In this document: positions 1-64,000 of the stretch, piece by piece
Numbering within the stretch: the first letter of the stretch is position 1
How the letters are laid out: each line of letters begins with the position of its first letter
Origin: an uncultured Candidatus Saccharibacteria bacterium
GTDB taxonomy: Bacteria > Patescibacteriota > Saccharimonadia > Saccharimonadales > Saccharimonadaceae
NCBI GenBank assembly: GCA_946408595.1
Contig: CAMJSX010000002.1
Span: 31,578-95,577, forward strand
DNA: 64,000 bases
Direction of reading: 5' to 3'
Program-made: the position numbers and the translations under genes
The notes under the pieces: model-generated
What the model was told of the DNA's origin: nothing
What the model saw: the letters and a program-made list of their open reading frames with translations, nothing else
Databases searched by the model: none

Positions 1-2
1 AT

Positions 3-1097
3 GACCTCAACGCTGAGACCGCCGACATTGCTGTTCGTACCACGGTAATTGCTGCTTTTTCCGAAACTCAAAAATCACCACTCGTTATGCCAAGCGTCAA
101 CATCACTAAATACGTACCAGGAGAAATGATGGAATATACTGCCACTGCTGACATTATCCCAGAAGTTAAGCTTTGTGATTACAAAAAACTTGGCGTCAAA
201 AAAGAGGAAGTTAAGATTCTCGCTAAAGACGTCCAGGGAGTACTTGATAATATCGCTAAGTCATTTGCCGAGAAAAAGGCCGTCAAACGTGCTGCCAAAC
301 TAACCGATGAAGTAATCATCGATTTCGTCGGCAAAAAAGATGGTGTCGCTTTCCCAGGTGGTTCAGCTAAAGATTTTCACCTAGTACTTGGCTCAATGAG
401 CCTCATTCCTGGTTTTGAGGATGGTATCGTCGGGCATGAACCAGGCGATAAGTTTGAGCTTAAACTCACTTTCCCAAAAGACTATGGCATGACCGATTTA
501 GCTGGAGTCAAAACCGTATTTGAAATCCTTTTGAAGCAAGTCAATGAAGTTAAAACTCCTGAAATCGATGACGAATTAGCCAAAAAAGTCGGACCTTTCA
601 AAGATCTAGCTGCTTTAAAGGACGATATTAAGAAGAACTTAGCTCTCCAAACTGAACAACGCGAAGGTGAAAAGTATAAAGACGCTTTAATCAAGGCCCT
701 GGTAGCTAAATCCAAAATTCCAGCGCCAGAAATTTTAGTCAAAGATCAACTTCGCATCATCAAAGATGATATTATGCGCAATGCTTCCGCACAACAAATT
801 AGTTTTGAAGAATACTTGAAGCGTGCCGGCGAGACTGAGAAAACTTGGGAAGAAAAAGCCACCAAGATTGCCGAGGAGCGCGTTAAGGCATCACTTGCCC
901 TTCAAACCATTGCCGTAGAACAAAAAATCACTGTTTCGGACGAATTAGTAGCTGCCAAAATTGCCGAACTTCGCGACGTTTATCGCAAATCACCAGATGC
1001 TTTGAAATCACTCAAAGATCCAAATGTCAAAATGGACATTAAGAATCGCATGACGATTGAAAAAACTATCGATTATCTTGTCGAAAACAACAAATAG
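3..1097 (+). CDS. tig: Trigger factor, 5' truncated by window edge
   Basis: FKBP-like segment (VIIDFVGKKDGVAFPGGSA...LIPGFEDGIVG) plus C-terminal domain; frame is open back to base 3. Confidence 0.93.
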   Translation, partial: DLNAETADIAVRTTVIAAFSETQKSPLVMPSVNITKYVPGEMMEYTATADIIPEVKLCDYKKLGVKKEEVKILAKDVQGVLDNIAKSFAEKKAVKRAAKLTDEVIIDFVGKKDGVAFPGGSAKDFHLVLGSMSLIPGFEDGIVGHEPGDKFELKLTFPKDYGMTDLAGVKTVFEILLKQVNEVKTPEIDDELAKKVGPFKDLAALKDDIKKNLALQTEQREGEKYKDALIKALVAKSKIPAPEILVKDQLRIIKDDIMRNASAQQISFEEYLKRAGETEKTWEEKATKIAEERVKASLALQTIAVEQKITVSDELVAAKIAELRDVYRKSPDALKSLKDPNVKMDIKNRMTIEKTIDYLVENNK

Positions 1098-1106
1098 TGA
1101 TATAAT
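1098..1106 (+). promoter_or_regulatory. Extended -10 promoter for rpsL-rpsG
   Basis: TGATATAAT directly after the tig stop. Confidence 0.65.
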
Positions 1107-1193
1107 TAGGTAAAGAGTTTCATCTCACTTGCTATTGCTGTATTCTGCAGGTGGGGCAATAATATAATATATATAATATATAAGGAATTTTGA

Positions 1194-1607
1194 ATGCCAA
1201 CTATTAACCAGTTGATTCGCAAGCCTCGCAAAAAGGCTGCGAGAAAATCCAAATCTCCAGCTCTTGGTTCTATCATTAACACTTTGAAGACCAAGCGCTA
1301 TGAGACTGCTGCACCTTTGAAACGTGGTGTATGTATTAAAGTTACTACCAAGACTCCAAAGAAACCAAACTCCGCTATGCGTAAGGTCGCTCGTGTGCGT
1401 CTTACTAATGGCCAAGAAGTTTGGGCCTACATTGGTGGTGAAGGTCACAACCTTCAGGAACACGCCGTCGTACTAGTACGTGGTGGCCGTGTACCAGATC
1501 TTCCTGGTGTACGTTATCACGTAGTTCGTGGTACTTTGGATCTTCAAGGCGTACAAGGTCGTAAGCAAGGTCGTAGTAAATACGGCGCAAAGAAGGAGGG
1601 CAACTAA
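1194..1607 (+). CDS. rpsL: 30S ribosomal protein S12
   Basis: [31 protein letters not shown] motifs. Confidence 0.99.
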
Positions 1608-1609
1608 TT

Positions 1610-2086
1610 ATGCCACGTAAAACTACCAAATCCTTGGAGCGCAAAGTTTCTCCAGACCGCAAATACCAATCCATCATGGTACAAAGACTTATCAACAAGT
1701 CGATGCTTGATGGCAAAAAGCAAGCTGCTGAACGTGCTGTTTATTCAGCTATCGAAGGTGCTGCTAAAAAATTGAAATCTGAAAATCCAGTGGAAGTTTT
1801 GGAAAAAGCAATTGCCAACGTCTCGCCAGACTTTGAAGTAAAGTCTCGCCGTGTTGGTGGCGCTAACTACCAAATTCCATTTCCAATTTCTGGACACCGC
1901 CAAATGCATTTTGCCTTTACTTGGCTTGTACAATCGGCTCGTGCACGTGGTGGTATGCCATATGCCAAGCGTCTAGAAGCAGAAATCGTTGATGCTTACA
2001 ACCAAACCGGTGCCGCCTTCAAGAAGAAAGAAGATTGTCACCGCATGGCTGAAGCCAACCGTGCCTTTGCACACTTTGCAAGATAA
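1610..2086 (+). CDS. rpsG: 30S ribosomal protein S7
   Basis: MPRK, EVKSRRVGGANYQIP, HRMAEANRAFAH. Confidence 0.99.
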   Translation: MPRKTTKSLERKVSPDRKYQSIMVQRLINKSMLDGKKQAAERAVYSAIEGAAKKLKSENPVEVLEKAIANVSPDFEVKSRRVGGANYQIPFPISGHRQMHFAFTWLVQSARARGGMPYAKRLEAEIVDAYNQTGAAFKKKEDCHRMAEANRAFAHFAR

Positions 2087-2253
2087 AATTGTTTAAATGC
2101 TATTCTTTCGAAGCATTTAGAATCACCCATATAAAAAATACAACTCCACGAACTTTCGAGGAAACTGTAATTTCCGAGAAAGCCCGACTGGTGTTGTATT
2201 TTTTATCTTGGCGTGATTTTAACGCTGAGAAAAATAGCATTTAAATAATTTTA
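2084..2253. repeat. 170-bp imperfect palindrome, hairpin element E1
   Basis: Outer arms 2084-2104/2233-2253 (21 bp, 1 mismatch); inner perfect 14-bp arms ataaaaaatacaac 2131-2144 / 2193-2206; core cgaggaaactgtaatttccgag. Confidence 0.9.
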
Positions 2254-2288
2254 TGTGGTATAATAGGCATAAGAATAATAGGAGGTTT

Positions 2289-3293
2289 ATGATAAAAGTA
2301 GCGATTAATGGTTTTGGTAGGATTGGACGCAACGCGTTCAAAATCTTGATGAGCCGAAAAGATGCGGAAGTCGTAGCAATCAATGACATCACTGATGCAA
2401 AGACTTTAGCACACCTACTCAAACATGACTCTTCCTATGGAACTTACGACCAAGACGTGTCATTTGACGAACATTCTATTACGGTTGGTGGCAAAAAAGT
2501 ACCAATTTATGCCGAAAAAGATCCTCACGACTTACCTTGGAAGGATTTAGGCGTAGACGTCGTGATTGAATCTACCGGTTTTTTCACTAAACCAGAAGAT
2601 GCCAAGGCACATATCGAGGCTGGTGCCAAGCGTGTGGTAATCTCAGCCCCAGCCAAAGGTGAAGGCGCAAAGACCGTAGTGCTCGGCGTAAACGAAGATG
2701 TTCTAAGTGCTGATGATGAAATTATTTCCAATGCTTCTTGTACTACAAACTGTATCGCACCAATTATGAAGGTTCTGGAAGATAATCTTGGAATTGAAAA
2801 AGCCATGATGACGACAGTACATTCTTATACTGGTTCGCAAAGAATTCTAGATGCACCAGCCAAAGACTTACGTGAAGCACGTTCAGCTGCCGAAAATATT
2901 GTTCCAACCACTACCGGTGCGTCCAAAGCTGCTGCACTAACTATCCCAAGCCTCACGGGTAAATTCAACGGGCTTTCAGTAAGAGTCCCAACCCCAGTAG
3001 TGTCCTTGTCAGACATCACCGCTATCGTCAAAAAAGACACCACCAAAGAAGAGCTAACCGAATTGTTCAAAAAAGTGGCTAAAGAACCGTATTACGAAGG
3101 TATTATAGGAATCACAGAAGAAGAGTTGGTCTCATCCGACTTTATTGGCGACCCACATTCCTGTATTGTAGATTTACCACTCATTGACGTCGTCGGCGGA
3201 AATATGATCAAAGTAGTCGCTTGGTATGACAACGAATGGGGTTATTCCAATCGTTTGGTTGAACTAACCGTAGACTACGGTGGAGAAAAATAA
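2289..3293 (+). CDS. gap: Glyceraldehyde-3-phosphate dehydrogenase type I
   Basis: INGFGRIGR, ASCTTNC, WYDNEWGYS; RBS GGAGG; extended -10 at 2256-2264. Confidence 0.99.
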   Translation: MIKVAINGFGRIGRNAFKILMSRKDAEVVAINDITDAKTLAHLLKHDSSYGTYDQDVSFDEHSITVGGKKVPIYAEKDPHDLPWKDLGVDVVIESTGFFTKPEDAKAHIEAGAKRVVISAPAKGEGAKTVVLGVNEDVLSADDEIISNASCTTNCIAPIMKVLEDNLGIEKAMMTTVHSYTGSQRILDAPAKDLREARSAAENIVPTTTGASKAAALTIPSLTGKFNGLSVRVPTPVVSLSDITAIVKKDTTKEELTELFKKVAKEPYYEGIIGITEEELVSSDFIGDPHSCIVDLPLIDVVGGNMIKVVAWYDNEWGYSNRLVELTVDYGGEK

Positions 3294-3742
3294 TGGAAAT
3301 CTTTGTCGGAGCAGATTACCGAGGTTTCGAATTAAAAAATGAACTACTCAAGTTTTTGGTAGAAAACAATTATAATGCGACAGATGAAGGAACCTACGAA
3401 CAAACCGAAGTTGACGATTTTAATGATCCAGCAATCAAAGTCGCTTTATCAGTGCGAGAGAATCCTGGCTCACGCGGCGTCCTTATTTGCGACTCAGCGC
3501 ACGGAATGACGATGCAGGCTAATCGTTTCAAAGGTATCCGCGCCGCACATTGTGATTCTGCCGAATCGGCCGTTCTAGCACGCGAACACGATGACGCGAA
3601 TATTCTATGCTTGTCAGCACATTTTATTGATACTAATAAAATGCAAGAAATTGTAAAAACGTTTCTCGAAACTAATTTTAATAATTTAGAACGGCGCGTA
3701 CGCCGGATTAATCGTCTTGACGAAAGGGAGGATTATGATTAG
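3293..3742 (+). CDS. rpiB: Ribose-5-phosphate isomerase B (RpiB/LacAB family)
   Basis: GVLICDSAHGMTMQANRFKGIRAA, AREHDDANILCL; TAATG overlap with gap. Confidence 0.9.
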   Translation: MEIFVGADYRGFELKNELLKFLVENNYNATDEGTYEQTEVDDFNDPAIKVALSVRENPGSRGVLICDSAHGMTMQANRFKGIRAAHCDSAESAVLAREHDDANILCLSAHFIDTNKMQEIVKTFLETNFNNLERRVRRINRLDEREDYD

Positions 3743-4391
3743 GGAAGTATCGATTGTCCCGGCAATTTTAGTCAACAATAAAAAAGATTTTCGTGCACAA
3801 GTCGAAAGCATTAATAATTTTACTAGACGTGCACAAATCGACGTTTCAGATGGCGTTTTCGCGCCAACCGAAACCCTAGACATTACCAATGTTTGGTGGC
3901 CAAGAGGTTGGGAAACCGATCTTCATTTAATGGTCGCCAAACCATCAGAATGCCTTGAAACCGTTTTTAAATTATCACCGTCCTTATGTATTCTACATGC
4001 AGAAGCTAGTGAAGATTTACTTCCTATATTTGAACAGCTACACGCCCACGAAATTAAATGCGGCGTCGCTCTTTTACCGTCAACCTATCCAGGCAACGTC
4101 AAACAATACATCGAAGCCGCCGATCATGTTTTAATCTTTGCTGGTCAAATCGGTGTGCAAGGTAGCCCCGCAGATTTATTACAAACAGAAAAAATCACAT
4201 TGGTTCGCAATATCAAGCCAGAATTAGAAATTGGTTGGGATGGCGGCGCCAATCTCACAAACATTCGCGCCCTAGCACATGCAGATCTTGATGTAATCAA
4301 CGTTGGTTCTGCCTTAGCTCAAGCCGAAAACCCAGCCGACATGTTTAACCAGCTCGTTGCCGAAATCGATAAAAGCGGAGTAGTATTGTAA
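3735..4391 (+). CDS. rpe: Ribulose-phosphate 3-epimerase family protein
   Basis: QIDVSDGVFAP, DLHLMV, LHAE, IGWDGG. Confidence 0.88.
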   Translation: MIREVSIVPAILVNNKKDFRAQVESINNFTRRAQIDVSDGVFAPTETLDITNVWWPRGWETDLHLMVAKPSECLETVFKLSPSLCILHAEASEDLLPIFEQLHAHEIKCGVALLPSTYPGNVKQYIEAADHVLIFAGQIGVQGSPADLLQTEKITLVRNIKPELEIGWDGGANLTNIRALAHADLDVINVGSALAQAENPADMFNQLVAEIDKSGVVL

Positions 4392-5359
4392 TGGCCAAAA
4401 TTGTCTCGCTTGGTTCGGCACTCCAAGACATTTATCTAATTGATCATGACGATCTTTCGCCAACTGCAATTGGAGACGAGGCAATTTTTGGAAATATTTT
4501 AGTAGGGTCAAAAGTCGACATCGACCAGCTAAGCTATGAAATCGGTGGCGGTGGCGTCAACTCGTCCATCACTTTTGCACGACACGGTCACGAAGCATTT
4601 TTAATCACCAACATAGCACGCGACGCAGCCGGCGAAGCCATTTTGCATGTATTAGAACGCGAAAAAGTAAATAGTGGCTATATTAATATTATTAATCGTA
4701 AAGCCACTGGCACTTCGGTAATTCTATTAGACGCCAAAAGGGGAGAAAGAACGATTCTGACACACCGTGGTGCAAGTGAAAAATTCGACAATTTCAACGC
4801 CGCCGATTTAACTTCTCTTAAACCGGACTATTTATATGTTACTACTTTGAGGGGAGATTTAGACACCATAGCAAAGTTCTTCAAAAAAGCTCGAGAGCTT
4901 AATATTAAAATCATGTTCAACCCTGGCATTAAAGAGCTTAAAAAACCTAAAGAATTGGCTAGATTATTTGAATATGTAGACATCCTATTAGTTAATAAAT
5001 CTGAAGCCTCCAAAATAGTGCCAGGCGTAGTTTTAACAGAACTTTTGTACCATCTGAATAATTATGTTCCAGTAGTTATTATTACTGACGGCGCAATGGG
5101 CGGAATTGCAGGCAACCGTAAAACAGAAGAAATCTACCGTTTTGGTATTTATGAAGACGTTAAAATGAAAGACGCTACTGGCGCAGGCGACGCCTTTGGC
5201 TCAGGATTCCTCGCGGCACTGCTTGAAGGTAAATCATTCCGAAGCTCCCTTATTTTCGCATCAGCCAATTCAACATCAGTAGTGACAAAAATTGGCGCCA
5301 ACAAAGGAATTTTGACCGGACACGAAGAATTACACCCAATGCCAATACAAAAAATATAA
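4391..5359 (+). CDS. PfkB/ribokinase-family carbohydrate kinase
   Basis: GGGGVN N-terminal motif and DATGAGDAFGSG signature. Confidence 0.93.
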   Translation: MAKIVSLGSALQDIYLIDHDDLSPTAIGDEAIFGNILVGSKVDIDQLSYEIGGGGVNSSITFARHGHEAFLITNIARDAAGEAILHVLEREKVNSGYINIINRKATGTSVILLDAKRGERTILTHRGASEKFDNFNAADLTSLKPDYLYVTTLRGDLDTIAKFFKKARELNIKIMFNPGIKELKKPKELARLFEYVDILLVNKSEASKIVPGVVLTELLYHLNNYVPVVIITDGAMGGIAGNRKTEEIYRFGIYEDVKMKDATGAGDAFGSGFLAALLEGKSFRSSLIFASANSTSVVTKIGANKGILTGHEELHPMPIQKI

Positions 5360-5370
5360 AAAGGAGAATT

Positions 5371-8752
<3,382 letters not shown>

Positions 8753-8790
8753 CCCTTTACATTTTTAGTTATTTGTGGTATAATTAAAGA

Positions 8791-10140
8791 ATGGACGAGA
8801 GGTTAAGACAAAAACTTAGTAAACTCCCGGTTTCACCGGGGGTTTATTTTCATAAAAATAAATCTGGCGAAATTATCTATGTCGGCAAAGCTGCAGTTTT
8901 AAAGAACCGCGTTCGTCAGTATTTTCAAAAATCACACAAAGACACTAAGACCGAAGCCTTAGTTGCAGAGATTTACGACACAGACTGGATCGTCGTAGAT
9001 ACTGAAATGGATGCGTTGTTTTTGGAGTCTGAAATGATTAAGCGTTACATGCCAAAATGGAACATTCTATTACGTGATGACAAAACCGTATCCTATGTTC
9101 GTATTTCCATGCAAGACGAAATACCATATGTTTCTTTTACGCGCACACCGATGGATGATAAAGCGGTATATATAGGCCCTTTTTATGGTAAATTGGTAGT
9201 CGAAAAAGCCCTCCGGACGCTTCGACGAATTTTCCCATATTATGACAAACCCTACACCGGCAAAAAGACTTTAAATACTGACTTAAAACTCACGCCAGGA
9301 ATTGAAATCGGAAACTGTACTCCTAAAGATTATAAAAGAAACCTACGAAAACTAATTAGATACCTTGAGGGCGATCGCGAAAAACTCTTAAAAGAGCTCG
9401 AAAAAACTATGTACGACGAGGCTTCTAAAGGGAATTATGAACTAGCGGCCGAAGCCCGTAACCAATTGTTTGGCTTAAAAGAACTAAAGAAAAAGATCGT
9501 CTTTTCCGACAAAGAATTCTTAGACATCTCATCAGACCAGGCCCTGTCTGATTTGCAAAAAATACTAGGACTAGAAAAACCACCGCGCAGAATCGAAGGA
9601 TATGATATTTCGCACCAGTCTGGCACCAATACGGTGGCAAGCATGGTGGTATTTATTAATGGCACCGCAACGCGAAGCGAGTATCGCAAATTCAAAATCC
9701 GCTCTTCAAAAAATGACGATTTAAAAAGCATGGTAGAAGTAATTACGAGACGGTTAAAACACGCCGAATGGGACTTTCCAGACTTAATAATTCTAGACGG
9801 TGGCATCAACCAAGTAAATGTCGTCTTACCACTAGTAGAACCATACCACATACCAGTAATCGGCCGCGACAAATCCGGCAACCATTCCCACAACGCCCAT
9901 GTAAACCTGATAATTCCAGGCAAGTTGTCGAATCGAAGGGCCTCCGGAGCGCGGCAGCGCGAGGATGAGTGCCGGCCGCCCGTGGCGACGGGCCGGCCGG
10001 ACACAGCCCGAGATCGACACTTGCTGGAATTATCTCCCGGTTCACACGTCGCGCGCCTAATCGCCCGCATCGACGAAGAATCGCACCGATTTGCCATCAC
10101 GTATCATTCTTTACTCAAACGAAAAAATATGCTAAAGTAG
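8791..10140 (+). CDS. uvrC: Excinuclease UvrC-like, short form without C-terminal HhH
   Basis: GIY-YIG (PGVYFH...IIYVGKA..LKNRVRQYF), RIEGYDISH, PDLIILDGG, ESHRFAITYH. Confidence 0.92.
   Translation: MDERLRQKLSKLPVSPGVYFHKNKSGEIIYVGKAAVLKNRVRQYFQKSHKDTKTEALVAEIYDTDWIVVDTEMDALFLESEMIKRYMPKWNILLRDDKTVSYVRISMQDEIPYVSFTRTPMDDKAVYIGPFYGKLVVEKALRTLRRIFPYYDKPYTGKKTLNTDLKLTPGIEIGNCTPKDYKRNLRKLIRYLEGDREKLLKELEKTMYDEASKGNYELAAEARNQLFGLKELKKKIVFSDKEFLDISSDQALSDLQKILGLEKPPRRIEGYDISHQSGTNTVASMVVFINGTATRSEYRKFKIRSSKNDDLKSMVEVITRRLKHAEWDFPDLIILDGGINQVNVVLPLVEPYHIPVIGRDKSGNHSHNAHVNLIIPGKLSNRRASGARQREDECRPPVATGRPDTARDRHLLELSPGSHVARLIARIDEESHRFAITYHSLLKRKNMLK
9909..10034. repeat. 126-bp GC-rich palindrome in frame within uvrC
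   Basis: Arms gataattccaggcaagttgtcga / tcgacacttgctggaattatc; inner hairpin ccggccgcccgt-ggcg-acgggccggccgg. Confidence 0.85.
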
Positions 10141-10158
10141 AGTAAGAGGAGTTATTTT

Positions 10159-10386
10159 ATGCAATTAGGAAATTTTCTAGAAGTAGTAATCTTCATCTCA
10201 GCATTTCTAACCATTCTACTAGTTTTGTTACAGCAACGTGGTGCTTCACTTGGTGCAGGTTTTGGTAGCTCTGGTGAATTGTACACCAAACGCCGTGGTT
10301 TGGAAAAATCACTATTCGTAACCACCGTTATTTCAGCAGTTGTATTTGTTTCTTCAATTCTAGGTCTATTATTAATTCCGGCATAA
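10159..10386 (+). CDS. secG: Preprotein translocase subunit SecG
   Basis: LVLLQQRGASLGAGFGSSG, RRGLEKSLF; two TM helices. Confidence 0.93.
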   Translation: MQLGNFLEVVIFISAFLTILLVLLQQRGASLGAGFGSSGELYTKRRGLEKSLFVTTVISAVVFVSSILGLLLIPA

Positions 10387-10387
10387 T

Positions 10388-12124
10388 ATGATAAACAATC
10401 TAAAAAAGAGTGGGCAAAAATATTTAAGGAAATTCTCGCGAGTTTCGAGAAAGGCTAGCGAGGAGGGTAAAGAACATATTAAAGAAAATTTGATTCAGCG
10501 AGTTCCACATATTCGCGACATCAAACTTCTTATTTTGGAATGGTCACTTCTTGTAACGGCTCTAGTTTTGCTCGCCATAACGCAAGCCTTTTGGTCCAGT
10601 AGCTCATATGCCAATGATACTTTTGTAGACGGTGGGACATATATTGAAGCAACTATCGGGCAAATTAATTCATTCAACCCATTGTTCGCCACCACAAATA
10701 GTGAAAAAGTCGTCAGCAAGCTACTATTTGCAACATTAATGGCGGTAGATTATTCTGGAAATCCAGGCCTTCAGTTGGCAGAATCGTTACGTGCAAGCGA
10801 AAATGGTAAAATCTGGACGATGCGTCTCCGTGATAATCTAAAATGGTCCGACGGCGAGCCACTTACAAATGAAGACGTTTTATTCACCATTGGTTTAATC
10901 CAAAACCCAGTAGTTAATTCAATTTACAATAAAAATCTAGAAGGGGTTAAAGTCGTCGAAAACGAAGAGGGGAATATAGTATTTACCCTGAACTCCGCCT
11001 ACGCAGATTTTGCCACGGCACTAGAAATACCCGTCTTACCGAAACATTTACTTGAAAATGTTGAGCCAAAGACTCTAATTGAAAATGAGTTTTCTACTGC
11101 ACCAATTGGCTCCGGGCCATTTGTGCTAAATGCCGTACAGACTTCTGGTGCTGGATATACTTCAGTAGTTTATCTATCAGCAAATACTAGTTATTATTTA
11201 GGGAAGCCAATGTTAAATAGCTTCGCGGTAAATATATATGACAATAAAAACGAAATCGTCAATGCAATTAACGCCGGAAAAATTACCGCTACGGCAGAAT
11301 TGTCCGGTCCCGAAGCCGACAAAATCAACTCTCGGGCATTCCTAAGCAAGAATTCAAGTACTGACGCCGGTGTTTTTGTTTTCTTTAACACCTCCAGCGA
11401 GCAACTAAAGAATCAAAACCTACGAGCTGCCATTCGCCGAGGAATTAATATTGAAAAAATAAGGGAAGCGGCACCAGATACAATCGCTCTAGATTATCCA
11501 TTTATTGATAGCCAAATCGAATTATCAGCTTACCCAGAAATCCCAGCCCATGATCTCGAAGACGCTAAAGCAAAGATAGCTGAACTAAAGGGCGATGATT
11601 CTATTAACTTGCGAATCGCAACAGTTAACTCTGGATATTTACCAGCTGTAACAGAAGCTCTTAAAAACGAACTATCGGAACTCGGTATCGAGGCAAACGT
11701 GACCGTCTATGGCGAGACTCAAGAATTCGTCACTGGAGTAATTGCTCAAAGAAACTATGACATTTTGGTCTATGAAGTTGAGTTAGGAGCAGATCCAGAT
11801 CCGCTGCCATATTATCATTCATCACAAATATCAACTGTCGGTCTAAATCTATCTAATTATCGTCAATTAATAGTCGACGATTTATTGGTGGGCGCACGCG
11901 AAACGCTTGACACCACACTTCGCGCCAAAAAATATGAAACCTTCCTTAAATACTGGGTAGCCGATGTGCCAGCAATCGGGCTTTATCGAGCTAATCTAAC
12001 TTATATATATAATAAGAACGCTCGCGCTTATGGCAACGACGTCCGTCTCGTCACGGCAATTGATCGTTTCTCTGATATATTAAATTTCGCAACCGTCAAA
12101 GATTCACGCAACAAAACACCATAG
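10388..12124 (+). CDS. Family 5 peptide ABC transporter substrate-binding protein, membrane anchored
   Basis: FNPL, LRDNLKWSDGEPLTNEDVLFT, PIGSGPF, DPDPLPYYHSSQ. Confidence 0.88.
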   Translation: MINNLKKSGQKYLRKFSRVSRKASEEGKEHIKENLIQRVPHIRDIKLLILEWSLLVTALVLLAITQAFWSSSSYANDTFVDGGTYIEATIGQINSFNPLFATTNSEKVVSKLLFATLMAVDYSGNPGLQLAESLRASENGKIWTMRLRDNLKWSDGEPLTNEDVLFTIGLIQNPVVNSIYNKNLEGVKVVENEEGNIVFTLNSAYADFATALEIPVLPKHLLENVEPKTLIENEFSTAPIGSGPFVLNAVQTSGAGYTSVVYLSANTSYYLGKPMLNSFAVNIYDNKNEIVNAINAGKITATAELSGPEADKINSRAFLSKNSSTDAGVFVFFNTSSEQLKNQNLRAAIRRGINIEKIREAAPDTIALDYPFIDSQIELSAYPEIPAHDLEDAKAKIAELKGDDSINLRIATVNSGYLPAVTEALKNELSELGIEANVTVYGETQEFVTGVIAQRNYDILVYEVELGADPDPLPYYHSSQISTVGLNLSNYRQLIVDDLLVGARETLDTTLRAKKYETFLKYWVADVPAIGLYRANLTYIYNKNARAYGNDVRLVTAIDRFSDILNFATVKDSRNKTP

Positions 12125-12132
12125 TAGGGAAA

Positions 12133-12618
12133 ATGGATAACTCATCAGAATCGGAAGACTGGGAAAAACAAAAGAAAATCAAAGCCGAGATCGAAAAGGC
12201 AGAAAAAGCTAGTAGGCCAGAAGATAAATCAAAGCTAGCCTATATTGATCCTAGCACCTTCACTCCCGGTAAAGGGTTGTCCTATAATATTGAAGCGTAC
12301 CGTACTGGCAGTGAGAAGATTTCAACCCTCGCTCTTACATTGATAATTCTAGGTGTGATAGGAGACGCAATCTTCATTTTTATTACCGCTCATTTGCAAC
12401 TAGGTTTAGTAGATATGCTCCCGCAGATGATTGATAATGCAATCTATACAATCTTTGTATTGGCACCAGCTGTAGCAGCAGCTTTTGCAATTGTTGAAGC
12501 TATTATTTATATGAAAAAAACCGGCCACAAACTCACTAACCCAATCGTCAATTCGGTTATTACAATTGTAATATTTTTAATTTGGCAAAGCGTCCGACTA
12601 ATAATAGCTGGTATTTAA
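12133..12618 (+). CDS. Hypothetical membrane protein (~3 TM)
   Basis: 161-aa ORF with three hydrophobic segments. Confidence 0.6.
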   Translation: MDNSSESEDWEKQKKIKAEIEKAEKASRPEDKSKLAYIDPSTFTPGKGLSYNIEAYRTGSEKISTLALTLIILGVIGDAIFIFITAHLQLGLVDMLPQMIDNAIYTIFVLAPAVAAAFAIVEAIIYMKKTGHKLTNPIVNSVITIVIFLIWQSVRLIIAGI

Positions 12619-12645
12619 CCACCTAATATGATATAATACCCATAT

Positions 12646-12736
12646 GCGCCTGTGGTGGAATTGGTAGACACGCTACCTTGAGGTGGTAGTGGCCAAACCT
12701 ACGGCTGTGCTAGTTCGAGTCTAGTCAGGCGCACCA
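12646..12736 (+). tRNA. tRNA-Leu(GAG), CCA encoded
   Basis: Acceptor gcgcctg/caggcgc, D-arm ggaattggtagac, anticodon stem ctacc/ggtag with loop ttGAGgt, long variable arm, T-arm gttcgagt. Confidence 0.95.
12716..12736 (+). repeat. att core, left copy (tRNA 3' end)
   Basis: cgagtctagtcaggcgcacca, identical to 18558-18578. Confidence 0.95.
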
Positions 12737-14307
12737 AATGTAGATTTAATATATTTATGTGCTAATTCGATAGGGTCTTTATATCTGTAAAAGACCCTAT
12801 TTTGTTGGTCAATTTCCCAGTTCAAGAATATTTCTCGCGCCAAAAGGTCTTTTCCGACTGGGTTTCTAGCTCTCATCTGTTGTTCGAGCATATTAAGCGA
12901 GTTCAAGAACTTTTCTTGATTCATCTTCAAACCCTCTGGGTCTATGATTTGTGATTCGACTTTGGCTAGCTCTTGTTCTATATTTATCAAATCTTCTTGT
13001 AGCATCTCGATTTGTTCGCGAACCTTTTGTTTTACGATTTCCGGCGTCATGCTATCGAACTTAGAGTAAGTCGTAGCGTGTTCGTTAATCTTCGCTTGTT
13101 TACGGCGTTTAGCGCCTAATAAGCTACGTTTTTCAATGATTAGCTTGTCGAGCTTAACGTCAACGTATTCCTTTAGGTCTTTTAGATGTCGGTTATAATC
13201 TTTCTCGTCAAACTTTAGCTCGCCTAAGGCTTTGTAAATTTCTTCTAGTATTACCTTAACGCGAACGGCGCGTGGCTTTCTGGAGCACTCTTTGTTCTCG
13301 CATCTAGCGTTTAAATAATATGTTCCGTTATATCCGCGACTACGCGATATATACATATAGCGTCCGCACTCTCGGCATTTAATAAATTGCCTAAATGGTA
13401 GGAATATATGGCCTTTTTGCTTGTATTTAACTACATTACGGCGCGTTCGGCTCCTTGTTAGTTCTTGGACGGCGTTATAGTCGCTCTCGCTAATCATGGG
13501 TTTAAAATTAGGGTTCAACTCGCGCAAATCGACAGATGTTCCAGACTGAACTAAGATTCCGTAATAGAAAGGGTCGCGAAATATAGAGGTTGCCATTTTG
13601 TCGCTAATCTCTATACGTCGCTTTGTCTTATTCTTGCGCGTAATCTTCGTTATACGATGAACGTCATGTGCGCGCCAGTATTCTAGAATCTCGGCTATCG
13701 TAGAACCCTCTAAACGCATTTTCCAGCCCTCTTGGATATAATAGAAATTCTCGTTAGGCTCATAAAAGCCGGTTATTTCGCTACGAGTATAACCCCATTT
13801 CGGCACGCCAGACGACTTGCCTTGTTCTAGGTTTGAGTCCATGCCACGTTGCACGCTCTCGCTAAGATGTTCTGAATATTGTTTAGACAAAGCGAACTGG
13901 ATATTAAGGTTAAGTTTTCCGCTCGCGTTATTTGTAAACGGATGCGTTGGAAATTGCAGGTCTTTAATAACATCGTTATCTACCATATCGACTATCATGC
14001 CGGCCTCGAGCATATTGCGAGCTAGTCGGTCAGGATGCCACGCGATAATGCCGTCAAACTTACCGCTTTCAATATCTTTTAGCATCTGGGTAAATAAAGG
14101 GCGGTTTCCAGATTTCTTGGCTGATTTTGATTCCTGAATCGGCTTGCCAACTACTTTTAAATTATGCCTTAATGCATACTCCTCGCAGTCGGCTATTTGG
14201 TCGGGTAATGATTTAGCTTGCGCCTCTACATCTTCAGATGATTTGCGAGCATAAATAACATAGCGTAAAGGCTTTTTACTATTCCCATATCCATTAGTTA
14301 TAAGCAC
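12721..14307 (-). CDS. Large serine recombinase/integrase
   Basis: YVIYARKSSED catalytic Ser, DRLAR, recombinase domain, CxxC zinc ribbon, coiled coil; GTG start with AAGGAG RBS; stop lies inside att core. Confidence 0.95.
   Translation of the reverse strand: MLITNGYGNSKKPLRYVIYARKSSEDVEAQAKSLPDQIADCEEYALRHNLKVVGKPIQESKSAKKSGNRPLFTQMLKDIESGKFDGIIAWHPDRLARNMLEAGMIVDMVDNDVIKDLQFPTHPFTNNASGKLNLNIQFALSKQYSEHLSESVQRGMDSNLEQGKSSGVPKWGYTRSEITGFYEPNENFYYIQEGWKMRLEGSTIAEILEYWRAHDVHRITKITRKNKTKRRIEISDKMATSIFRDPFYYGILVQSGTSVDLRELNPNFKPMISESDYNAVQELTRSRTRRNVVKYKQKGHIFLPFRQFIKCRECGRYMYISRSRGYNGTYYLNARCENKECSRKPRAVRVKVILEEIYKALGELKFDEKDYNRHLKDLKEYVDVKLDKLIIEKRSLLGAKRRKQAKINEHATTYSKFDSMTPEIVKQKVREQIEMLQEDLINIEQELAKVESQIIDPEGLKMNQEKFLNSLNMLEQQMRARNPVGKDLLAREIFLNWEIDQQNRVFYRYKDPIELAHKYIKSTFGAPD
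12770..12800 (+). terminator. 11-bp inverted repeat downstream of tRNA, inside integrase CDS
   Basis: atagggtcttt-9 nt-aaagaccctat followed by ttt. Confidence 0.55.
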
Positions 14308-14325
14308 GCTATGCTCCTTGTTTAG

Positions 14326-14484
14326 TTAATATAGATATTCGACTCCGTCGCTACATACTCCGCGCCACGAATTTTCTTTGATTTCTTTGGCGGTAGGTTC
14401 GCCCATTTCATCGAGCGTCAATAGTAGCTTGATAAGGTTCTTGGCGCTCTCGATAGACTTTCTTTGGGTTTCGTTCAACTCCAC
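14326..14484 (-). CDS. 52-aa ORF upstream of integrase, not in ORF track
   Basis: AGGAG-ttttc-GTG; MELNETQRKSIESAKNLIKLLLTLDEMGEPTAKEIKENSWRGVCSDGVEYLY. Confidence 0.6.
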   Translation of the reverse strand: MELNETQRKSIESAKNLIKLLLTLDEMGEPTAKEIKENSWRGVCSDGVEYLY

Positions 14485-14675
14485 GAAAACTCCTAACGTT
14501 TAAAGTGCAATTCGAGAATCGCTCTCGAATCGGTATAGCGCCAAAGCCGTAGCAAACACACCTACGAAAATGGCGCAGGGTTCCCACCCTACGCCGCAAT
14601 TACTAATTACTATTATACCATTTTTGAACTATTTTTGAACCAAAAGCCATAAGCACCACTTGAAAACAAGTGGAA

Positions 14676-15185
14676 TTAGTCTTTAATAGCGCCAGTAATA
14701 ACGTTAATTATTTCTTGTTTTGTCATGTTTTCGAATTTACCAATTCGAGCAAGAGGAATTTTAGCCTCGCTAAATATGCGTTCAATTTCGTTATCGCGTT
14801 CTTTACGGTCGGTTCTATTATGAGTAGAGTCGTCTAACTCGATAGCGCAAATAATCTTATAACTTTCTTTTCCAACTAATACAAAATCAACCGACTTGCC
14901 GTTAATATGGCGAAACGCGGCGTTCCAATTTTGGCCTTTTACTTTATGATTCAATAGGGCGGAAAGATGCACTTGAGGAATTACGAACCATTTTGCGCCG
15001 AATATTTCATTTAAGGTTTTAAAGCACTCGTTTTCGCGAGCCGTCATAATATAGGGTTTGGCGTAGTATCGGTAGTGTGATTTTTTAATTTGACTATCGT
15101 TTATTTTTGTGTCGATTTTCTTTTCGATATAAGCTATACCGACGCAAGCTACGATTAAGATTATTATCCAAATATATGTAGGCAT
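14676..15185 (-). CDS. DUF2726 domain protein with N-terminal TM
   Basis: IMTARENECF, VIPQVHLSALL, KSVDFVL, AIELDDSTH, RDNEIE. Confidence 0.85.
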   Translation of the reverse strand: MPTYIWIIILIVACVGIAYIEKKIDTKINDSQIKKSHYRYYAKPYIMTARENECFKTLNEIFGAKWFVIPQVHLSALLNHKVKGQNWNAAFRHINGKSVDFVLVGKESYKIICAIELDDSTHNRTDRKERDNEIERIFSEAKIPLARIGKFENMTKQEIINVITGAIKD

Positions 15186-15200
15186 TTTCCACTCCTTTTA

Positions 15201-15956
15201 TTACTTTTTAAATACGAATAAATATTCATGCGCCAGTAATAAGAAATTGTATTTAACGCTATTCGTTTTCCAGTATCCGGTCGCTCGACAATTATGCTGT
15301 TCTTTCATAATGATTTCTTTTAGCTTAAAGCCAGCATCCTCAAATACTTGCATCGTTTTAAAACTAAGAGGGATGACATGGCCTTTTTGGCGCGTATCGC
15401 CCATTAGAATCGCGCAGAACTTGCCTTTCTTTAATACGCGATAACTTTCACTTGCGACGGCTTTCATTTGTTCTAGGAACTCATCTACTTTAAAATTCGA
15501 AAGGTCGGCCGGTATATCTTGACCCTCGCTATAATGAATAATGTTTGCGTAAGGCGGATGCGTGCAAATTAAATCTATACTATCGTTCGGCACTCCTTTT
15601 AGTTTTCGCGCATCTCCCTTACGGATATAGACTTTTCCGTCGGCGCCGTCATGCTTGAACTTTACTTTTTCTCGGCATCTTTTAAGAGCGTCATCGTTTA
15701 CGTCTAAGCCTAGAATATTTCTATTTAATAATTTAGCCTCTACTAGAGTAGTTCCGCCTCCGGCGAACTGGTCTAATACCATATCGCCCTCGCTAGAGTA
15801 GCGGAGAAGAATATTGCGCGGAATATATGGCGACCAGTTTCCGCGCCATTTCGCATCGTGGGTAGCCCAATTACCACGATTAGGGAAACTCCAGACGCTA
15901 GTCATTTCTAACTCAAAATCGTCTGGCTCCCATTTCTTAATAGTTTTATCGGGCAT
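15201..15956 (-). CDS. Amino (m6A/m4C) DNA methyltransferase
   Basis: Motif I DQFAGGGT followed by motif IV THPPY. Confidence 0.9.
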   Translation of the reverse strand: MPDKTIKKWEPDDFELEMTSVWSFPNRGNWATHDAKWRGNWSPYIPRNILLRYSSEGDMVLDQFAGGGTTLVEAKLLNRNILGLDVNDDALKRCREKVKFKHDGADGKVYIRKGDARKLKGVPNDSIDLICTHPPYANIIHYSEGQDIPADLSNFKVDEFLEQMKAVASESYRVLKKGKFCAILMGDTRQKGHVIPLSFKTMQVFEDAGFKLKEIIMKEQHNCRATGYWKTNSVKYNFLLLAHEYLFVFKK

Positions 15957-15961
15957 AGGCG

Positions 15962-16816
15962 CTAAAACCTTTCTATTACGCCACTCTCGAGGTCTTTAAT
16001 ATTATAGACATCATCTAATACGTCAAACGTTTCTTCTAGGTTGTTTCTGGCGCTGTTCCAGCCCTTTCCGTCGGTAAACCATGCAAACTTAAAGCCGTCT
16101 ATCGTTTTAGCCTCAAGTGCTAGCGTCTTGTAGCTACGAGCAGTTTCATTGAGTTTAGAGCCACCACTACCATAAAAATTAGTCTCAATTCCGTAGATAT
16201 TGTTAGCGGTCTTAATTACGAAATCAAATCGTTTTTCGGCTTTACCTTGATTAGAAATAGCAGAAAGGTCGATATTCCATTTATTTTCGATTTCGCTAAG
16301 ATTCATCTCTTTAAAGTAATTTTCGCCTTTAACGTATCCGGCTTTTTGGATATAGCCCTCTACGAGATTCTCCATTAAATGACCGCCACGATTCTTGCGT
16401 CCGTTAGAGTCTAGGCCAGTCTCTACGCCGGTGGCGTAATCTACTAGGTTGCTAATGATATGATTTGCGATAAGGTCGAATAGGCCAGTTTTTCGCATAA
16501 ATACCTTGTATTGTTCTACGGAGTAATTCATCTTATCGAACCTATAATTAAACTCTCCGTCCTCGTCTAGTGCGTAAATCTCATTAGCGCGAACGGCTAG
16601 TAAAATAGGAATACATTTTAGCGTTTCTGGGTATTTGGTAATAAGCGCATCAAACTCTCGCTCAATATTTTGCGAGCCTACGAGTGCATTTAATATATTT
16701 AATTCGACCTTGATAGCATCTACGTTCTTATGAATCTTTGGAAAGTCGATATAGTAGCCATAGTCGGCAATACTTTCGCGGAACTCTCCTAGCCATGCGT
16801 TAAAGTTTCTATTCAT
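15962..16816 (-). CDS. DpnII/MboI-family type II restriction endonuclease (GATC)
   Basis: GVETGLDSNGRKNRGG, KRFDFVI, IETNFYGSGGSKLNETARSY, WFTDGKGW. Confidence 0.93.
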   Translation of the reverse strand: MNRNFNAWLGEFRESIADYGYYIDFPKIHKNVDAIKVELNILNALVGSQNIEREFDALITKYPETLKCIPILLAVRANEIYALDEDGEFNYRFDKMNYSVEQYKVFMRKTGLFDLIANHIISNLVDYATGVETGLDSNGRKNRGGHLMENLVEGYIQKAGYVKGENYFKEMNLSEIENKWNIDLSAISNQGKAEKRFDFVIKTANNIYGIETNFYGSGGSKLNETARSYKTLALEAKTIDGFKFAWFTDGKGWNSARNNLEETFDVLDDVYNIKDLESGVIERF

Positions 16817-16827
16817 ATTACTCCTTT

Positions 16828-17904
16828 CTAGTTATTAAAATTTGATATTAACAATTCACTAATTTTGCCACGCGCGTCGCTATTGCGGTTTATCATACGC
16901 GTTGCAGAAACGCGTTTTATATTCTGTTTCGAATAGGCTTTGTCGAAGAAATCGTCGTCTTTGTTGGTGTTCTTTGGGTCGGAATTGCTGACGACTATCT
17001 TCGCTCCTTTATTGTCTAGTTCTTGCACGAAACGAGCAAGCTCAAGCTGATTCTTATCGTCGAATAGTTCTTCGGTATAAGATGTAAAGTTTGCGGTCGG
17101 AGTTAGTGGCCTGTATGGGGGGTCGAAATATACAAAAGTTTTATCGTCTATAAAGTCGGCAGACTCTTTATAATCTCCGCATACTATTTTGACGTCCTTG
17201 AGCTTTTTTGAAATGGCTCTAAGGTTATCCTCGTTGCAAATTTGGGGATTCTTGTAAGCGCCAATAGGCACGTTAAAATCGCCTTTCTTATTAACTCGAT
17301 AAAGTCCATTAAAGCAGGTTCTATTTAGAAAAATCATGAGCATAGATTTTTCTGGATTAAGGTCGGCTCTATCCATGTGTTTTAATTCATTAAAACGACC
17401 GCGCGCCTTTATATACATATCTTTCCGGTCGGCATCGTCTAGTTCTAAATAGGCCTTTTCAACTGATTTTAGTCGCTCTATAAATTCATCTACGTTATCA
17501 CGAATCGCAATATAAGTATCTATAAGGTCTTTGTTAATATCGCTAATATAAACCTCGTCTGGAGAGAACTTGTTTAGAACATCAAACAATACGGCGCCAC
17601 CACCAACGAAAGGCTCCGCGTATTTCGTAATCGTTTTATCTTTTTCAAAAGGGTAATAAGCGCTAATTTCTTTAAGTAGTTGGCCTTTACCGCCAGCCCA
17701 CTTTAAGAAAGGTTTAGCATCTAAATTATTTTTTGGGTTGTCTTTTTTTCTTGCATCTAGAGGTTTTAGGGCGTTCTCCGGAATTATCCATGCATTAGCT
17801 ACAAATGTTGCACCCTCAATCCGGTTTTCAGAACAAAGAGTAGCGACTCTACGTTGCGAAATACCCCATTTTGTCGCAATATCTTTGGCCGAAACAAACG
17901 CCAT
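16828..17904 (-). CDS. Dam/DpnM-family adenine methyltransferase with N-terminal HTH
   Basis: PFLKWAGGK, EPFVGGGAV, NRTCFNGLYRVN, YFDPPY; N-terminal SAKDIATKWGISQRRVATLC; RBS GGAGG. Confidence 0.95.
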   Translation of the reverse strand: MAFVSAKDIATKWGISQRRVATLCSENRIEGATFVANAWIIPENALKPLDARKKDNPKNNLDAKPFLKWAGGKGQLLKEISAYYPFEKDKTITKYAEPFVGGGAVLFDVLNKFSPDEVYISDINKDLIDTYIAIRDNVDEFIERLKSVEKAYLELDDADRKDMYIKARGRFNELKHMDRADLNPEKSMLMIFLNRTCFNGLYRVNKKGDFNVPIGAYKNPQICNEDNLRAISKKLKDVKIVCGDYKESADFIDDKTFVYFDPPYRPLTPTANFTSYTEELFDDKNQLELARFVQELDNKGAKIVVSNSDPKNTNKDDDFFDKAYSKQNIKRVSATRMINRNSDARGKISELLISNFNN

Positions 17905-17933
17905 ATTTTCCTCCACAATTAACTAATACTTAT

Positions 17934-17963
17934 ATTATACCAAATCTGGAACAAAACTGGATC
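17934..17963 (-). promoter_or_regulatory. R-M operon promoter with GATC at -35 and tandem repeats
   Basis: Minus strand gatccagttttgttccagatttggTATAAT. Confidence 0.65.
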
Positions 17964-17982
17964 TAAAAATGGCGATTTTGTT

Positions 17983-18330
17983 CTAACCTCTAGTTAACTT
18001 GCGAATGCCATTTATTATTTGCTCTTGAACGGCAATATCGTTTTTATTCGTTTCTGGATTAGAGATAGAGTTCCAATTAAGCAAATCTTCTCTGATGCTT
18101 TTTAATTCTTCTCCATATAGCTCCAATAAGTGTAGTTCAGTCATCTTGTAGCGCTCCATTAGAGCATCTTTTTCAAATAATATGGCATCTTCTATTTCGG
18201 ATGCTAACTCTTTACTCCATTTGAGTAGGGTATTCTTGCTTACTCCTAGTTGCTTTACGATGTTGTCATAACTATTGCCTTTGGCTCTTAGCTCTATGAA
18301 TTTAGCTTGTTTTTCCACTTTGTTTTCCAT
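17983..18330 (-). CDS. Small HTH protein
   Basis: ELRAKGNSYDNIVKQLGVSKNTLLKW; RBS AAGGAG. Confidence 0.7.
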   Translation of the reverse strand: MENKVEKQAKFIELRAKGNSYDNIVKQLGVSKNTLLKWSKELASEIEDAILFEKDALMERYKMTELHLLELYGEELKSIREDLLNWNSISNPETNKNDIAVQEQIINGIRKLTRG

Positions 18331-18557
18331 ATATTTCTCCTTATAGTTCAAGGTGGAGTAGGTTATAGCGATAACCTAGTATATAAATTCTTCTATTCTG
18401 GGGTATTTACTCCTTTCTAGTTCTTTAGGTTTAAACTCGTAATTTGGATGCAAAAACCACCAGTCCGTGATATAATAGAGTAGTTCAGGTTTAACGTAAT
18501 CTGGCGCACCACGTCCTAACGGACAGCTTAAAAAGCAAGACATCGTTGCTTCGCAAG

Positions 18558-18578
18558 CGAGTCTAGTCAGGCGCACCA
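18558..18578 (+). repeat. att core, right copy
   Basis: Exact 21-bp copy of the tRNA-Leu 3' end. Confidence 0.95.
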
Positions 18579-18596
18579 TTTATTATAAGGAGGTAG

Positions 18597-19607
18597 ATGA
18601 AAAAGTCATTATTGAAGATTTCGTGCATCGCATTGACATTAATGCTAGGCACGATTTTTTGTAACTACAAAACCGTTTTCGCAGAAGAATCTACTAATGC
18701 CGAAGAAAGTGAAGTTCAAAAAGCCTCTACTAGCATTAGTATCACACCAGTAAGTAAAATCCTAAAACTTGAGCCAAGCACCGAATACAAAGATTCCTTC
18801 ACCGTAACAAATAATGGTAGCGAAACTATGGAATTTGAAGTCTACGCCGCGCCGTACTCATATGTTTTTTCGGAAGATGATAATGAATACCGTTTAGGTT
18901 TTAGCAACGAAACTGCCTACACTCAAATCACTAGATGGATTACCTTCAAAGATACAAATGGAAACTATGTTAAAAACCCAAGGTTCAAAGTTGAACCTGG
19001 CGAGAGTACCAAAGTATCATATCGTATTTCTACCCCTTTCAGTATCCCTGACGGAGGACAATACGCCGTCCTCTTCGCACACACCTTATCGGCTACGGTA
19101 TTATCAAATGGTATCCGTACCGAAGCAAGCCCTGGTCTAATCGTTTATGGCCGTTCAAGTGGGGAAACCATCAACTCTGCAGAAATCAATAACTTGGAAA
19201 TCAGACAAACATTTAATGATGGCCAAGAAACCAAGAACATCATCAATGCCTCAGCTAAAGTAAAAAATACTGGTAACGTTGATTTCATGGCCTATGGCAA
19301 GCTTAAAGTTACTGGTCTTTTCGGCGTTACATATTATGAGACACCTTCAAGCGAAGGAATGATTTCGATTATCCCAGAAACCGAGTTGACCGTGTCAGAC
19401 AAATGGGAAAAGACACCATATTTTGGAATTTTTAATGCGACCTGGACCGTTACTGCAACCGATAAAACAGAAACTATCAGTATGGTAATTCTGATTCTCC
19501 CAGCGCCAATCATTATTCTTCTAATTTTGCTATTGACAATTATTGCAATTTGGATTATACTTATGGTAAGGAAGCGTAAAGAACGCCGTTCTAGATATCT
19601 GGTCTAG
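18597..19607 (+). CDS. Exported protein resembling WxL-interacting DUF916/DUF3324 proteins
   Basis: Signal peptide, FTVTNNG, IPDGGQYAVLF, VKNTGNVD, C-terminal TM plus basic tail. Confidence 0.65.
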   Translation: MKKSLLKISCIALTLMLGTIFCNYKTVFAEESTNAEESEVQKASTSISITPVSKILKLEPSTEYKDSFTVTNNGSETMEFEVYAAPYSYVFSEDDNEYRLGFSNETAYTQITRWITFKDTNGNYVKNPRFKVEPGESTKVSYRISTPFSIPDGGQYAVLFAHTLSATVLSNGIRTEASPGLIVYGRSSGETINSAEINNLEIRQTFNDGQETKNIINASAKVKNTGNVDFMAYGKLKVTGLFGVTYYETPSSEGMISIIPETELTVSDKWEKTPYFGIFNATWTVTATDKTETISMVILILPAPIIILLILLLTIIAIWIILMVRKRKERRSRYLV

Positions 19608-19675
19608 TCTGGCGACCGTGTGGAGCGGTTTTACGAGGCCAAAATAAATATTAAACATAAACAAGAGTGTAGAGT

Positions 19676-20554
19676 ATGAGAAAAACACAAAAAAGAATTT
19701 TTGGGTTCTTTGGCTTACTCATCGTCGCAATGATGACTATTATAGCGACAATGATACCGAGTCCAGGAGCCTCGGCGAACAGTGTGACCGACACAATTAT
19801 TGTGCGAGTGGTCGGTAATGTCACAAACGCCAAATTTCAAAAACCTAGTGGAAACGTTATCACGACAGATGACGGGACCAACTATATATTTAATTATGAA
19901 AATGCCAGCGCCGTAAGGCTAGCCTTGTCTTACACCAACAAGGAAAACGCCACGGTTGATCTAGAGGATTATGAATTGTACCCCGATTTAGGAAATGTTG
20001 CTGGCACAAAAGACGAGAATTTGAATGTACGCGCACGCGGATTTTCTTATGGTAGATACATTTTGTCCCTGTATGCTACAGGCCCAGAAGGATCAGAGCT
20101 CCTATATGATTCTATTTCAATAGAATACATACCTGTGATTGCTGAAGCGGAACAAAATGAGGACAATGGATTGGTGGATTTGGATTTAAGCTCTTATGAT
20201 GACGAGGATGTTGAGATAGTAGAAATCTATTTGGATGGTGAGCTTATTAAGACGGTGCCAAAGGACAAATTTGACGAAGTTGCAACAATTGATTTAGGCG
20301 ATAAAGAAAGTGGTGAATACACATTTGACGTAATAGCAAAGAACGCGGACGGAGACATTCTATATAGCCCATACAAAGTAACTTTCGATTACGATGCAAC
20401 TGGTATACCAGACACCGACGTACCAGATACCGGTTATTTCTTCCAGAATTTGAATATATCTAGAGAAGACTATTTGATCACCGGGCTAATCGTATTCTTT
20501 GTATTCGGAATAGTGGCATTTAGTATAGTAGCAAAGGGAAGCAAGCGAAAATAA
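19676..20554 (+). CDS. Surface protein with VPDTG sorting-like C-terminus
   Basis: N-terminal signal, acidic Ig-like body, VPDTGYF then TM then KGSKRK. Confidence 0.65.
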   Translation: MRKTQKRIFGFFGLLIVAMMTIIATMIPSPGASANSVTDTIIVRVVGNVTNAKFQKPSGNVITTDDGTNYIFNYENASAVRLALSYTNKENATVDLEDYELYPDLGNVAGTKDENLNVRARGFSYGRYILSLYATGPEGSELLYDSISIEYIPVIAEAEQNEDNGLVDLDLSSYDDEDVEIVEIYLDGELIKTVPKDKFDEVATIDLGDKESGEYTFDVIAKNADGDILYSPYKVTFDYDATGIPDTDVPDTGYFFQNLNISREDYLITGLIVFFVFGIVAFSIVAKGSKRK

Positions 20555-20580
20555 GTTAATTTATACTCTACATTGTTTAT

Positions 20581-20616
20581 TTTGGGCGCCCAAAAAACTG
20601 CGAGGGGCGCCCAAAA
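20581..20616. repeat. GC-rich hairpin
   Basis: tttgggcgccc-aaaaaactgcgag-gggcgcccaaa. Confidence 0.6.
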
Positions 20617-20624
20617 TTTTGCAT

Positions 20625-20654
20625 AAAAAACGAGCCTTCGAAAGGCTCGTTTTT
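20625..20654. terminator. Bidirectional intrinsic terminator
   Basis: aaaaaacgagcc-ttcgaaa-ggctcgttttt between convergent genes. Confidence 0.85.
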
Positions 20655-20661
20655 AAATCTT

Positions 20662-21006
20662 TTAGGCTTCAATTGCAGAATCTTTAGCCTTGGCTTTTTT
20701 CTCAGCTTCTTTTTTAGCTTTTTTGGCCTTGGCTTCGAGAGCTTCTTTCATCTTGGCGGCTTTAGCAGCGCGAGCCTTAAAGCGATCCACGCGACCTTCG
20801 GTATCGATAATCTTCTCTTCACCAGTGAAGAATGGATGGCTTTTAGAAGAAATCTGAACCTTGACTAATGGATATTCCTTACCATCTTCCCATTTGATGG
20901 TCTCTTCGCTCTTCGCGGTAGATTTCGTGAGGAACGAAAAATTCGCAGCCTCGTCCATGAAGACGACAGCACGATAATCTTTAGGGTGTAACTGTGTTTT
21001 ACTCAT
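20662..21006 (-). CDS. rpmE2: 50S ribosomal protein L31 type B with Lys/Ala-rich tail
   Basis: [38 protein letters not shown]; no CxxC. Confidence 0.95.
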
Positions 21007-21049
21007 AATTAGCGTCTATTATATCAGAGAATAGAAAAAAAGTAAAGAA

Positions 21050-21074
21050 AAAGCGGGCTAGATTGGCCCGCTTT
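21050..21074 (-). terminator. Intrinsic terminator after ClpP-like gene
   Basis: aaagcgggc-tagattg-gcccgcttt with flanking A run. Confidence 0.75.
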
Positions 21075-21085
21075 AAGGTGGAGGG

Positions 21086-21730
21086 TTAGATGATGTCTTC
21101 AATACTTGTGACAATCTTATCGATAAAACCATGGTGCAGGGCGTCTTCAGGGAGCATATAGTATTCTACCCGAACTAGGCCATCGTATTCGGCGCTGGTC
21201 ATCTCACTGTGTTTTAAGACATGTGCTTTGACAACATCCCGTTCGAAGCGTTCATCGAATTTGGCCTTGTCGATGGCTTTGCTGGTACTGTTCCAGCTTA
21301 CTGTGGAACCATCATGAAGCAGGAATGTGGTATACGGAAGCGCAAAGCGTTTATGCCCAGTAATACCGATCAGAAAGGACATTGAACTCCATTCACCAAT
21401 GTTGAAGACGTGAACTGGAGTTTTACTAAGCTCGATGGTAGAAATTAGGGGAAATCCCTCTACAGTTTCACCACCCGGGGAGTTAATGTAGAGTTTAATT
21501 GGAACTCGCTCCTCTATGGGCTTGCCCTCATCTTCACGGTTGTATTCAAGAATATCTAGGATTATCTGACCAACCACAGAATTGAACTCGAAATAGTTGT
21601 CCTCGTCATAATCTAGCGACGAGATTCGGCGCGTGAGATAGAGTCTCCTTTTTTGACGTTCTTTCTGATTTTGATATTCTTCGATGCCGCAATTAATACG
21701 CATCATTTCTTCAGGAACAACACGTGACAT
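21086..21730 (-). CDS. ClpP-family serine protease, divergent
   Basis: IKLYINSPGG, GEWSSMS, FLLHDG, GFIDKI; RBS AGGAGGTG. Confidence 0.85.
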   Translation of the reverse strand: MSRVVPEEMMRINCGIEEYQNQKERQKRRLYLTRRISSLDYDEDNYFEFNSVVGQIILDILEYNREDEGKPIEERVPIKLYINSPGGETVEGFPLISTIELSKTPVHVFNIGEWSSMSFLIGITGHKRFALPYTTFLLHDGSTVSWNSTSKAIDKAKFDERFERDVVKAHVLKHSEMTSAEYDGLVRVEYYMLPEDALHHGFIDKIVTSIEDII

Positions 21731-21845
21731 AATCGTCACCTCCTTTTAAAATACTACCCCCCCCCAGACGAATCTGGGCGGGTGGGCGCTGAGTTAGATT
21801 TTAGCAAAAATATTTAGGGTTTTCAAAGTTAAGCGGAATGGGCGG

Positions 21846-23759
21846 CTAGGAGCCAGCCACGCAGCGGACTGAGTACCCGTAGAACTTGCTGTAGTCATAC
21901 GTCCCGGGGATAATGCTGTTTCTGGATAAGTACAGGTAGTAGGCGCCGTTAATACTGATAGCGGACGACGACCAATAGCGACCACTCACGTCACGATCGT
22001 CCGCATAGGCACCATTCCAGTACCCGGAGAAAACAAAGTTGTTAGGATATGTACGCCAATCTTTAGAACCTTGAGTAGAAGTATTATTGGACATTTGAGT
22101 ATTTAAGTAATAGAAACCACCTGTGGTATTGCCGCCACCAGTGCCAGTGCCATTATTACCATATGGTAAATGCCAACTAGCTGGGCAAAGGTCACCGTCT
22201 ACGTTGCCAGAAGATTTACTATAAGTACCATTCCCAGCAGTAGCAGAATACCAGTTATAGTAGTTACCATAGCTGTGCCATTTAGAAGTTGCGTTACTGC
22301 CATTATGACTTGGGGTGAGGCTAGAGTCTGAGAGTCTAGTATTATTGGTATTTAGCATGGTTTGGTCATCACAAGCAGCGTTATAGCTATTACACCAGGT
22401 TCCACTATTGGAAGCAGCTAGATGGTCTTCTATGGTACCATTGGCATAGTCTGTTTTTAATGTAACAATGTCATTATTGCCTGTATCGTGTAATGGGTTA
22501 TGAGTATTTGTGGTAGTAAGCGTAGCAGAATCATCTAGTCTTAAGTTCTCTATCATCCACCAGTTACCATCAGCTAATTTAGCTACTGCATAAACATCAT
22601 GGTCTCGTTCATCTTCTAGGGCTATTACGGTACCATTCGGAGCTGAAGTATAGTTAGTATAGGTAGTAGAATTAAAGGTTTGCATAGTAATGCCTGTTTC
22701 TTTAGCAATCCAGACTGGATAAAGCACTGCACCACCTGAAACATCTAGACCACGGGCATCTTGTGGATTAGTAGAGATAGTTTCGTTTGGACCATAGATA
22801 GTAGAGCTACTGGTAGCTTCAAAGTCTTTGCTCCAACCAGCAAAGCCATAGCCTTCGCGTTTGAAGTTAGGAGCGATGAGAGTAGCAGTGGAGTTAGCTG
22901 TAGCAGAAATCGCACCAGCTCGTGGTGAGGCAGTTCTAAGGGCTGCGGCGCTACTATCTTGGGTATAAGGAAGTGAGCTCATATCACCTTCTGTATCACT
23001 AGTATTTGGAGCAAAGATAATAGCATTGTCTGGAGCAACGCTTGCGCTAATTGGAGACATTGGTTTATTAGACTGATCACTCTTGTTTGGATGAACTAAT
23101 GTGTATTTCACTTGTCCAGTATATGTACCAGCAGGTTGAGTAGCGGAGACATAGGCATCATAAGTAGTAGTAATAGAAGAGCCAGTACCATTATTATTAG
23201 TATTTAAGTCAGTACCGGATGTTCTATATGCTACACGTTTATATTCGGTAGGTACTATGTGCCAGTTAGTAAAGTTATCAGTACTGTTATTATTAGCTGA
23301 TACTCCATCATCAATGGTAGCAGCATAAGTACCTGACATAGCTGCTAGTTTCATAGACCAAGAAGAAGTAGTGGCTCCGGATGAATAAATGCCAGTATTA
23401 ATGTCGTTAGTTATGTCACTAGTACTAGTTGCTCCGCTCCAGTGGAGTTTATTGTTACCATACTCATCATTAGTGTAGCCTATAGCATATATAGCAAAGC
23501 CATTACTATCATTACAGAAGACTTTGAGGGTGGTTTGGCCGATACCATTAGTATAGTCAGTACCAGAATAAGTACCGTTTAATATAGTAGCACTGTGAGC
23601 AGTATTAGTAGTGCCGGACATGGTACAGGATTCTGCAATATTAATGGTGGTAGTGGTGACTGCACTATCCGCTAAGACAGAAGAAGATAAAAGAAGAAAA
23701 GATAAAACAGAAAAGCCCATTAAACTTAATATCGTATAGAAACGTATGTTAACCTTCAT
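21846..23759 (-). CDS. Exported protein: WxL-like N-domain, InlB-type B-repeat, C-terminal Fib_succ_major domain
   Basis: LADGNWWMIENL, GNYYNW, CPASWHLP, GRYWSSS, GYSVRCV. Confidence 0.85.
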   Translation of the reverse strand: MKVNIRFYTILSLMGFSVLSFLLLSSSVLADSAVTTTTINIAESCTMSGTTNTAHSATILNGTYSGTDYTNGIGQTTLKVFCNDSNGFAIYAIGYTNDEYGNNKLHWSGATSTSDITNDINTGIYSSGATTSSWSMKLAAMSGTYAATIDDGVSANNNSTDNFTNWHIVPTEYKRVAYRTSGTDLNTNNNGTGSSITTTYDAYVSATQPAGTYTGQVKYTLVHPNKSDQSNKPMSPISASVAPDNAIIFAPNTSDTEGDMSSLPYTQDSSAAALRTASPRAGAISATANSTATLIAPNFKREGYGFAGWSKDFEATSSSTIYGPNETISTNPQDARGLDVSGGAVLYPVWIAKETGITMQTFNSTTYTNYTSAPNGTVIALEDERDHDVYAVAKLADGNWWMIENLRLDDSATLTTTNTHNPLHDTGNNDIVTLKTDYANGTIEDHLAASNSGTWCNSYNAACDDQTMLNTNNTRLSDSSLTPSHNGSNATSKWHSYGNYYNWYSATAGNGTYSKSSGNVDGDLCPASWHLPYGNNGTGTGGGNTTGGFYYLNTQMSNNTSTQGSKDWRTYPNNFVFSGYWNGAYADDRDVSGRYWSSSAISINGAYYLYLSRNSIIPGTYDYSKFYGYSVRCVAGS

Positions 23760-23884
23760 ATACTATATATTATAGCATAAGCTAAATTAAAACACCAACA
23801 TATATTTTTTATAAACGGGTGGCTTTCTTGATTTTTTGGAAAAAGTGTGCTATAATGAAGATATATACTAATTTTAACGAAACA

Positions 23885-23937
23885 GTTCTAGGGAGATTTC
23901 CTTGTAAAGAGGCCCTGGAACAAAGGGAAAGGAAATC
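23885..23937 (+). promoter_or_regulatory. Structured rpsB leader, two interleaved 9-bp helices
   Basis: 23885-93 pairs with 23913-21; 23895-903 pairs with 23929-37 (covers RBS). Confidence 0.6.
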
Positions 23938-23941
23938 ATAT

Positions 23942-24628
23942 ATGACAGTAGCTGTCGATATGAAAGCTCTGCTCGAAGCTGGTGCTCATTTTGGGCACAA
24001 AACGAGCCGTTGGCACCCTAAAATGGCGCCATACATCCATAGCAAACGCCAGGATGGCCACATCATCAACCTAGAAAAGACCGTCGAAGGTCTCGAAGTA
24101 GCTTTACCAAAAGTTACCGACCTCGTTAAAAACGGTAAAAAAGTGATGTTTGTTGGCACCAAGAAACAAATGAAGGAAGCGGTAAAAGAAGCTGCCGAAT
24201 CCGTAGACATGCCATACGTTACCGTACGTTGGGTTGGTGGTACTCTTACCAACGTCGAGACGGTTAACCGCCAAATCAAGAAACTAAAAGATCTAGAACG
24301 CCGCATGGCTTCTGGCGAACTCGAGAATCGCTATTCTAAGCTCGAAGTTCAAAGATTCCAAGAAGAAATCGATCTCTTGAACGAACGCTATGGTGGTATC
24401 AAAGAAATGAGCGAACAACCAGCTGCTATTATCGTAGTTGACGCTCTCGAAGACAAAAATGCTATCAAAGAGGCTAACGGGCTGCATATCCCAGTTATCG
24501 CCTTTACTGACACTAATGTCGACCCAACCAATATCGACTACGTCATTCCAATGAACGACGATTCAATCAAAGCAGTCAAATTGGCGCTCGGTTACTTTGT
24601 CGAAGCAATCAAAGAAGGTAAAAAATAA
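23942..24628 (+). CDS. rpsB: 30S ribosomal protein S2
   Basis: LLEAGAHFGH, RWVGGTLTN, DTNVDP. Confidence 0.99.
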   Translation: MTVAVDMKALLEAGAHFGHKTSRWHPKMAPYIHSKRQDGHIINLEKTVEGLEVALPKVTDLVKNGKKVMFVGTKKQMKEAVKEAAESVDMPYVTVRWVGGTLTNVETVNRQIKKLKDLERRMASGELENRYSKLEVQRFQEEIDLLNERYGGIKEMSEQPAAIIVVDALEDKNAIKEANGLHIPVIAFTDTNVDPTNIDYVIPMNDDSIKAVKLALGYFVEAIKEGKK

Positions 24629-24642
24629 TTTAGGAGGCTATT

Positions 24643-25233
24643 ATGACGGAAATATCCGTAGAACAAATCAAAAAATTAAAAGAACTTTCAGGCGCTGGTT
24701 TAACTGATGCTAAGCAAGCTTTGGTTGAAGCCAAAGGTGACTTTGATAAAGCACTCGAAGCTATGCGCAAAAAAGGTCTTACTAAAGCTGAAAAACGTGG
24801 TGATCGCGAAACTCGCGAAGGTCTCGTTGAGGCTTACATCCACGATGGTCGCCTTGGCGCTATCGTTGAAGTTAACTGTGAAACTTCTTTCGTCGCTAAA
24901 ACTGACGAGTTTAAGACTTTGGCTCACCAAATCGCCATGCAAGTGGCTTCCATGAACCCACTTTACGTATCTGAAGAAGATATTCCAGCTGAAGTTCGCG
25001 AAGCTAAAATGAAAGAACTTGAAGAAAACTTCAAAGGCCCAGCCAACATGAAGGAACAAATCCTTTCTGGCCAAGTCAAAAAGGCTTTCTCAGACAAGGT
25101 TTTAATGAATCAACCATACATCTTGGATGACACCAAGACTGTCGAGCAATTCGTCAAAGAAGCCATTGCTAAAACCGGTGAGAACATCACCATTCGTCAA
25201 TTCAAACGCATCGAACTTGGCGTAACCGAGTAA
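24643..25233 (+). CDS. tsf: Elongation factor Ts, short form
   Basis: IKKLKELSGAGLTDAK, EVNCETSFVAK. Confidence 0.98.
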   Translation: MTEISVEQIKKLKELSGAGLTDAKQALVEAKGDFDKALEAMRKKGLTKAEKRGDRETREGLVEAYIHDGRLGAIVEVNCETSFVAKTDEFKTLAHQIAMQVASMNPLYVSEEDIPAEVREAKMKELEENFKGPANMKEQILSGQVKKAFSDKVLMNQPYILDDTKTVEQFVKEAIAKTGENITIRQFKRIELGVTE

Positions 25234-25394
25234 AAAAATACTGAAAAAGGCGACATTTTGAAATCGCCCGATAAAAAATTACAACAGTCACGGACGAGCG
25301 AGGAAACTGAAATCTCGGAGCGAGTCCGCCTGACCTGTTGTAATTTTTATACGGCGCGTATTTCAACGTTGCCGTTTCAGTATTTTTTACTCGG
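25226..25394. repeat. 169-bp imperfect palindrome, hairpin element E2
   Basis: ccgagtaaaaaaatactgaaa / tttcagtattttttactcgg; inner ataaaaaattacaac / gttgtaatttttat; core cgaggaaactgaaatctcggag; homologous to E1. Confidence 0.9.
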
Positions 25395-25435
25395 CAATAA
25401 CTATGTTATAATTATCTTATAAGTAAGGAGTTATT

Positions 25436-25981
25436 ATGTTTGACACCAGTAAAGAACGCAAAGCGATGGATGAAGTCGTGGCGCGTTTTAATGATGAAAT
25501 GAAAAAAGTCCGCACTGGACGTGCACATCCAGACATGTTGTCTTCCATCAAAGTCGAAGCCTATGGTCAGTTTATGCCATTAAATCAAGTGGCTAATGTG
25601 ACTGCCGCAGACGCAACTTTACTCGTGATTACACCGTTTGATCCATCCACCATTCAGGCTATTGCTTCAGCCATTCGCGCCGATCAATCACTGGGTCTAA
25701 ATCCAGCCGATGATGGTCGTGTAGTACGTGTACCTATTCCAGCTCTTACCGAAGAGCGCCGCAAGGAAATCGTCAAAAACGCCTCTGCCAAGGTTGAGCA
25801 AGCTAAAGTAGCCTTAAGAAACGTCCGCGAAGACGCCCGCAAAGGCTTGAAAGCCGCCGAGGAGTTAAGTGAAGACGTCAAAAAACGCGCTGAAAAAGAA
25901 ATCGACGATTTAACCAAAGAATTCACTGATAAAATCGAATCCGCCTTCAAAGCAAAGTCAGATGAGATTATGAAATTATAA
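25436..25981 (+). CDS. frr: Ribosome recycling factor
   Basis: VRTGRAHP, IPALTEERRKEIVK, VALRNVRED. Confidence 0.98.
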   Translation: MFDTSKERKAMDEVVARFNDEMKKVRTGRAHPDMLSSIKVEAYGQFMPLNQVANVTAADATLLVITPFDPSTIQAIASAIRADQSLGLNPADDGRVVRVPIPALTEERRKEIVKNASAKVEQAKVALRNVREDARKGLKAAEELSEDVKKRAEKEIDDLTKEFTDKIESAFKAKSDEIMKL

Positions 25982-25986
25982 CATCA

Positions 25987-26035
25987 ACGGGCGACGGACT
26001 TGGAGGGGGAAGAGAAAGTCCGGCAGGACCCGTCG
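25987..26035. repeat. Short GC-rich hairpin E3, possible remnant of E1/E2 family
   Basis: cgacgg/ccgtcg and ggactt/aagtcc; acggac...agtccg as in the E2 core. Confidence 0.55.
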
Positions 26036-26048
26036 AGAGGAGAGTTTT

Positions 26049-26714
26049 ATGTTACAACATTTAGGTATTATCGCAGATGGTAATCGACGCTGGGCTAAAG
26101 CCCAGGGTCTACCAACCATCGAAGGTCACAAAAAAGGCCTCGAAGCTATCAAAAAACTAGTCGGCGCTGCCAGCCAAGCAGGAATCAAATACATTACATT
26201 TTATGTATTCTCCACTGAAAACTGGGGACGTTCAACCGATGAAGTAAGCTATATTATGAAGCTCGCCGAAACTAGAATTCTAAAATACGCCAAGGAATTG
26301 GCCGAGCATAACGCCCGCATGATTATCTTGGGTTCTAAAAACAGAATTTCACCAAAACTCGCCAGCACCATTGAGCAAGCCGAAAAAGTGACCGAAAAAT
26401 GCACCGGCATAACAGTTTGCTTCTGTTTTAATTACGGTGGCGAACAAGAAATTGCCGACGCGGCTACTATCGCTGCGAAAGAAGGCGAAATTACACCAGA
26501 AACCATCAGGAAACACCTGTATCATCCAGAAGTGCCAAACATTGATATGGTAGTAAGAACGTCTGGCGAAGAGCGCATTTCCGGCTTCATGCTCTGGCGA
26601 GCCGCCTACGCCGAATTCTTGTTCGTCAAAAAATATTTCCCTGAAATGGAGGGTGAAGATATTAAAGAAATCCTAGAAATCTACGAAAAACGCAATCGTA
26701 GATTCGGTAAGTAA
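26049..26714 (+). CDS. uppS: Undecaprenyl diphosphate synthase
   Basis: HLGIIADGNRRWA, FSTENWGRS, RTSGEERISGFMLW. Confidence 0.97.
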   Translation: MLQHLGIIADGNRRWAKAQGLPTIEGHKKGLEAIKKLVGAASQAGIKYITFYVFSTENWGRSTDEVSYIMKLAETRILKYAKELAEHNARMIILGSKNRISPKLASTIEQAEKVTEKCTGITVCFCFNYGGEQEIADAATIAAKEGEITPETIRKHLYHPEVPNIDMVVRTSGEERISGFMLWRAAYAEFLFVKKYFPEMEGEDIKEILEIYEKRNRRFGK

Positions 26715-26730
26715 TGATATAATAAAGCTT

Positions 26731-28044
26731 ATGGATATATTTGTAGGAATTATTGTTGGTCTATTAGTATTAACACTACTTGTAATTTTGCACGAGTTTG
26801 GACATTTTATTGTAGCGCGCCATAATGGCGTCAATGTGCTAGAATTTGGCATCGGTTTTCCACCTCGCGCTATCGCTTGGATCAAAAATCCAGAAACCGG
26901 CAAGTGGCAACGCTATCCAAAATCAAAATGGAAAAAAGAGAAACTTTCCAAAGTAGTTTATTCAAGTGGCAGCGACAAAGGCCTTGCCCAAAAAGGCATG
27001 ATTTTTAGTATTAACTGGTTACCAATTGGCGGTTTTTGCCAAATGGATGGGGAATCAGCGGCGGACACTAGAAAAGGAACCTTTGGCGCCACAAATTTTT
27101 GGGGAAAAACCAAAATCTTGTTTGGTGGCGTGTTGATGAACTGGATCACAGCATTCGTAATATTTACCATTTTAGCGTGGACTGGGATGCCATTATTCTT
27201 GGATAATCAGTTCACCGTAGCATCTGACACACAGACTGCCTCTTCGCCAGTAGAAATTACTTCCGTAGCCGAAAACTCACCAGCCAGCAAGGCCGGAATC
27301 AAAGTCGATGACAAAATCATCGCCGTAGACGGCAATGCAGTTACTTTTGCCAGTGATATTACAGAGTACAACGGCAAACATGCCGGAGAAACAGTCGTTT
27401 ATACTATTCGACGTTTAGGCACTGTTTGTACAAACCAACCAGATTGTTATATAGAACCATGCCCATGCTTAGAAGAAGAAAAAGTGACAGTCACTACCGA
27501 TATCGCGGTATTGTTAAATCCCGAAGGCTCTGATTATTTGCTCGGTGTGACCATGAAAAGCAACGAGCAACTATCCTACTCGACTTGGTCAGCACCAATT
27601 GTTGGCTTAGGTTTAACAGCACAACTGACCGGCGAAACATTTAAAGGTCTAGGCAGTATGTTATGGAATTTAGTGCGTGGCGTTGGCTCACTATTTAGTT
27701 TTGATGCTAACACGAGGCAAGAAGGCCAGGAGGCTATTTCAGAAGTGGGCGATTCGGTGTCAGGCCCAGTTGGAATCATCGGAGTATTATTCCCAGCCTT
27801 CACTTCAGCCGGACCAGCCAATTTGGCATTTCTCGCAGCGCTCATTTCAGTATCATTAGCCTGTATGAATATTTTGCCAATTCCGGCGCTCGACGGCGGA
27901 CGCTGGTTCTTAATCGCAATTTATAAACTACGCCGCAAAAAACTTACCAAAGAAACGGAAGAAAAGATTGTCGCAAGAGCATTTGTCGTGCTTCTCATAA
28001 TTATGTTTATCGTAACTATTCTTGATATCACGAGGTTCTTCTAA
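26731..28044 (+). CDS. rseP: RseP-like M50 intramembrane metalloprotease with PDZ
   Basis: HEFGH, NILPIPALDGG, PDZ segment. Confidence 0.95.
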   Translation: MDIFVGIIVGLLVLTLLVILHEFGHFIVARHNGVNVLEFGIGFPPRAIAWIKNPETGKWQRYPKSKWKKEKLSKVVYSSGSDKGLAQKGMIFSINWLPIGGFCQMDGESAADTRKGTFGATNFWGKTKILFGGVLMNWITAFVIFTILAWTGMPLFLDNQFTVASDTQTASSPVEITSVAENSPASKAGIKVDDKIIAVDGNAVTFASDITEYNGKHAGETVVYTIRRLGTVCTNQPDCYIEPCPCLEEEKVTVTTDIAVLLNPEGSDYLLGVTMKSNEQLSYSTWSAPIVGLGLTAQLTGETFKGLGSMLWNLVRGVGSLFSFDANTRQEGQEAISEVGDSVSGPVGIIGVLFPAFTSAGPANLAFLAALISVSLACMNILPIPALDGGRWFLIAIYKLRRKKLTKETEEKIVARAFVVLLIIMFIVTILDITRFF

Positions 28045-28841
28045 TGGCGAAGCGAAAACAAGAAACACCTGAAAAATCAGAAAAGTTTGATAAAAAACTT
28101 ATCGGCAAAGCATTCCTCATGTGTTTATGGGTTGCAACATCCGTAATTGCAGTTCAATTTTTAATAGCTTACTTAATGCTCTGGACGCTTGGGGCAGAAA
28201 AACTCAGCCAACCAGTTTGGACGGCAGTTTACTCCGCAATTAGTTACGTGCTGGCAATGGGGCTCATCATTTTCGTCCCACCAAAAATTGCCACCAAGAA
28301 AAAAAATAAATCAAAAACGCTTCCTCAAAAAGTTTCACGCGAAGAACTCGGTCTACGTGATTTGCCAACTTGGACTGATATCGGTCTAGGCCCAGTCGGG
28401 TTCATCGCCTCAACAATACTGGCGGCAGGACTAGTCGGATTGTTCTCGCTATTCCCGTGGTTTAATGCCGAAGAAGCCCAGGATGTAGGCTTCAGCCTCT
28501 TCATGAACGGCGGTGATAGAGTTATCGCCTTCCTCACGCTAGTAGTTATAGCTCCAATTGCAGAAGAAATTATTTTCCGTGGCTGGCTTTATGGAAAAAT
28601 CCGTGCATTATTTCATAACAAAATGTCAGAACAGTATTGTACATTATTGTCTATATTCATCGTCTCACTTTTGTTTGGTATAGTACATCTTCAATGGAAT
28701 GTCGGCGTTAATGTCTTTGCATTATCCGTGGTTCTTTGTGCATTAAGAGAAATCACCGGCACGATTTACGCAGGAATTCTCACCCACATGATCAAAAATG
28801 GCGTAGCATTTTATCTGATCTATGTACTCGGATTAGGCTAA
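28044..28841 (+). CDS. CAAX/CPBP-family intramembrane protease
   Basis: APIAEEIIFRG, FGIVH, GILTHMIKN. Confidence 0.92.
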   Translation: MAKRKQETPEKSEKFDKKLIGKAFLMCLWVATSVIAVQFLIAYLMLWTLGAEKLSQPVWTAVYSAISYVLAMGLIIFVPPKIATKKKNKSKTLPQKVSREELGLRDLPTWTDIGLGPVGFIASTILAAGLVGLFSLFPWFNAEEAQDVGFSLFMNGGDRVIAFLTLVVIAPIAEEIIFRGWLYGKIRALFHNKMSEQYCTLLSIFIVSLLFGIVHLQWNVGVNVFALSVVLCALREITGTIYAGILTHMIKNGVAFYLIYVLGLG

Positions 28842-28891
28842 TATCTCGACATCACAAGATAAATTTTTAGGTGTGATATAATAGTTTTATT

Positions 28892-30109
28892 ATGAGACTA
28901 TCAAAAACATTTGTAAAAACTCTGAGGGAAGCACCAAAAGACGAACTAGCCAAAAACGGAGCCTTACTTTCTCGCGCCGGTTATATTCATAAAGAAATGG
29001 CTGGGGCGTATGATTATTTACCACTTGGAATCAAAGTAATTGAAAACATCAAACAAATCATCCGTGAAGAACTAAATGCTTTAGGGTGCGAAGAAGTATT
29101 GATGACTTCACTGCAAAACCCAGAGCCATGGGAAAAAACCGGAAGGTTTAGCGACCAAGAAGTCGACATTTGGTTCAAAACCGAGCTCGCTTCTGGTGGG
29201 ACACTTGGGCTTGCACCGACTCATGAAGAACCGATAGTCAACATGATGAAATCTTACGTCGCCAGCTACAAAGATTTACCACTGTATGTTTATCAATTTC
29301 AAACTAAATTTAGAAACGAACTCCGCGCCAAATCTGGCTTGATGCGTGGACGCGAATTCTTAATGAAAGATCTTTATAGTTTCCATGCTTCCGAAGAAGA
29401 TCTAGATAGTTTCTATGAAAAAGTTGAAGAAGCCTACACACGCATATTTAAGAGATTAGGGATTGGCAACGACACTTACAAAACTTTTGCTAGCGGCGGT
29501 ATTTTTTCAAAGTATTCACACGAGTATCAAACAGTCTTGCCAGTGGGTGAAGACACCATCTACTATAATAGCGATCATTCCGTAGTTTTAAACAAAGAAG
29601 TCTACAATGACGAAGTGCTCACAGATCTCGGCGTTAAAGGAGTTGAATTTGCAGAAACTACAGCAGCAGAAGTAGGCAATATCTTCAAACTAAAGTTCAA
29701 ATATTCTGAGCCTCTGGGATTAAAATTCTCTAGCGAAGATAACGAATCAAAGACTGTCTACATGGGTTGCTACGGACTAGGCGTCTCTCGCGTGATGGGG
29801 GTAATTGCCGAAAAATTCGCCGACGAAAAAGGTTTAGTCTGGCCAGAATCCATAGCGCCATTCAAATACTACCTAGTAGGAATTGGTGAAAATGGTATTA
29901 AAGAAGCAGAAAAGCTTTATGCCAATCGTGAAAATGAAATCCTATTTGACGATCGTGACGTCCGTCCAGGAGAAAAATTTGCCGACGCCGAGCTGATGGG
30001 TATTCCGTATCGCGTCGTAATTTCTGATAAAACACTAGCAGAGGGTAGCGCAGAAATTACCGACCGACGCACCGGTGAGTCAAAGCTCGTCAAGTTGTCC
30101 GAAATTTAG
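28892..30109 (+). CDS. proS: Prolyl-tRNA synthetase, short form without editing domain
   Basis: LAPTHEE, QTKFRNELRAKSGLMRGREFLMKD, MGCYGLGVSR. Confidence 0.95.
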   Translation: MRLSKTFVKTLREAPKDELAKNGALLSRAGYIHKEMAGAYDYLPLGIKVIENIKQIIREELNALGCEEVLMTSLQNPEPWEKTGRFSDQEVDIWFKTELASGGTLGLAPTHEEPIVNMMKSYVASYKDLPLYVYQFQTKFRNELRAKSGLMRGREFLMKDLYSFHASEEDLDSFYEKVEEAYTRIFKRLGIGNDTYKTFASGGIFSKYSHEYQTVLPVGEDTIYYNSDHSVVLNKEVYNDEVLTDLGVKGVEFAETTAAEVGNIFKLKFKYSEPLGLKFSSEDNESKTVYMGCYGLGVSRVMGVIAEKFADEKGLVWPESIAPFKYYLVGIGENGIKEAEKLYANRENEILFDDRDVRPGEKFADAELMGIPYRVVISDKTLAEGSAEITDRRTGESKLVKLSEI

Positions 30110-30165
30110 TATTGACATCAGAATAGTTTTAAGATAAACTTATAACGTTTTAAGTGGAGCTTTTC

Positions 30166-30612
30166 ATGATTAAAAAAAATATCAGTTTGACCGCCGAAGG
30201 CAAAAAAGAATTAGAAAAAGAGCTTGATGAATTAATCAAAAATCGTCCAGCCATTGCGGAAAGAATCGCGACCGCCAGGGCTTTTGGTGATTTGTCCGAA
30301 AATGAAGAATACAGCTCCGCCAGAAGCGAACAAAAAATCGCCGAAGGACGAATTCTCGAAATTCAAGACATTTTGAAAAACGCCAAAATCATTCGTGGCG
30401 GCAAAAAGAGCTCCGTTTCACTCGGCGCCACAGTGGTTCTTGATATGAGCGGACACGAAGTCACCTACACCTTAGTTGGCGCTACTGAAGCCAACCCATT
30501 AGAGGGCAAAATCTCCGACGCTTCGCCAATTGGCAAAGCTGTTTTAGGTCACAAAGCTGGCGAAACCATTGATTTCAATGGCAAAAAGGTTAAGATTGTC
30601 GAGATAAAATAA
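30166..30612 (+). CDS. greA: Transcription elongation factor GreA
   Basis: ARAFGDLSENEEY, ISDASPIGKA. Confidence 0.97.
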   Translation: MIKKNISLTAEGKKELEKELDELIKNRPAIAERIATARAFGDLSENEEYSSARSEQKIAEGRILEIQDILKNAKIIRGGKKSSVSLGATVVLDMSGHEVTYTLVGATEANPLEGKISDASPIGKAVLGHKAGETIDFNGKKVKIVEIK

Positions 30613-30630
30613 TTATAGTATAATTATTTT

Positions 30631-32082
30631 ATGTTACTCGAAGACTATCGCAACGAAAGATTAAAAAAATTAGCAGAAATTAGAGACCGCGGGATCGATC
30701 CGTATCCGGCCAAAGCACACCGGAATACCAAAATTCTCGACGTGGTTAATCATTTTGATGAAAAACAAGGTCAAGAAGTCTGTATCGCGGGCCGCGTCAC
30801 AGCCATTCGATCATTTGGCAAGCTAGTTTTCTTGAAGCTAAGCGATTATACAGGTGAAGTACAAATTTTCATGAAGGCCGTGCCAGAAGAAACCCCAGAA
30901 GGTCTATTCGGAGCAAAAGATATTCGCTTACTCGATATTGGTGATTTTATAGAAGCGACTGGTATCGTAGACAAATCACAAACTGGCGAAATTTCCGTGT
31001 TTGCTAATTTCGTCAGACTCCTAACTAAATCTCTTCGACCATTGCCTGAGAAATTCACCAACAAGGAAGAACGCTATCGCCGTCGTTACGTTGACATGAA
31101 TGTCAACCCAGAAGTCCGCGAACGTTTGGTACGCCGTTCTAAATTCTGGCAAGCTACACGCGATTTTATGAACCAACATGGCTTTATTGAAATCAACATT
31201 CCGGTACTTGAGCATACGACTGGTGGCGCTGACGCTACGCCATTTACCACTCACATGAACGCTCTAGACGAAGATTTTTATCTACGTATTTCGCACGAGC
31301 TACCTTTGAAGCGTCTCCTCGGCGGTGGTTTTGAAAAAGTCTACGACATTGGTCCGCGTTTTAGAAACGAAGGTGTCGACGACGAACATTTACCAGAACA
31401 CATCGCTTTTGAATCTTATGCCGCATATGAAAACTACGAAGACGGCATGAAGTTTTATGAAGAAATGATTAAATACGTTTGCCGCGAAACGTGGGGAACT
31501 TTGAAATTCAATGTTGGTGGATTCGAAATCGATTTGGACTGTGAGTGGCCGCGCATCAAATATGCTGATTTACTTCGCGAAAAATTTGGTGTGGACGTGT
31601 TTAATCCTGACCGCGAACAATTAATTCGCATTTTGAAGGAAAACGGCGTCGAAACGAATTTTGAAGTTTCTGATGCCAGACTCATTGACCACGTTTGGAA
31701 ATTGATTCGCAAAACTTCCGCTGGACCATACTGGCTAGTAGAAGAACCGCTATCGTTGTCGCCACTTGCAAAAAAATCCACTGCTAATCCTTTAGTCACC
31801 GAAAGATTCCATCCGATTATTGCCGGAACCGAAATGGGCAATGGTTTCTCTGAGCTCAACGATCCGTTAGATCAATTAGAACGTTTCAAAGAGCAACAAG
31901 CTGCCCGCGATGCCGGCGACGAAGAAGCTCAAATGCTCGACATGGATTTTGTAGAAATGCTAGAATATGGTATGCCACCAGCCTGTGGTTGGGGCAACTC
32001 CGAACGCAATTTCTGGTTACTTGAAGGCGTACCAGGCAGGGAAGCCGTCCCATTCCCAATTATCAAAAGCAAAGAAGACTAA
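30631..32082 (+). CDS. lysS: Lysyl-tRNA synthetase class II
   Basis: OB fold, RYRRRYVD, FRNEGVD, NGFSELNDP, LEYGMPP. Confidence 0.98.
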   Translation: MLLEDYRNERLKKLAEIRDRGIDPYPAKAHRNTKILDVVNHFDEKQGQEVCIAGRVTAIRSFGKLVFLKLSDYTGEVQIFMKAVPEETPEGLFGAKDIRLLDIGDFIEATGIVDKSQTGEISVFANFVRLLTKSLRPLPEKFTNKEERYRRRYVDMNVNPEVRERLVRRSKFWQATRDFMNQHGFIEINIPVLEHTTGGADATPFTTHMNALDEDFYLRISHELPLKRLLGGGFEKVYDIGPRFRNEGVDDEHLPEHIAFESYAAYENYEDGMKFYEEMIKYVCRETWGTLKFNVGGFEIDLDCEWPRIKYADLLREKFGVDVFNPDREQLIRILKENGVETNFEVSDARLIDHVWKLIRKTSAGPYWLVEEPLSLSPLAKKSTANPLVTERFHPIIAGTEMGNGFSELNDPLDQLERFKEQQAARDAGDEEAQMLDMDFVEMLEYGMPPACGWGNSERNFWLLEGVPGREAVPFPIIKSKED

Positions 32083-32297
32083 AATTCGATAGTTTTGTGC
32101 CGTGATTTAAGACCATGAGTGATTTGGATGGAAGTTTTTGGCACATCAAAGTGTTTAGCAAGTAGTTTAATCAAAGCGTTATTAGCTTCACCATCGTGAG
32201 CTTTCGCCCGAAGATAAACCGTCAATTCAGACTCCCCTGTTTTGATGATTTTTTCTTGAGAAGAACCCGGTTTAACTAAAACAAGAAATTTTACCAT
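32079..32297 (-). CDS. DUF167/YggU family protein
   Basis: VKPGSSQE, DGEANNALIKLLAKHF, GLKSRHK. Confidence 0.9.
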   Translation of the reverse strand: MVKFLVLVKPGSSQEKIIKTGESELTVYLRAKAHDGEANNALIKLLAKHFDVPKTSIQITHGLKSRHKTIEF

Positions 32298-32439
32298 ATA
32301 CTTTTATTATATCACACTTATGTTAAAAAGTCAAATTATTCCCATTATTTAACATATTTTTCTAAAAATAAACACTTGCATAATGGGGAAAATAAACTAT
32401 AATGGTTATATATATAAAAATTGGAGAGAAAATTACGAA

Positions 32440-35400
32440 ATGATTAGGTTTAAACACCTATGGTTATTACAGAGGCATTTTCTGCTATTTTTGCTCGTGG
32501 TTTTACCATGTTTGTTTTCTCTTATAATTATTTCTCCTGCATCAGGCATTGCCAAAGGGAGCACGCTGTCGATGACAATTAGTAATAGTTCGTTGTCAAC
32601 CAATATACTACCTTCGATTAGTGGCGAGTTTGGGAAGTCTGGTGATGCAACTATTACGGTGAATACTGATAATTTTACTGGTTATACTTTGTCTATTTCT
32701 TCGAGCGAAACGACCAGTTTGGTAAATGCTAATAATGACGAGATTGAGTCTATCAGTACAAGTATTAACGAAGCAACTTTTATATCAAATAGTAGCTACA
32801 ACAATAAGTGGGGATATAAACCTAGTCAATATATTACCGTAAATAACGGCGTAAATACCGTTGTCCAAAACACGAACTATTTACCAGCTCCTTCTTTAAA
32901 TGGTGATCTTTTGGCAATTACAAACACGGCGAACGTCACAAATGATACTTACACATTTTCCGCTGCGGCGAAGGTAGATATGTCCTTGCCATCTGGACAA
33001 TATAATTATACTTATGTACTGACCGCGGTAGCAAACTCAATCGTCTATAATGTCACTTATGATAGAAACACTACTGATATGGTATCCAATATGCCAGATC
33101 CAAACCCGCAAGCACTCATAATTGATGGCGGCACGCCGACTGCAAATAGCTATGCGCCACTTAGTAGTAAGGTACCTATTTTAACCAACAAGAATTTTGA
33201 CGGATGGTGTGATGTGGCAACAACTGTAGACCAAACAACTGGGGATTATTTATGTTCTGGTACAACATATCAAGCTGGGGATAATTACCCGATTGATCAG
33301 ACGGCTGGAGCAAATATCACGCTCTATGCAATTTGGGTGAATGGTCCTTTCCCGATGGTTTGGGCGCAAATGGGAGCTTGTGAATTTCATGGGGCGACTA
33401 ACGGCAATATTACTGGTACAGAATGCCAAGACTATACTAGTGATAAATTTATAGATACAGGCATTGCACTATATAGCAGTGCGAATTATCAAAAAGACTA
33501 TGAAATCCATTTCACAATTGATCATTATGATCCGAGCGAAAATAATGGCATGGCTGATCGACAGCAAACCTTCGTGAGTGACAAATTATCACCAGATGTT
33601 ACGAGCTCGCCTTATGATGGGAAAGGGCCAGGTATAGTTGTGAGAAGAAGTGAAGACGACATCCAAATTAGGAGTACTTATGGACATGCAGCCAATGATG
33701 GCTCTAACTCTAAAGAAATTTCTGTACCGTCGAGTTCTACTACCGATGTTAGTATCTATAGAATTAATAACGTAATATATGCGAGCATTAATAATGGTGC
33801 ATTGCAAAAGATTCAGGCTATTAGTAATTTTGATCAACAATTTGGCTTAAATACTTGGTTCGGAGCTTATCCAGGTGATGATTGCACCGGCAACACTACG
33901 AATGGTGTTTGCACAAACGCAATCAGGTTTATTGAAGCTACGCTCAGCAATATGTATATTAAATTAGGCGATTTCGGTAAGACTGTACATGAAATCACAT
34001 TCAATGCTAATGGCGGCACTCCTGCAACGACTACTTATCAGGTAATTGATGGTGATTCTCTTGGAGCATTACCAACGGCGACCCGAACTAACTATGTCTT
34101 AATGTATTGGTATTCTGCAACGGGTGGCAACAACATCGCCACTCCTGAAACGAAGCCACATGGCGCTGTGACTTATTATGCCTTCTGGTTAAAGGAAGTA
34201 TCTCAGGCGACAATTAGCAATTCTTCTATTACGCTTGCTCCTGGTGGGACCGAAACAATTAATGTAACAAATTCGGCAGAGCTTGAAGAGTATACCTTTT
34301 CTTCGAGCGATGATTCGATAGCTACAGTAAATTCTACTACGGGTTTAGTAACTGGTGTGGATACTGGAACGGCAACAATTACAATGACTGGCACAAAGTC
34401 TGGTACTACCAAGACTATCAATGTGACTGTACTCGAAAGTTTAGCGCAGGTTACATTTGATGCAGGCCAAGGTTCGAGTGTAAATCCAATAGAAGTAGAA
34501 TACGGCGGTACTATTTCTGAGTTACCAATTTCAATTAGAAGCGGATATACTTTAGAGGGTTGGTATACTGGTGCAAATGGATCTGGGACCAAACTCACTA
34601 TTTCATTACAAATTAATAACGATATGGAATTTATCGCGAATTGGATAGTGACAACAAATGTATGTAGACTTGCCGCTAACCCTGAAGCTCTGCATAAAGA
34701 AAAGTGTCTTAGAACTGGTACTAATGGGTGTCGAACTAGTAGTGTTTATGCATATAATGAAGACATTGTTTATGGTAAAACTCCAAATGATTTAGATAAC
34801 CCCACTACTCTAGCGCCTGGCCTTGCATACACATGTGATATCAATGCAAATAATGAATATGATGAAGAAACTGAAAGATTCTACTTACTTAGTACAGATA
34901 GCACCAAAGCTTCATTAGTTTGGTATAAAAACATTTCTGACGTTAGTATTAACTATGATGCCGCCTATGCATTACTACCAGATTCTAGCATGTGGCGAAA
35001 TACTAATTTAATAGCACAAGCGAATAGTAAAGTGACTAGATATATGAAGGTGGCGGAGGTGAATGCTGCTTGTAACGGAAATGCTTCAACTAATCTCAGA
35101 ACACGAGTCTGCGTCTATCTGATGGAAAAATCCAACTATGCTAACACAAATATGATAGATGGTATATGGGTAGAAAAAATTAATAGTACTAGTTCTGGTG
35201 GTAGAAGGATTCATACTACTGGCTTGTCGCTTGGTAATGTAAACCCAAATACTGGCGGTAGCAACAACGCTCCGCGTCCAGTCATTGAAATACCGATAAA
35301 TATGCTCAATAGTAATTATATAATTACTTTTGATCCGCATAACGAAAGTGCTTCTTGGACCGAAGAAATTACTCCTGGTGATACACTGGGCAATGCCTAC

Positions 35401-35781
35401 CCTGCAACTGACCCAACTTATACGAATCATATCTTCCAGGGTTGGTATACCGCTGCTTCTAATGGTACACTCGTAACTAATAACACTGAGCCGAATTCTA
35501 GTAAAACTTATCATGCTCAGTGGAAGGGTACAGTAGCTCTTGCAACAGTAGCTAACGATAGTATTTCGGTTGCTACTAATGGAACTGCAACTGTAACAGT
35601 AACTAATACGGCTGACCTTGAGGGCTTTACGTTCTCTTCTAGTAATACAAGTGTGGCGACGATTGATGCTTCGACTGGTGTGATTACTCCTGTTGCGGTA
35701 GGTACTACAAATATTTCAATTACTGGTGCTTCTTCTAATACTACGAATCAAATTGTAACCGTGACCGTAACTCAACCATAG
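32440..35781 (+). CDS. Large exported adhesin-like protein with InlB-type B-repeats and Ig-like (Big_2) domains
   Basis: Signal peptide; repeats ITFNANGG...YW, VTFDAGQG...GYTLEGWY, ITFDPH...FQGWY; FSSSDDSIATVNSTTGLVTGV and FSSSNTSVATID. Confidence 0.85.
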   Translation: MIRFKHLWLLQRHFLLFLLVVLPCLFSLIIISPASGIAKGSTLSMTISNSSLSTNILPSISGEFGKSGDATITVNTDNFTGYTLSISSSETTSLVNANNDEIESISTSINEATFISNSSYNNKWGYKPSQYITVNNGVNTVVQNTNYLPAPSLNGDLLAITNTANVTNDTYTFSAAAKVDMSLPSGQYNYTYVLTAVANSIVYNVTYDRNTTDMVSNMPDPNPQALIIDGGTPTANSYAPLSSKVPILTNKNFDGWCDVATTVDQTTGDYLCSGTTYQAGDNYPIDQTAGANITLYAIWVNGPFPMVWAQMGACEFHGATNGNITGTECQDYTSDKFIDTGIALYSSANYQKDYEIHFTIDHYDPSENNGMADRQQTFVSDKLSPDVTSSPYDGKGPGIVVRRSEDDIQIRSTYGHAANDGSNSKEISVPSSSTTDVSIYRINNVIYASINNGALQKIQAISNFDQQFGLNTWFGAYPGDDCTGNTTNGVCTNAIRFIEATLSNMYIKLGDFGKTVHEITFNANGGTPATTTYQVIDGDSLGALPTATRTNYVLMYWYSATGGNNIATPETKPHGAVTYYAFWLKEVSQATISNSSITLAPGGTETINVTNSAELEEYTFSSSDDSIATVNSTTGLVTGVDTGTATITMTGTKSGTTKTINVTVLESLAQVTFDAGQGSSVNPIEVEYGGTISELPISIRSGYTLEGWYTGANGSGTKLTISLQINNDMEFIANWIVTTNVCRLAANPEALHKEKCLRTGTNGCRTSSVYAYNEDIVYGKTPNDLDNPTTLAPGLAYTCDINANNEYDEETERFYLLSTDSTKASLVWYKNISDVSINYDAAYALLPDSSMWRNTNLIAQANSKVTRYMKVAEVNAACNGNASTNLRTRVCVYLMEKSNYANTNMIDGIWVEKINSTSSGGRRIHTTGLSLGNVNPNTGGSNNAPRPVIEIPINMLNSNYIITFDPHNESASWTEEITPGDTLGNAYPATDPTYTNHIFQGWYTAASNGTLVTNNTEPNSSKTYHAQWKGTVALATVANDSISVATNGTATVTVTNTADLEGFTFSSSNTSVATIDASTGVITPVAVGTTNISITGASSNTTNQIVTVTVTQP

Positions 35782-35866
35782 CCCAAATACTGGTGTCGTT
35801 TTCACTTGCACTAACTAAGAAGAAAAGTAATGAATAGCCCGATGCTACTGTGATATAATTTTAGAT

Positions 35867-37834
35867 ATGCCTAAGTTTAAATTAGTGTCAAAATATAAGC
35901 CAACCGGTGATCAACCATCTGCTATCAAACAGCTAACGGACGGGGTGCTTTCTGGTGCCAAAGAACAAACTTTGCTCGGCGTAACTGGTTCTGGCAAGAC
36001 TTTTACGATGGCGAATATCATTCAAAATGTACAGAAACCTACTTTGATTCTAGCACATAATAAAACCCTAGCAGCTCAGCTTTATTCTGAATTTCGCGAG
36101 TTCTTTCCTAAAAACGAAGTTCATTATTTTGTGTCATATTTTGATTACTACCAACCAGAAGCGTACATCGCCTCAACCGACACCTATATAGAAAAAGACT
36201 CCGCTATCAACGACGAAATTGACCGCTTACGCCACGGTACTACAGAGGCATTACTATCACGAAATGATGTAATTGTTGTTGCATCGGTATCCTGCATTTA
36301 TGGCATCGGCTCACCCGAAAACTATCTAGAAATGTCTTTTGAAATAAAACGTTACGAAAATATTTCGCAACTAGACTTTATTCGCAAATTAATTAATATC
36401 CAGTATCACCGCAACGATCTTGCGTTTGAGCGAGGCAATTTCCGCGTAATGGGTGACACCATCGACTTATACCCAGCCAACGGCGAATTCGCCTACCGAT
36501 TTGAATTCGGATTTGATACTTTGGAAGAAATTAAAATTGTCGATCCTTTGACTTTTGAAACGCGCGAAAAACCAGAAAAAGTTCATATCTTCCCAAACAC
36601 CCATTATGCTACACCAAAAGATCAACTTGAAAGAGCACTCGACAACATTCGCACAGAATTTAATGAACGATTAGCCTACTTTAAAGAACACGAAAAATAT
36701 CTTGAGGCTGAAAGATTATCACAGCGCACCAAATACGATCTAGAAATGCTAGAGAGCACTGGTTTCGTAAAGGGAATTGAAAACTATTCTAGACACCTAG
36801 AAGGTAGAAAAGCTGGCGAACCACCATCAACTTTGCTCGATTTCTTCCCAGAAGATTATTTATTAATTGTGGATGAGTCGCACATGACCTTGCCACAGGT
36901 TCGTGGTATGTATAATGGCGACCATGCCAGAAAAGTAACCCTAGTAGACTATGGTTTTAGGTTACCTTCGGCACTAGATAACCGGCCATTAACTTATGGC
37001 GAATTCCAAAAACGTGTTAACCAAGCCATTTATGTATCCGCCACACCTGGCGAATATGAATTAGAACATTCACCAGAGCCAGCCGAGCAAGTAATTCGCC
37101 CAACTGGTTTGCTCGACCCGGAAGTTGAAGTACGAAGCTCAGACGGACAAATTGATGACTTAATGGAAGAAATTGACAAACGCATCGCCAAAGGTCAGCG
37201 CACGCTAATCACAACTCTTACTAAACGAATGGCAGAAGATCTCACCGACCATTTGAAAGAACGTGGCGTTAAGACGGCCTACATTCATTCCGACGTAGAC
37301 ACTTTAGAAAGGAGTGATATCCTAAGAGATCTCCGCGAAGGCGTCTATGATGTACTAGTTGGCATTAACCTTCTTCGTGAAGGTCTAGACCTTCCTGAAG
37401 TATCCTTAGTCGCCATACTCGATGCGGATAAAGAAGGGTTCTTGCGCAGCGAATCGGCTCTCATCCAAACAATCGGTCGTGCAGCTAGACACGTAGAAGG
37501 TAAAGCCATCATGTACGCCAACTTCATCACCGAAAGTATGGAAAAAGCCATCTCCGAAACCAATCGTCGACGCGAAATTCAAAAAGAATATAATGCCAAA
37601 CACAATATCACACCAACTTCCATCAAAAAAGAAGTCTCTCTCGGACTTAGAGCTATTATTCCGGAAAAAGAGGTGGAGAACAAACTAAATATTAAAAAGA
37701 TTCCAAAAGATGAATTACCAAATCTAGTTAAACAACTCTCATCTGAGATGCAACTCGCCGCCGCTAACCTAGAATTTGAAAAAGCCGCCCTGCTTCGCGA
37801 CGAAATAGCCAAAATCAAAGAGTTTATGCTATAA
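35867..37834 (+). CDS. uvrB: Excinuclease ABC subunit B
   Basis: GVTGSGKT, YFVSYFDYYQPEAY, DESH, LIQTIGRAAR. Confidence 0.99.
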   Translation: MPKFKLVSKYKPTGDQPSAIKQLTDGVLSGAKEQTLLGVTGSGKTFTMANIIQNVQKPTLILAHNKTLAAQLYSEFREFFPKNEVHYFVSYFDYYQPEAYIASTDTYIEKDSAINDEIDRLRHGTTEALLSRNDVIVVASVSCIYGIGSPENYLEMSFEIKRYENISQLDFIRKLINIQYHRNDLAFERGNFRVMGDTIDLYPANGEFAYRFEFGFDTLEEIKIVDPLTFETREKPEKVHIFPNTHYATPKDQLERALDNIRTEFNERLAYFKEHEKYLEAERLSQRTKYDLEMLESTGFVKGIENYSRHLEGRKAGEPPSTLLDFFPEDYLLIVDESHMTLPQVRGMYNGDHARKVTLVDYGFRLPSALDNRPLTYGEFQKRVNQAIYVSATPGEYELEHSPEPAEQVIRPTGLLDPEVEVRSSDGQIDDLMEEIDKRIAKGQRTLITTLTKRMAEDLTDHLKERGVKTAYIHSDVDTLERSDILRDLREGVYDVLVGINLLREGLDLPEVSLVAILDADKEGFLRSESALIQTIGRAARHVEGKAIMYANFITESMEKAISETNRRREIQKEYNAKHNITPTSIKKEVSLGLRAIIPEKEVENKLNIKKIPKDELPNLVKQLSSEMQLAAANLEFEKAALLRDEIAKIKEFML

Positions 37835-37844
37835 TTAATACGTA

Positions 37845-38780
37845 ATGAGTGGGCAAGTAGATTATGCCACTTTAGATAAAATCAAAAAACGCATTCGAGC
37901 ATGCGATTATTTGTCAGTTGCTCAGTTATACTTAAAAAACAATTATCTACTTAAATACGATTTATCATTTGATGATATTAAACCAAGATTACTCGGGCAT
38001 TGGGGTACCTGCCATGGGATCAATGTAGCCTACGCTAATCTAAAAAGCTTCTTTAATACAGACACAAATTTTAGTTTTGTGTTAGGACCGGGTCATGGAT
38101 TCCCAGCTCTACAAGCTAACCTTTATTATGATGGTGTCTTGTCAAAATACGACGAAAAAGCAACCCTAGACGAAAAAGGCTTGGGCTACCTCTGCCGTCA
38201 TTTTTCATGGCCAGATGGCTTTCCATCACATGCCAGCCCAATGACACCAGGAATCATTACCGAAGGTGGCGAGCTAGGCTATGCTCTTGCTAATGCTTAT
38301 GGAGTTGCACTCGGTCATCCAGAAAAAACTTTAGCAGTATTAATTGGCGACGGCGAATTAGAAACTGCCACAGCCATAGATTCATTAAATCTACGGAATA
38401 TTATGGCTAGCCCTTCGAACGGAAAAGTGCTACCCATCCTTCATCTAAATGGGCATAAAATTTCAGCACCATCATTATACGCACGCAAATCCGAAAGGGA
38501 ATTAAACGAAATGATTCGTGGGTTCGGGTTCTCACCAATTTGGATTTACGGTAGCAATCCAGACGATTTTCAGAAGGCTTTGCAAAAAGAAGTGGAATCC
38601 CCATTTTATATTTTACGTACAGCAAAAGGCGAAACTGGTCCAAACTTACATCATGAAGCACATCAAATCCCATTAAAAAATCCCGCTACAGACGAAAATG
38701 AATTGCATGAATTAGAAGAATGGTTAAAATCATATCATTTTGAAGAATTATTCGACCAGGAGAAAGGATTCATCATATGA
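37845..38780 (+). CDS. Phosphoketolase N-terminal (TPP-binding) part
   Basis: KPRLLGHWGT, GPGHG, EGGELGYAL, GDGE, LPILHLNG. Confidence 0.92.
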   Translation: MSGQVDYATLDKIKKRIRACDYLSVAQLYLKNNYLLKYDLSFDDIKPRLLGHWGTCHGINVAYANLKSFFNTDTNFSFVLGPGHGFPALQANLYYDGVLSKYDEKATLDEKGLGYLCRHFSWPDGFPSHASPMTPGIITEGGELGYALANAYGVALGHPEKTLAVLIGDGELETATAIDSLNLRNIMASPSNGKVLPILHLNGHKISAPSLYARKSERELNEMIRGFGFSPIWIYGSNPDDFQKALQKEVESPFYILRTAKGETGPNLHHEAHQIPLKNPATDENELHELEEWLKSYHFEELFDQEKGFII

Positions 38781-39949
38781 TAGATTTTGTTGAACGACCA
38801 GGAGAAGAACTCAAATCACCAGCTGAAAGAATTGGAAACCTTCTCGCCGAAACGCTAAAGAACAATCCATATTTTTATTTCTTCTCGCCAGATGAGACGA
38901 CATCAAATCGCTTTACGACAGTCTTTGATGTAGAAAAACGAGCCTGGGGAGATTTGCCAATCAAATCATGGGACTTACCAGAAGCACCAGACGGCCGCAT
39001 TGTCGAAATGTTGTCTGAAAATGTACTTTTTTCAGTAATGACCGGACATTTATCAACCGGTGAGCAAGCCATGATGGGAAGTTATGAAGCCTTTTTCCCG
39101 ATCATCACGGCGCAACTTCTTCAGCAAATCAAATTCATCAAACAAGCCAAATCTGTATCTTGGCGTGAACCAATGCCAGCCATAAACTTACTATCCACCT
39201 CTACTTGTTGGCGACAAGATCATAACGGGTTCACTCATCAATCACCTGCGCTGATTTCAACACTCCTCAGTCTACCATCAAACCTGGCGAACTGTATTTT
39301 CCCAGTTGATGACATAGCGGCGGAAGAAGCTTTTCATTTTATGCTCAGTTCGCGCGATGTTGTAAATCTTACAACATTTAATAAAAATCCTCTACCTAGG
39401 TATATCGACTCGCATCATGCTAAATACCTATTTGACAATGGTGGCGCATCAATCTACCAATTTGCCTCAGACGAAACACCGGATATTGTTTTCACGGCAG
39501 CTGGTGACATTGTAACACGAGAAACTTTGGAAGCAATTAGTATACTACGAGAAGATATACCGAAGCTAAAAACTAGGTTCGTAGGCATCAATGCTTTATC
39601 ATATCGAGCAATTGGTACGACAGAAAACAAACTATCACAAGATAAATTCGACGAACTATTCTTAAAACATGTCCCGATTATCGCAAACTTCCATGGTTAC
39701 CCAGAAACCTTAGAAAACATTCTAGAAAACTACACCGAAAGGCGAAGACTGAGAGTGCACGGGTTCAACGAAGAAGGTTCTACCACGACGCCATTCGAAA
39801 TGCTTCGCAAAAATGCAGCCTCGCGTTATGATATCGCATTTGACGTCGCAAATCTACTTGGACAAGAACGACTGGCGACCAAATACCGTAATCTCCTTGA
39901 CGCCAATCACGACCACGCTGTGCAATTTGGCGAAGATTTGATAAAATAA
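38777..39949 (+). CDS. Phosphoketolase central/C-terminal part
   Basis: FSPDETTSNR, EMLSE, SYEAF, WRQDHNGFTHQ, EEGSTTTPF; ATGA overlap. Confidence 0.92.
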   Translation: MIDFVERPGEELKSPAERIGNLLAETLKNNPYFYFFSPDETTSNRFTTVFDVEKRAWGDLPIKSWDLPEAPDGRIVEMLSENVLFSVMTGHLSTGEQAMMGSYEAFFPIITAQLLQQIKFIKQAKSVSWREPMPAINLLSTSTCWRQDHNGFTHQSPALISTLLSLPSNLANCIFPVDDIAAEEAFHFMLSSRDVVNLTTFNKNPLPRYIDSHHAKYLFDNGGASIYQFASDETPDIVFTAAGDIVTRETLEAISILREDIPKLKTRFVGINALSYRAIGTTENKLSQDKFDELFLKHVPIIANFHGYPETLENILENYTERRRLRVHGFNEEGSTTTPFEMLRKNAASRYDIAFDVANLLGQERLATKYRNLLDANHDHAVQFGEDLIK

Positions 39950-39956
39950 CGTTATT

Positions 39957-40643
39957 ATGGAATTATTTATTTTATTAGTTACTCTCGGAATTTTTTTCGA
40001 GACTACGGTTTTAGTTATCAAAAAATATAAACCAACATTTAATAGTAAACGCAAAATATTCGTTGACACCTCGGCCCTCATCGATGGACGCATACTAAAT
40101 GTCGCACGAAGTGGTTTCATCGACGGCGATTTAATTATCTTAAAAAGCGTCCTCAGAGAATTACAACTACTTGCTGACGGCAAAGATTCGGCAAAACGTA
40201 GTCGTGCTCGAGCTGGACTAGAGGTAGTATCAGAGCTTGAAAGAGTTATTAATATTAATACCGAAATCTTAGACGATGGGGAAGGATACAAAAAAGTCGA
40301 TGAAGAACTACTGAAAATTGCCAAAGAAGAAAAAGGTGCAATCCTCACACTAGATTACAACTTAATCAAAGTCGCAGAAGCGGAAAAAATCGAAACGCTA
40401 AATATTAATGATCTAGCTATGGCTGTTAGAAATGATTATTTACCAGGCGAAAAAATTAAAATCAAAATCAGTGAAAAAGGGTCTAACCGCGGTCAAGGCG
40501 TAGGACATTTAAGCGATGGGACAATGGTCGTAGTAGACAATGCCGCAAACAAAATCGGGAAAGAAGTTGTTGTTGAATTCGTCAAATTCTATGAAACGTC
40601 AGCAGGAAAAATGATCTTTGCGAAATTAGCTAGAAAACAATAG
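39957..40643 (+). CDS. PIN/TRAM domain protein (YacL-like)
   Basis: FVDTSALIDGRI, TLDYNL, QGVGHLSDGTMVVV. Confidence 0.92.
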   Translation: MELFILLVTLGIFFETTVLVIKKYKPTFNSKRKIFVDTSALIDGRILNVARSGFIDGDLIILKSVLRELQLLADGKDSAKRSRARAGLEVVSELERVININTEILDDGEGYKKVDEELLKIAKEEKGAILTLDYNLIKVAEAEKIETLNINDLAMAVRNDYLPGEKIKIKISEKGSNRGQGVGHLSDGTMVVVDNAANKIGKEVVVEFVKFYETSAGKMIFAKLARKQ

Positions 40644-40647
40644 TTTA

Positions 40648-43428
40648 CTAAGTATTTGGGGTAAGTTCTTTTTCGACCACCGCCGTATAGCCCGCCGTGT
40701 CGGTTACCATGATTTTAATAGTGCTCTCAGTCCCATCCAGAGTATATCCACTCACTATACCATTCGAGGAAATAGAAATATCCTTCTTCTCTTCACCATC
40801 AACGAACAAACTGTAACTAATGTTATATGAACCCTTACTAATAATAGCAATAATCTTATTGCCACTGACCGAAAGTGAAACGGCTGGTGGCGCATAATCA
40901 CAAGTATCACTATTCTCTCGATCATATGGTTCATCAACTTGATAACTTTCATTACCAGTCATTGGATCAGTTATTTTACTAACCTCAATGCTAATCTTGT
41001 AAGCCTCCGGTGTACAAGCAGAAGCTAGCAAATGATTATAACGATTAAAGACTAAAGTTTCCTTCACGATGCCAGAGTTTTTTGTTTCATCAAACCAGCT
41101 TGGCCAAATATCGGTCTTGCCATTAATAGTTAGTGATTTGATGCCGGCAGGGCGTGCTGGCTGATCTCCATAATGCCATTTGCCCTCTGGCTCATAAATT
41201 TCCTTATGTACACGCTCCATGTAATGACCGACGGCATATCGTACCGGTTCGCCCATTGGTTTGCTAAACCCAGAACCATCATGATTACCATTCCAGACGA
41301 AAGTCGATATAGCTGTTGAGAAGCTCTCAATTAATGAGTCCTTTACCACGGAAGCGTTCTGTGTAGTAGTAGTACCAGTCTTAGTACCAGTCCAAACATC
41401 AGGAACCACAAAGCCAACTCCGTTATCATAACGAGCAGAACGATCACCAAGAATATTGGTCACCATGTAAGCAACTTGTGGATCAACTACTTTCTTAGCT
41501 GGAGAATCTGACCAAGATTCAATCACGTCGCCAGCAGAGTTTTTCACTTCAAGCACATAAGAAATATCTTTATAGGCACCACCTCGAGCCAAGGACGCAT
41601 AAGCATTTGCATGCTCAACCATACGAATATTACACCCAGAACCAATCGCGATGGAAAGACCATAATTATCACGCCCTTTACAATACGCCTCATCACCAAG
41701 TGCATGAGCAATTTCCAAAGAATTCTCTATCCCATTAATATACAGTGCCTTCACTGCTGCAATGTTAAGCGAGTGACCCAACGAATAGCGAATTGTGACA
41801 TTGCCATGGAAACCCTGGCCAGAAGCATTTTGCAAAGTACACCTTCCAGAAAAACCAGCACAGTATATTTTATCAATGTTCTCATCCTTCAAAATTGATC
41901 CTGGACCATAATTAATACCTTCACGCTGCATAAAGAGTGCAGAATAATCTAGGATTGGCTTGATTGAAGAGCCTGGCTCAATCAAAGAATCAGTAGTCAC
42001 ATTCAGTTCGCCATAGGCGGCATTGAAGAAGTCCGAAGAACCTACCATCGCAATAACTTGCGATGTTTCAACATCAAGAGAAACTAATGCCATATTATCT
42101 GTGCCATTCATATAAGAATAGCTCATGCCTTTGGCTACTGCTTCTTCAGCAATTTGTTGAGCACGATAATCTAGTGTAGTGGTAATTGTCCATCCACCAA
42201 CCCGCATTGTCGAAATACCATATTTTTCTTCAAGCTGTTTACGAACTTCCAAAACAAAGTGTGGAGCCAAAGCATTTGCATATTGGCTAGATTCCGGCTT
42301 AATAGTATCAAGAATCGGCACTGCCTTAGCTTCTTCCGCCTCTTCCTTGGTAATGAAGCCCATCTCCGCCATTACGTCCAAAGTATATTGCTGGCGCCAC
42401 AAAAGCTGCTCATGACCATAAGGATTGTATGGATTAAGCACGGCCGGGTTGTTTGGAATCGCCGCCAACAAAGCCGCCTCAGCCAAAGTTAAATCCTTGG
42501 CAGATTTACCAAAATAAGTTTGCGCAGCCGACTCGACGCCATTACGACGACCACCATAAGGCGACTGGTTAAGATACATTGTAAGAATCTCATCTTTTGA
42601 ATACATCCGTTCAAGCTCTATAGCTAGAATCAACTCCTTAATTTTACGAGCAATACCACCACGATTGGCGCTAGCTGCCTCATCAGAAAAGTAAACCTGT
42701 TTAATTAATTGCTGTGTTAAAGTCGAACCGCCTTGCACCTGCTTTCCACTCACAGTAGAAACAACCGCCCTCGCAAGACCGAAGAGGTCAACACCAATAT
42801 GGTTATAAAAATTACGATCCTCAATTGCAATGGTAGCTTTGCGCATATAATCAGGAATATCTTCCGAACTAATCACTAAACGATAGTTTTCATTACCAGT
42901 ATCCTTCCACAAGACAACACCATTACGATCCAAATAAGTGTTGACTGTTTCCGAAATCTCCATTTCGTCAAGCCTAATCTTATCAAGATCTTTTTTGTAA
43001 TATAAGAACAAACCGCCAATCGCAATCACGCCAAGAAGGAATAATACGCCTATAGTTTTTAGGATGGCCTTTTGCCCACGCCAAGAAAACCACCATTTAA
43101 AAACACGCTTTGGATGAAGTCGAGCAAAAAATCTCTTAACTGGTTCTTTTGGAAGTGTCGCTAAGTAATCCGCCTGTTTTCTAGCAGCAATCTCTTTTTT
43201 TGCTTTTCGCTTCTCTTTACGACTAACGTGCGTTTTAGTTTTAGCAGTTCGTTTCTTATTAGCCATTTCTAAATCACTTTCATCATTTATTACGTCTTCC
43301 TCTTGCTTTGGACTATCCGATTCCTCAATAGGCACATCGGTAACTGTTTCTTCTGAAGGTTTTTCTTCAGGTTTTTTAGCCTTCGGTTTATCCTGCGGCA
43401 AAATTATATCTAGACGTTTTTTACCCAT
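40648..43428 (-). CDS. Class A penicillin-binding protein (transglycosylase/transpeptidase)
   Basis: EDRNFY, QGGSTLTQQLIK, EPGSSIKP, SLN, KTGT. Confidence 0.95.
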   Translation of the reverse strand: MGKKRLDIILPQDKPKAKKPEEKPSEETVTDVPIEESDSPKQEEDVINDESDLEMANKKRTAKTKTHVSRKEKRKAKKEIAARKQADYLATLPKEPVKRFFARLHPKRVFKWWFSWRGQKAILKTIGVLFLLGVIAIGGLFLYYKKDLDKIRLDEMEISETVNTYLDRNGVVLWKDTGNENYRLVISSEDIPDYMRKATIAIEDRNFYNHIGVDLFGLARAVVSTVSGKQVQGGSTLTQQLIKQVYFSDEAASANRGGIARKIKELILAIELERMYSKDEILTMYLNQSPYGGRRNGVESAAQTYFGKSAKDLTLAEAALLAAIPNNPAVLNPYNPYGHEQLLWRQQYTLDVMAEMGFITKEEAEEAKAVPILDTIKPESSQYANALAPHFVLEVRKQLEEKYGISTMRVGGWTITTTLDYRAQQIAEEAVAKGMSYSYMNGTDNMALVSLDVETSQVIAMVGSSDFFNAAYGELNVTTDSLIEPGSSIKPILDYSALFMQREGINYGPGSILKDENIDKIYCAGFSGRCTLQNASGQGFHGNVTIRYSLGHSLNIAAVKALYINGIENSLEIAHALGDEAYCKGRDNYGLSIAIGSGCNIRMVEHANAYASLARGGAYKDISYVLEVKNSAGDVIESWSDSPAKKVVDPQVAYMVTNILGDRSARYDNGVGFVVPDVWTGTKTGTTTTQNASVVKDSLIESFSTAISTFVWNGNHDGSGFSKPMGEPVRYAVGHYMERVHKEIYEPEGKWHYGDQPARPAGIKSLTINGKTDIWPSWFDETKNSGIVKETLVFNRYNHLLASACTPEAYKISIEVSKITDPMTGNESYQVDEPYDRENSDTCDYAPPAVSLSVSGNKIIAIISKGSYNISYSLFVDGEEKKDISISSNGIVSGYTLDGTESTIKIMVTDTAGYTAVVEKELTPNT

Positions 43429-43499
43429 ATATATTATTATATCACACGTTTATTATGACGAGAGCATTTAAGGCCACCACAACATGTTATAATAAAACA

Positions 43500-44450
43500 A
43501 TGGATATCTCTATAATCGTACCAGTTTACAACGCTGAAAAATATGTGGAACGTTGTATCGAGTCTATAATTAAAGCTCTAAAAGAATCAAAATGCCATGG
43601 CGAAGTATTATTAATAGATAATAACTCCAGCGATGGTTCTCTCGCTATCTTAGAAAAATACCAAAAAGAGTATCCTAAAATAATCAGATTATTAAAGTGC
43701 AAAACCCAAGGTGCAGCAGCCACCAGAAACTACGGCATCACTAAAGCCTTCGGAAAGTATATTTGGTTTATTGATTCTGATGACTCTGTCACAAGCGATT
43801 CAATCTCTAAATTAGTCAAAAAAGCAGAGGAAGCAAAAACCGATCTAGTAATGCTCGGGTTAAAACGTGTTTATGATGACGGGCATTCTGAATACATCCC
43901 CCCAGTTTCTTCAAAAGACTTAGAATACAAAAGCAAATTCATCCGAAGTGAACTTGGGCAAGTTCAAGTACTCATCCGTCGGAGCTGGTGGGAGAGCCAT
44001 AAATTTAAATTCAAGGAGGGCATCATTCACGAAGACATGGAATTGCTCCCCTCCATTATTCTTTACACCGATAAATTTGAGTCAATCGACGAACCATTCT
44101 ATCTATACTACCAAAATGAAGATTCAGTATTACACAAAACAAAATGGGATCCCCATTATTACGACATCTACGTTGCACTAGAAAGTTTATATAAACGTTT
44201 CGAACAAGCCGAAGCAAAAGAAAAATACCATGACGAACTTGAGTGGTTTACAATTTGGAATCTTCTAGTAGATTCAGCAAAGTATTTCGCCAGATTCAAA
44301 GAAGGGAAAGATGGTTTTAAAAAGAATCGACAGTTCTTGTGCCAATACTTTCCGAATTGGCGAAAAAATAGATTTATGAATCAGAAAAAAATCTCTTGGA
44401 AATTCCGCTTATTACTAAAACTAAGCTATTTTGGAATTGTTAAGTATTAA
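43500..44450 (+). CDS. Glycosyltransferase family 2
   Basis: SIIVPVYNAE, DNNSSD, FIDSDD, HED. Confidence 0.92.
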   Translation: MDISIIVPVYNAEKYVERCIESIIKALKESKCHGEVLLIDNNSSDGSLAILEKYQKEYPKIIRLLKCKTQGAAATRNYGITKAFGKYIWFIDSDDSVTSDSISKLVKKAEEAKTDLVMLGLKRVYDDGHSEYIPPVSSKDLEYKSKFIRSELGQVQVLIRRSWWESHKFKFKEGIIHEDMELLPSIILYTDKFESIDEPFYLYYQNEDSVLHKTKWDPHYYDIYVALESLYKRFEQAEAKEKYHDELEWFTIWNLLVDSAKYFARFKEGKDGFKKNRQFLCQYFPNWRKNRFMNQKKISWKFRLLLKLSYFGIVKY

Positions 44451-45490
44451 AAGATACGCTTTAAACGCCGACGTATTTTATTCATTAACAGTTTTTTATG
44501 ATCTAGAACTAAACAAAAACCACCAATATACTCTTCTGTTACACCGCGAAGGCCTGCTTTAAAATACAGCAAAGGATTACTTGGTGAAAAAATACCCTTC
44601 ATGCCATATAAATTAAGCCTGTTCTGTTTTCGGCGCAAACATTCTTCAATATTCCATCCTTTAATAGCAGTAGAGCCATTGAAATGCTTGTTTTTCTCAA
44701 CTGTCCCTGCTACAAAAGCGACCATTTCATTTGGATGAATAATATCAACCTCACTAGAAACCAATTCATCATTGTCTTTCCGGCGAGCTTCCACAAAAAT
44801 TGCCTTCTTTCCAAATGAATCCCATAAATCCTCGAAATATTTTACGTCCCTTGTATGCACTCCGTTACGTTTGTCGCTGTCTTTCAAAGCCAACAACCAT
44901 TCTGGCAATTCCGACTTATCCTGCAAAACCTTAACATACAATTCACGTCTGGTTTTGTGAAGCTTTTTTCTAGTACTGCTATTCATAGTTAGCTCTGCCT
45001 CACGAATATCTTTAATTCCAGTCAAGTCTTTAACAAACATCCATCGATTAGCCTTATTTTCAACTTCAATTGTAAAACCTTCATGCGAAAAACCATGTTT
45101 CTTAAACAAATCAAATATTTTTTGACAATCAAACGCTTTAATCACACTACCATCTGCTTCACGAGTGTTTAGAACCACTGGTGGGAAAATTTCTAACTTA
45201 ATAAAACGCTTTGTTTTAGCATATTTAATTATTTCGCTTAGGAAATAATCCAGTAACTTAGAATCTTTGTAATCCAAAATTGGACCCAACTGAATCCATG
45301 CTTCGCCATCACGTTCCACAATTAAAGCCGCAGTCTTAACTTGATCTTTTTGTTTAACGCCTACTAGAAAGGTACTAAAACCCATCTTTTTTCTAAGTTC
45401 AGCCCTTTCTGTAGATTGGAAAAAATTACCCGTAGACATCTTCTGCTCGAAATTGGTAAATTCTGTTGGTTTAAGTTCGACAAATTCCAT
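44447..45490 (-). CDS. FemABX/MurMN peptidoglycan aminoacyltransferase
   Basis: NFFQS, LYFKAG, EEYIGGF; tandem with paralogue. Confidence 0.8.
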   Translation of the reverse strand: MEFVELKPTEFTNFEQKMSTGNFFQSTERAELRKKMGFSTFLVGVKQKDQVKTAALIVERDGEAWIQLGPILDYKDSKLLDYFLSEIIKYAKTKRFIKLEIFPPVVLNTREADGSVIKAFDCQKIFDLFKKHGFSHEGFTIEVENKANRWMFVKDLTGIKDIREAELTMNSSTRKKLHKTRRELYVKVLQDKSELPEWLLALKDSDKRNGVHTRDVKYFEDLWDSFGKKAIFVEARRKDNDELVSSEVDIIHPNEMVAFVAGTVEKNKHFNGSTAIKGWNIEECLRRKQNRLNLYGMKGIFSPSNPLLYFKAGLRGVTEEYIGGFCLVLDHKKLLMNKIRRRLKRIF

Positions 45491-45500
45491 ACAAATCCTA

Positions 45501-46583
45501 TTATAAATCACGGTGCTCCGCTTTATGAAGCTTTTTTAGATAAACTGCGCCTAGCGGGGAAAGACTCGACGCGAAAGTGCCAACGAACTCTTCTACCTCA
45601 CCATGAAAACCTTGCTTGAATTTAAAGACACCATTTTCTGGATCAGGATTAGTCCCCCAAAAGTTGTATTTATTATAACCATTGGCATATGCATATTTAA
45701 TCATCGCCCACTGAATCAAATGCGGCCCACCCAATTTTTTGTGTTCACGGCTCATACCAGAAGAAAGATAGATCACTTCGTTACCATAAAGAATAAAGAA
45801 GGCCGCTGCAACCGGAGTGCCGTCAGGCATTTCTGCGACAATAGCAGTGACATCAGAGCCAAACACTTCAGTAATTTGCTCAAAAAACTTTTGATCACGC
45901 GGCACAAAACCATGGAGTTTTCCTGATTCATCAATCATCTTTAGCAAAATATCATACTCTGAAGTTTTTAATTCACGGAGTTTAATGCCATAACGCTCAG
46001 TAGCATATCGTATAGTGTAACGATGGTCGCGCCGAAAACTACGAAATAGTATTTGCTCACTCGTTGGATCGATTTCCGGGTTTAAAACTGCAGATCTCTT
46101 TTCTTTGTATGATACTTTTGGCAAATCAGCAACTTTACTAAAATCAATAGCATAAATCCATTTAACTTGCTCATATTCACCTAAGTACTTAAAATGTGCC
46201 TGTTCTATTTTCTGATAAAAATCTTTCGGCATATTTGTAGTTAATATATTGGGTGATATTTGGAGAACAAAACCTTTTTTATCCTTCAGGAACTTTTTGC
46301 ACTCATTAAGAAAAGACACCATTTCTCCGGCCTTGCTATCGTCCGCCATTAAAGGTCCACGCGAAAAAGTAAAAATTTTATGCCCATATCTCTCATAAAT
46401 CACGCTAGCGATACCAGCAACTTTAATTTCTTCACCATCAAATAAACCTAACAAATATGATTCTCGCCCAATTTTTTGATAACGCTCATACATAGACGGA
46501 CTCTGCATGTAATTCTTTGATGCTATGCGAGCCGTAAAATTCTTAAATTCTTGCAAAGACAATTCACGAAAAACCGTTTTCAT
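45501..46583 (-). CDS. FemABX/MurMN peptidoglycan aminoacyltransferase
   Basis: NYMQS, SRGP, YLSSG, QWAMIKYA, YNFWG, GVFKFKQGF. Confidence 0.9.
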   Translation of the reverse strand: MKTVFRELSLQEFKNFTARIASKNYMQSPSMYERYQKIGRESYLLGLFDGEEIKVAGIASVIYERYGHKIFTFSRGPLMADDSKAGEMVSFLNECKKFLKDKKGFVLQISPNILTTNMPKDFYQKIEQAHFKYLGEYEQVKWIYAIDFSKVADLPKVSYKEKRSAVLNPEIDPTSEQILFRSFRRDHRYTIRYATERYGIKLRELKTSEYDILLKMIDESGKLHGFVPRDQKFFEQITEVFGSDVTAIVAEMPDGTPVAAAFFILYGNEVIYLSSGMSREHKKLGGPHLIQWAMIKYAYANGYNKYNFWGTNPDPENGVFKFKQGFHGEVEEFVGTFASSLSPLGAVYLKKLHKAEHRDL

Positions 46584-46616
46584 ATATATTATATTGTAGC
46601 ATGTTATAATTATTCC

Positions 46617-48257
46617 ATGAGAAAATTCCGGTTTCGTTCAGTAGTACAGCTCGCCAATATGAAGCTATCGGTAAAATCGGCGGCGATGGTTTTGGCGACT
46701 TCAACTCTCATTTCGGCACTACTCGGTTTATTTCGCGATCGTCTCTTAAACTCATATTATCTCGGCACCTACCCAACTGGTATCGATGCCTACACGGCTG
46801 CTTTTACAATACCAGATTTTATGTTTTTTATTCTAACTTCTGGTGCACTTGCAGTCTCCTTCATCCCTGTATTTAATCAACGTCTAGTGGCAGGGAATAA
46901 AAAATCAGCATGGGAATTATCTTCCAGCTTATTAAACCTACTTGCTCTTCTCACTTTAATCGCCAGTGTGTTTATTATGATCTTTGCCGACCCTCTCATC
47001 CGTTACATTGTTAGCCCAGGCCTTGACGAATCTGGTATGATTCTAGCTATCAATATGACGCGCGTCATCGCTATAAACCCATTCTTATTCAGCATTGCCA
47101 CCGTGCTTACTTCCATGCAACAAGCAGTAGGAAGATTCGTCTTCTACGCTTTTGCACCCGCTATATATAATATAGGCATTATTATCGGTATAACTTGTTT
47201 TACCAGTGGCATCAATTTATTTGGCACTCAAGTATTCGACGGAGGCATTATGGGCGTAGCACTTGGTGTTATATTGGGCGCCGTCATGCAGCTTATCACT
47301 TCTTTGATTGGGCTATTCGGATTAGGCTTTGATTATGAGTTTAAGATTTATTGGCGAAATCAGGGCTTTCGGTCAATTTTAAAACTACTCCCTGCGCGTT
47401 CTCTAGACCAGGGGATAGATTACGTCAATGGAATCGTCACCACTAACCTATCTTCTAGAATGGGCGCCGGAGCAGTAAGGTCTTTTAACCAAGCCGCATC
47501 TCTTCACCAAATGCCTGTTAGTTTAATCGGCGTAGCTATTTCCACAGCATTTTTCCCGAAACTGACCGAAGAACTCGGTACTGGCGAAAACACTGAGTTT
47601 TATAATACTTTTCGCAAGGCACTTAGGACAATCACCTGGATAGCATTACCGGTCGCAATTATTGCGTTTTTCACGCGCGGCTACGTTACGAGCTTTATTT
47701 CAAATATCGGTAATAACGACCAGAACGGAACCATAGCGTCTGTGCTCGGAACTTTGTGTATTGCTATTTTCGCAAGATCAATATTTCACATTGCTTCACG
47801 TGGTTTTTATGCCTATCAGGATACTAAGACACCATTTTGGGTTTCAATTATCGCAATCGGATTAACTATCGGTCTATCAATTTGGTTCTATTTTATGAAT
47901 TGGGGAGTTGATGGTTTAGGTCTAGCCCAGTCAATCGGAGCAATTGTGGAAATAATCATACTATTATATATATTGCAACGGCGCTCGGGATACAAAATTC
48001 TCAATCGTGATTTCTTCAAGGCCATATTCCGCATGATTGTCGCCACCATTATAGCCGGTTGCGTAGCGTTCTCTTTGACAAAATTCATCCCTCTAAGAAT
48101 CACCGACGTATCCCTAGTAATCACCATACCAAAATTCCTTTTGATTGCCTCCGGCTCCATCATATCTTATCTAATTGCCAGTTTCTTCTTAAACCTTGAA
48201 GAAGCCAAACCCATCGTCGATTACGTTAAAAAAATCCTCTTTAAAAACGTTAAATAA
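46617..48257 (+). CDS. murJ: Lipid II flippase MurJ/MviN
   Basis: LGLFRDRLL, AAFTIPD, GAL..SFIP; ~14 TM. Confidence 0.95.
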   Translation: MRKFRFRSVVQLANMKLSVKSAAMVLATSTLISALLGLFRDRLLNSYYLGTYPTGIDAYTAAFTIPDFMFFILTSGALAVSFIPVFNQRLVAGNKKSAWELSSSLLNLLALLTLIASVFIMIFADPLIRYIVSPGLDESGMILAINMTRVIAINPFLFSIATVLTSMQQAVGRFVFYAFAPAIYNIGIIIGITCFTSGINLFGTQVFDGGIMGVALGVILGAVMQLITSLIGLFGLGFDYEFKIYWRNQGFRSILKLLPARSLDQGIDYVNGIVTTNLSSRMGAGAVRSFNQAASLHQMPVSLIGVAISTAFFPKLTEELGTGENTEFYNTFRKALRTITWIALPVAIIAFFTRGYVTSFISNIGNNDQNGTIASVLGTLCIAIFARSIFHIASRGFYAYQDTKTPFWVSIIAIGLTIGLSIWFYFMNWGVDGLGLAQSIGAIVEIIILLYILQRRSGYKILNRDFFKAIFRMIVATIIAGCVAFSLTKFIPLRITDVSLVITIPKFLLIASGSIISYLIASFFLNLEEAKPIVDYVKKILFKNVK

Positions 48258-48274
48258 TTGATATAATTTAGGGT

Positions 48275-48562
48275 ATGGAAATTAACTGCGAGACAATTAA
48301 ACATTTAGCTAAATTATCAGATTTCGCTCTAAGCGAAAAGGAAACCGAAGCTTTGACTGGTGATCTAAAAAACATCATTGGTTACATTTCTCAACTAGAC
48401 GAACTCGACACCGAAGGAGTTGAACCTACTTATCAAGTTTTTGAAATGGATAATGTTTGGCGAGACGATGAAATAATAGATCAAGAAGCCTCGCGTGAAG
48501 ACCTTTTAGCTCTTACTAAAGAAGAAAAAGAAAACCAAATTAAAGTTCCGAGGGTCCTATAA
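48275..48562 (+). CDS. gatC: Asp/Glu-tRNA amidotransferase subunit C
   Basis: HLAKLS, LDTEGVEP, KVPRVL. Confidence 0.93.
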   Translation: MEINCETIKHLAKLSDFALSEKETEALTGDLKNIIGYISQLDELDTEGVEPTYQVFEMDNVWRDDEIIDQEASREDLLALTKEEKENQIKVPRVL

Positions 48563-49932
48563 TGAAAATCGCAAATAAAACTATTACTGCTACCAAACTT
48601 GTCAAAGAGGCATTAGAAAAAGCCAAGAAGTATGAAAAGTATAATGTTTTTACTTTTATCAATGAGAAAGAAGCTCTTAAAAAAGCCGCAGAGATTGATG
48701 CTAAAATTGCCCGTGGTGAAAAAGTTGGTCGCCTAGCCGGCGTACCATACGCCCTCAAAGATAACTTTTTATCACCCGAAGGCCAAACTACAGCTTCGGC
48801 ACACATTCTTCAAGGATTCACTTCGCCAGTTACTGCCACGTCAGTAGAAAAGCTTGAAAAAGAAGGCGCCATCATGATTGGACGCACCAACCTAGATGCC
48901 TTTGCGCATGGTTCCTCCACCGAGAATTCATACTTTGGACCAACCCACAATGCGGTAGACTTTGAACGTGTACCTGGCGGTTCATCAGGTGGTTCAGCCG
49001 CAGCGGTTGCTCTTGATATTGTTGAATTTGCAACCGGCACTGATACCGGTGGCTCAATCAGACAACCAGCTTCATTCAATGGCGTTTATGGTCTAAAACC
49101 AACCTACGGTTGTATTTCCAGGTATGGCGTCGTAGCTATGGCCTCATCGCTAGATTGCATTGGATTCTTTACCAAAACACCTGAAGATATGGATCTTTTA
49201 ATGTCAATTGCTTCTGGACAAGATCCAAAAGATATGACTACGCTACCAGATTATTATAATAATAGCAAAACTAGCAAGGCTAAAAGAATTGGCGTGATTA
49301 AAGATTTTGACAACGAAGCCGTAGCCCCAGAGATTAGAAAAGTTCTGAAAGAAAAATGCAAAGAGCTTGAAGAAAAAGGTTATGAGATTGTTGAGCTTGA
49401 AATGCCAACCCTAAAATATGCCTTAGCCGTGTATTATATTATTCAACCAGCCGAAGTGACTTCAAACTTGTCACGTTATGACGGCATTCGTTACGGGTTC
49501 CGCTCCGAAAAAGCCAAAAACTTAGACGATATTTATGACGATACGAGGAATGAAGGGTTTATGCCAGAAAACAAACGCCGTATTATGATTGGCAACTTCG
49601 TTTTGTCGTCTGGTTTTTATGATGCCTATTTCTTAAAGGCCGCCAAAGCACGTACTTTAATTGTCAAGGAGTATGAAGAAGCCTTCAAAAAATGCGACTT
49701 CATTCTAACTCCCGTTTCTCCAAACTACGCTTTTAAGCTTGGCGAAAAAGTCAACGACCCAGTAGCAATGTATTTAGAAGATTTAATGAGTGTATCCTTA
49801 AACCTAGCCGGTGTACCAGGTTTAGCTATCCCTGTAGGGAAGACTAAGGACGGTTTGCCACTTGGCTTACAATTAGTCGGTCCACGTCGTAGCGACAAAG
49901 CTTTGATTGAGTTTGCAAAGGAGCTTAACTAA
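48562..49932 (+). CDS. gatA: Asp/Glu-tRNA amidotransferase subunit A
   Basis: KDN, PGGSSGGS, TDTGGSIRQPA, NLSRYDG. Confidence 0.98.
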   Translation: MKIANKTITATKLVKEALEKAKKYEKYNVFTFINEKEALKKAAEIDAKIARGEKVGRLAGVPYALKDNFLSPEGQTTASAHILQGFTSPVTATSVEKLEKEGAIMIGRTNLDAFAHGSSTENSYFGPTHNAVDFERVPGGSSGGSAAAVALDIVEFATGTDTGGSIRQPASFNGVYGLKPTYGCISRYGVVAMASSLDCIGFFTKTPEDMDLLMSIASGQDPKDMTTLPDYYNNSKTSKAKRIGVIKDFDNEAVAPEIRKVLKEKCKELEEKGYEIVELEMPTLKYALAVYYIIQPAEVTSNLSRYDGIRYGFRSEKAKNLDDIYDDTRNEGFMPENKRRIMIGNFVLSSGFYDAYFLKAAKARTLIVKEYEEAFKKCDFILTPVSPNYAFKLGEKVNDPVAMYLEDLMSVSLNLAGVPGLAIPVGKTKDGLPLGLQLVGPRRSDKALIEFAKELN

Positions 49933-50351
49933 TGGACGGTTCAGTAGTCACTTTTATTATTGCAATTATCATCGTCGCGATTTTTATCTTTATTGCTATT
50001 GGACTAACTGGCAAACGTGGCCACAAGTTTAATGTCGAAGATTATCAAGCTAGATTCTTGTCAATCGAAAATAAATTAAACAAAGACAATTACGCCACTT
50101 TCGCACTTTCAATTATCAACGCTGATAAGCTACTCGACAAAGCCATGATTGAAATGGGCGTCCCAGGCAAAACCATGGGCGATAGGCTCAAAAAAGCCAG
50201 CGACAAGTTTTCTCAACTTGACTCCGTCTGGCGAGCACACAAACTTCGTAACATCATTGCCCATGAATCAGATTTTAAACTATCATATCGGCAAGCCGCC
50301 AATGCCTTGGCAATTTATAAGCAAGCCTTAAAAGATTTAGGAGCTATCTAA
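49932..50351 (+). CDS. Membrane-anchored protein with HEPN-like RxxxxH motif
   Basis: N-terminal TM; ADKLLD, GKTMGDRL, KLRNIIAHE. Confidence 0.6.
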   Translation: MDGSVVTFIIAIIIVAIFIFIAIGLTGKRGHKFNVEDYQARFLSIENKLNKDNYATFALSIINADKLLDKAMIEMGVPGKTMGDRLKKASDKFSQLDSVWRAHKLRNIIAHESDFKLSYRQAANALAIYKQALKDLGAI

Positions 50352-51763
50352 TGAAATACATCCCAACTATCGGCATCGAATGCCACGTCCAACTCTCTAC
50401 CAAAACTAAATTATTCTCAGAAGTTGATAATGATGCAAGAGGGAAAGAACCAAACTCCTGTGTTTCACCAGTAGATTATGCTCTTCCTGGAATGCTACCA
50501 CGACTAAACGGTGAAGCGATTAAGTTCGCTATTCGGGCAGGCAAAGCAATGAACTGCAAAATCAACGCTCATTCACGCTTTGATCGCAAACACTATTTTT
50601 ATCCAGATTCACCAAAAGGTTATCAGATCACTCAGTTCTATCAACCAATTATCGGGGCAGGTTATGTAGAATTACCATCCGGTACGAAAGTACATATTGA
50701 ACATGCCCACCTCGAGGGTGATGCTGGCAAACTCACCCATTTTGATAATTACTCATTGGTTGATTTAAACCGTGTGGACACACCGTTAATTGAAATTGTA
50801 TCCATGCCAGACATTCATTCAGCCAAAGATGCACATGATTATTGCAAAGAGCTTTGGCGCTTAATGTGCTTTGCTGGTGTAACTAATGGTGACCTTTATA
50901 ATGGCAATATGCGTTTTGACGTCAATACTTCAATAGCACCAGAAGGTTCTAAAAAACTCGGCACTAGAACTGAAGTTAAAAACCTTAATTCATTCCGTTC
51001 AGTAGAGCGGGCTGTAGAATACGAAATCGCGCGTCAAACTAAAATTCTTGAGGCTGGTGAAAAAGTCGTTCAGCAAACGCTCGGCTGGAATGATGCAACC
51101 GGTAAAACCACCGCACAACGTTCCAAGGAAGAAGCTAAAGACTACCGCTATATGCCAGAGCCAGATTTGCCACCGATTAATTTATCAGAAGAGTTTATTG
51201 AAAAAGAAGCAGCCAAGTTGCCGCCAATGCCAGCAGACTACCGTAAGAAATTTGGCAATGTAATTTCTGGCGACACATTAGAAGTATTATTAGACTATCC
51301 TGCTTTGATGAAAAAGCTTGACGAAGTATGTTCGGAGTATGTTAAGAGTATGTCAAATTTGTTTGCTTCAGTGTTACTTGCAGAAGAAAAATCAGCAGAA
51401 TACTTAAGTGATTTGCCATCCGCAAAAGATTTGAATGAACTTTGCGAGATGAACGAAAAGAAAGAGCTATCTTCTACCGCCACGAAGGAAGTTTTCTTAC
51501 GATTATTCGATCCTCAAATGAAAAATCGTGGCGCCAAGAACATTGCGAAAGAACTTGGCTTAATCCAGGAAAATGATTTAGGTGCGCTTGAAGCAATTAT
51601 TGACACCGTACTTCAAAAACCGGAAACCAAAAAGGCTCAAGAAGACTACAAAAATGGGGAAGAAAAAGTCATTGGCTTCCTCGTAGGTCAAGTAATGAAA
51701 GAATCCCACGGCAAAGCCAATCCATCAGCGGTGCAAGAGATTTTACGAAAAAAACTAAAATAA
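50351..51763 (+). CDS. gatB: Asp/Glu-tRNA amidotransferase subunit B
   Basis: IGIECHVQL, RKHYFYPDSPKGYQITQ, DYRYMPEPDL. Confidence 0.98.
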   Translation: MKYIPTIGIECHVQLSTKTKLFSEVDNDARGKEPNSCVSPVDYALPGMLPRLNGEAIKFAIRAGKAMNCKINAHSRFDRKHYFYPDSPKGYQITQFYQPIIGAGYVELPSGTKVHIEHAHLEGDAGKLTHFDNYSLVDLNRVDTPLIEIVSMPDIHSAKDAHDYCKELWRLMCFAGVTNGDLYNGNMRFDVNTSIAPEGSKKLGTRTEVKNLNSFRSVERAVEYEIARQTKILEAGEKVVQQTLGWNDATGKTTAQRSKEEAKDYRYMPEPDLPPINLSEEFIEKEAAKLPPMPADYRKKFGNVISGDTLEVLLDYPALMKKLDEVCSEYVKSMSNLFASVLLAEEKSAEYLSDLPSAKDLNELCEMNEKKELSSTATKEVFLRLFDPQMKNRGAKNIAKELGLIQENDLGALEAIIDTVLQKPETKKAQEDYKNGEEKVIGFLVGQVMKESHGKANPSAVQEILRKKLK

Positions 51764-51766
51764 GTG

Positions 51767-51795
51767 TTGACAAGTCTTTAATCGTTCTATATAAT
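51767..51795 (+). promoter_or_regulatory. Consensus sigma70 promoter
   Basis: TTGACA-17 bp-TATAAT, exact. Confidence 0.9.
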
Positions 51796-51801
51796 ACGTC
51801 T

Positions 51802-52452
51802 TACTCGGTGGGGAGCGTAATATAACACAGTTTGACCGTGAATGCCCGCGCGCCGCATGGCTTATGCCAGGCCCGGCAACGCTAGCCTGGTAAGTGCCAG
51901 CATCAATAGGCAAATGGTCATAAAAACTAGAGGGCAGCGCCCGTCTAGCATCGAGACGCAGTATCGGATACTGACGTTAAACTCTGAGTTATATGATTTG
52001 TTTTGTCATAAGGGACCGCCCTTATCACAAGAACAAATGCCCCCCACCGGGGGCCAGTACTTTAAAATGGGGTTCGTGAGAAAAAACGAAAATCTTACCC
52101 AAGAAAGGAGGCAAGGATATTTGGAAGACACCTTCATGTGCTTCTCGGTCCGACGGCCGAAGTTGGAAAGATTGAGTCAGGTATTTGTACCTGCAAAGGA
52201 AGCAGAATTCCTCCTAAGAACATACAGAACCAAGAAAAGACGGACGATTTCTAATGCAAGTTGTGTCAGGCCGAAACACCTGATGTTGCCACATCATAAA
52301 CTGCATCCAGAATAACCTAGTTTTAAGGTTACACGTTCAAAAAACTATGAGGCTCTAGCCTAAATAGTCATTGTAGGCAAAGATTTTTCTTCAAGAAGTT
52401 TTTCTCCTTATATACCCCTCCAAAAGCCCCGGCAAATGCCGGGGCTAATTTT
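51802..52452 (+). ncRNA. Candidate large structured RNA of unknown family
   Basis: At least 12 hairpins or nested helices between a consensus promoter and a strong terminator; no recognisable protein. Confidence 0.6.
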
Positions 52453-52454
52453 TT
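52424..52454 (+). terminator. Intrinsic terminator
   Basis: agccccggc-aaat-gccggggct followed by aatttttt. Confidence 0.9.
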
Positions 52455-52559
52455 ACATTTTTCATTGTTTTATGTTATAATGATGAAAACTATGTCTCTT
52501 GTTTTTGAGTGTGGAGCTTAAAAGCGGACGAAAAGTATAATAAATTTAAAAAGGAGCAT

Positions 52560-54659
52560 ATGGCTACTGAGATTAAGGACCTGTCGAAACTTCGCAATAT
52601 TGGTATTATTGCACATATCGATGCAGGCAAAACTACTACTTCCGAGGCGATCCTTTATCGTACCGGACTTAAACACAAAATTGACCTTGTAAAAGGCGGC
52701 ACTGGTGGTGCTGAAACCGACTGGATGGAACAGGAAAAGGAACGTGGTATCACGATTACTTCTGCTGCTGTGACCGTTTATTGGAAGAATCATCAAATCA
52801 ACATTATTGATACACCGGGCCACATCGACTTTACCGCCGAAGTAGAACGTTCACTGCGTGTGCTCGATGGTGCCGTCGTGGTGTTCGATGGTAAAATGGG
52901 CGTCGAAGCTCAATCCGAAACTGTGTGGCGCCAAGCTACCAAATATGGTATTCCACGTATTTGTTTCGTTAACAAAATTAACCAAATCGGTGGTGATTTC
53001 TACAAATCACTTGATTCAATTCACAAGCGTTTGTCCAAGAACGCCGTTGCCATTCATTTGCCAATTGGTTTTGAAAAAGATATTTGTGGTGTCGTAGACC
53101 TCATCGACATGAAAGCCTACACCTACAAAGATTATGCTGATCATGAACTTACCGTTGGTGAAATCCCAGCCGATATGGTTGAAAAAGCCAAAAATGCTCG
53201 CTCCATGTTGATTGAAGAAGCCGTCCAAGCCGATGAAGCCTTGATGGATAAGTATTTCTCACAAGGTGAAGAATCAATCACCGAAATCGAACTTAAAGCC
53301 GCTCTTCGAAAACGCGTACTCGACGGTGACTTCTTCCTAGTTACCGGTGGCGATGGCCGTGGTGTGATTGTTGAGAAAGTTCTCGACCTCATGACCGACT
53401 ATCTTCCTTCTCCACTTGATCGTGACCAAGGTCAAACCATTGGTACCGATCCAAAAACTGGCGACCAAATTGTCCGCAAAGCCGCCAACTCAGAACCTCT
53501 TACAGCTCTTGCGTTTAAGATTGCTACTGACCCATTCGTAGGTAAACTAATCTTCATCCGTGTATATGCTGGTACTCTCAAATCTGGTGATACCGTGATG
53601 AATGCTACAACCGGCGATAAGGAACGCATCGGCCGCTTGGTCCGTATGTATGCCAACGATCGTAATGAGATTTCTGAAATCACCGCTGGCGATATTGCCG
53701 CTGTGGTAGGTCTCAAAAACTGTACTACTGGTACAACCATTTGTAGCCCAGCCCATCCAATCTTACTTGAATCGATTGATTTCCCAGATCCACCGGTATC
53801 TATCGCAGTTGAGCCAAAGACTAAAGCCGATCAGGAAAAAATGGGCATCGGTCTTTCCAAGCTCGCTGAAGAAGATCCTACCTTCCGCGTTCATACTGAT
53901 GAAGAGACCGGCCAAACCATTATTTCAGGTATGGGTGAGCTTCACCTCGAAATCATTATCGATCGTCTGAAGCGTGAACATGGCGTCGAAGCCAACACTG
54001 GTGCTCCACAAGTAGCTTACCGCGAAACCATCCGTGGTGTAGCCGAAGCCCAAGGTAAGCACATCAAGCAGTCTGGTGGTCGTGGTCAATACGGTGACGT
54101 TTGGATTAAGTTTGAGCCAAATGAACCAGGCAAAGGCTTTGAGTTTATTGACCAGATTAAAGGTGGTGTGGTGCCTCAAGAATACCGCAAACCAGTTCAA
54201 AAAGGTGTGGAAGACACCTTGGCTGGCGGCGTTATTGCCGGCTACCCAGTAGTTGACGTTAAAGCGACACTTTATGATGGTTCCTACCACGATGTCGACT
54301 CCTCTGAGCTCGCCTTCACCCTTGCTGGTGCGCTTGCTACTCGCGAAGGTATCAAGAAAGCTAACCCAGTGTTGCTCGAACCAGTAATGAAGATGGAAAT
54401 TACCACTCCAGAAGAATTCATGGGCGACGTTATTGGCGATATCAACTCACGCCGTGGCCGCATCGACGAAATGGAAGACTTGAATGGTGGCGCTAAGCTC
54501 ATTAAAGCTTTCTGTCCACTCGCCAATCTCTTCGGCTACACTGGCGACCTCCGCGGTATGACCCAGGGTCGTGCAGCTTCTTCAATGGAGCTCTTCGCTT
54601 ACGAAGAAGTACCACCAAACGTAGCACAAGAAATTATTGAGAAAAGAAATTCGAAATAA
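52560..54659 (+). CDS. fusA: Elongation factor G
   Basis: [26 protein letters not shown]; RBS AAGGAG. Confidence 0.99.
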
Positions 54660-54665
54660 TATAAC

Positions 54666-54701
54666 AAAATAACCGAGGTTTCAAGCCTCGGTTATTTTTT
54701 T
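54666..54701. terminator. Bidirectional intrinsic terminator
   Basis: aaaataaccgagg-...-cctcggttatttt. Confidence 0.9.
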
Positions 54702-54711
54702 GTATCAGTTA

Positions 54712-57700
54712 TCAACGATCTAAGAATTTCTTTCTTACTTGGAGCTTCCTTATAGCGCCATAGGAGCAAATCATTGCAACAGGAACAATCACGCTCACCA
54801 CTACTATACTTCTTTCGCTACCGCCATTCACATTACCCGTAAAGTAACCAGTATCCGGCACCGAAGTGAGAAGATAGAACGTCTCATCTAAATTCCCATA
54901 GTCTTCGTGCCTGATGAGCAGAGTCCCGCCAAGATATACATCTTCAAATATTACCACATCCATATCGGTAAGCCCAGAAGCATCAAATTCATAAACCATC
55001 TCGGTTTCACCACAAGTATTCTCAGGAATAAAGGTGATAGTTTGTTCAACGGTCTTACCATCTATCAATAGTGGTTTTTCGGCACTCTTATCCATCAAGA
55101 TACCTTTTACTTTATATTTAAGACCAGCCTTTAGACAATACCTCACTACGTCTCTAATCTTCACCACGCCAGAAGAGATTAATACGTCTTTGCTTCCAGT
55201 CTCCATATTAGTTGCATAGGTAGTCAAATCTATAATGTAGACAGTTTGGCCCTCATCCTCAATGTCCTCATGAGACATAATCAGATCGTCATCGTAATAT
55301 AACTTTTCAAAGACAACTAAGTCATGGCCTGCAAGGGAAGAAGTGTCAACTTCAAAGATCATTTCAGCTTCACCACATGCATCTGTTGTGACTACTTCAA
55401 TTGATTCCTCAATTATCTCGCCATCTTTCTTTAGAGCTTCTCCTGTTTCTTTATCCATTAGAACACCCTTAAATGTAAACGTCGTATTTGGTTTCAAACA
55501 GTACTTAATAGTGTCTTTTATTGTAGCTTTTTCGTCAGATTCAACCTGTTTTTTAAGAATTACTGGATCAACCTCTTCCTCTTCTTCCTCTTCTTCGCCC
55601 TCTTCTTCACCTTCCTCCTCACCATCTTGTTCGCCTTCATCATCTTTCTTCAAGTCTCCACCCATATCTATTTCTTCAGGTTCAGGTTCTGGCTCTTCTT
55701 CCTCTTCTTTGCCATTTTCAGCAAAGGTCGAAAAGTCAATCACACTAACCGTCTGAGCTGCATCATTAACATCTTCATGGGCAGCCACGATGCGATTACC
55801 TTGGTAAACTCTTTCGAAGACTACAATCTCATGGCCAGCAAGAAGTGAAGTATCTAATTCAAACACCATCTCAGCTTGCCCACAAGCACCTTCTGTAGTA
55901 ATATCAACTGACTCTTCAATCGCCGCACCATTTACCATCAAGGCCTCACCAGTAGCTTTATCAACTAAAGTACCCTTAATTGTAAATGCAGTATTTGGCT
56001 TCAAACAATAATTAATAGTATCTTTAATCTTTGAGGAAGGATTAATCTCGATGAATTTATCCTCATCAGCATTATCAACGGCAGTAGTGCCAAGACTTAT
56101 AATGTCAACCGTTTGTGCTGGATCATTAATGTTTTCATGCGTTACAACCGTTTTATTGCCTTGATATGCCGTTTCGAAAACTACGATTTCGTGGCCAGCA
56201 AGAGCAGAGGCATCAAGCTCAAAGACCATATCAATACTACCGCAATTCTCCGTTGGAGTAACTTTAACAGACTCTTCTACCGTAGCACCATTAATCATCA
56301 AGGCTTCACCAGTAGCTTTATCCATCAAAACACCTTTAATTGTATATTCCGTTCCAGCCTTGAGACAATAAACTATTCTATCTTTAATTTTTGCGCCAGA
56401 TTCAGCCACTACATATTTGTCAGCATCCTTGTTATCCGTTGCAGTAGTACCAAGGCTAACTATATTAATAGTCTGTGCTGCATCGTCAATATCTTCATGG
56501 ACGGCCACAAATTTATCACCTTCATAGGCTCTTTCAAATACCACAATTTCGTGGCCAGCTAAAGCAGAAGCGTCAAATTGGAAAGTCATTTGAGTTTGAC
56601 CGCATTCCTCAGTCGGGGTAAAGGTAATAGTTTGCTCAATAACTTGTCCATTTGAATCCTTAATAAATAGCCCGGTCGTCTTATCCATTAAAGTACCTTT
56701 AATAGTAAACTCCGCACCAACTCTAAAACAATAGTCTATAGTATCTTTGATTTTGGCTTGAGTCCCCGCAATAATGTTTTTATCACCATCTGAATTATCT
56801 ACAGCAGTAGTGCCAAGAGTATAACTAAAACAATCATTTTCCCAATTACCTAAATCAACCACTACGTTGTTGCTGCTTACCTCAAAGATTTTTTTCTGAG
56901 ATTCTATATCGATACAAGTATTATTTGCGTCACAAGAAAGCTCGATTATTTCGTAAGTATCATATGGCAGGGCACCAAGAGAGTTATCGGCAGCCGCAAC
57001 ATCGCTACTAGACGCACTTTTACCGAACCAAGTACCATAACCTTGATAGGTAATAGTATTAATATCGCTAATACTATCATAACCATTCGTATGATTCGTG
57101 TGAGCATTGACGCTTGATGCCGTATTTACTACACCATGTGAATCAGTCACTACGATATGAGATTCACCAGTAGTTTTTGAAGTAATTCTAAACGGAATAT
57201 TCGCCATCTCTTGACCATTTTGATCAACCTTCTTGAACTTCACGTCACCACGAACAACTTGGTTACTAAAAGTGACGCTGTAGCTAGTAGAACTATCTAT
57301 AGTTACACTGGAACCAGTAGTAGTTAGATAACCCATGCTGTTACCGACTTCTTCAACGTCGTAGTTTCCATAAGGCAAATTATCAAAAGAAACGCTACAA
57401 TCAGTGGCACCAAGTGTTTTTTCAGCCACCACGCCACCATTATTAATAGTATTGCCACCATAATTAATTGGATTAGCCGATTTATTAATCACTCGGAATT
57501 TAATGCCGGCAAATTTTGCCTTACCAAGTTGGTTGCAGGAGCCTAACTCTTTATCTTTTTTATAAACTGTAATGGAACCTTTTTTCACATCATCTTCAAA
57601 GGTCACCGTCTTGGTCTCACCATTAGTAGAAATAGTGACGCCTTGAGAAGCTGTAGCGGTCAAATCGTAGCTAGTATTAGTACCAGTCTCTTTTACTGAA

Positions 57701-58575
57701 TAAGTGCCGGCTGGTAAGTTTGAGAAAGTCGCTACGCCACTAGCATTAGTAGTGCCAGAAGCAACCAATGCACCATTATCATAGAATTGGTTGGTTTGTT
57801 GGCTATAAATCCGACTACCGCTATTATTATATACACTAAAGGTTATACCCTGAAGGCTAGCACCACCTTGTGGAGTAGCAGTATGAGTTACTGAATCGCG
57901 CTTTTGAACTTTAATGTTGCCAGCCTTATAATCGTTCTCAGCCCACATAATATCTTGGTACTCGCCATTATCAGCATAGGCTGTGCCACTTCGGTCGATC
58001 GTGTAAAGCTGATAGTTTTTAGCTATCACCCAAGCATTAGCATCACTACTAATTAGATTACGTAATTTAGTAATAATTCCATTAACCATAGACTGATCAG
58101 AAGAACTTAAGCGATGATAATCATTAGCATAAATCGCGCCGATTACCGCATGAGAATAGGCATAACGTTTATCGGCATCACTAATACTGCTAAATAAATC
58201 ATTCATTATTGGTCTAGTAATTGAGTTATCAACGGTAGAAACATAAATCATTAATCTGATTAGCCTATTATTCTCTGTATCTGGCAACTTTATGGCCGGG
58301 AAAGTACCTTCAAGTGACTTTTTGCTCGGGTTAGCACAATACCCAGTAATATTTTGGCCACCAGTAGTCACCGAAAAAACACTAGTAGCCCAACCCTGAC
58401 CATATCTAATACTTTCGCCCTTGGAAATTCTAACACTGGCACCATCTTCAGTAACCGCATTAACCTGGGATTGGACGTGCTTTATTGCACCAATCGCCAC
58501 ACTTATTAATGTAATAGCCAAAAAACTGGCTAAAACAACTTTTTTAAAAATAGTTTTTTTATTTAACAAAAGCAT
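54712..58575 (-). CDS. Surface adhesin: candidate thioester domain, 3 SpaA/CnaB-like domains, 5 VaFE/T-Q ester repeats, VPDTG anchor
   Basis: YCANP and YQDIM; KRD/KKD/KKVD domains; VVFE...HEDxxDxxQT repeats; VPDTGYF-TM-basic tail. Confidence 0.85.
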   Translation of the reverse strand: MLLLNKKTIFKKVVLASFLAITLISVAIGAIKHVQSQVNAVTEDGASVRISKGESIRYGQGWATSVFSVTTGGQNITGYCANPSKKSLEGTFPAIKLPDTENNRLIRLMIYVSTVDNSITRPIMNDLFSSISDADKRYAYSHAVIGAIYANDYHRLSSSDQSMVNGIITKLRNLISSDANAWVIAKNYQLYTIDRSGTAYADNGEYQDIMWAENDYKAGNIKVQKRDSVTHTATPQGGASLQGITFSVYNNSGSRIYSQQTNQFYDNGALVASGTTNASGVATFSNLPAGTYSVKETGTNTSYDLTATASQGVTISTNGETKTVTFEDDVKKGSITVYKKDKELGSCNQLGKAKFAGIKFRVINKSANPINYGGNTINNGGVVAEKTLGATDCSVSFDNLPYGNYDVEEVGNSMGYLTTTGSSVTIDSSTSYSVTFSNQVVRGDVKFKKVDQNGQEMANIPFRITSKTTGESHIVVTDSHGVVNTASSVNAHTNHTNGYDSISDINTITYQGYGTWFGKSASSSDVAAADNSLGALPYDTYEIIELSCDANNTCIDIESQKKIFEVSSNNVVVDLGNWENDCFSYTLGTTAVDNSDGDKNIIAGTQAKIKDTIDYCFRVGAEFTIKGTLMDKTTGLFIKDSNGQVIEQTITFTPTEECGQTQMTFQFDASALAGHEIVVFERAYEGDKFVAVHEDIDDAAQTINIVSLGTTATDNKDADKYVVAESGAKIKDRIVYCLKAGTEYTIKGVLMDKATGEALMINGATVEESVKVTPTENCGSIDMVFELDASALAGHEIVVFETAYQGNKTVVTHENINDPAQTVDIISLGTTAVDNADEDKFIEINPSSKIKDTINYCLKPNTAFTIKGTLVDKATGEALMVNGAAIEESVDITTEGACGQAEMVFELDTSLLAGHEIVVFERVYQGNRIVAAHEDVNDAAQTVSVIDFSTFAENGKEEEEEPEPEPEEIDMGGDLKKDDEGEQDGEEEGEEEGEEEEEEEEVDPVILKKQVESDEKATIKDTIKYCLKPNTTFTFKGVLMDKETGEALKKDGEIIEESIEVVTTDACGEAEMIFEVDTSSLAGHDLVVFEKLYYDDDLIMSHEDIEDEGQTVYIIDLTTYATNMETGSKDVLISSGVVKIRDVVRYCLKAGLKYKVKGILMDKSAEKPLLIDGKTVEQTITFIPENTCGETEMVYEFDASGLTDMDVVIFEDVYLGGTLLIRHEDYGNLDETFYLLTSVPDTGYFTGNVNGGSERSIVVVSVIVPVAMICSYGAIRKLQVRKKFLDR

Positions 58576-58762
58576 TTTTTTATGTTCCGTTTTTATGTGA
58601 TAACCTTTTACAACATGCATTATATATAATAATTATGCTTTTGTCAACATTTTTTTAAAAAATCCCTTTACATTTTGGTCAAAATAGTCTAAAATAATAA
58701 AGTAGAGTTTTGGAGCTGGTTTTTATTAGCGCTCCAAACATAATAATATAAAAGGAGAATGA

Positions 58763-59947
58763 ATGGCAAATTTTGACCGTTCCAAGCCGCACATCAACGT
58801 CGGCACCATGGGTCACGTCGACCATGGTAAAACCACTTTAACTGCTGCGATTACTACTGTTCTCGCAAAAAGACTCCCATCGGACGTTAACAAACCGGTG
58901 GCCTATGATCAGATTGATAACGCTCCTGAAGAAAAAGCTCGTGGTATCACCATCGCTACTTCTCACCAAGAGTACGAATCTGAAAAGCGTCACTATGCCC
59001 ACGTCGATATGCCAGGGCACGCTGACTACATTAAGAACATGATTACCGGTGCTGCACAGGTCGATGGCGCTATCCTCGTGGTAGCTGCTAACGATGGTCC
59101 TTTGCCACAAACTCGTGAGCACGTACTTCTCGCTCACCAGGTGAATGTGCCAAAGATCATTGTGTTCTTAAACAAAATGGATCTCGCTGATCCAGAACTC
59201 GTCGAACTCGTTGAAATGGATGTTCGCGAACTTTTGAACAAATATGGTTTCGATGGCGACAACGCTCCAATCATCAAGGGTTCTGCTACTAAGGCTCTCG
59301 AAGGTGACAAGGAAAACGAAGATGCTATCATGGAACTCGTCCATGCTATGGATGAATACTTTGATATTCCAGAACACGATCTTGACAAACCATTCTTGAT
59401 GCCAATCGAGGACGTCTTTTCAATCAAAGGCCGTGGTACTGTAGCTACTGGTCGTATTGAGCAAGGTGTTGTTAAATTGAACGACGAAGTTGAAATCGTT
59501 GGTCTTAAAGAAACTCAAAAATCAGTCGTGACTGGTATTGAGGCCTTCCACAAGACTCTCGACCAAGGTCAAGCTGGCGATAACGCTGGTCTTCTCCTTC
59601 GTGGTATCGAGCGTGATCAAATTGAACGTGGCCAGGTGATTGCTAAGCCAGGTTCAATTACCCCACACACCGAATTTGAGGCACAAGTTTACATCTTGAA
59701 GAAAGAGGAAGGCGGCCGCCACACTCCATTCTCCAAGGGTTACAAGCCACAGTTCTACTTCCGCACCACCGATGTGACTGGTGAAGTTGAGCTTCCAGCC
59801 GATAAGGAAATCGTAATGCCTGGTGACCAAGTTACCTTCAACGTGAAGCTCTTGGCTCCAGTCGCTATGAACAACAACGACCGCTTTGCTATCCGCGAAG
59901 GTGGCAAGACCGTCGGTTCTGGTGTTATCACCAAGGTGCTCAAGTAA
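58763..59947 (+). CDS. tuf: Elongation factor Tu
   Basis: [29 protein letters not shown]. Confidence 0.99.
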
Positions 59948-59961
59948 TATCGCACTGATAC

Positions 59962-59993
59962 AAAAATAACTCCCGCAAGGGAGTTATTTTTTT
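59962..59993. terminator. Bidirectional intrinsic terminator
   Basis: aaaaataactccc-gcaa-gggagttattttt. Confidence 0.9.
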
Positions 59994-60003
59994 ATTTTAG
60001 AAT

Positions 60004-60876
60004 CTAGCGAATTTCTTTGAGATCGTACTTTTTACTAGCTGGCTCCTCTAGTAACTCAGGATTTTCCAGTAAATACTGCAACAAATCAGCTGATTTAGCA
60101 AAATAATAGCCATCGGCCGGACGTTCATCAAAGTTCATCCCCCATTCACACATTTTACGAACTACCTTTTTACCATCAATAATCACTTCCTCATCTTTAA
60201 TCTCACCCATCGTGAGAAGGGAAGAAGAATTACCAAAATCTGTAATGTTATGGAAAATCGCGCCACAACCAATTGAACCGAGATTGGAAACAATCATCGT
60301 GCTGTAATAAAGATTGTCTTCGCCAAGCGAAGCCGGAAGCAAACCTTTTTTATCCATCCACTTCAAGAATCCAACCAGCGGGACGCGAACAACATTCGGC
60401 ATTTTACCAAGAACATCAATCGCAGAATTGGCGCCTTTTTTGGCAGAATCCTTATTAGAACGCTTCTCCCTAAAGCTATTGACCTTTTTTCGGACTTTGT
60501 CACCAATTGAATAAATAGTATCATCCTTATCGATCGGAATCATCACCATCATTTCTTCAGAATGGTCATCAAAACTCACTTTTGCCACAAAAGACAAAAC
60601 TATCTTATCGTGTTCCCAAATATGCCGATTAGCCACAAAATAATTCAGTTTCGGCCGATTATAAACTGTCTTCCCAATCGCCGTGAGGAAAGCATGGAAA
60701 TAAGTCACCTCTTCACCGGCCTTTTTCTTCTTATCGATATACTTTACTAGATTAGTGAGGTCCATTTTTTGATTAATATAGACATCACTGACGCTCCGGT
60801 TTGGTTTCAAATCAATACTGATTTGTGCCATACCAGTCACATTTTTAACCCTGTGGGCTCCTCCATATCTTTTCAT
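60004..60876 (-). CDS. Stand-alone 2-oxoacid dehydrogenase E2-like acyltransferase domain
   Basis: VYNRPKLN, TMIVSNLGSIG, FDERPADG. Confidence 0.8.
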   Translation of the reverse strand: MKRYGGAHRVKNVTGMAQISIDLKPNRSVSDVYINQKMDLTNLVKYIDKKKKAGEEVTYFHAFLTAIGKTVYNRPKLNYFVANRHIWEHDKIVLSFVAKVSFDDHSEEMMVMIPIDKDDTIYSIGDKVRKKVNSFREKRSNKDSAKKGANSAIDVLGKMPNVVRVPLVGFLKWMDKKGLLPASLGEDNLYYSTMIVSNLGSIGCGAIFHNITDFGNSSSLLTMGEIKDEEVIIDGKKVVRKMCEWGMNFDERPADGYYFAKSADLLQYLLENPELLEEPASKKYDLKEIR

Positions 60877-61035
60877 ACTTTTATTCTAACACAAAAAACC
60901 ACCAAAGGCGCTAAATTGACTTTTTGCCCAAGGTGTGATATAATGGGAGTATATATCAATTAATTATCAATCCCTAAAAACTTATCGACTTACCATCTAA
61001 GTGTAAATCTAAGGTTATAGGGACGAAAGGAAACC

Positions 61036-61362
61036 ATGACTGAAGCTAAAAAAGACGAAGGCCTCACTATTCGCATTCGTCTCAAAGCTTATGATCACCG
61101 CGTGATTGATCAAAGCGCTCGCCAAATCGTCGATACAGCGATTCGTACTGGCGCCAAAATCAGCGGTCCAATCCCTCTACCAACCAAACGCAGCACCTTT
61201 ACCGTTGTAAAGTCGCCACACGTTTACAAAACTGGCGGTGAAGCTTTCGAAATGAAAGTTCACAAGCGCCTCATTGACATCTCAAATGCCAACCCAAAGA
61301 CGATTGAAAGCTTGCAAAATCTTTCACTCCCAGCTGGCGTAGATGCTGAAATTAAGATGTAA
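61036..61362 (+). CDS. rpsJ: 30S ribosomal protein S10
   Basis: [32 protein letters not shown]. Confidence 0.99.
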
Positions 61363-61370
61363 TAAAGAAG

Positions 61371-61402
61371 AAAAAATCCCCGATAAAATCGGGGATTTTT
61401 TT
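61371..61402. terminator. Bidirectional intrinsic terminator after rpsJ
   Basis: aaaaaatccccgat-aaa-atcggggattttttt. Confidence 0.9.
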
Positions 61403-61403
61403 A

Positions 61404-62591
61404 CTAGGATTTTTTGGGGGCGAGGGGTTGAGAAACAATAGCCCTCAAAAGACCATCTGGCTCACGGTACACATAGACGTAATAATTATCCACGCCTACA
61501 AACCCGACGATAACATCGTCGGAAATGTTCGAACGTAGAATAAAATTATTACGCGCACCCATAGAAAAGTCGGCAGTCAAGATATCTTCGTGCTTCAAAT
61601 AGTCTTCGGCCAAACGTTTAATTTTTTGGCTCTCCGAAAGTTTGGCGATGACTAGAATGGGCTTTTCATTAATCACCGTAAAAAGCACCGCTGTGTCTTC
61701 GGCTCCGCTAACTTGGAGTTCCATGTCTTCGTCGGCGTACAACAAGCTACGACGACAATCGATACACTCGAAAATACCACCACCGAGATTAGCGTTTTTG
61801 TGATTGGGAGTTTTCTTGCTAATCTCATAAAGAGATTTCAAGGTGCCGCAATCATGCCACTCAAAGTTACCCACCGCAACCTTGAGGCTGTTGAAACGTT
61901 CCATCATTTCATCTGTCGAAATTCCTTTAAAGGGTCGCCCGGTGAAAAGTCGATTGATAGTATCGGCTCGCCAAACGTTAATACCGGTGTTACAGGCCGA
62001 ATTACCTTGACGCATAATTTTGTCAGCCAAAGCACGATCTGGTTTTTCGACAAAATTAACAACTGGGAAACAAGGGCCATAGTCTTCTTTATAAATGGCA
62101 TGGCCACAACCCATAGCGGTGACGATGTCACCAACCTTTACGCCGATAATTACTACGTCGTCGCTCCCATCAACTTGGAAAAAAGCTGACTTAATAGTAT
62201 TTCTGAAATCTTCATCGGCGGAAAGATATTGGTCGGAAGGGGTACTAATCACGACGGCATTTTTATCCAATAGATAAATACATTGCGTGGCATAAATCAT
62301 GGCTCCGGCATAGCCGAGACTTGGATCGACCTGGATGATGTTCTGAGAGAGAATCCCTCTTGATAAACATTGTCTTCTAGCCAAAGCAGTCTGAGTCTCA
62401 TTTGTGGTAATGACAATCATACGAGTTCTTTTGATATTGAGAGATGCAAAATTCTCAACAACGGCCTGAATAAAAGTGTTCTTTTTATTCAACTGACAAA
62501 ATTGTTTTGGGCAATTAGGATGGCTGATGGGGAATAGGCGAGTGCCTTGTCCGCCAGCGATAATTGCTACCCAAAGATGATCTGTGTCCAT
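61404..62591 (-). CDS. Mannose-1-phosphate guanylyltransferase-like nucleotidyltransferase
   Basis: IIAGGQGTRLFPIS..PKQF, PSDQ, FVEKP, WHDCG; RBS AGGAGGTG. Confidence 0.85.
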   Translation of the reverse strand: MDTDHLWVAIIAGGQGTRLFPISHPNCPKQFCQLNKKNTFIQAVVENFASLNIKRTRMIVITTNETQTALARRQCLSRGILSQNIIQVDPSLGYAGAMIYATQCIYLLDKNAVVISTPSDQYLSADEDFRNTIKSAFFQVDGSDDVVIIGVKVGDIVTAMGCGHAIYKEDYGPCFPVVNFVEKPDRALADKIMRQGNSACNTGINVWRADTINRLFTGRPFKGISTDEMMERFNSLKVAVGNFEWHDCGTLKSLYEISKKTPNHKNANLGGGIFECIDCRRSLLYADEDMELQVSGAEDTAVLFTVINEKPILVIAKLSESQKIKRLAEDYLKHEDILTADFSMGARNNFILRSNISDDVIVGFVGVDNYYVYVYREPDGLLRAIVSQPLAPKKS

Positions 62592-62742
62592 AATCCACCT
62601 CCTAGAAATGTTAATGTGCAAAAAATGTGCCACTTATTGGCATCTGTCAAGTATTATATAATTATTATCTTTAAAAGTCAATAATACAGCTGCAAAAATA
62701 GCCAAAAAACACAAAAAATACTTTCTATGATATAATAAATAT

Positions 62743-64000
62743 ATGACCAAAATCGCTAGGTTAAAGAAGCGTTTTTATTTCGTGGCAGCGAATTATTTTC
62801 GACATTTTGCCAACCGTGCCTTTAAGAGGTGGCACCCCAGAGTAATTGCGGTGACTGGTTCGGCCGGCAAGACTACCGTAATGACCATGCTCGAGCACGA
62901 AATGGGCAAAAAAGCTCACTATTCACACAACGCCAACTCAGCTTTTGGTATTCCTTTTGATATGTTGGGCCTACGTGGCATCAGGGGTACGAAGCTCAAA
63001 TGGGTTTGGCTGTTTATTGCAGCACCATTTAAGGGTTTATTCTACCGTCATAAAGAGAATTTTTACGTAGTAGAAATCGACGGCGAACGCCCACACGAAG
63101 CTGAATTTTTGGCTGAATGGCTAAAACCAGAGGTAACTATCTGGGTGTCAATTGGCTTGTCCCATGCAGTCCAATTTGAAAAAGTCGTCGAAAATGGCGA
63201 ATTTGACACCTTAAGCGATGCCATCACCGCCGAATTCGCCAATTTGCCAGCCAATACCAGTAAAAGAGTCTATATCGATGCCGATTCCAAGTTAATGGTG
63301 GAGGCCACCAGCAAAATCAAGGCTAAAGTAATCCCTATCAAAAAATCCCTCATGCGCAAATATGTGGTCTACCCAGATTCTACGGACTTTACTTACGGTG
63401 ATACAACCTTCCACTTTAATCACCCGGAACCCAAAGATATCTCCTTCGGTCTATTTGTGATTCAAGACTTAATGAAATACTTGAAACTGCCATTTAACCC
63501 AGATTTTTCCAATATTAAAATGGCACCAGGCCGCAGCTCTTATTTCAAGGGTAAAAAGGGAATTGATATCGTAGACAGTAGCTACAACGCCCACATGATT
63601 TCAGTGGCCTCAATTCTAGACATGGCCAAACGTATGCACGCCGAACGCAAATGGTTAATTATCGGCGACATTGTCGATCAAGGTTCACTCGAGAGCGAAG
63701 AGCACAAAAAGCTCGCCAAACTCATTGCTGATGTCAAACCAAATCGCGTAGTTTTAGTGGGACACCGTACCAAAGAATACACCGCACCAGAGCTCAAAAA
63801 ACTCGGTGTCTCTGCGGTAGCCACCACCGACCCACGAAAAGCCTTGGCCTATATCGAGAAAAACATCACTGGCAAAGAAACTCTGATTTTCAAAGGTAGC
63901 CAATACCTCGAATGGGTTATCGAAAAACTACTGGCCAATCCAAAAGACGCTAAAAAGCTTTGTCGTCGCGAAAAAGCCGCTGTAGCAAGGCGTAAAAGCT
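62743..64000 (+). CDS. Mur ligase (MurF-like), 3' truncated by window edge; absent from ORF track
   Basis: VIAVTGSAGKTT P-loop, YVVEID, DSSYNAH, LIIGD, LIFKGSQ; TGATATAAT 6 nt before ATG. Confidence 0.85.
   Translation, partial: MTKIARLKKRFYFVAANYFRHFANRAFKRWHPRVIAVTGSAGKTTVMTMLEHEMGKKAHYSHNANSAFGIPFDMLGLRGIRGTKLKWVWLFIAAPFKGLFYRHKENFYVVEIDGERPHEAEFLAEWLKPEVTIWVSIGLSHAVQFEKVVENGEFDTLSDAITAEFANLPANTSKRVYIDADSKLMVEATSKIKAKVIPIKKSLMRKYVVYPDSTDFTYGDTTFHFNHPEPKDISFGLFVIQDLMKYLKLPFNPDFSNIKMAPGRSSYFKGKKGIDIVDSSYNAHMISVASILDMAKRMHAERKWLIIGDIVDQGSLESEEHKKLAKLIADVKPNRVVLVGHRTKEYTAPELKKLGVSAVATTDPRKALAYIEKNITGKETLIFKGSQYLEWVIEKLLANPKDAKKLCRREKAAVARRKS

Follow-up and report, generated by a model that had tools for sequence, protein, structure and literature searches.

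Classical MITEs carry conserved terminal inverted repeats and target-site duplications (TA for Correia elements) and have a related IS, and the Correia elements of Neisseria are small and non-coding, forming an RNA hairpin that is cut by RNase III, and can alter the expression of neighbouring genes. REPs are 20-40 bp long, present in high copy number and accompanied by a RAYT gene, and attC sites have conserved outer R and L boxes, a variable tip and an integron integrase. The genomes of Saccharibacteria and other candidate phyla radiation (CPR) bacteria are tiny, their spacers are very short, and few mobile elements have been recognised in them.

Rickettsia palindromic elements (RPE) are units that occur both between genes and in frame within unrelated protein genes, fall into several families, and come with no known transposase and no target duplication (PMC10969869). 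The ERIC (IRU) sequences of enterobacteria are imperfect palindromes of ~127 bp in transcribed intergenic regions, often at gene 3' ends, in either orientation and occasionally within genes; their long RNA hairpins affect mRNA fate, and they may be present or absent at orthologous sites (PMC10969869). Another known dispersed repeat, which carries a terminator-like hairpin and lies 3' of genes, is a copied terminator module (PMC10969869).

Here, we followed up two long hairpins, E1 and E2, in a 64-kb window (the whole stretch of rumen Saccharibacteria DNA that was analysed). Judged from their sequences, they are homologous members of a real, apparently low-copy palindromic family of ~165-170 bp, hereafter the E family, restricted to ruminant-gut Saccharibacteria; no account of this family was found in the papers searched.

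Results

E1 and E2 share a conserved unit within unrelated outer arms

E1 and E2 (Table 1) are the two strongest folds in the window by a GC-corrected sliding scan of 180 nt, with E1 ranking top. As RNA, E1 has a minimum free energy of -72.9 kcal/mol versus -24.7 +/- 3.5 in shuffled sequences (z -14.0), and E2 of -78.2 kcal/mol versus -35.2 +/- 3.5 (z -12.3). The geometry given in the first-pass annotation proved accurate, both in its coordinates and in describing end-to-end folds that start at a stop codon, stop before an extended -10, and share an inner arm and core between differing outer arms that still pair. The first bases of E1 are the rpsG stop TAA (2084-2086) and its last base lies 2 nt 5' of TGGTATAAT, and E2 begins 5 nt ahead of the tsf stop (25231-25233) and finishes 9 nt 5' of TGTTATAAT. 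Both contain the inner arm ATAAAAAATACAAC with its complement and a 45-nt non-palindromic apex, and the outer arms of E1 and E2 are unrelated in sequence, yet paired within each element.

Table 1. Positions in the window of the two hairpins, their parts and the flanking genes
Feature	Position	Strand	Basis or remark
rpsG (S7), gene upstream of E1	1610..2086	+	Pfam PF00177, E 5e-53
E1 full hairpin	2084..2253	+	From rpsG stop codon to 2 nt before gap extended -10
E1 segment replaced in conspecific L087/L092	2087..2252	+	Replaced by 58-nt canonical terminator
E1 locus-specific outer arms	2084-2113 and 2225-2253	+	
E1 conserved unit, CATTTAGAAT...ATTTTAACG	2114..2224	+	Alignments; common to copies at other loci
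E1 apex	2148..2188	+	Stem, tandem G.A motif, 5-bp stem GGAAA/UUUCC, loop CUGUAA
T-run directly 3' of E1 inner stem, putative termination point	2199..2204	+	Sequence
Extended -10 of gap, TGGTATAAT	2256..2264	+	Conserved in intergenic regions of all relatives
gap ORF	2289-3293		Pfam Gp_dh_N/C
tsf (EF-Ts), gene upstream of E2	24643..25233	+	Pfam PF00889
E2 full hairpin	25226..25394	+	Takes in last 5 coding bases and stop codon of tsf
E2 outer arms	25226-25253 and 25369-25394	+	
E2 conserved unit, CATTTTGAAAT...ATTTCAACG	25254..25368	+	Alignments
E2 apex	25290..25330	+	GGAC/GUCC stem, GAGCGA/GAGCGA tandem G.A motif, short stem, loop CUGAAA
T-run after E2 inner stem	25344..25348	+	Sequence; inner hairpin -24.3 kcal/mol
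Second E2 T-run, after outer stem	25383-25388	+	Sequence
Extended -10 of frr, TGTTATAAT	25404..25412	+	Sequence
frr ORF	25436-25981		Pfam RRF

That two unrelated terminator hairpins merely came to look alike, as A/T-rich hairpins at terminator positions might, has a virtually negligible probability. The 22-nt core CGAGGAAACTGNAATNTCNGAG occurs exactly twice where 0.02 occurrences are expected; a covariance model of the family matched only E1 (2120-2214; 77 bits, E 1e-16) and E2 (25261-25357; 96.5 bits) within the 64 kb; and more than 20 homologues exist elsewhere. Chance resemblance is thus refuted by the core count, the covariation described below and the covariance-model matches.

A dispersed family in related genomes

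The proposal of a dispersed hairpin family was borne out by ~20 further copies in ruminant-gut Saccharibacteria (Nanosyncoccus-like), in at least five genomic contexts. The intergenic copies comprise E1, E2 and 15 or more others, situated downstream of rpsG (L005, L030, L063, L022 and L060, with a truncated copy in L024), of tig (L023), of tsf (L082, L094 and L096-L101) and of a pseudouridine-synthase gene (L081); E2 is carried by eight near relatives. Further copies lie in frame within a Wzy_C gene (L083, L102, L109 and L110), where the ORF runs unbroken through the element in at least five protein lineages (P0001, P0003, P0007, P0008 and P0009) and internal-deletion derivatives also occur (P0004-6). 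Both orientations are found among copies at the same intergenic region, and ~40% of copies run opposite to transcription, old and retained ones inside the coding region among them. The window has two copies in its 64 kb, and each bovine gut metagenome yielded 2-9 matching contigs, which suggests a few copies per genome. Separately, many metagenome contigs stop at the apex of the element.

Across these copies, the conserved part is a unit of ~115 nt in which inner inverted repeats surround the apex, and the outer arms (~25 bp) differ from locus to locus with pairing retained. In all copies a C is bulged out opposite CCCR and a G[A/C]C bulge adjoins the GGAC/GUCC stem; all also keep a tandem G.A motif, the middle pairs of which covary. 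Similarity among copies does not follow locus: L063, at rpsG, is 86% identical to the tsf-locus E2 and 57-62% identical to other rpsG-locus copies, the pseudouridine-synthase copy L081 is 92% identical to the tsf copy L082, and the conserved unit of E2 is 86-92% identical to copies at other loci.

It had also been remarked that each element sits where a conserved neighbour is missing. Indeed, no fusA follows rpsG and no pyrH follows tsf, but the link to the elements is coincidental, because rpsG and gap adjoin in 75 of 80 related species with the element present or absent, and fusA (52509-54659), like tuf (58763-59947), is found elsewhere in the same window.

No mobility enzyme or match to a known family was found

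As first noted from the sequence, the window holds no transposase: Pfam searches of its 54 ORFs found none, and the sole recombinase was the large serine recombinase of a tRNA-Leu island. There was likewise no Y1/HUH, integrase (including tyrosine integrase) or Y1_Tnp domain in the window, and no candidate enzyme adjoined the copies in the fetched loci. In some species, the rpsG-gap spacer holds extra genes (240-360 aa, mostly on the opposite strand); they were considered as transposases and set aside, with no supporting Pfam domain beyond a weak match to the NUMOD1 helix-turn-helix.

Searches against known RNAs and sequence collections were similarly negative. At gathering score, Rfam 15, whose models cover 6S RNA and ribosomal-protein leaders, returned tRNA-Leu alone on the window and no matches on 20 related loci, and at E<=10 it returned generic long-hairpin models (plant miRNA precursor) far under their thresholds. 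Two core-pattern scans of viral contigs gave 0 matches, and blastn of E2 against phage and plasmid collections gave none. A profile of the element peptide, in the reading frame that is open both in E2 and in the Wzy copies, yielded eight candidates among 5.8 billion proteins, 0 of them significant, so in-frame copies are rare in gene calls. Candidate identities as 6S RNA, retron msr/msd, attC, REP or ribosomal-protein autoregulatory sites were rejected on absent defining features or mixed orientations and contexts.

The initial suggestion of a MITE- or REP-like element does not hold if these terms are used strictly. The ~25 bp at the far end of each arm are unlike between loci and only the ends of the inner unit are conserved (CATTTTGAAAT / ATTTCAACG), two filled/empty comparisons show no target duplication, no RAYT or IS partner was found in the window or the fetched loci, and the copies appear to be few.

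Pairing is maintained between copies

RNAalifold on a full-length MAFFT alignment recovered the apex alone because the outer arms cannot be aligned by sequence, and for the same reason the structure was written by hand on a 96-nt alignment for the covariation test. There, 82.8% of paired cells were complementary versus 70.4% in shuffles, and double changes occurred at 27 of 36 pairs (12.3 expected), a number matched by 0 of 500 shuffles; slid controls reached a pairing of 34-47%. Between E2 and L082, four pairs are fully compensated, one of which connects the far arm with a synonymous position in a tsf codon, and there are 9 substitutions at 37 unpaired positions versus ~5 breaks among 132 paired ones. 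Substitutions within species fall mostly in loops. Between loci, conservation is highest in the apex, whose stems covary (GGAAA/UUUCC, CGAAA/UUUCG, CUGAUA/UAUCAG, CGGUA/UACCG). E1 itself has two A.C mismatches in the apex, which are absent from a strain in run X1 (2151 A>G, 2183 C>T); runs X1, X12 and others indicate that the organism is common. Hence, the follow-up suggested at the outset, to look for copies in relatives and for covariation, returned more copies than two and significant covariation.

Such pairing might also be kept at the level of DNA. Under this explanation, which we consider unlikely but far from negligible, the elements are selfish or neutral palindromic DNA without host function, whose arms are held complementary by DNA-level correction: intrastrand template switching would copy one arm from the other, producing compensatory changes in one step and growing the palindrome outward into its flanks. 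It would explain why outer arms that differ wholly between loci nevertheless pair almost perfectly, and why arms enter coding sequence of the host (CCGAGTAA of tsf is paired in E2, and both Wzy arms are translated). The truncated copy L024, the internal-deletion derivatives P0004-6, the dispensability of the element within species, and the lack of an associated enzyme in the window and fetched loci fit it as well. However, DNA-level correction predicts equal G.T and A.C on both strands, whereas G.U exceeds A.C by 35:18 on the transcribed strand (in copies that are not independent), and this wobble bias goes with transcription, not with the orientation of the element. Regardless of how the element is oriented, 11 of 13 copies are more stable on the transcribed strand, as in the Wzy copies (-125.4 vs -95.3 kcal/mol and similar), and the opposite strand asymmetry is shown by L030 and L023. 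The G.U asymmetry could be due in part to a transcription-linked C>T bias. A U-run in intergenic copies that is reversed in intragenic ones, and the fact that neither slot in the window retains another terminator, also speak against DNA without function. Both alternatives originally put forward are partly borne out, since the element acts like DNA that is copied between loci and also like a 3'-UTR hairpin under selection; structural constraint is upheld by the significant covariation and by the compensated changes between orthologues.

Hairpins are exchanged between strains as whole cassettes

Within the species, E1 is replaced by an ordinary terminator in L087 and L092. Their flanks are 99.2% and 99.1% identical to the window, and homology ends at 2086 and restarts at 2253; the adjoining promoter holds a 36-nt patch with 5 mismatches, and a Wzy copy likewise has a divergent patch. 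The 58-nt replacement in L087 is called by a terminator scan. No direct repeat was found where these 58 nt are replaced by 166 nt in the window, nor across the 120-nt difference between the filled L102 and shorter L104 Wzy alleles. In relatives without E2 the entire hairpin is missing, the joints skipping 164-192 nt; no tsf-frr allele with outer arms but without the unit was found among metagenome contigs, only absences of the whole hairpin. Within the species, then, the slot holds either the hairpin or an ordinary terminator, each as a whole cassette, and the exchange is by recombination and not by clean insertion. Together, the sequence comparisons show a family that has been copied between loci and whose whole cassette passes from strain to strain by homologous recombination.

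A second, GC-rich palindrome family was encountered in these genomes; it occurs in frame in uvrC and shares three slots with the E family in other lineages.

One proposal for how copies reach new loci, which we regard as improbable, is that the element folds as single-stranded DNA into a recombination or insertion substrate, like attC, IS200/IS605 ends or REPINs, and that a putative enzyme reads the apex and its extrahelical bases and inserts the unit at the tips of hairpins such as terminators. The asymmetric features conserved in all copies would suit such recognition; when the unit is subtracted from E2, L082 or L063, the joined outer arms resemble an ordinary terminator of A-run, stem and T-run; in other lineages, the same slots (rpsG-gap, the 3' end of tsf and the Wzy loop) are filled by the unrelated GC-rich family; and in L091 the arms of a GC-rich element match the stem of the L087 terminator. 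Yet neither the window nor the surroundings of any copy in the fetched loci holds a Y1/HUH enzyme, integrase or other candidate, no allele with outer arms only was found at E2 or E1, the apex loop differs among close strains, and the terminator in L087 may just as well have arisen from the GC-rich element by deletion. The shared slots, for their part, can be explained by selection, because few places tolerate a hairpin.

A transposase-independent variant, to which we also assign a low probability, invokes template switching where single-stranded DNA is folded, so that the tip of a hairpin already in place receives a copy of the unit. In this case, terminators would serve as targets of elements and also arise as their decay products, and the alternation of GC-rich and E elements in the three slots, together with the host-like outer arms, fits this mode of spread.

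A putative terminator role

Canonical terminators of the same genome have energies of -19 to -23 kcal/mol, and the inner hairpins of E1 and E2 (-23 and -24) are likewise followed by a U-run, U6 and U5, respectively; in E1, the inner hairpin of -23.2 kcal/mol is followed by AUUUUUUAU. Ten of 11 intergenic copies have 6-7 T within 8 nt after the inner stem, and in all three intragenic lineages that position holds an A-run. The stretches from rpsG to the gap promoter and from tsf to the frr promoter contain no other terminator. A simple terminator scan of the + strand did not call E1 or E2, as their stems are long and broken by internal loops and the U-run is able to pair with the 5' A-run.

Read from sequence, an intergenic copy would form the 3' end of the transcript of the gene before it, its long RNA hairpin being maintained by selection. 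Most probably, the inner stem and U-run would serve rpsL-rpsG and rpsB-tsf as an intrinsic terminator and 3'-end protective hairpin, and the element would take the place of the ordinary terminator found in the same slot of sister strains. The terminator reading leaves the conserved asymmetric bulges unaccounted for, and conservation of the apex across loci exceeds what a plain terminator needs.

A rival reading is a specific structured RNA, be it a cis-regulatory 3'-UTR element, a small RNA or a protein-binding RNA, with its function in the apex. The apex is most conserved between loci and two of its stems covary, its GA-NN-GA/GA-NN-GA motif is typical of protein-binding RNA, and E1 and E2 each lie 3' of a translation gene. 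We nonetheless hold this very unlikely: ~40% of copies are inverted with respect to transcription, so their RNA holds the complement of the apex; other copies lie 3' of unrelated genes; the loop sequence changes among near-identical strains (CUGAAA, CUAAUA and CUGAUA at E2); Rfam gave no match at gathering or E-value thresholds; and E1 is dispensable within the species.

Discussion

We favour, with moderate confidence, palindromic elements of the RPE, ERIC or SPRITE kind that are copied between loci, swapped by recombination and used as a terminator or 3'-end hairpin. The apparently low copy number (2 in 64 kb; 2-9 contigs per bovine metagenome) gives no sign of active mobility and weighs against this reading.

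On this reading, the E family stands in for terminators of core translation operons, lies in frame in membrane proteins and is swapped by recombination, and these CPR genomes carry RPE-like DNA, selfish or domesticated. Such hairpins break short-read assemblies and yield unexplained inserts of 40-60 residues in annotated proteins, and the spacers behind conserved genes become hypervariable strain markers. The alternation of hairpin and plain terminator within a species provides a natural experiment on the effects of long 3' hairpins on mRNA, in an organism that is difficult to manipulate. If true, spread at hairpin tips would be a mode of mobility undescribed for bacterial repeats, in CPR genomes with few mobile elements.

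Comparison with known systems

Like Correia elements and MITEs, the E family is small, non-coding and hairpin-forming when transcribed; unlike them, it has no conserved terminal inverted repeats, target-site duplication or related IS in the window and copies examined. With REPs and attC sites it shares a position just 3' of stop codons and a structure with extrahelical bases that outweighs sequence. It differs from REPs and REPINs in its unit of 115-170 nt and the absence of a Y1_Tnp domain from the window, and from attC in that the tip is conserved and the base variable, ATACAAC / GTTGTAT is off the RYYYAAC / GTTRRRY consensus, and the window holds no integrase. The copied terminator repeat is likewise dispersed and places a terminator-like hairpin 3' of genes; its host and sequence are different, and each E element folds end to end into one hairpin whose conserved apex is non-palindromic, with copies also in frame within genes. 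The E family resembles ERIC in being made of palindromes with long RNA hairpins that lie mostly between genes at 3' ends, in either orientation, sometimes within genes, and that vary in presence at orthologous sites. ERIC has a full-length consensus including its ends and 30-700 copies per genome, whereas in the E family only the inner ~115 nt are conserved. The likeness to RPE lies in a palindrome of ~100-170 bp, in a host-dependent bacterium with a reduced genome, found both between genes and as an in-frame peptide loop (here in Wzy), in the existence of several families, and in the lack of a known transposase or target duplication. We take this likeness, between systems set apart by phylum and compared by description, as one of kind and not of descent. 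Against RPE, the E family seems to have far fewer copies, most of them occupy a terminator slot precisely and carry a U-run, the outer arms are locus-specific, and the strand-specific wobble bias points to selection at the level of RNA.

Two long hairpins at gene ends

E1 and E2, the ~170-base hairpins that follow rpsG and tsf, were recovered where the first-pass annotation had placed them, and its claim that they fold end to end was borne out by RNA folding: E1 folds at -72.9 kcal/mol vs -24.7 ± 3.5 for dinucleotide shuffles (z -14.0), E2 at -78.2 vs -35.2 ± 3.5 (z -12.3), and the two rank first and second, GC-corrected, in a sliding 180-nt fold scan of the whole window. The core CGAGGAAACTGNAATNTCNGAG is common to both (2 occurrences vs 0.02 expected), and pairwise alignment likewise gave a conserved centre between unrelated outer arms, as had been described. 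The flanking genes rpsG, gap, tsf, and frr were identified from Pfam. The annotation had further tied each element to a missing neighbour, which proved coincidental: among S7-anchored loci of 80 species (all metagenome-assembled Candidatus Saccharibacteria or Nanosyncoccus from ruminant guts), gap lies 3' of rpsG on the same strand in 75, with spacers of 64 to 2224 nt, and rpsG without fusA is therefore the usual layout in this lineage, element or not. The str operon is split in the window, rpsL-rpsG standing apart from fusA.

Several other features of the window were recorded. The stretch 12646-20600 looks like an integrated island at a tRNA gene, with a recombinase, DUF2726, a DpnII-type restriction-modification set, a helix-turn-helix protein, and two ORFs without Pfam matches. 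The ~2.07 kb between clpP and rpsB is missing in two near relatives (L096, L097), where clpP adjoins rpsB (blast). Phosphoketolase is encoded by two ORFs with a 4-nt overlap; a split gene, a frameshift, or a sequencing error might explain this arrangement.

Palindromic elements and other features of the window and of related loci (L handles)
Feature	Locus	Position	Remarks
E1	window	2084-2253	starts at rpsG stop codon; ends 2 nt upstream of gap extended -10
E1 conserved unit	window	2114-2224	
E2	window	25226-25394	starts 5 nt inside tsf; ends 9 nt upstream of frr extended -10
E2 conserved unit	window	25254-25368	
E copy, forward	L005, L060		rpsG-gap spacer
E copy, reverse	L030, L063		rpsG-gap spacer
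E copy	L022		3' of rpsG terminator
Truncated E half copy	L024	3520-3587	cut exactly at apex loop, joined to rpsG terminator
E copy	L023		directly 3' of tig
E copy	L082		tsf-frr orthologue
E copy	L081		3' of pseudouridine-synthase gene
E copy	L083		in frame within Wzy_C gene
E2 orthologues	L094, L096-L101		seven near relatives; exact-protein look-ups
Further Wzy copies	L102, L103, L109, L110		exact-protein look-ups
GC-rich module	window	~9908-10035	in frame in uvrC ORF 8791-10140; 63% GC, palindromic, fold z -5.1
GC-rich module	L009, L010, L013, L091, L093		rpsG-gap spacer
GC-rich module	L095		3' of tsf
GC-rich module	L108		Wzy loop that E copies also occupy
rpsL-rpsG	window	1194-2086	
fusA	window	52509-54659	
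Surface protein, 1302 aa	window	54712-58620	between fusA and tuf, opposite strand; thioester, SpaA, five T-Q ester-bond domains
tuf	window	58763-59947	
rpsJ	window	61036-61362	
tRNA-Leu	window	12646-12736	
Large serine recombinase	window	12721-14307	minus strand
Methylases	window	15201-15956, 16828-17916	
Endonuclease	window	15962-16816	
clpP-rpsB interval	window	21760-23826	
637-aa ORF	window	21846-23759	minus strand; no Pfam match
XFP_N	window	37845-38780	
XFP + XFP_C	window	38777-39949	

Membership and anatomy of the E family

Three of the further copies (L081, L082, L083) were found by scanning metagenomes for a strict apex pattern. A covariance model from 15 diverse copies gave scores of 77 bits for E1 and 96 bits for E2 and detected no other copy in the window and none new in 646 kb of further sequence. 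In four whole bovine-gut metagenomes the E2 core was matched at at least 80% by just 2-9 contigs each, which points to a low-copy family. The half copy shows decay through deletion at the hairpin tip.

The conserved unit (~115 nt) is bounded by CATTTTGAAAT and ATTTCAACG, and beyond it outer arms of ~25-30 bp, different at each locus, pair near-perfectly and extend into host sequence, e.g., the 3' arm of E2 pairs with tsf CCGAGTAA. The apex (~45 nt) has a GGAC/GUCC closing stem in most copies, a CUGNAA loop, a freely covarying 5-bp stem (GGAAA/UUUCC, CGAAA/UUUCG, CUGAUA/UAUCAG, CGGUA/UACCG), and a GA-NN-GA/GA-NN-GA motif in which two Watson-Crick pairs, themselves covarying (GAGCGA/GAGCGA vs GAGUGA/GAACGA), are flanked by tandem G.A pairs. 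Two asymmetric 3'-arm features occur in all copies, namely a bulged C facing CCCR and, next to the closing stem, a G[A/C]C bulge. The E1 apex of the window carries two A.C mismatches (GAAC/GCCC) at 2151 and 2183, and the family consensus GGAC/GUCC is seen in a strain from metagenome run X1; E1 in other strains has three differences from the window, two of which restore the GGAC/GUCC stem. The window E1 is therefore either slightly degraded or uses an alternative CUUUC/GAAAG pairing predicted by RNAfold.

Pairing is maintained, with a bias to the transcribed strand

Covariation was assessed on 15 aligned sequences, using a structure of 36 pairs written by hand and 500 shuffles, none of which reached the observed value of any of three measures: pairing cells (82.8% vs 70.4 ± 1.1%), pairs with double changes (27 of 36 vs 12.3 ± 2.4), and covariation score (0.354 vs 0.154). 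Sliding partners by 1-3 columns lowered pairing to 34-47%. Four pairs are fully compensated between E2 and L082, one of them joining a synonymous third position of a tsf Thr codon (ACC/ACT) to hairpin position 168. Nine E2 orthologues have 9 substitutions at 37 unpaired positions vs ~5 uncompensated breaks at 132 paired positions, with four C>U changes making sense-strand G.U, and three Wzy lineages have wholly unlike outer arms at orthologous codons, all still pairing.

Arms could stay complementary purely through palindrome correction at the DNA level, but the mismatches disfavour this. In arm-to-arm alignment of 13 copies, there are 35 transcribed-strand wobbles against 18 mismatches of the reciprocal A.C type (30 vs 23 when counted by the element's own strand), and in 11 of the 13 the transcribed strand folds more stably. 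In the Wzy copies, which are inverted with respect to their gene, the mRNA-sense strand leads by 15-30 kcal/mol (-128.9 vs -111.3, -125.4 vs -95.3, and -128.7 vs -113.4 kcal/mol). These strand biases favour selection on the RNA hairpin, from a small sample of partly related copies; transcription-linked C>T bias could contribute to the 35:18 excess.

A possible role in termination

The best functional guess from sequence is that the E hairpin would act as terminator of the upstream gene. In the window, neither the stretch from rpsG to the gap promoter nor that from tsf to the frr promoter contains any other terminator, and in sister strains a canonical terminator occupies precisely the slot that the element fills. 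The inner hairpins (-23.2 kcal/mol in E1, -24.3 in E2; canonical terminators of the same genome, -19 to -23) run directly into AUUUUUUAU and AAUUUUUAU, respectively, and T makes up 6-7 of the 8 nt past the inner stem in 10 of 11 intergenic copies, whichever their orientation. All three intragenic Wzy lineages instead have an A-run there (GUUGUG-AAAAACAC and similar), as expected if premature termination within genes is selected against. Against this role, a consensus terminator scan called neither E1 nor E2. An alternative effect of such long stems might be to serve as RNase III substrates, as Correia elements do (PMC10969869).

Replacement and copying of hairpins

Two loci conspecific with the window (L087 and L092; 99.2% identity over 2086 nt to the left, 99.1% over 2442 nt to the right) lose homology exactly at the rpsG stop (2086) and regain it at 2253, carrying a 58-nt canonical terminator, called by the terminator scan, in place of 166 nt of E1. 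They have 5 mismatches in the 36 nt past the junction vs <1% elsewhere and no target duplication at the junctions; the difference is a cassette replacement via flanking homology, with no clean insertion. More distant relatives are without the entire E2 hairpin, with joints skipping 164-192 nt, and L095 has an unrelated GC-rich hairpin in its place.

Saccharibacterial Wzy_C proteins (P0001-P0120) are 444 to 649 aa long and share 45-79% identity with the query, P0001, itself left out. Among 13 aligned proteins, some of the length differences are due to the E insert, the GC-rich insert, or partial remnants (P0015, P0024), all at one loop. Proteins P0004-6 are missing the inner 120 nt and keep the left outer arm, which encodes a Lys/Asn-rich stretch, its complement encoding a Phe/Leu-rich membrane-like one. 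Of 30 positions in the filled allele's right flank, 9 differ, every one synonymous or close to it, in a way that raises pairing with the left arm; elsewhere filled and shorter alleles are 95% identical. This allele distribution indicates that the filled patch moved between lineages through recombination.

Core identities do not track loci: L063, an rpsG-locus copy, has 86% identity to E2 at the tsf locus vs 57-62% to E1, L005, and L030 of its own locus, L081, which follows the pseudouridine-synthase gene, has 92% identity to L082 at the tsf locus, and the Wzy copies group together (72-88%). By these comparisons the family shows vertical descent as well as copying between loci that is younger than the species splits.

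A second module in the same slots

The GC-rich module (GGAGCGCGGCAGCGCGAGG...CCGGCCGCCCGUGGCGACGGGCCGGCCGG within A/T-rich arms), which in uvrC lies in the RNase H-like endonuclease domain, has three slots in common with the E family, i.e., the rpsG-gap spacer, the 3' side of tsf, and the Wzy loop. Slot sharing underlies the idea that a structured unit is copied into existing hairpin tips without a transposase, which we consider improbable; selection can also produce it, with a long hairpin tolerated at very few places in such compact genomes. The terminator stem of L087 resembles the arms of the L091 GC-rich element, so that such elements may use terminators as targets or leave them behind as deletion remnants.

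The rpsG-gap spacer (L001-L080, locus coordinates about 3478-3700) is a hot spot: in 17 species rpsG is followed by a bare terminator (<=110 nt), and most species carry a long hairpin of one of several unrelated kinds, including another family, starting TAAAAACAGTTTATTTAGAAAC, common to L008, L021, L067, and L076. Nine species have an additional 240-360-aa gene of unknown function in this spacer, on the opposite strand in eight; none of the extra genes is recognisable as a transposase.

Comparison with known repeat families

The first-pass annotation had proposed a MITE/REP-like element or an RNA module under structural selection, and this interpretation is partly supported. Tests of the MITE reading found no conserved termini, target duplication, or IS partner, and no transposase, RAYT, or integron integrase is present in the window. 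The element matched no Rfam family and no phage, plasmid, or viral-contig sequence, and full-text literature searches turned up no account of elements like these from Saccharibacteria or CPR bacteria, nor any earlier CPR report of in-frame palindromic elements or of terminator replacement. We lean towards a new low-copy family, exchanged by recombination, with an RNA hairpin under selection that is probably a terminator or 3'-end structure. Its nearest likeness is to the palindromic elements RPE (Rickettsia palindromic elements), ERIC, and SPRITE, here in a low-copy form in ruminant Saccharibacteria.

Follow-up and report, generated by a model that had tools for sequence, protein, structure and literature searches.

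Why does the uvrC gene of a Saccharibacterium carry a long GC-rich palindrome within its reading frame? The gene lies in a 64,000-nucleotide stretch of DNA (the window) from an uncultured Candidatus Saccharibacteria bacterium, and the nearest loci come from metagenome-assembled genomes of sheep, goat and yak gut. The first-pass annotation, made from the letters alone, had proposed a coding-tolerated element comparable to the Rickettsia palindromic elements (RPEs) in a genome of the CPR lineage, and our analysis supports this proposal. We put at roughly 75% the probability that the palindrome belongs, as one resident copy, to a multi-copy, non-autonomous family of GC-rich palindromic DNA, similar to RPEs and intragenic REPs, that is translated as a protein loop. 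The family is previously undescribed and is hosted by Saccharibacteria of animal guts, mostly those of ruminants; in the literature searched, nothing comparable is described from Saccharibacteria or Patescibacteria. The features of the locus are collected in Table 1.

Table 1 Features of the palindrome and its host gene, in window positions.
Feature	Position	Strand	Remarks
uvrC	8791..10140	+	449 aa; host gene of the element; based on ORF listing and Pfam match
Whole palindrome (arms and core)	9909..10034		Translated (inferred from the intact frame) in UvrC residues about 373-415
Outermost left stem GATAATTCCAG	9909..9919	+	Host codons (L)IIPG, found in empty-site orthologues too
Inner left arm	9920..9932	+	Locus-specific; not common to copies in other genes
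Conserved core, 80 nt	9933..10012	-	Multi-copy unit of the family; nhmmer profile match
P1b, 5' half	9936..9940		Basal GGGCC/GGCCC-type stem closing the three-way junction; pairs with 10006-10010
P2 mini-hairpin CGCG-GCAG-CGCG and closing pair	9944..9964		Model columns 49-69
P3 long GC-rich hairpin, tip CCCGTGGCGACGGG	9969..10004		Model columns 9-44
P1b, 3' half	10006..10010		Pairs with 9936-9940
Inner right arm	10013..10023	+	Reverse complement of 9920-9932 (with bulges); locus-specific
Outermost right stem CTGGAATTATC	10024..10034	+	Host codons L-E-L-S

The segment is as GC-rich as first described, with about 65–69% GC (67–69% in 100-nt windows) compared to 41% for the whole window. The terminal arms and the inner hairpin were also confirmed: the ends form a perfect 11-nt inverted repeat (GATAATTCCAG/CTGGAATTATC) that extends into stems of ~25 bp with two to three bulges, and the inner hairpin is CCGGCCGCCCGT-GGCG-ACGGGCCGGCCGG. 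Folded as RNA, the palindrome has a predicted energy of −78.8 kcal/mol (z −7.5), equaled by none of 200 shuffles; folded as DNA, the energy is −45.6 kcal/mol (z −7.3). The palindrome is in frame in uvrC, and the encoded peptide, which includes ASGARQREDECRPPVATGRPDTAR, had been quoted correctly; the length of 42 codons also stands, although the element is not codon-aligned. No second GC-rich palindrome of this kind is present elsewhere in the window, whose remaining GC islands encode a low-complexity N-terminus (7421–7550) or are not palindromic (51825–51913, z +0.96). Lack of read support would have refuted the element, but the segment recurs in contigs assembled from independent metagenome runs, gut and bovine, and is therefore not an artefact of a single assembly.

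UvrC matches the Pfam families GIY-YIG, UVR and UvrC_RNaseH_dom, and its homologues are named excinuclease ABC subunit C or GIY-YIG nuclease. The protein is made up of GIY-YIG, UVR and RNase H-like endonuclease domains without the C-terminal HhH2 domain. In agreement with the placement first given, a loop of the RNase H-like domain, the insert follows the last strand and precedes the last helix of this domain, in an interval that spans 54 residues in the window protein compared to 15 in T. maritima. The AlphaFold2 model, obtained from a 19-sequence alignment, was poor (mean pLDDT of 52.7) and was used solely to note that residues 379–408 score lowest and have no secondary structure. That the insert is translated and tolerated in the folded protein is supported only indirectly, by intact frames, the essential nature of the host genes and the loop position, without peptide or stranded RNA data.

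Alignment of orthologues revealed the empty site: 41 of the 120 closest UvrC proteins lack the insert, and the remainder are filled, in all six orientation and frame classes, or contain deletion remnants. Orthologues with the same loop and no palindromy, which would have spoken against the element, were not encountered. Filled and empty pairs exist at 98–99% identity, and the length variants include partial (423–441 aa) and extended (459–471 aa) proteins. At one locus (L208), both arm stubs are kept and the core is gone, which identifies a deletion remnant. In each arm, the outermost 8–11 bp consist of host codons (IIP, LELS), which empty-site orthologues have as well, and the ELS/ELP motif of the right stem region is also present in distant species. 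Because the outermost stem consists of host codons (IIP/ELS), the net insert is 93 nt and not 126 nt, that is, 31 aa compared to the empty orthologues (449 versus 418 aa). The starting gataa, from which the first-pass annotation had drawn a tie to its E1/E2, is likewise host coding sequence (Leu-Ile-Ile), so the tie has no meaning.

The mobile unit also proved smaller than assumed. It had been equated with the 126-nt palindrome, whereas only the 80-nt core is common to other loci. A census with the core profile (E < 1e-6) over the window and 200 Saccharibacteria loci gave ~75 copies in the collected Saccharibacteria DNA, with every contig at 40–50% GC; the minus strand given for the core in Table 1 is relative to the family model, CTCGGG..CCCTCGA. 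Intact, stop-free ORFs of 150–825 aa contain 56 of the 75 copies, oriented with the gene in 32 cases and against it in 24. These genic copies fall into 23 host protein clusters, and the search for other in-frame copies that had been proposed thus came out in favor. Host proteins confirmed by Pfam are Der/EngA, TsaD, DnaX, LeuRS, QueA, class-V aminotransferase, PriA, Tgt, PheT and UvrD; LigA is also among the hosts, and some host proteins hold two or three copies. Non-genic copies, where checked, lie between different complete genes and split none. Metagenome depth over 9934–10026 is 15–40x that of the flanks, and in metagenome contigs many different flanks join, and loose contig ends occur, at 9933/9945 and 10012/13. 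Adaptation of the core to coding DNA was rejected, as stop codons are not depleted (4.09 of six frames open versus 4.22 in composition-matched shuffles).

Cores that are 100% identical and have unrelated arms were found in two genes of one contig, in both L185 and L092, while only 1.5% of core pairs between contigs reach 97% identity. The core therefore moves or is homogenized without its arms. Since sampling amounted to one or two copies per genome, arm sharing within a genome may be under-detected. A 52-aa concatenated peptide query returned only two weak matches from the protein database, one of them a TatD-family fragment, and was uninformative. Phage, plasmid and IMG/VR collections gave no true match, with three viral pattern matches failing the profile. 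No transposase, such as the RAYT (Y1) enzyme linked to tagged REPs, is encoded among the genes called around eight uvrC loci; for the family, neither a transposase or autonomous partner nor a fresh insertion was found.

The core is predicted to fold into a three-way junction of P1b, P2 and P3, the last a 15-bp GC hairpin, and the alignment of copies supports this fold. Pairing is kept in 93.2% of cells compared to 81.1% in shuffles (none of 500 reached the observed value), double changes occur in 18 of 26 core pairs, and the covariation score of 0.332 exceeds those of shuffles (0.113) and slid controls (0.03–0.08). In P3, 97.4% of cells are paired and compensatory double changes affect 11 of 15 pairs, with zero G-U intermediates; an invariant GCGTC marks its base. 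P2 is near-invariant in sequence, its closing pair showing all four Watson–Crick types among copies, and the P1b pairing register differs between subfamilies. The restriction to Watson–Crick pairs suggests a constraint at the level of DNA rather than mRNA.

Each copy has its own inverted-repeat arms of 15–30 bp, whose complementarity score is 12.0, compared to 0.7 for arms taken from different copies. Arm sequences are unique, except in orthologous copies and in one subgroup that shares the outer arm GGGGTCCTGTC. Between orthologous copies, arms are 40–75% identical yet complementary, and cores are 88–100% identical. Filled and empty sites were compared at the codon level, since automated nucleotide alignments were unreliable. 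In two clean pairs, uvrC L201/L202 and Tgt L185/L178, one arm consists of homologous host DNA, of which the opposite arm is an inverted copy; neither pair shows a direct target-site duplication, the extra flank being inverted. The QueA pair is silent on a host-derived arm because each of its arms is self-complementary. At TsaD site 2 (L199), both arms are missing from empty orthologues, so the arms do not always come from the adjacent host flank. Between orthologous copies whose arms are homologous, the core itself can be flipped, as seen in uvrC and at TsaD site 3.

Replication template switching is documented to homogenize the arms of inverted repeats, to invert spacers and to create and maintain hairpins (PMC8604942, PMC8794818). 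In the explanation that we favor, copies settle in spacers as well as within genes, where they survive only if the number of added bases is divisible by three and no stop is introduced. Translation then adds a loop of ~30–40 aa (31 aa in UvrC), as is known for RPEs and intragenic REPs. By inference, the arms are probably made and kept perfect by template switching between inverted repeats, in which one flank may be copied inverted to the other side, the arms homogenized and the spacer (the core) inverted. Insertion appears, again by inference, to favor sites with a pre-existing short inverted repeat (AATTCC..GGAATT, CCAGG..CCTGG). We entertain tentatively, and with more doubt than belief, a further proposal that the 80-nt core is a structure-specific mobile element that enters the loops of short pre-existing hairpins and palindromizes its target by copying the adjacent host sequence in inverted orientation, so that the target duplication is inverted and not direct, after which the hairpin would be under selection and not kept by homogenization alone. 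Selection on the long hairpin is suggested by a comparison of the window with the orthologous locus L200, in which the palindrome shows 0 of 126 differences despite 36% divergence at third codon positions (64% identical); the rest of uvrC is 85.9% identical.

The same conservation can be read as a sign that the cell has taken the element into its service as DNA, for example for binding or cleavage by a host protein or as an uptake or recombination signal, with copies kept by selection. REP/BIME sites, which bind gyrase or IHF, would be the model. Orthologous cores are always more conserved (88–100%) than the surrounding coding DNA (75–86%), which counts against the favored explanation, since a neutral selfish resident should be less constrained. 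The unchanged palindrome in L200, the strictly Watson–Crick pairing and the near-invariant P2 region point the same way, as do the intergenic copies, which often lie just past stop codons and are followed by T-runs. We nevertheless consider recruitment unlikely. Near-identical strains differ in presence and absence of the element, deletion remnants exist, and the copies, in both orientations, occupy unrelated positions in at least 23 protein families. The analysis brought up no candidate for a partner protein, and homogenization among copies can also yield conserved cores.

If the element instead served within the mRNA as a structured RNA, such as a regulatory hairpin, processing site or ribozyme whose folding is under selection, the very stable predicted fold and the strong covariation in P3, P2 and the arms would be accounted for; contigs of metatranscriptome run X24 do carry the core with flanks, although this is weak evidence. 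This explanation is quite improbable, as P3 lacks G-U intermediates and the wobble signature of an mRNA-level constraint was negative, with no G.U excess in sense-strand orientation (20 G.U versus 36 A.C). Presence in both gene orientations and the flipped cores between orthologues also speak against it. In Rfam 15, the window has no match at gathering score, and even a search to E ≤ 10 yielded nothing below E = 2 for 9800–10150.

Even less credible is the absence of the segment from the finished protein, whether through intron-like removal, ribosome bypass (as in T4 gene 60 or the mitochondrial byps) or protein excision. Bypass elements resemble GC-rich hairpins in AT-rich coding DNA, but nothing direct favors such a route here. 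All 56 genic copies keep the frame free of stops, and the checked non-genic copies separate different genes. No read joint skips the element in the metagenome runs or in the metatranscriptome, where the evidence is weak; 31 aa is far below the size of an intein, and no Rfam intron matched. Finally, a hypervariable, locus-specific loop grown in place in uvrC without mobility, or an assembly artefact, can be dismissed: the loop does vary in length even in species without the element (84–111 nt from anchor motif to anchor motif), but the same 80-nt core recurs in ligA, tsaD, der, dnaX, leuS, other genes and spacers, and the segment was recovered from independent runs.

Having weighed these alternatives, we compared the resident palindromic family with known systems. 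RPE-1 and its relatives are repeated palindromes of ~100–150 bp that occur between genes and in frame in many housekeeping genes, add peptide segments by read-through, are present or absent between related lineages and reside in a small-genome, host-dependent bacterium, and in all these respects the present element is alike, its read-through being inferred from intact frames. It meets the RPE criteria of a dispersed palindromic repeat of ~100–150 bp with in-frame, stop-free copies in genes of known proteins. RPEs belong to Alphaproteobacteria, whereas the hosts here are Saccharibacteria of the CPR; the present element is GC-rich within an AT-rich genome, and no sequence relationship has been shown. 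Furthermore, only the 80-nt core is common to its copies, the arms are unique to each locus and co-vary, and a single site can hold the core in opposite orientations. The element therefore works like an RPE and is not filed as one, because its host is a Saccharibacterium.

GTAG- and CGTC-tagged REPs are small GC-rich hairpins of 20–40 bp with an unpaired tag, mostly extragenic, and many of their intragenic copies lie in replication and repair genes (uvrA, uvrB) and encode 20–30 extra amino acids (Di Nocera et al. 2013, PMC3733652). CGTC REPs have 8–9-bp stems that start with A-T pairs, loops of 4–5 nt and a CCA tail, and have no known transposase (PMC3733652). The invariant GCGTC at the base of P3 prompted us to consider membership in this group, which was rejected on stem architecture, P3 being a 15-bp stem made up entirely of G-C pairs inside an 80-nt three-way junction. 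In addition, 75% of the present copies are genic, whereas REPs are mostly intergenic, and no head-to-head dimers were seen.

Protein-extending MITEs are known from bacteria, for example, the QMITEs of Coxiella burnetii (PMC5896051; reviewed in PMC10969869). The present element shares with MITEs that it is a short, non-autonomous repeat with inverted-repeat ends that can lie in ORFs and add peptide segments. The copies of a classical MITE, however, agree in their terminal inverted repeats, show direct target-site duplications and have a parent IS, whereas the terminal repeats here differ at every locus and a parent IS is not known. A classical MITE was rejected on the arm scores (12.0 for own arms, 0.7 between copies) and the lack of a direct target-site duplication in the two clean pairs. 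The mobile GC clusters and double-hairpin elements of fungal mitochondria are likewise GC-rich palindromes that have spread in an AT-rich genome, with in-frame copies in var1; they differ in belonging to organelle genomes, in their length (~30–50 bp) and in their AT-rich direct flanks, and nothing indicates a relationship. Hairpins generated by template switching resemble the present copies in their perfect stems without wobble intermediates, multi-base 'compensatory' changes, homogenized inverted-repeat arms, spacer inversion and effects inside coding sequence (PMC8794818, PMC8604942). Template switching names a mutational mechanism, not a family of elements, and in the present case it would operate around a core that is conserved and mobile.

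Saccharibacteria and other CPR bacteria have tiny genomes that are thought to be poor in repetitive DNA. Here, a prolific element, selfish on our reading, would put 30–40 extra residues into core proteins of replication, repair and translation. After Rickettsia, this host-dependent lineage would be a second and independent case in which selfish DNA occupies coding genes. The insertions account for the length classes of the host proteins, metagenome assemblies break at the core, and the copies can serve as strain-level markers. With many replicates of one core and co-varying, flippable arms, the family therefore offers an unusually clean data set on template-switch hairpins in coding DNA. If the core does palindromize its targets, the insertion signature and the relationship between host and element would be undescribed for bacterial MITEs, REPs and RPEs, and the family would keep supplying the essential proteins of a CPR lineage with new surface loops.

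The GC-rich palindrome that the first-pass annotation had placed inside UvrC is real and far beyond chance, because base composition, fold, position within the ORF and recovery in independent metagenome contigs all bear it out. The segment (GATAATTCCAGGCAAGTTGTCGAATCG...CGAGATCGACACTTGCTGGAATTATC) reaches a GC content of 0.67–0.69 compared to 0.41 for the whole window, its two ends are exact inverted repeats of 11 nt, with a hairpin (CCGGCCGCCCGT/ACGGGCCGGCCGG) nested between them. The single-strand fold is one long stem capped by a three-way junction, at −78.8 kcal/mol for RNA (z = −7.5) and −45.6 kcal/mol for DNA (z = −7.3), each better than every shuffle. The peptide previously quoted matches the translation of the reading frame, and gut and bovine metagenome contigs from several independent runs back the segment. 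Within the endonuclease domain, the insert follows the last strand (IPVIGRDK) and precedes the last helix (..DEESHRFA..), a region of 54 residues compared to 15 in structures 2NRR and 2NRT from T. maritima; in a low-confidence AlphaFold model this stretch scored lowest and lacked secondary structure. RNA evidence is thin: in one metatranscriptome, core-bearing contigs had their flanks and no joint skipping the element was found. UvrC of this clade (416–450 aa), labeled 'GIY-YIG nuclease family protein' by the sources, stops directly after the RNase H-like endonuclease domain, without a C-terminal helix-hairpin-helix domain.

Coordinates of the palindrome, related copies and other features (window positions unless a collected Saccharibacteria locus, L, is named)
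Feature	Position	Size	Remark
uvrC ORF	8791–10140	449 aa	Matches GIY-YIG, UVR and UvrC RNase H-like endonuclease domain; hosts the palindrome
Palindrome	9909–10034	126 bp	Core plus arms
Core	9933–10012	80 nt	Minus strand relative to the family model
AT-rich hairpin	2084–2253	170 nt	Near perfect, nested arms, rpsG-gap spacer
GC-rich stretch	7421–7550		GC 0.60; Pro/Gly/Glu/Ala-rich low-complexity N-terminus of ORF 7412–8752; non-palindromic, unrelated to the element
Palindrome of L200	L200:7157–7282		uvrC
Core in ligA	L021:7078–7155		In frame
Core after rpsG	L002:3288–3367		Directly after the stop codon
Essential genes with two or three copies	L199:9566–10090; L144:7135–7860		
GGGGTCCTGTC outer arms	L144:7135–7161; L192:5570–5596; L093:~610–640; L171:~190–215		Different genes (TsaD, Der, PheT)
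Run of N	L004:~1190–1340		GTDB representative

An empty site was found among the orthologues. The 120 nearest UvrC proteins (76–97% identical, named Candidatus Saccharibacteria) sort into length classes: 41 have a short loop (416–421 aa, for example ..VIPGK-GHLELSTGSH..), the majority of the remainder (447–450 aa) carry ~30 extra residues exactly at the element position, and intermediate (423–441 aa) and longer (459–471 aa) classes also occur. The extra peptides, seemingly unrelated (..SGARQREDE.., ..FRSAAARGL.., ..ERGSASISAGRPWRR.., ..LGSRPSGPSPRA..RAAALRNP.., ..SGRVASARRHGASALTLALPRSG.., ..SSPCQAP..), are one DNA sequence translated in all six frames, from either orientation, as confirmed by the DNA of species-representative genomes: uvrC of L001 and L002 contains the window's core inverted. 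The spacing between the anchors GRDKSGxH and SHxARLxARI is 84–111 nt in more distant species compared to 180 nt in the window; the net insertion that follows from these comparisons is 93 nt (31 aa). Host codons for IIP and (L)ELS, also found in empty orthologues, make up the outermost stem (ATAATTCC/GGAATTAT). Among deletion derivatives, L208 retains 6 nt of the core between a partial left and a partial right arm, while L204 and the 423–441-aa proteins retain the core ends.

Filled and empty uvrC alleles (L205/L206 and L201/L202) are 98–99% identical as proteins, with divergence several-fold higher beside the insertion site (~30 nt either side) than elsewhere in the gene; a recombination tract or palindrome-associated mutagenesis could account for this excess. 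In L004, a run of N partly masks the uvrC copy, so that repeat masking or assembly gaps fall together with the element, and the core is likewise a frequent breakpoint of metagenome contigs. L010 (CAVDHS010000028.1), titled Bulleidia sp., has a UvrC of Saccharibacteria type, 73% identical to that of the window, and is probably a mis-binned contig.

Part of the palindrome is shared by many loci. Across four metagenome runs, depth over 9934–10026 was 15–40x that of the flanks, and contigs with many different flanks terminated at 9933/9945 and 10012/13, which together delimit the core. Metagenome contigs were scanned with the best-conserved 19-mer of the core and then with an nhmmer profile, which recovered ~75 copies on contigs of 40–50% GC, several contigs carrying two. 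The in-frame copies sought in other proteins were found: 56 of the 75 lie inside stop-free ORFs of 150–825 aa (32 in the orientation of the gene, 24 opposite), spread over 23 host protein clusters, with Der/EngA, TsaD, DnaX, LeuRS, QueA, class-V aminotransferase, PriA, Tgt, PheT and UvrD confirmed by Pfam. Three distinct insertion sites occur in tsaD, and a single essential gene can hold two or three copies; the QueA ORF of L178 has two or three GC-rich inserts. Non-genic copies are intergenic, including one after rplS in L043, and those checked separate different complete genes (L1 from a membrane protein, Pta from phosphoglucomutase, and one convergent with GluRS); none of them splits or frame-shifts a gene. 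Nothing similar was present in phage, plasmid and IMG/VR collections, and no Rfam family matches. The rpsG-gap spacer, which holds a core copy in L002, has inserts of varied length in other loci. In the window it holds the AT-rich hairpin (DNA fold −45.8 kcal/mol, z −11.7), whose center (TTCGAGG..CCGAGAA) is similar to the core ends; the hairpin may be a remnant that lacks the core or may belong to a second element family, and it probably corresponds to one of the elements named E1/E2 in the first-pass annotation.

The structure of the core, a basal stem (P1b), a mini-hairpin (P2) and a 15-bp GC hairpin (P3), was assessed on 41 distinct cores in a gap-free alignment of 80 columns. Standard pairs filled 93.2% of cells compared to 81.1% in shuffles (0/500 reached the observed value), both sides had changed in 18 of the 26 pairs, and the covariation score was 0.332 compared to 0.113 in shuffles and 0.03–0.08 with partners slid. 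P3 was 97.4% paired, with compensatory changes at 11/15 pairs and zero G-U intermediates; for the pair formed by columns 49 and 69, C-G, U-A, A-U and G-C all occur. G.U mismatches (20) were not commoner than A.C (36) in sense-strand-oriented genic copies, and no stop-codon depletion beyond the GC-content expectation was found. Given these properties, the constraint inferred from the alignment is of a DNA type, strictly Watson–Crick, and not of a folded-mRNA type.

Outside the core, every copy is flanked by near-perfect inverted repeats (median 22 nt) that pair with each other (complementarity score 12.0) and not with those flanking another copy (0.7). Arm sequences are unique except in orthologous copies and in one subgroup sharing GGGGTCCTGTC (26/27 nt agree between L144 and L192); this subgroup may represent a nested or composite element that has taken its arms into the mobile unit. 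Between orthologous copies, arms diverge at least as much as flanking coding DNA (40–75% identity), yet remain complementary in each lineage (for example L197/L161, L185/L178, L113/L180 and L088/L163), and cores are 88–100% identical, above the flanks at 75–86%. Two cores in different genes of one contig can be 100% identical with unrelated arms (Tgt and QueA in L185; also L092), which means that copying or homogenization of the core leaves its arms out; between contigs, just 1.5% of pairs attain 97% identity. Arm origin could be judged from two clean filled/empty comparisons. In uvrC (L201/L202), host sequence CCAGGCAAAAAGTC (PGKKS) serves as the left arm and its inverted copy as the right arm, which rejoins the host at CCTGG (complementary to CCAGG); in Tgt (L185/L178) the roles are reversed, with a host-derived right arm (EKAFGY versus KKHFPY) and an inverted copy on the left. 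The host-derived arm was on the CTCGGG side of the core in both. At TsaD site 2, neither arm is present in empty orthologues. At TsaD site 3 and in uvrC, the core is flipped between orthologous copies with homologous arms.

The main rival, that the hairpin is under selection or functions as DNA, cannot be excluded. The palindromes of the window and L200 show 0/126 differences, although the remaining uvrC is 85.9% identical (64% at third codon positions); at the gene-wide rate, such identity has a probability of 5e-9, and the closest differences on either side are 9899 (10 nt before the palindrome) and 10040 (6 nt after it). Cores in general are also better conserved than the surrounding coding DNA. 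Homogenization among copies can explain the latter, but it leaves the locus-specific arms unexplained, and the rival therefore stands. The element is not assigned to the Rickettsia palindromic elements (RPEs) or the intragenic REPs, as the host phylum differs and no sequence relationship has been shown, although it works alike. CGTC-REP identity fails on architecture despite an invariant GCGTC in the core. Of a classical MITE it lacks both defining features: terminal repeats conserved among copies and, in the two clean filled/empty pairs, direct duplication of the target.

Replication template switching between inverted repeats, whose documented outcomes include arm and spacer effects (PMC8604942, PMC8794818), would build and maintain the arms. 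It is proposed, as an inference, because four features agree with these outcomes: locus-specific arms, pairing kept perfect with no wobble intermediates, one host flank repeated in inverted form on the opposite side, and core inversion. That insertion sites recur and that their junctions carry short inverted repeats of the host (AATTCC..GGAATT, CCAGG..CCTGG and CCTCAAC..GTTGAGG) suggests that core insertion prefers small pre-existing hairpins; the agent moving the core was not identified.

In the literature searched, such elements were described for neither Saccharibacteria nor Patescibacteria. Many intragenic REPs lie in replication and repair genes (PMC3733652). With its dispersed, in-frame, frame-preserving copies, the element matches the RPE-like behavior first suggested for it: it behaves as a selfish non-autonomous palindromic repeat, tolerated in proteins when the frame is kept. 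Selfish palindromic repeats tolerated in frame are an already known kind (RPEs and intragenic REPs); new here is a conserved GC-rich core with locus-specific, co-varying and flipping arms, mostly genic, in a CPR lineage.

Follow-up and report, generated by a model that had tools for sequence, protein, structure and literature searches.

The 64-kb stretch of DNA analysed here (the window) contains a small mobile element which is integrated in tRNA-Leu and encodes a serine recombinase. A 21-bp direct repeat, CGAGTCTAGTCAGGCGCACCA, was found at the 3' end of the tRNA gene and again at a second site, and the two copies delimit an integrated element of 5842 bp (12737-18578), so that the island limits given in the original prediction proved to be real. 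The tRNA duplication is limited to these 21 bp. A partial third copy of the att core (TAATCTGGCGCACCA, 18497-18511) lies 67 nt inside attR and may be the remnant of an earlier integration. All genes of the island are located on the minus strand (Table 1).

Table 1. Features of the island and of the promoter of its restriction-modification (R-M) operon; positions are counted from the first letter of the window.
Feature	Position	Strand	Remarks
tRNA-Leu(GAG)	12646-12736		ARAGORN and Rfam
attL core, 21-bp direct repeat	12716-12736	+	3' end of tRNA-Leu(GAG)
Large serine recombinase	12721-14307	-	
DUF2726 protein	14676-15185	-	Accessory, related to nuclease folds
M2, second N6/N4 DNA methylase	15201-15956	-	251 aa; PF01555, 5e-23
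R, DpnII-family restriction endonuclease	15962-16816	-	284 aa; PF04556, 1.4e-109, full profile
M1, fusion of HTH and Dam/DpnM-type N6-adenine methylase	16828-17904	-	358 aa; PF02086, 9e-65; TIGR00571, 7e-86
Coding region of the N-terminal winged HTH, M1 residues 1-47	17764-17904	-	Beta-alpha-alpha-beta-beta (model)
Ribosome-binding site GGAGG	17910-17914	-	5 nt ahead of the ATG at 17904
Extended -10, TGgTATAAT	17934-17942	-	TATAAT at 17934-17939
Putative operator core TTCCAGATTTGGTA	17938-17951	-	TTC-N8-GAA, abutting TATAAT in the family consensus
Tandem 11-mers TCCAGTTTTGT (17951-17961) and TCCAGATTTGG (17940-17950)	17940-17961	-	
Hexamer ATCCAG at the -35 position	17957-17962	-	17-nt spacer; poor match to TTGACA
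Sole GATC of the island	17960-17963		-35 position of the operon promoter
HTH_23 ORF	17983-18351	-	122 aa; just upstream of the promoter
67-aa ORF		-	Without match
attR core, second copy of the 21-bp repeat	18558-18578	+	

The operon comprises M1, R, M2 and then the DUF2726 gene, all co-directional, with R starting 11 nt past the stop codon of M1. Residues 62-357 of M1 align with residues 10-283 of DpnM (2dpm, 6e-51), and a match to E. coli Dam was also obtained (2e-37); the DPPY motif and the DNA-recognition hairpin FNGLYRVN...FNVP are aligned in all three proteins. Since the alignment to DpnM begins at residue 62, about 60 residues of M1 represent an N-terminal addition. M2 occupies the slot of DpnA and M.MboIC downstream of R, to which it is likened by position and family, and its gene is kept downstream of M1 in most related loci. 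The DUF2726 gene is found in this island lineage only. Taken together, the operon is almost certainly a GATC R-M system of the DpnII/MboI type, and GATC is thus very probably the recognition sequence of the system itself, and not a host Dam site alone. From family membership, R is expected to cleave unmethylated GATC and the methylases to protect it as G6mATC. That GATC is the system's own target was missing from the original prediction.

A scan of island ORFs of 60 aa and more revealed no C gene of the XRE type. The HTH_23 ORF belongs to a family different from that of the C proteins, and its stop codon lies 19 nt ahead of the GATC. It is frameshifted, together with the serine recombinase, in two sister islands (L083 and L084, 10598-12172 and 6553-6920), where the genes from M1 to DUF2726 and the promoter with its GATC are intact. 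In these two loci the island is immobilised and the R-M operon retained.

A computational count gave 137 GATC sites in the window. Exactly one of them falls within the island, in agreement with the earlier manual scan, and it is the sole GATC between 12247 and 19958. From base composition 20.4 sites are expected in the island, which matches the earlier figure of roughly 20, while 18.3 are expected from a first-order Markov model, 14.3 from a maximal-order Markov model and 13.7 from the rate elsewhere in the window (2.34 per kb). At this last rate the Poisson probability of finding one site or none is 1.7e-5, and the island shows the fewest GATC of all sliding windows of 5.8 kb (median 14). The depletion in host sequence is mild (observed/expected 0.65). 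The sister islands (L081-L084, with M1 90-96% identical) also have one GATC only, at the promoter, and their operons contain none, although 6-7 would be expected. In relatives with about 70% identity, 2-7 sites are kept in the operon, where about 8 are expected; the purge is therefore recent and lineage-specific, and it has spared the promoter site. Complete avoidance of GATC is a trait of the mobile island lineage, which the R-M genes do not need.

A second tetranucleotide, GTAC, is absent from the island (9.8 expected) and occurs 0-1 times in the sister islands L081 and L083 (about 10 expected), whereas the flanking host DNA is normal. Its absence suggests restriction avoidance by a mobile element that meets several R-M specificities, and points to exposure to an RsaI-type specificity. 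As a separate observation, the density of CGCG (32 sites) and GCGC (36 sites) in the island is about three times that in the remaining 58 kb (120 and 130 sites), a compositional mark of foreign origin. The GATC-free run extends 1.4 kb past the right end of the island (18579-19957, none against about 3 expected); this deficit is marginal and may be due to chance.

The promoter of the operon reads TTTTTAGATCCAGTTTTGTTCCAGATTTGGTATAATATAAG on the minus strand, and a longer read of the same strand gives ...GGTTAG(stop)AACAAAATCGCCATTTTTAGATCCAGTTTTGTTCCAGATTTGGTATAATATAAGTATTAGTTAATTGTGGAGGAAAATATG. An alignment of 72 distinct related promoters shows its TATAAT without variation, and the TG extension occurs in the window lineage only. 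With a 17-nt spacer, the hexamer at the -35 position shares 3 nt with the GATC, so that the overlap proposed earlier holds for this predicted promoter. The hexamer ATCCAG is itself a direct-repeat copy of the left half-site of the operator, TTCCAG, and lies 11 bp upstream of it. The tandem imperfect 11-mers that had been noticed beside the GATC are both present and identical at 7 of 11 positions; their counterparts in relatives are TCTAGTATTAT and TCTAGATTTGG. The second 11-mer corresponds to the left part of an operator found throughout the family, and the first is clade-specific. In the window lineage, a difference of 2 nt gives rise to the extended -10 and at the same time turns the right arm of the operator into a degenerate GTA; since GTA stands here instead of GAA, repression may be weaker in this lineage. 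An 8-bp inverted repeat (GAACAAAA / TTTTGTTC, at 17949-17956 and 17976-17983, with 19 nt between the arms) also flanks the GATC. This repeat is confined to the window lineage, and its left arm runs into the stop codon of the HTH_23 ORF.

Generic scans for promoters and terminators remained at the level of shuffled sequences and did not flag the promoter at 17934-17963, because its -35 is poor. The best promoter-like match of the region (ATGACT-16-TATAAT, 18582-18609, minus strand) spans attR and is directed into the island, toward the 67-aa and HTH_23 ORFs. A search of the 64-kb window with Rfam detected tRNA-Leu only, and no non-coding RNA in or near the promoter. Related contigs from metatranscriptome-labelled runs cover M1 and R and reach across the promoter and the ORF upstream of it as well. 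As these contigs run through the promoter, no start site can be read from them; they probably derive from DNA carry-over or read-through.

The original prediction had described the first gene as a methylase fused to an HTH. This is borne out by M1, a D12/Dam-class methylase with some 60 extra N-terminal residues that are predicted to form a winged HTH. The layout of M1 consists of the HTH (residues 1-47), a flexible linker (about 48-63) and the methylase (64-358); in the structure prediction, the disordered linker of some 20 residues spans 50-72. Although the match of the N-terminal region to HTH_17 is weak, structure prediction returned the winged HTH with confidence (pLDDT 88). Its best fold matches are BldC, RacA and the N-terminal domains of the MerR family (TM 0.64-0.72), with Foldseek E-values of 0.1 or higher which are weak because the domain is small; no sequence-level match to this domain was found in PDB. 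On the strength of the model, the N-terminal domain is a MerR/BldC-like winged HTH. A 6mA-reading winged helix like that of DpnI was also considered for this domain and was rejected, since the fold search gave the MerR/BldC type instead. The predicted recognition helix (ISQRRV..LCSE.RI) and the wing (VGN.W.IP) are the same in all clades.

The fusion of HTH and methylase is widespread, with at least 8000 full-length matches in a protein search. The nearest named relatives of M1 come from metagenome-assembled genomes of Candidatus Saccharibacteria, followed by many Clostridia, and the runs that contain the island are ruminant gut metagenomes. In total, 143 related loci were collected from genomes, metagenomes and an exact-protein look-up. 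The promoter consensus upstream of the HTH-bearing genes is taTTGCTaTTaTTCgaGaTtTaGAATATAAT. It consists of a TTGCTA -35, a 17-nt spacer with an imperfect palindrome (invariant TTC-N8-GAA) and a perfect TATAAT. TTC-N8-GAA is conserved together with TATAAT in 72 distinct promoters, and the strict motif gave 66 matches in the 2.4 Mb searched, about one per locus. Covariation between the arms of the palindrome is weak (operator position 4 versus 11; C-G pairing in 8 of 12, G and T unconstrained).

Each locus was then scored for the HTH signature in the protein and for the motif upstream of the gene. Both were present in 76 loci from several phyla and both were absent from 47; the 10 mixed loci are mostly contig ends or misses of the signature. 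This association is partly phylogenetic and rests on few independent events of gain or loss. The tie between motif and HTH strongly supports that the HTH binds the element and autoregulates the operon, and it is quite probable that the HTH of M1 recognises TTC-N8-GAA and represses its own operon. Autoregulation by the fusion in place of a separate C protein, as put forward in the original prediction, is thus very likely, given the pattern across loci and the C-gene scan. In the literature searched, no description of an HTH-fused methylase of the Dam/DpnII type or of its operator was found, and the large Dam/DpnM-type HTH-methylase family, common in gut Firmicutes and Saccharibacteria, is apparently undescribed. 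What is new here is a very large and sharply defined family of putatively autoregulated N6-adenine methylases.

The conservation of the GATC was examined in the Saccharibacteria-type clade, defined by an M1 67-96% identical to that of the window. The site is invariant in 16 of 16 distinct promoters of this clade and lies exactly at -12 from the TTC of the operator. In the clade consensus, AGATCTAGtATTATTCTaGtTTTgGAATATAAT, GATC(T/C)AG takes the place of the TTGCTA -35. Mean pairwise identity within the clade is 0.30 in the 29 nt before the GATC, 1.00 in the GATC, 0.84 in the next 28 nt and 0.45 at third codon positions of M1. Invariance of the GATC, while the third codon positions of M1 and the upstream sequence have diverged to this extent, indicates purifying selection. 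It is thereby demonstrated that selection maintains the GATC as an element of the clade promoter. The clade promoter carries three triplets, (G)ATC, TTC and GAA, phased at 11 bp, which places the GATC inside a direct-repeat copy of the left half-site of the operator and explains the tandem 11-mers.

Outside the clade, GATC is missing in 52 of 56 distinct promoters, most Firmicutes-type promoters having a TTGCTA -35 instead; it occurs at varying positions in the remaining 4. A GATC within 3 nt of the clade position was found in 3 of the 56 promoters of other clades against about 0.8 expected, which is not significant. The expectation of a conserved site, which came with the proposed methylation-sensing switch, therefore holds within the clade and fails elsewhere.

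Homology between loci in different contexts starts 0-9 nt ahead of the GATC in most pairs, and the conserved part of the module begins with the GATC. Such a boundary speaks for a chance survivor or a scar, with the GATC marking the junction of the R-M cassette (for example a repaired cut of the DpnII type) or being the last site not yet purged. In the GATC-less clades, however, the conserved block begins at the same promoter position, so the boundary is that of the promoter. The site is invariant in 16 distinct sequences whose synonymous sites are saturated. A module bounded by GATC at both ends was rejected, as homology ends at the stop codon of M2, where neither a GATC nor a remnant was found at a consistent position; this too disfavours a junction scar. 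We regard this explanation as very improbable.

As most promoters outside the clade do without GATC, the fusion works without it. The GATC might thus be kept purely as sequence, in a system that relies on autorepression and in which the methylation state has no regulatory effect. It would then belong to a third half-site for the HTH (ATCYAG, repeated directly as TTCYAG 11 bp downstream) or to the clade's substitute for the -35. The family-wide design with TTGCTA speaks for this, as does the conservation of the whole block from AGATC to TATAAT (identity 0.84), which goes beyond the GATC. The fold class points the same way: BldC and excisionase-like domains are known to bind direct repeats head to tail, and the multimers that BldC is reported to form on such repeats (PMC5859096) would fit the 11-bp phasing of ATC and TTC. 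On the other hand, some 14-20 expected GATC were removed while the system's own target was left in its own promoter, which is unlikely to be neutral. A single survivor placed at random would fall in a promoter of 35-60 bp with a probability of about 0.01, as calculated from the coordinates. M1 and M2 would moreover be expected to methylate the site in any case, and by analogy with AhdI and CfrBI two N6-methyl groups in the major groove of a protein site or a -35 usually matter. Autorepression alone is considered possible but somewhat unlikely.

The linker and the fixed geometry of the promoter were also weighed in favour of another role, in which the catalytic domain of an operator-bound M1 molecule, tethered through its linker, would dock on the GATC. 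HTH and methylase domain would together clamp the promoter, and repression would depend on the site still being a substrate and not on methyl groups acting on the polymerase. A disordered linker does separate the two domains, the distance between GATC and operator is fixed at 12 bp in all clade members, and repression by the fused methylase EcoRII is reported to depend on the methylation state of its substrate sites (PMC12707154). Repression would, however, be strongest before methylation, the opposite of what is needed on entering a new host, and the site is missing in most family members. This role is judged decidedly unlikely.

The explanation that we favour combines autorepression, a selected promoter GATC and methylation feedback, and as a whole it is given an even chance. 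Positions 17934-17963 would be the promoter and operator of the operon, a Type II R-M system of the DpnII/MboI type with specificity for GATC. The winged HTH of M1 would bind TTC-N8-GAA, which fills the spacer and abuts the -10, and thereby repress the operon with no need for a C protein. The island has been purged of GATC, very probably its own target, except for one site, at the -35 position and within an ATC-N8-TTC-N8-GAA array of 11-bp phasing. This site would be methylated by M1 and M2, and the binding of RNA polymerase, of the HTH or of both would change in response to the N6-methyl groups present in the major groove, so that the promoter would report whether the GATC sites of the cell are modified. 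In the likeliest direction, expression would be high while the site is unmethylated, on entry into a new host, or hemimethylated after replication. Full methylation would lower expression and act as a second, activity-dependent negative feedback, comparable to that at the methylase promoters of CfrBI and AhdI. That methylation of the promoter GATC by M1 or M2 modulates the binding of polymerase or HTH is, by this analogy, about as probable as its opposite or slightly less so; methylation sensing at this site is plausible.

A more specific form of the favoured explanation, which we consider improbable, makes the fusion a reader as well as a writer, with the methylated GATC turning into a good third half-site for the HTH. 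The N6-methyl groups of GATC would sit in the major groove where the thymine methyl groups of the invariant TTC half-site lie, so that the third half-site would become good only after modification by the catalytic domain of M1 or by M2. Full repression would then be licensed only once the GATC sites of the cell are methylated. If this were true, the operon would be a self-contained sensor of completed modification, at the price of one target left in the island.

Several features of the system are already known from others. DpnII of S. pneumoniae, MboI and LlaDCHI, which are GATC-specific Type IIP systems with two methylases, likewise combine a Dam/DpnM-class core with a DpnII-family endonuclease and with another methylase of the N6/N4 type in co-directional genes, and the M-R-M order of the island operon matches that of MboI. 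Compared with these systems, M1 of the island adds the fused N-terminal winged HTH and the conserved putative operator. The island system is further distinguished by its location on a tRNA-integrated serine-recombinase island and by the extra DUF2726 gene.

M.SsoII, M.Ecl18kI, M.EcoRII, M.MspI and M.ScrFIA are C5-cytosine methylases with an N-terminal HTH and an operator over their own promoter, in which autorepression replaces a C protein, as is putatively the case in the island. Repression of their own promoters by the HTH-fused methylases of SsoII, Ecl18kI, EcoRII, MspI and ScrFI is described in PMC3874152 and PMC12707154; for EcoRII it hinges on methylation of the substrate sites. In most of the SsoII-like cases that have been studied, R and M are divergent and their promoters compete, whereas the island has one promoter and a single M-R-M operon. 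The island methylase also differs in being a Dam-family N6-adenine methylase with a MerR/BldC/HTH_17-like HTH, and in the cognate site that was added to the promoter in its clade. As its catalytic core is of the Dam/DpnM type, M1 would work like the SsoII/EcoRII group without being a homologous member of it.

CfrBI, AhdI and LlaDII share with the island, where this is predicted, a single cognate site inside core promoter elements of the methylase gene. Methylation of that site is reported to attenuate transcription of the methylase in AhdI (PMC2275141) as well as in CfrBI and LlaDII (PMC12707154; bioRxiv 10.64898/2025.12.04.692298). The site is located at the -35 in the island and at the -10 in AhdI; R is co-transcribed in the island and divergent in CfrBI. 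The island differs from all three in combining the site with a putative HTH operator, and the effect of methylation, demonstrated in those systems, is proposed here. A GATC in a promoter or operator also ties transcription to methylation state or replication at pIN of the IS10 transposase, pap and agn43 in enterobacteria. Those elements read the orphan Dam of the host, whereas in the island the regulated operon itself supplies the writer. BldC and the excisionase-type MerR-like proteins stand alone, in contrast to the HTH of M1, which is fused to an enzyme. HTH autorepression and promoter methylation are thus each already known, and it looks as if their pairing in a Dam-family system is new; one lineage seems to have recruited the system's own target into its control region.

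An R-M system that enters a new cell has to express the methylase before the nuclease and then to hold both at safe levels. Two solutions are known: the methylase may carry a fused repressor domain, or the promoter may contain a recognition site. Judged from its sequences, a thousands-strong family of Dam/DpnM-type methylases appears to use the former, and one lineage appears to add the latter. The GATC-purged island represents a natural experiment in which selection removed all targets and left a single one, in the control region. Should methylation sensing prove true, the circuit would be compact, the mark produced by the enzyme feeding back on its own gene, and it would help to explain how R-M islands become established in episymbionts with reduced genomes, for example Saccharibacteria. 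Otherwise, the conserved putative operator is still a useful annotation rule for the HTH-methylase family.

The loci collected differ in the genes that accompany the operon. Two contigs carry an M1 identical to that of the window in other arrangements. In one of them (L141), DUF2726 is missing and two additional GATC are present. In the other (L142) the island follows an SBP_bac_5 gene in the same orientation, without a 161-aa ORF and apparently without a tRNA in between. The slot after M1 is variable among loci. In L001 a 179-aa PD-(D/E)XK_11 nuclease (7080-7619) stands between M1 and M2 instead of a DpnII-family R, and in Ruminococcus bromii ATCC 27255 (L010, 2972-5355), whose family member carries the consensus operator, the order is M1, PDDEXK_11, DpnII R, an Mrr_cat nuclease and M2. 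In a first screen, the DpnII R was not directly after M1 in 22 of 75 HTH-bearing loci. Within M1 itself, metatranscriptome-labelled contigs carry unrelated sequence for a block of 273 nt (17213-17487). The swapped block covers roughly residues 140-230, a variable helical insert, and suggests a hot spot of recombination inside the methylase gene.

Follow-up and report, generated by a model that had tools for sequence, protein, structure and literature searches.

A transcription unit delimited by its own promoter and terminator

What is encoded in the interval between gatB and fusA of this ruminant-gut Candidatus Saccharibacteria (Ca. Nanosyncoccus)? A sequence-only reading of the window (the whole 64,000-nt stretch analyzed in this work) had singled out the interval as the source of an abundant, stand-alone structured transcript. 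Two interpretations had been offered: a large noncoding RNA in the class of ROOL, OLE, and GOLLD, or a small-protein locus within a structured RNA.

The unit opens with a sigma-70-type promoter on the + strand (51767–51795), composed of a −35 TTGACA (51767–51772), a 17-nt spacer, and a −10 TATAAT (51790–51795). As had been read, this is an exact consensus promoter, matching at 12 of 12 positions, with 0.03 such promoters expected by chance per window. It had also been described as the only one in the window, which proved incorrect: a second one lies on the − strand (58647–58619). The promoter is kept in four relatives (L001, L093, L094, and L081), and the usual spacing from the −10 element places the predicted transcription start at ∼51802–51803. 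The unit closes with an intrinsic terminator (52425–52454, + strand), AGCCCCGGC-AAAU-GCCGGGGCU followed by a U-run; its stem (52425–52446) has 9 bp, eight of them G-C pairs, and the T-run reaches 52454. A separate fusA promoter (TTTACA-18-TATAAT with a TG upstream; 52452–52481) was also found, in line with the earlier proposal of a strong terminator placed ahead of it. Promoter and terminator delimit a unit of ∼650 nt, and unit length ranges from 580 to 700 nt across family types.

Metatranscriptome data show that the unit is transcribed and that its RNA greatly exceeds that of the neighboring genes. In four independent rumen metatranscriptome runs, exact contigs covered 51815–52418 at depths of 6–42, confirming the transcription that the sequence-only reading had predicted. 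In the same four runs, the depth of gatB was 0, and the remainder of a 20-kb stretch, EF-Tu included, had no covering piece longer than 67 nt, leaving the unit as the sole transcript with long contigs among the 20 kb examined. The unit region was detected in 14 RNA runs. The contigs ended at or before the terminator, and one cDNA end fell at 51815, within a predicted helix (P1, below). A relative with a type-B version of the unit (L050) gave a depth of 81 over the unit versus 3–7 over gatB and ∼4 over fusA in the same run, with the depth dropping from 81 to 0–3 past the equivalent terminator. All of these are unstranded metatranscriptome contigs, and they record a steady-state excess over the neighboring genes.

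A small ORF with the signature of purifying selection

The middle of the unit holds a 64-codon gene with a TTG start (MEDTFMCFSVRRPKLERLSQVFVPAKEAEFLLRTYRTKKRRTISNASCVRPKHLMLPHHKLHPE; 52121–52315, + strand) for a basic protein of an orphan family. Sequence comparisons show purifying selection on the protein that this ORF encodes. All six differences from a 95.6%-identical relative (L001) are synonymous. Against a 66%-identical homolog (L081), dN/dS is 0.12 and the differences number 14, 11, and 28 at the first, second, and third codon positions; in the remaining two frames, which contain stops, dN/dS is 1.17 and 2.15. The ORF is open in every family member although amino acid identity between types is <25%, and two motifs, an N-terminal F-[LM]-x-F-P and a C-terminal K-h-x-P-x-stop, are conserved through varying synonymous codons. 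The locus combines sequence properties looked for in a bacterial small ORF, namely, a Shine–Dalgarno sequence at proper spacing, purifying selection at the amino acid level, and a frame that is kept open.

The TTG can be taken as the start because L093 and L094 lack the in-frame upstream ATG at 52067. A longer candidate gene, a 157-aa ORF with an ATG start (51842–52315), was rejected given this absence in L093 and L094 and upstream frame-breaking indels in L001. A search for minus-strand coding found no ORF in the window or in L081, and none that was conserved in relatives.

The encoded protein is basic and hydrophilic, without a transmembrane stretch, and its AlphaFold2 model was unusable (pLDDT of 54.8). 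Its charge allows a guess at a nucleic-acid- or ribosome-binding role, and one might equally speculate that it regulates its own synthesis through the conserved leader.

An undescribed family in a variable genomic slot

Homologous ORFs of 53–68 aa were found in the same gatB–fusA slot in 19 of 80 related species, and a family profile recovered a + strand ORF in 20 of 81 gaps and a − strand ORF in none. By these comparisons, homologous promoter–ORF–terminator modules fill the slot in about one-quarter of related species, always directly upstream of the EF-G paralog (fusA).

Among 1.84 billion representative proteins searched, the family had only eight hits. Sequence searches of Pfam, NCBIfam, PADLOC, and PDB gave no significant match to the protein family; a hit to DUF7480 (E = 0.03) was far below the cut-off of that model and was discarded. 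The family is found only in ruminant-gut Saccharibacteria and is previously undescribed, and our literature search turned up no comparable small RNA or small protein from Saccharibacteria or CPR bacteria. With respect to phages, blastn in its distant mode gave no match, and a pattern scan of viral contigs gave a single chance match in a coding region.

A structured 5′ domain and a conserved ribosome-binding region

Relative to shuffled sequences, the whole unit had a fold z-score of −5.7, and its 5′ UTR, taken by itself, one of −5.5. The minus strand scored equally well (−5.6), so the fold z-score is uninformative about which strand is transcribed.

Upstream of the ORF, a multi-helix 5′ domain of ∼250 nt (51802–52052, + strand) begins near the predicted transcription start. 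In the predicted fold, a long-range closing helix, P1 (51804–51813/52042–52051), encloses a variable multi-hairpin subdomain (51820–51994, itself closed by AUAUAAC/GUUAUAU) and a long hairpin, P3 (51996–52038), all on the + strand. The centroid structure of the domain is nearly the same as the minimum-free-energy structure. The latter contains nearly all of the 5′ helices that had been listed from the sequence by inspection (UGACCGU/AUGGUCA, UGGC/GCCA, UGCCAGGC/GCCUGGUA, CUAGA-GGGC/GCCC-UCUAG, CAGUAU/AUACUG, and the P3 hairpin), but a proposed GCCCCC/GGGGGC helix is replaced in it by the 10 bp of P1.

When the whole RNA was searched by sequence against 80 related loci, only L001 and a 60-nt core matched. 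Alignment-based covariation over the whole unit was therefore impossible, and we compared helices between independently folded homologs. The 5′ domain of L081 has the same architecture as that of the window; in the stem that closes the subdomain, five of the seven pairs differ at both bases (AGUGUAG/CUACACU), and GCA/UGC stands in place of CAG/CUG. In L001, C52041U lengthens P1 to 13 bp, and frame-breaking indels at 51853–51931 indicate that the domain is not coding. These comparisons indicate that helices of the 5′ domain have been kept through compensatory changes. The subdomain, the largest folded part, is 37% identical to that of L081, the closest divergent homolog, and is missing in types A and B, in which the 5′ UTR is only ∼120 nt. 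A long-range helix joining the 5′ and 3′ parts was sought in the window, and the best duplex (52059–52068/52320–52329) was no longer than in shuffled controls. Complementarity between the two ends recurs in types D and F, each duplex being singly no longer than in shuffled controls.

After the 5′ domain come a conserved linker rich in A and U, CCAGUACUUUAAAAU, and a small hairpin, GGG-[UUCG...CGAA]-AAAAUCUUACCC (52053–52101, + strand), which together form the sole part with sequence similarity to six distant relatives (L020, L023, L045, L050, L062, and L067). The inner hairpin pairing survives sequence changes (CGUG/..CG, CACG/CGUG, and CGCA/UGCG), with a long insertion in L057, and the region around the hairpin is 79% identical to L081 compared with 73% for the ORF. 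Immediately downstream lies an extended Shine–Dalgarno sequence, AGAAAGGAGG (52102–52111, + strand), separated from the TTG by a 9-nt spacer. Its 10 nt are complementary to the canonical 16S 3′ tail, a degree of complementarity seen in just one of the 47 long ORFs of the window, most of which have ≤6. Every family member examined has a strong Shine–Dalgarno sequence before the start codon, at a spacing of 5–11 nt. Judged by comparison among relatives, the small hairpin and the extended Shine–Dalgarno sequence are the most conserved RNA elements.

Several motifs could pair with this Shine–Dalgarno sequence. A CCUCCU within the ORF (52210–52215, + strand; context AUUCCUCCUAA) is its best predicted partner in the full-length ensemble (p ∼0.39). 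The sequence-only reading had pointed to this pairing between an AGGAGG at 52106 and a CCUCCU near 52210, and to a 64-codon TTG ORF; the two motifs and the ORF are all present. A C/U-rich stretch directly upstream of the terminator, CUCCUU...CCCCUCC (52404–52421, + strand), is kept in L081, where it becomes the predicted partner (p ∼0.51); the partner thus differs between the two homologs. On average, the Shine–Dalgarno sequence is predicted to be unpaired with a probability of 0.52 in the window and of 0.21 in L081. The UUCCUCCNAAA motif was present in all 14 family transcripts examined, and anti-Shine–Dalgarno-like motifs numbered two to six per transcript, against a CCTCC background of 0.17 per 650 nt. 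Types A and B relatives have two mutually exclusive hairpins, each keeping its pairing through changes, and type-B relatives carry three to five copies of CAU-N6-9-CUCCUUUCU that have no conserved minus-strand ORF behind them.

Two hairpins are predicted in the 3′ UTR (+ strand): UAACCU/AGGUUA (52314–52319/52326–52331), which overlaps the stop codon, and ACUAU..AUAGU (52344–52368). A hairpin at or just past the stop codon is present in each family type that was inspected by eye, amid poorly conserved 3′ UTR sequence (41% identical to L081).

Searches for known RNA classes

With Rfam models, cmscan of the whole window at the gathering threshold returned only a tRNA. In 51600–52600 at E ≤ 10, there were only sub-threshold matches, nearly all from the terminator hairpin, and ROOL, GOLLD, OLE, HEARO, and raiA were not listed even at this level. 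Rfam returned nothing relevant on 12 related loci, and known riboswitch, aptamer, and leader models had no match in the window or in these loci. ARAGORN reported no tmRNA, and tmRNA, RNase P RNA, SRP RNA, and 6S RNA were undetected by ARAGORN and the Rfam models. These searches agree with the sequence-only reading, which had recognized no tmRNA, RNase P, or riboswitch signature. Moreover, the element is absent at the same locus in most related species, making it a poor fit to an essential housekeeping RNA at this site.

Discussion

We think it probable that the unit serves as a monocistronic mRNA, expressed at a very high level and likely of unusual stability, whose product is a basic 64-residue protein from an orphan family restricted to ruminant-gut Saccharibacteria (Ca. 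Nanosyncoccus). The consensus promoter would provide high transcription. A closing helix placed 1–2 nt from the predicted start site could allow the 5′ domain to guard against 5′-end-dependent decay, as the terminator hairpin may guard the 3′ end. The extended Shine–Dalgarno sequence would grip 30S subunits, both driving translation and shielding the RNA, and the conserved CCUCC motifs (52210–52215 and 52415–52421), being able to pair with it, might tune or gate initiation.

Known 5′ stabilizers of mRNA include the STAB-SD of Bacillus thuringiensis cryIIIA (GAAAGGAGG) and the 5′-terminal stem–loop of Escherichia coli ompA. The sequence features of such stabilizers, extended Shine–Dalgarno complementarity and a helix within a few nucleotides of the inferred 5′ end, are both found here: the Shine–Dalgarno sequence has the same GAAAGGAGG core, the helix begins 1–2 nt from the predicted 5′ end, and the transcript is far above its neighbors. 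Unlike STAB-SD, this Shine–Dalgarno sequence is the ORF's own ribosome-binding site, ∼300 nt from the 5′ end, and its stabilizing effect is proposed from sequence; unlike the ompA stem–loop, the 5′ element is a multi-helix domain of ∼250 nt and no single hairpin. A further parallel is with the autoregulated leaders of small RNA-binding proteins, for example, those of ribosomal proteins: here too, the mRNA of a small basic protein has a conserved structured element across its ribosome-binding site. This protein is not a recognized ribosomal protein, however, and the idea that it binds its own leader is pure conjecture.

How well do other explanations account for these observations? The large ornate RNAs ROOL (first found in rumen metagenomes; PMC5737381), GOLLD, and OLE are Rfam families (PMC5737381, PMC12286853). 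The transcript resembles them in size class (∼650 nt), strong predicted structure, and high abundance, and ROOL in its rumen origin, and these likenesses speak for a purely noncoding RNA with a fortuitous ORF. This interpretation fails because the 64-codon TTG ORF is protein-coding, a clear coding signal being the very result that the sequence-only reading had said would count against it (dN/dS of 0.12 in the ORF frame, six of six differences from L001 synonymous, and homologs in 19 other species). There is, moreover, no covariance-model match at E ≤ 10 and no phage or tRNA-cluster context, and conservation is lacking over most of the folded sequence (37% identity over 51820–51994). We consider this explanation highly improbable, and the second option of that reading, a small-protein locus in a structured RNA, is the better description. 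We give similarly little weight to a type I toxin–antitoxin system, with the ORF as a toxic peptide under antisense RNA control: a small ORF in a structured, stable mRNA, possible Shine–Dalgarno sequestration, patchy accessory distribution, and fast evolution would all suit it, but the protein is hydrophilic and lacks a transmembrane stretch, the minus strand offers neither a convincing promoter nor any conserved feature, PADLOC and Pfam yield no toxin match, and such strong expression would be unusual for a toxin mRNA. Scarcely more plausible is a leader-peptide attenuator, in which ribosomes translating the small ORF, or stalling on it, would alter how often the terminator is read through into the EF-G-like fusA. 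The constant position of the module next to fusA speaks for it, and the C-terminal K-h-x-P-x-stop motif plus a hairpin at the stop codon resembles arrest-peptide arrangements. Against it, fusA is served by a promoter of its own and a conserved leader, both of which also occur in species lacking the module; many species keep fusA without the module; the stop codon precedes the terminator by 110 nt in the window and by 290–390 nt in other types; and RNA depth in type B (L050) drops to approximately zero past the terminator.

More serious alternatives assign a regulatory role to the RNA itself. A 5′ UTR acting as a sensor (a riboswitch, a thermosensor, or a site bound by the encoded protein) and able to open or close the Shine–Dalgarno sequence would explain why the linker–hairpin–Shine–Dalgarno block is more conserved than the ORF, the partial pairing predicted for the Shine–Dalgarno sequence in both homologs, and the mutually exclusive hairpins of types A and B. 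Yet no Rfam riboswitch matches, and the large subdomain, missing in types A and B, has no conserved aptamer-like junction or loop nucleotides; we regard a regulated leader as unlikely. Somewhat better placed, if still clearly a minority view, is a CPR-specific family of bifunctional RNAs of ∼600–700 nt that couples the orphan protein to an RNA role such as ribosome (30S) titration or global translational control, exerted through the 5′ domain, the extended Shine–Dalgarno sequence, and the repeated motifs directed against Shine–Dalgarno sequences and ribosome-binding sites. Dual-function small RNAs are exemplified by Staphylococcus aureus RNAIII (hld), which encodes a peptide and base-pairs with targets, and by Bacillus subtilis SR1/SR1P. 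Like these, the transcript is structured, very abundant, and 500–650 nt long, with its own promoter and terminator, a short mid-transcript ORF, and C/U-rich motifs able to pair with Shine–Dalgarno sequences. Unlike them, it has a larger ORF (64 aa) that is the best conserved part apart from the ribosome-binding region, it is confined to CPR bacteria, and it shares no sequence or covariance-model relationship with either. An RNAIII-like function might involve CCUCC/CUCCUU pairing with the ribosome-binding sites of other mRNAs, 30S titration, or a global fold closed by 5′–3′ pairing. It would draw on the high abundance, a 5′ domain in which compensatory changes preserve the structure of a freely varying sequence, the excess of anti-Shine–Dalgarno-like motifs and the type-B CAU-N6-9-CUCCUUUCU copies, the recurrent 5′–3′ complementarity of types D and F, and the conserved unit length. 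A 5′ domain of ∼250 nt with kept helices, in a unit held at 580–700 nt, is more elaborate than simple stabilization needs. On the other hand, the variable subdomain and 3′ UTR are only ∼40% identical between homologs, single long-range duplexes do not exceed shuffled controls, and cis explanations (stability and self-sequestration of the Shine–Dalgarno sequence) cover the same motifs.

Saccharibacteria are ultrasmall, depend on a host, and have reduced genomes in which many genes have no assigned function. Our analysis strikes a false candidate off the list of giant noncoding RNAs and provides a concrete, highly expressed target for work on small proteins and RNA in CPR bacteria. The position of the module in a hypervariable slot beside a fast-evolving EF-G paralog, and its presence in about one-quarter of species, fit an accessory, rapidly evolving function, for example, in host interaction or translation control. 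Should the transcript prove to be a bifunctional RNA, its family would provide the first riboregulator of this type known from these ultrasmall episymbionts.

Transcription of the gatB–fusA unit

The unit between gatB and fusA opens with a perfect TTGACA-17-TATAAT promoter (51767–51795, +), a match expected by chance 0.03 times per window, and closes with a 9-bp, G+C-rich terminator hairpin (52425–52446, +) followed by a T-run up to 52454. Both the consensus promoter and the strong terminator ahead of a separate promoter for the fusA-like gene (52452–52481, +) had been claimed in a sequence-only reading and were confirmed. The same reading noticed no other exact promoter in the window, yet it is not the only one: a second lies at 58647–58619 (−). 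That second promoter precedes a 1302-aa ORF (54712–58620, −) with TQ-ester, thioester and SpaA-type domains, which looks like a covalent adhesin, plausible in an episymbiont.

The region was present in gut DNA metagenomes, bovine and others, as well as in 14 RNA runs from bovine and sheep gut. When contigs of four independent metatranscriptomes were mapped onto 20 kb of the window, long near-exact contigs covered 51815–52418 only (depths of 6–42), and every one fell inside the promoter–terminator interval: 51844–52344 in run X7 (501 nt), 51815–52034 and 52080–52418 in X13, 51832–52409 in X24, and 52017–52382 in X25. The depth on gatB was zero in these four runs, and the remaining genes, including EF-Tu (58763–59947), gave only conserved fragments of ≤67 nt. 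A type-B unit in a related species (L050) was covered end to end at a depth of 81, compared with 3–7 on gatB, and depth dropped to 0–3 past its terminator. The unit is transcribed and abundant. Strand cannot be read from the contigs themselves; the promoter, the terminator, the ORF and conservation point to the + strand. In the X13 contig an Illumina adapter abuts 51815, marking a recurrent cDNA end that lies in the closing helix P1, 12 nt into the predicted transcript.

A small ORF with a coding signal

An ORF scan offered a 157-aa ATG ORF, which we rejected because 1-, 2- and 5-nt indels between the window and its 95.6%-identical relative L001 (within 51853–51931) destroy its frame. Within the 64-codon TTG ORF (52121–52315, +), all six differences from L001 are synonymous. 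A database search returned one homologue (P0001, 66% identity), on a contig (L081) with the window's layout of gatB, consensus promoter, 5′ domain, core, ORF, terminator and fusA. The two ORFs differ at 14/11/28 sites by codon position, with a dN/dS of 0.12. Both alternative frames are interrupted by stops, and their ratios are 1.17 and 2.15. The in-frame upstream ATG at 52067 is absent from two metagenome relatives (L093 and L094), and translation therefore probably starts at the TTG, 9 nt past AGAAAGGAGG.

Distant modules carry ORFs of 53–68 residues with two motifs in common, x-x-G-F-[LM]-x-F-P at the N terminus and [YH]-[RH]-K-h-x-P-x-stop at the C terminus. Both are encoded by differing synonymous codons, and third-position substitutions are again in excess (5/2/8 and 7/2/15). 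These comparisons show the ORF to be a gene under coding selection.

Pfam, NCBIfam, PADLOC and PDB sequence searches gave no significant match for the protein. Searched with a profile, 5.8 billion protein clusters yielded 15, among which the sole source name displayed was a "hypothetical protein" of Ca. Saccharibacteria, and HMMER, run exhaustively on 1.84 billion representatives, gave eight matches. The AlphaFold2 model (pLDDT 54.8) was too low in confidence for use. The small protein is an uncharacterised family outside every curated protein family.

Structure of the 5′ domain and ribosome-binding block

At −213.8 kcal/mol, the predicted fold of the 653-nt unit is more stable than those of shuffled sequences (−170.7 ± 7.6; z = −5.7). 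The 5′ UTR by itself reaches z = −5.5, with a centroid nearly equal to the minimum-free-energy structure; the z-score says nothing on the transcribed strand, because the reverse strand scores as well. Nearly all helices listed for the 5′ part in the sequence-only reading recur in the predicted fold. Folded independently, the window and L081 share one 5′ architecture: a 10-bp closing helix (P1) beginning 1–2 nt past the predicted start of transcription, a subdomain of several hairpins with closing stems of 7 bp and 3 bp, and a long hairpin (P3). The subdomain closing stems are AUAUAAC/GUUAUAU and CAG/CUG in the window and AGUGUAG/CUACACU and GCA/UGC in L081, with both sides changed in eight of 10 pairs, and a single change at 52041 in L001 lengthens P1 to 13 bp. 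The two-sided changes show helices kept through compensatory substitution. Identity to L081 is 37% in the variable subdomain (51820–51994), 76% in P3 (51995–52040), 79% from the P1 3′ strand through linker, core and Shine–Dalgarno (52041–52120), 73% in the ORF (52121–52315), 41% in the 3′ UTR (52316–52403) and 71% in the C/U-rich stretch and terminator (52404–52454). Total unit length is 580–700 nt across all types, with varying shares of UTR and ORF.

The core is a small hairpin between GGG and CCC whose stem covaries across types; after it come AAAUCUUACCC and an extended Shine–Dalgarno that is complementary to the canonical 16S tail over 10 nt, which ranks it at the top of the distribution in the window. 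CCUCC-type motifs occur two to six times per transcript (0.17 expected), and the UUCCUCCNAAA motif was present in 14 of 14 transcripts examined. In ensemble predictions the partner of the Shine–Dalgarno is 52210–52215 for the window (p ≈ 0.39) and, for L081, a CCCUCC ahead of the terminator (p ≈ 0.51). The ribosome-binding block is conserved.

Several modules have further RNA features. In five species (L020, L023, L045, L050 and L062), CUUGCGGCUCUUCGCAAGAGCCG in the 5′ UTR is able to form two mutually exclusive hairpins; both stay paired as bases change between species, a pattern that hints at an RNA switch. In five others (L015, L028, L043, L055 and L029), UGUGUUAUUAAAACGA immediately follows the 5′ hairpin and is complementary to an element of the 3′ UTR ∼400 nt downstream; the complementarity persists in all five despite sequence changes, and each duplex singly is no longer than those of shuffled controls. 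The 3′ UTRs of L045, L050 and L062 hold CAU-N6-9-CUCCUUUCU in three to five copies, which read as a Shine–Dalgarno plus AUG in reverse complement; the minus-strand ORFs behind these copies showed no conservation.

Distribution and neighbours of the module

GatB relatives place the window in a ruminant-gut Candidatus Saccharibacteria (Ca. Nanosyncoccus). Among 80 loci, each from a different species (L001–L080), the gatB–fusA gap is a hypervariable hotspot of 95–3360 nt. The RNA matched at full length in L001 only (95.6% identity), and six further loci matched over just the ∼60-nt core. Of 81 gaps, 20 hold an ORF that fits a family profile, all of them on the + strand. The module would not fit into at least 15 of the gaps, a few of which are from contigs that stop shortly after gatB. 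All metagenomic members lie between gatB and fusA, and the module is syntenic. In many species the gap holds different cargo, for example a membrane-like ORF of 139 aa or ORFs of 160–530 aa.

The EF-G-like gene (52560–54659) has all five EF-G Pfam domains and its own promoter. Its leader, GUCUCUUGUUUUUGAGUGUGGAGCUU (52493–52519, in the interval 52452–52559), is a candidate for cis-regulation: it was found again in most related loci whose gaps were read, several of them devoid of the small-ORF module. This EF-G paralogue evolves much faster than the adjoining GatB (L003–L080), with amino-acid identities across species of 43%–61% versus 79%–89%, and of 87% versus 98% in L093. Between gatA and gatB, a 139-aa ORF (49932–50351, +) overlaps both stop/start junctions and had no significant Pfam match.

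Interpretation of the unit

The unit had no match in Rfam at the gathering threshold, and at E ≤ 10 only sub-threshold matches, nearly all driven by the terminator hairpin; ARAGORN found no tmRNA. The earlier statement that it lacks a tmRNA or riboswitch signature is thereby upheld, a known riboswitch is rejected, and the transcript belongs to no curated RNA family. The new giant ncRNA once proposed here was not borne out: the coding signal in the 64-codon ORF rejects a pure ncRNA, and ROOL, GOLLD and OLE have only size, habitat and abundance in common with the unit (PMC5737381, PMC12286853). A fusA attenuator is rejected by fusA's own promoter and by the collapse of depth past the terminator, and a type I toxin–antitoxin by a hydrophilic, basic peptide and the absence of an antisense feature.

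We rated the unit a structured small-ORF transcript, and the evidence best supports a stabilised, highly expressed mRNA that encodes a small, basic orphan protein. The terminal 5′ domain would shield the 5′ end, the extended Shine–Dalgarno may act in a STAB-SD-like manner, and CCUCC pairing could modulate initiation. We consider a dual-function RNA unlikely. In possible mode of action, the transcript comes closest to coding small RNAs of the RNAIII type and to mRNAs with 5′ stabilisers. The unit is a real, striking expression feature in an understudied phylum.
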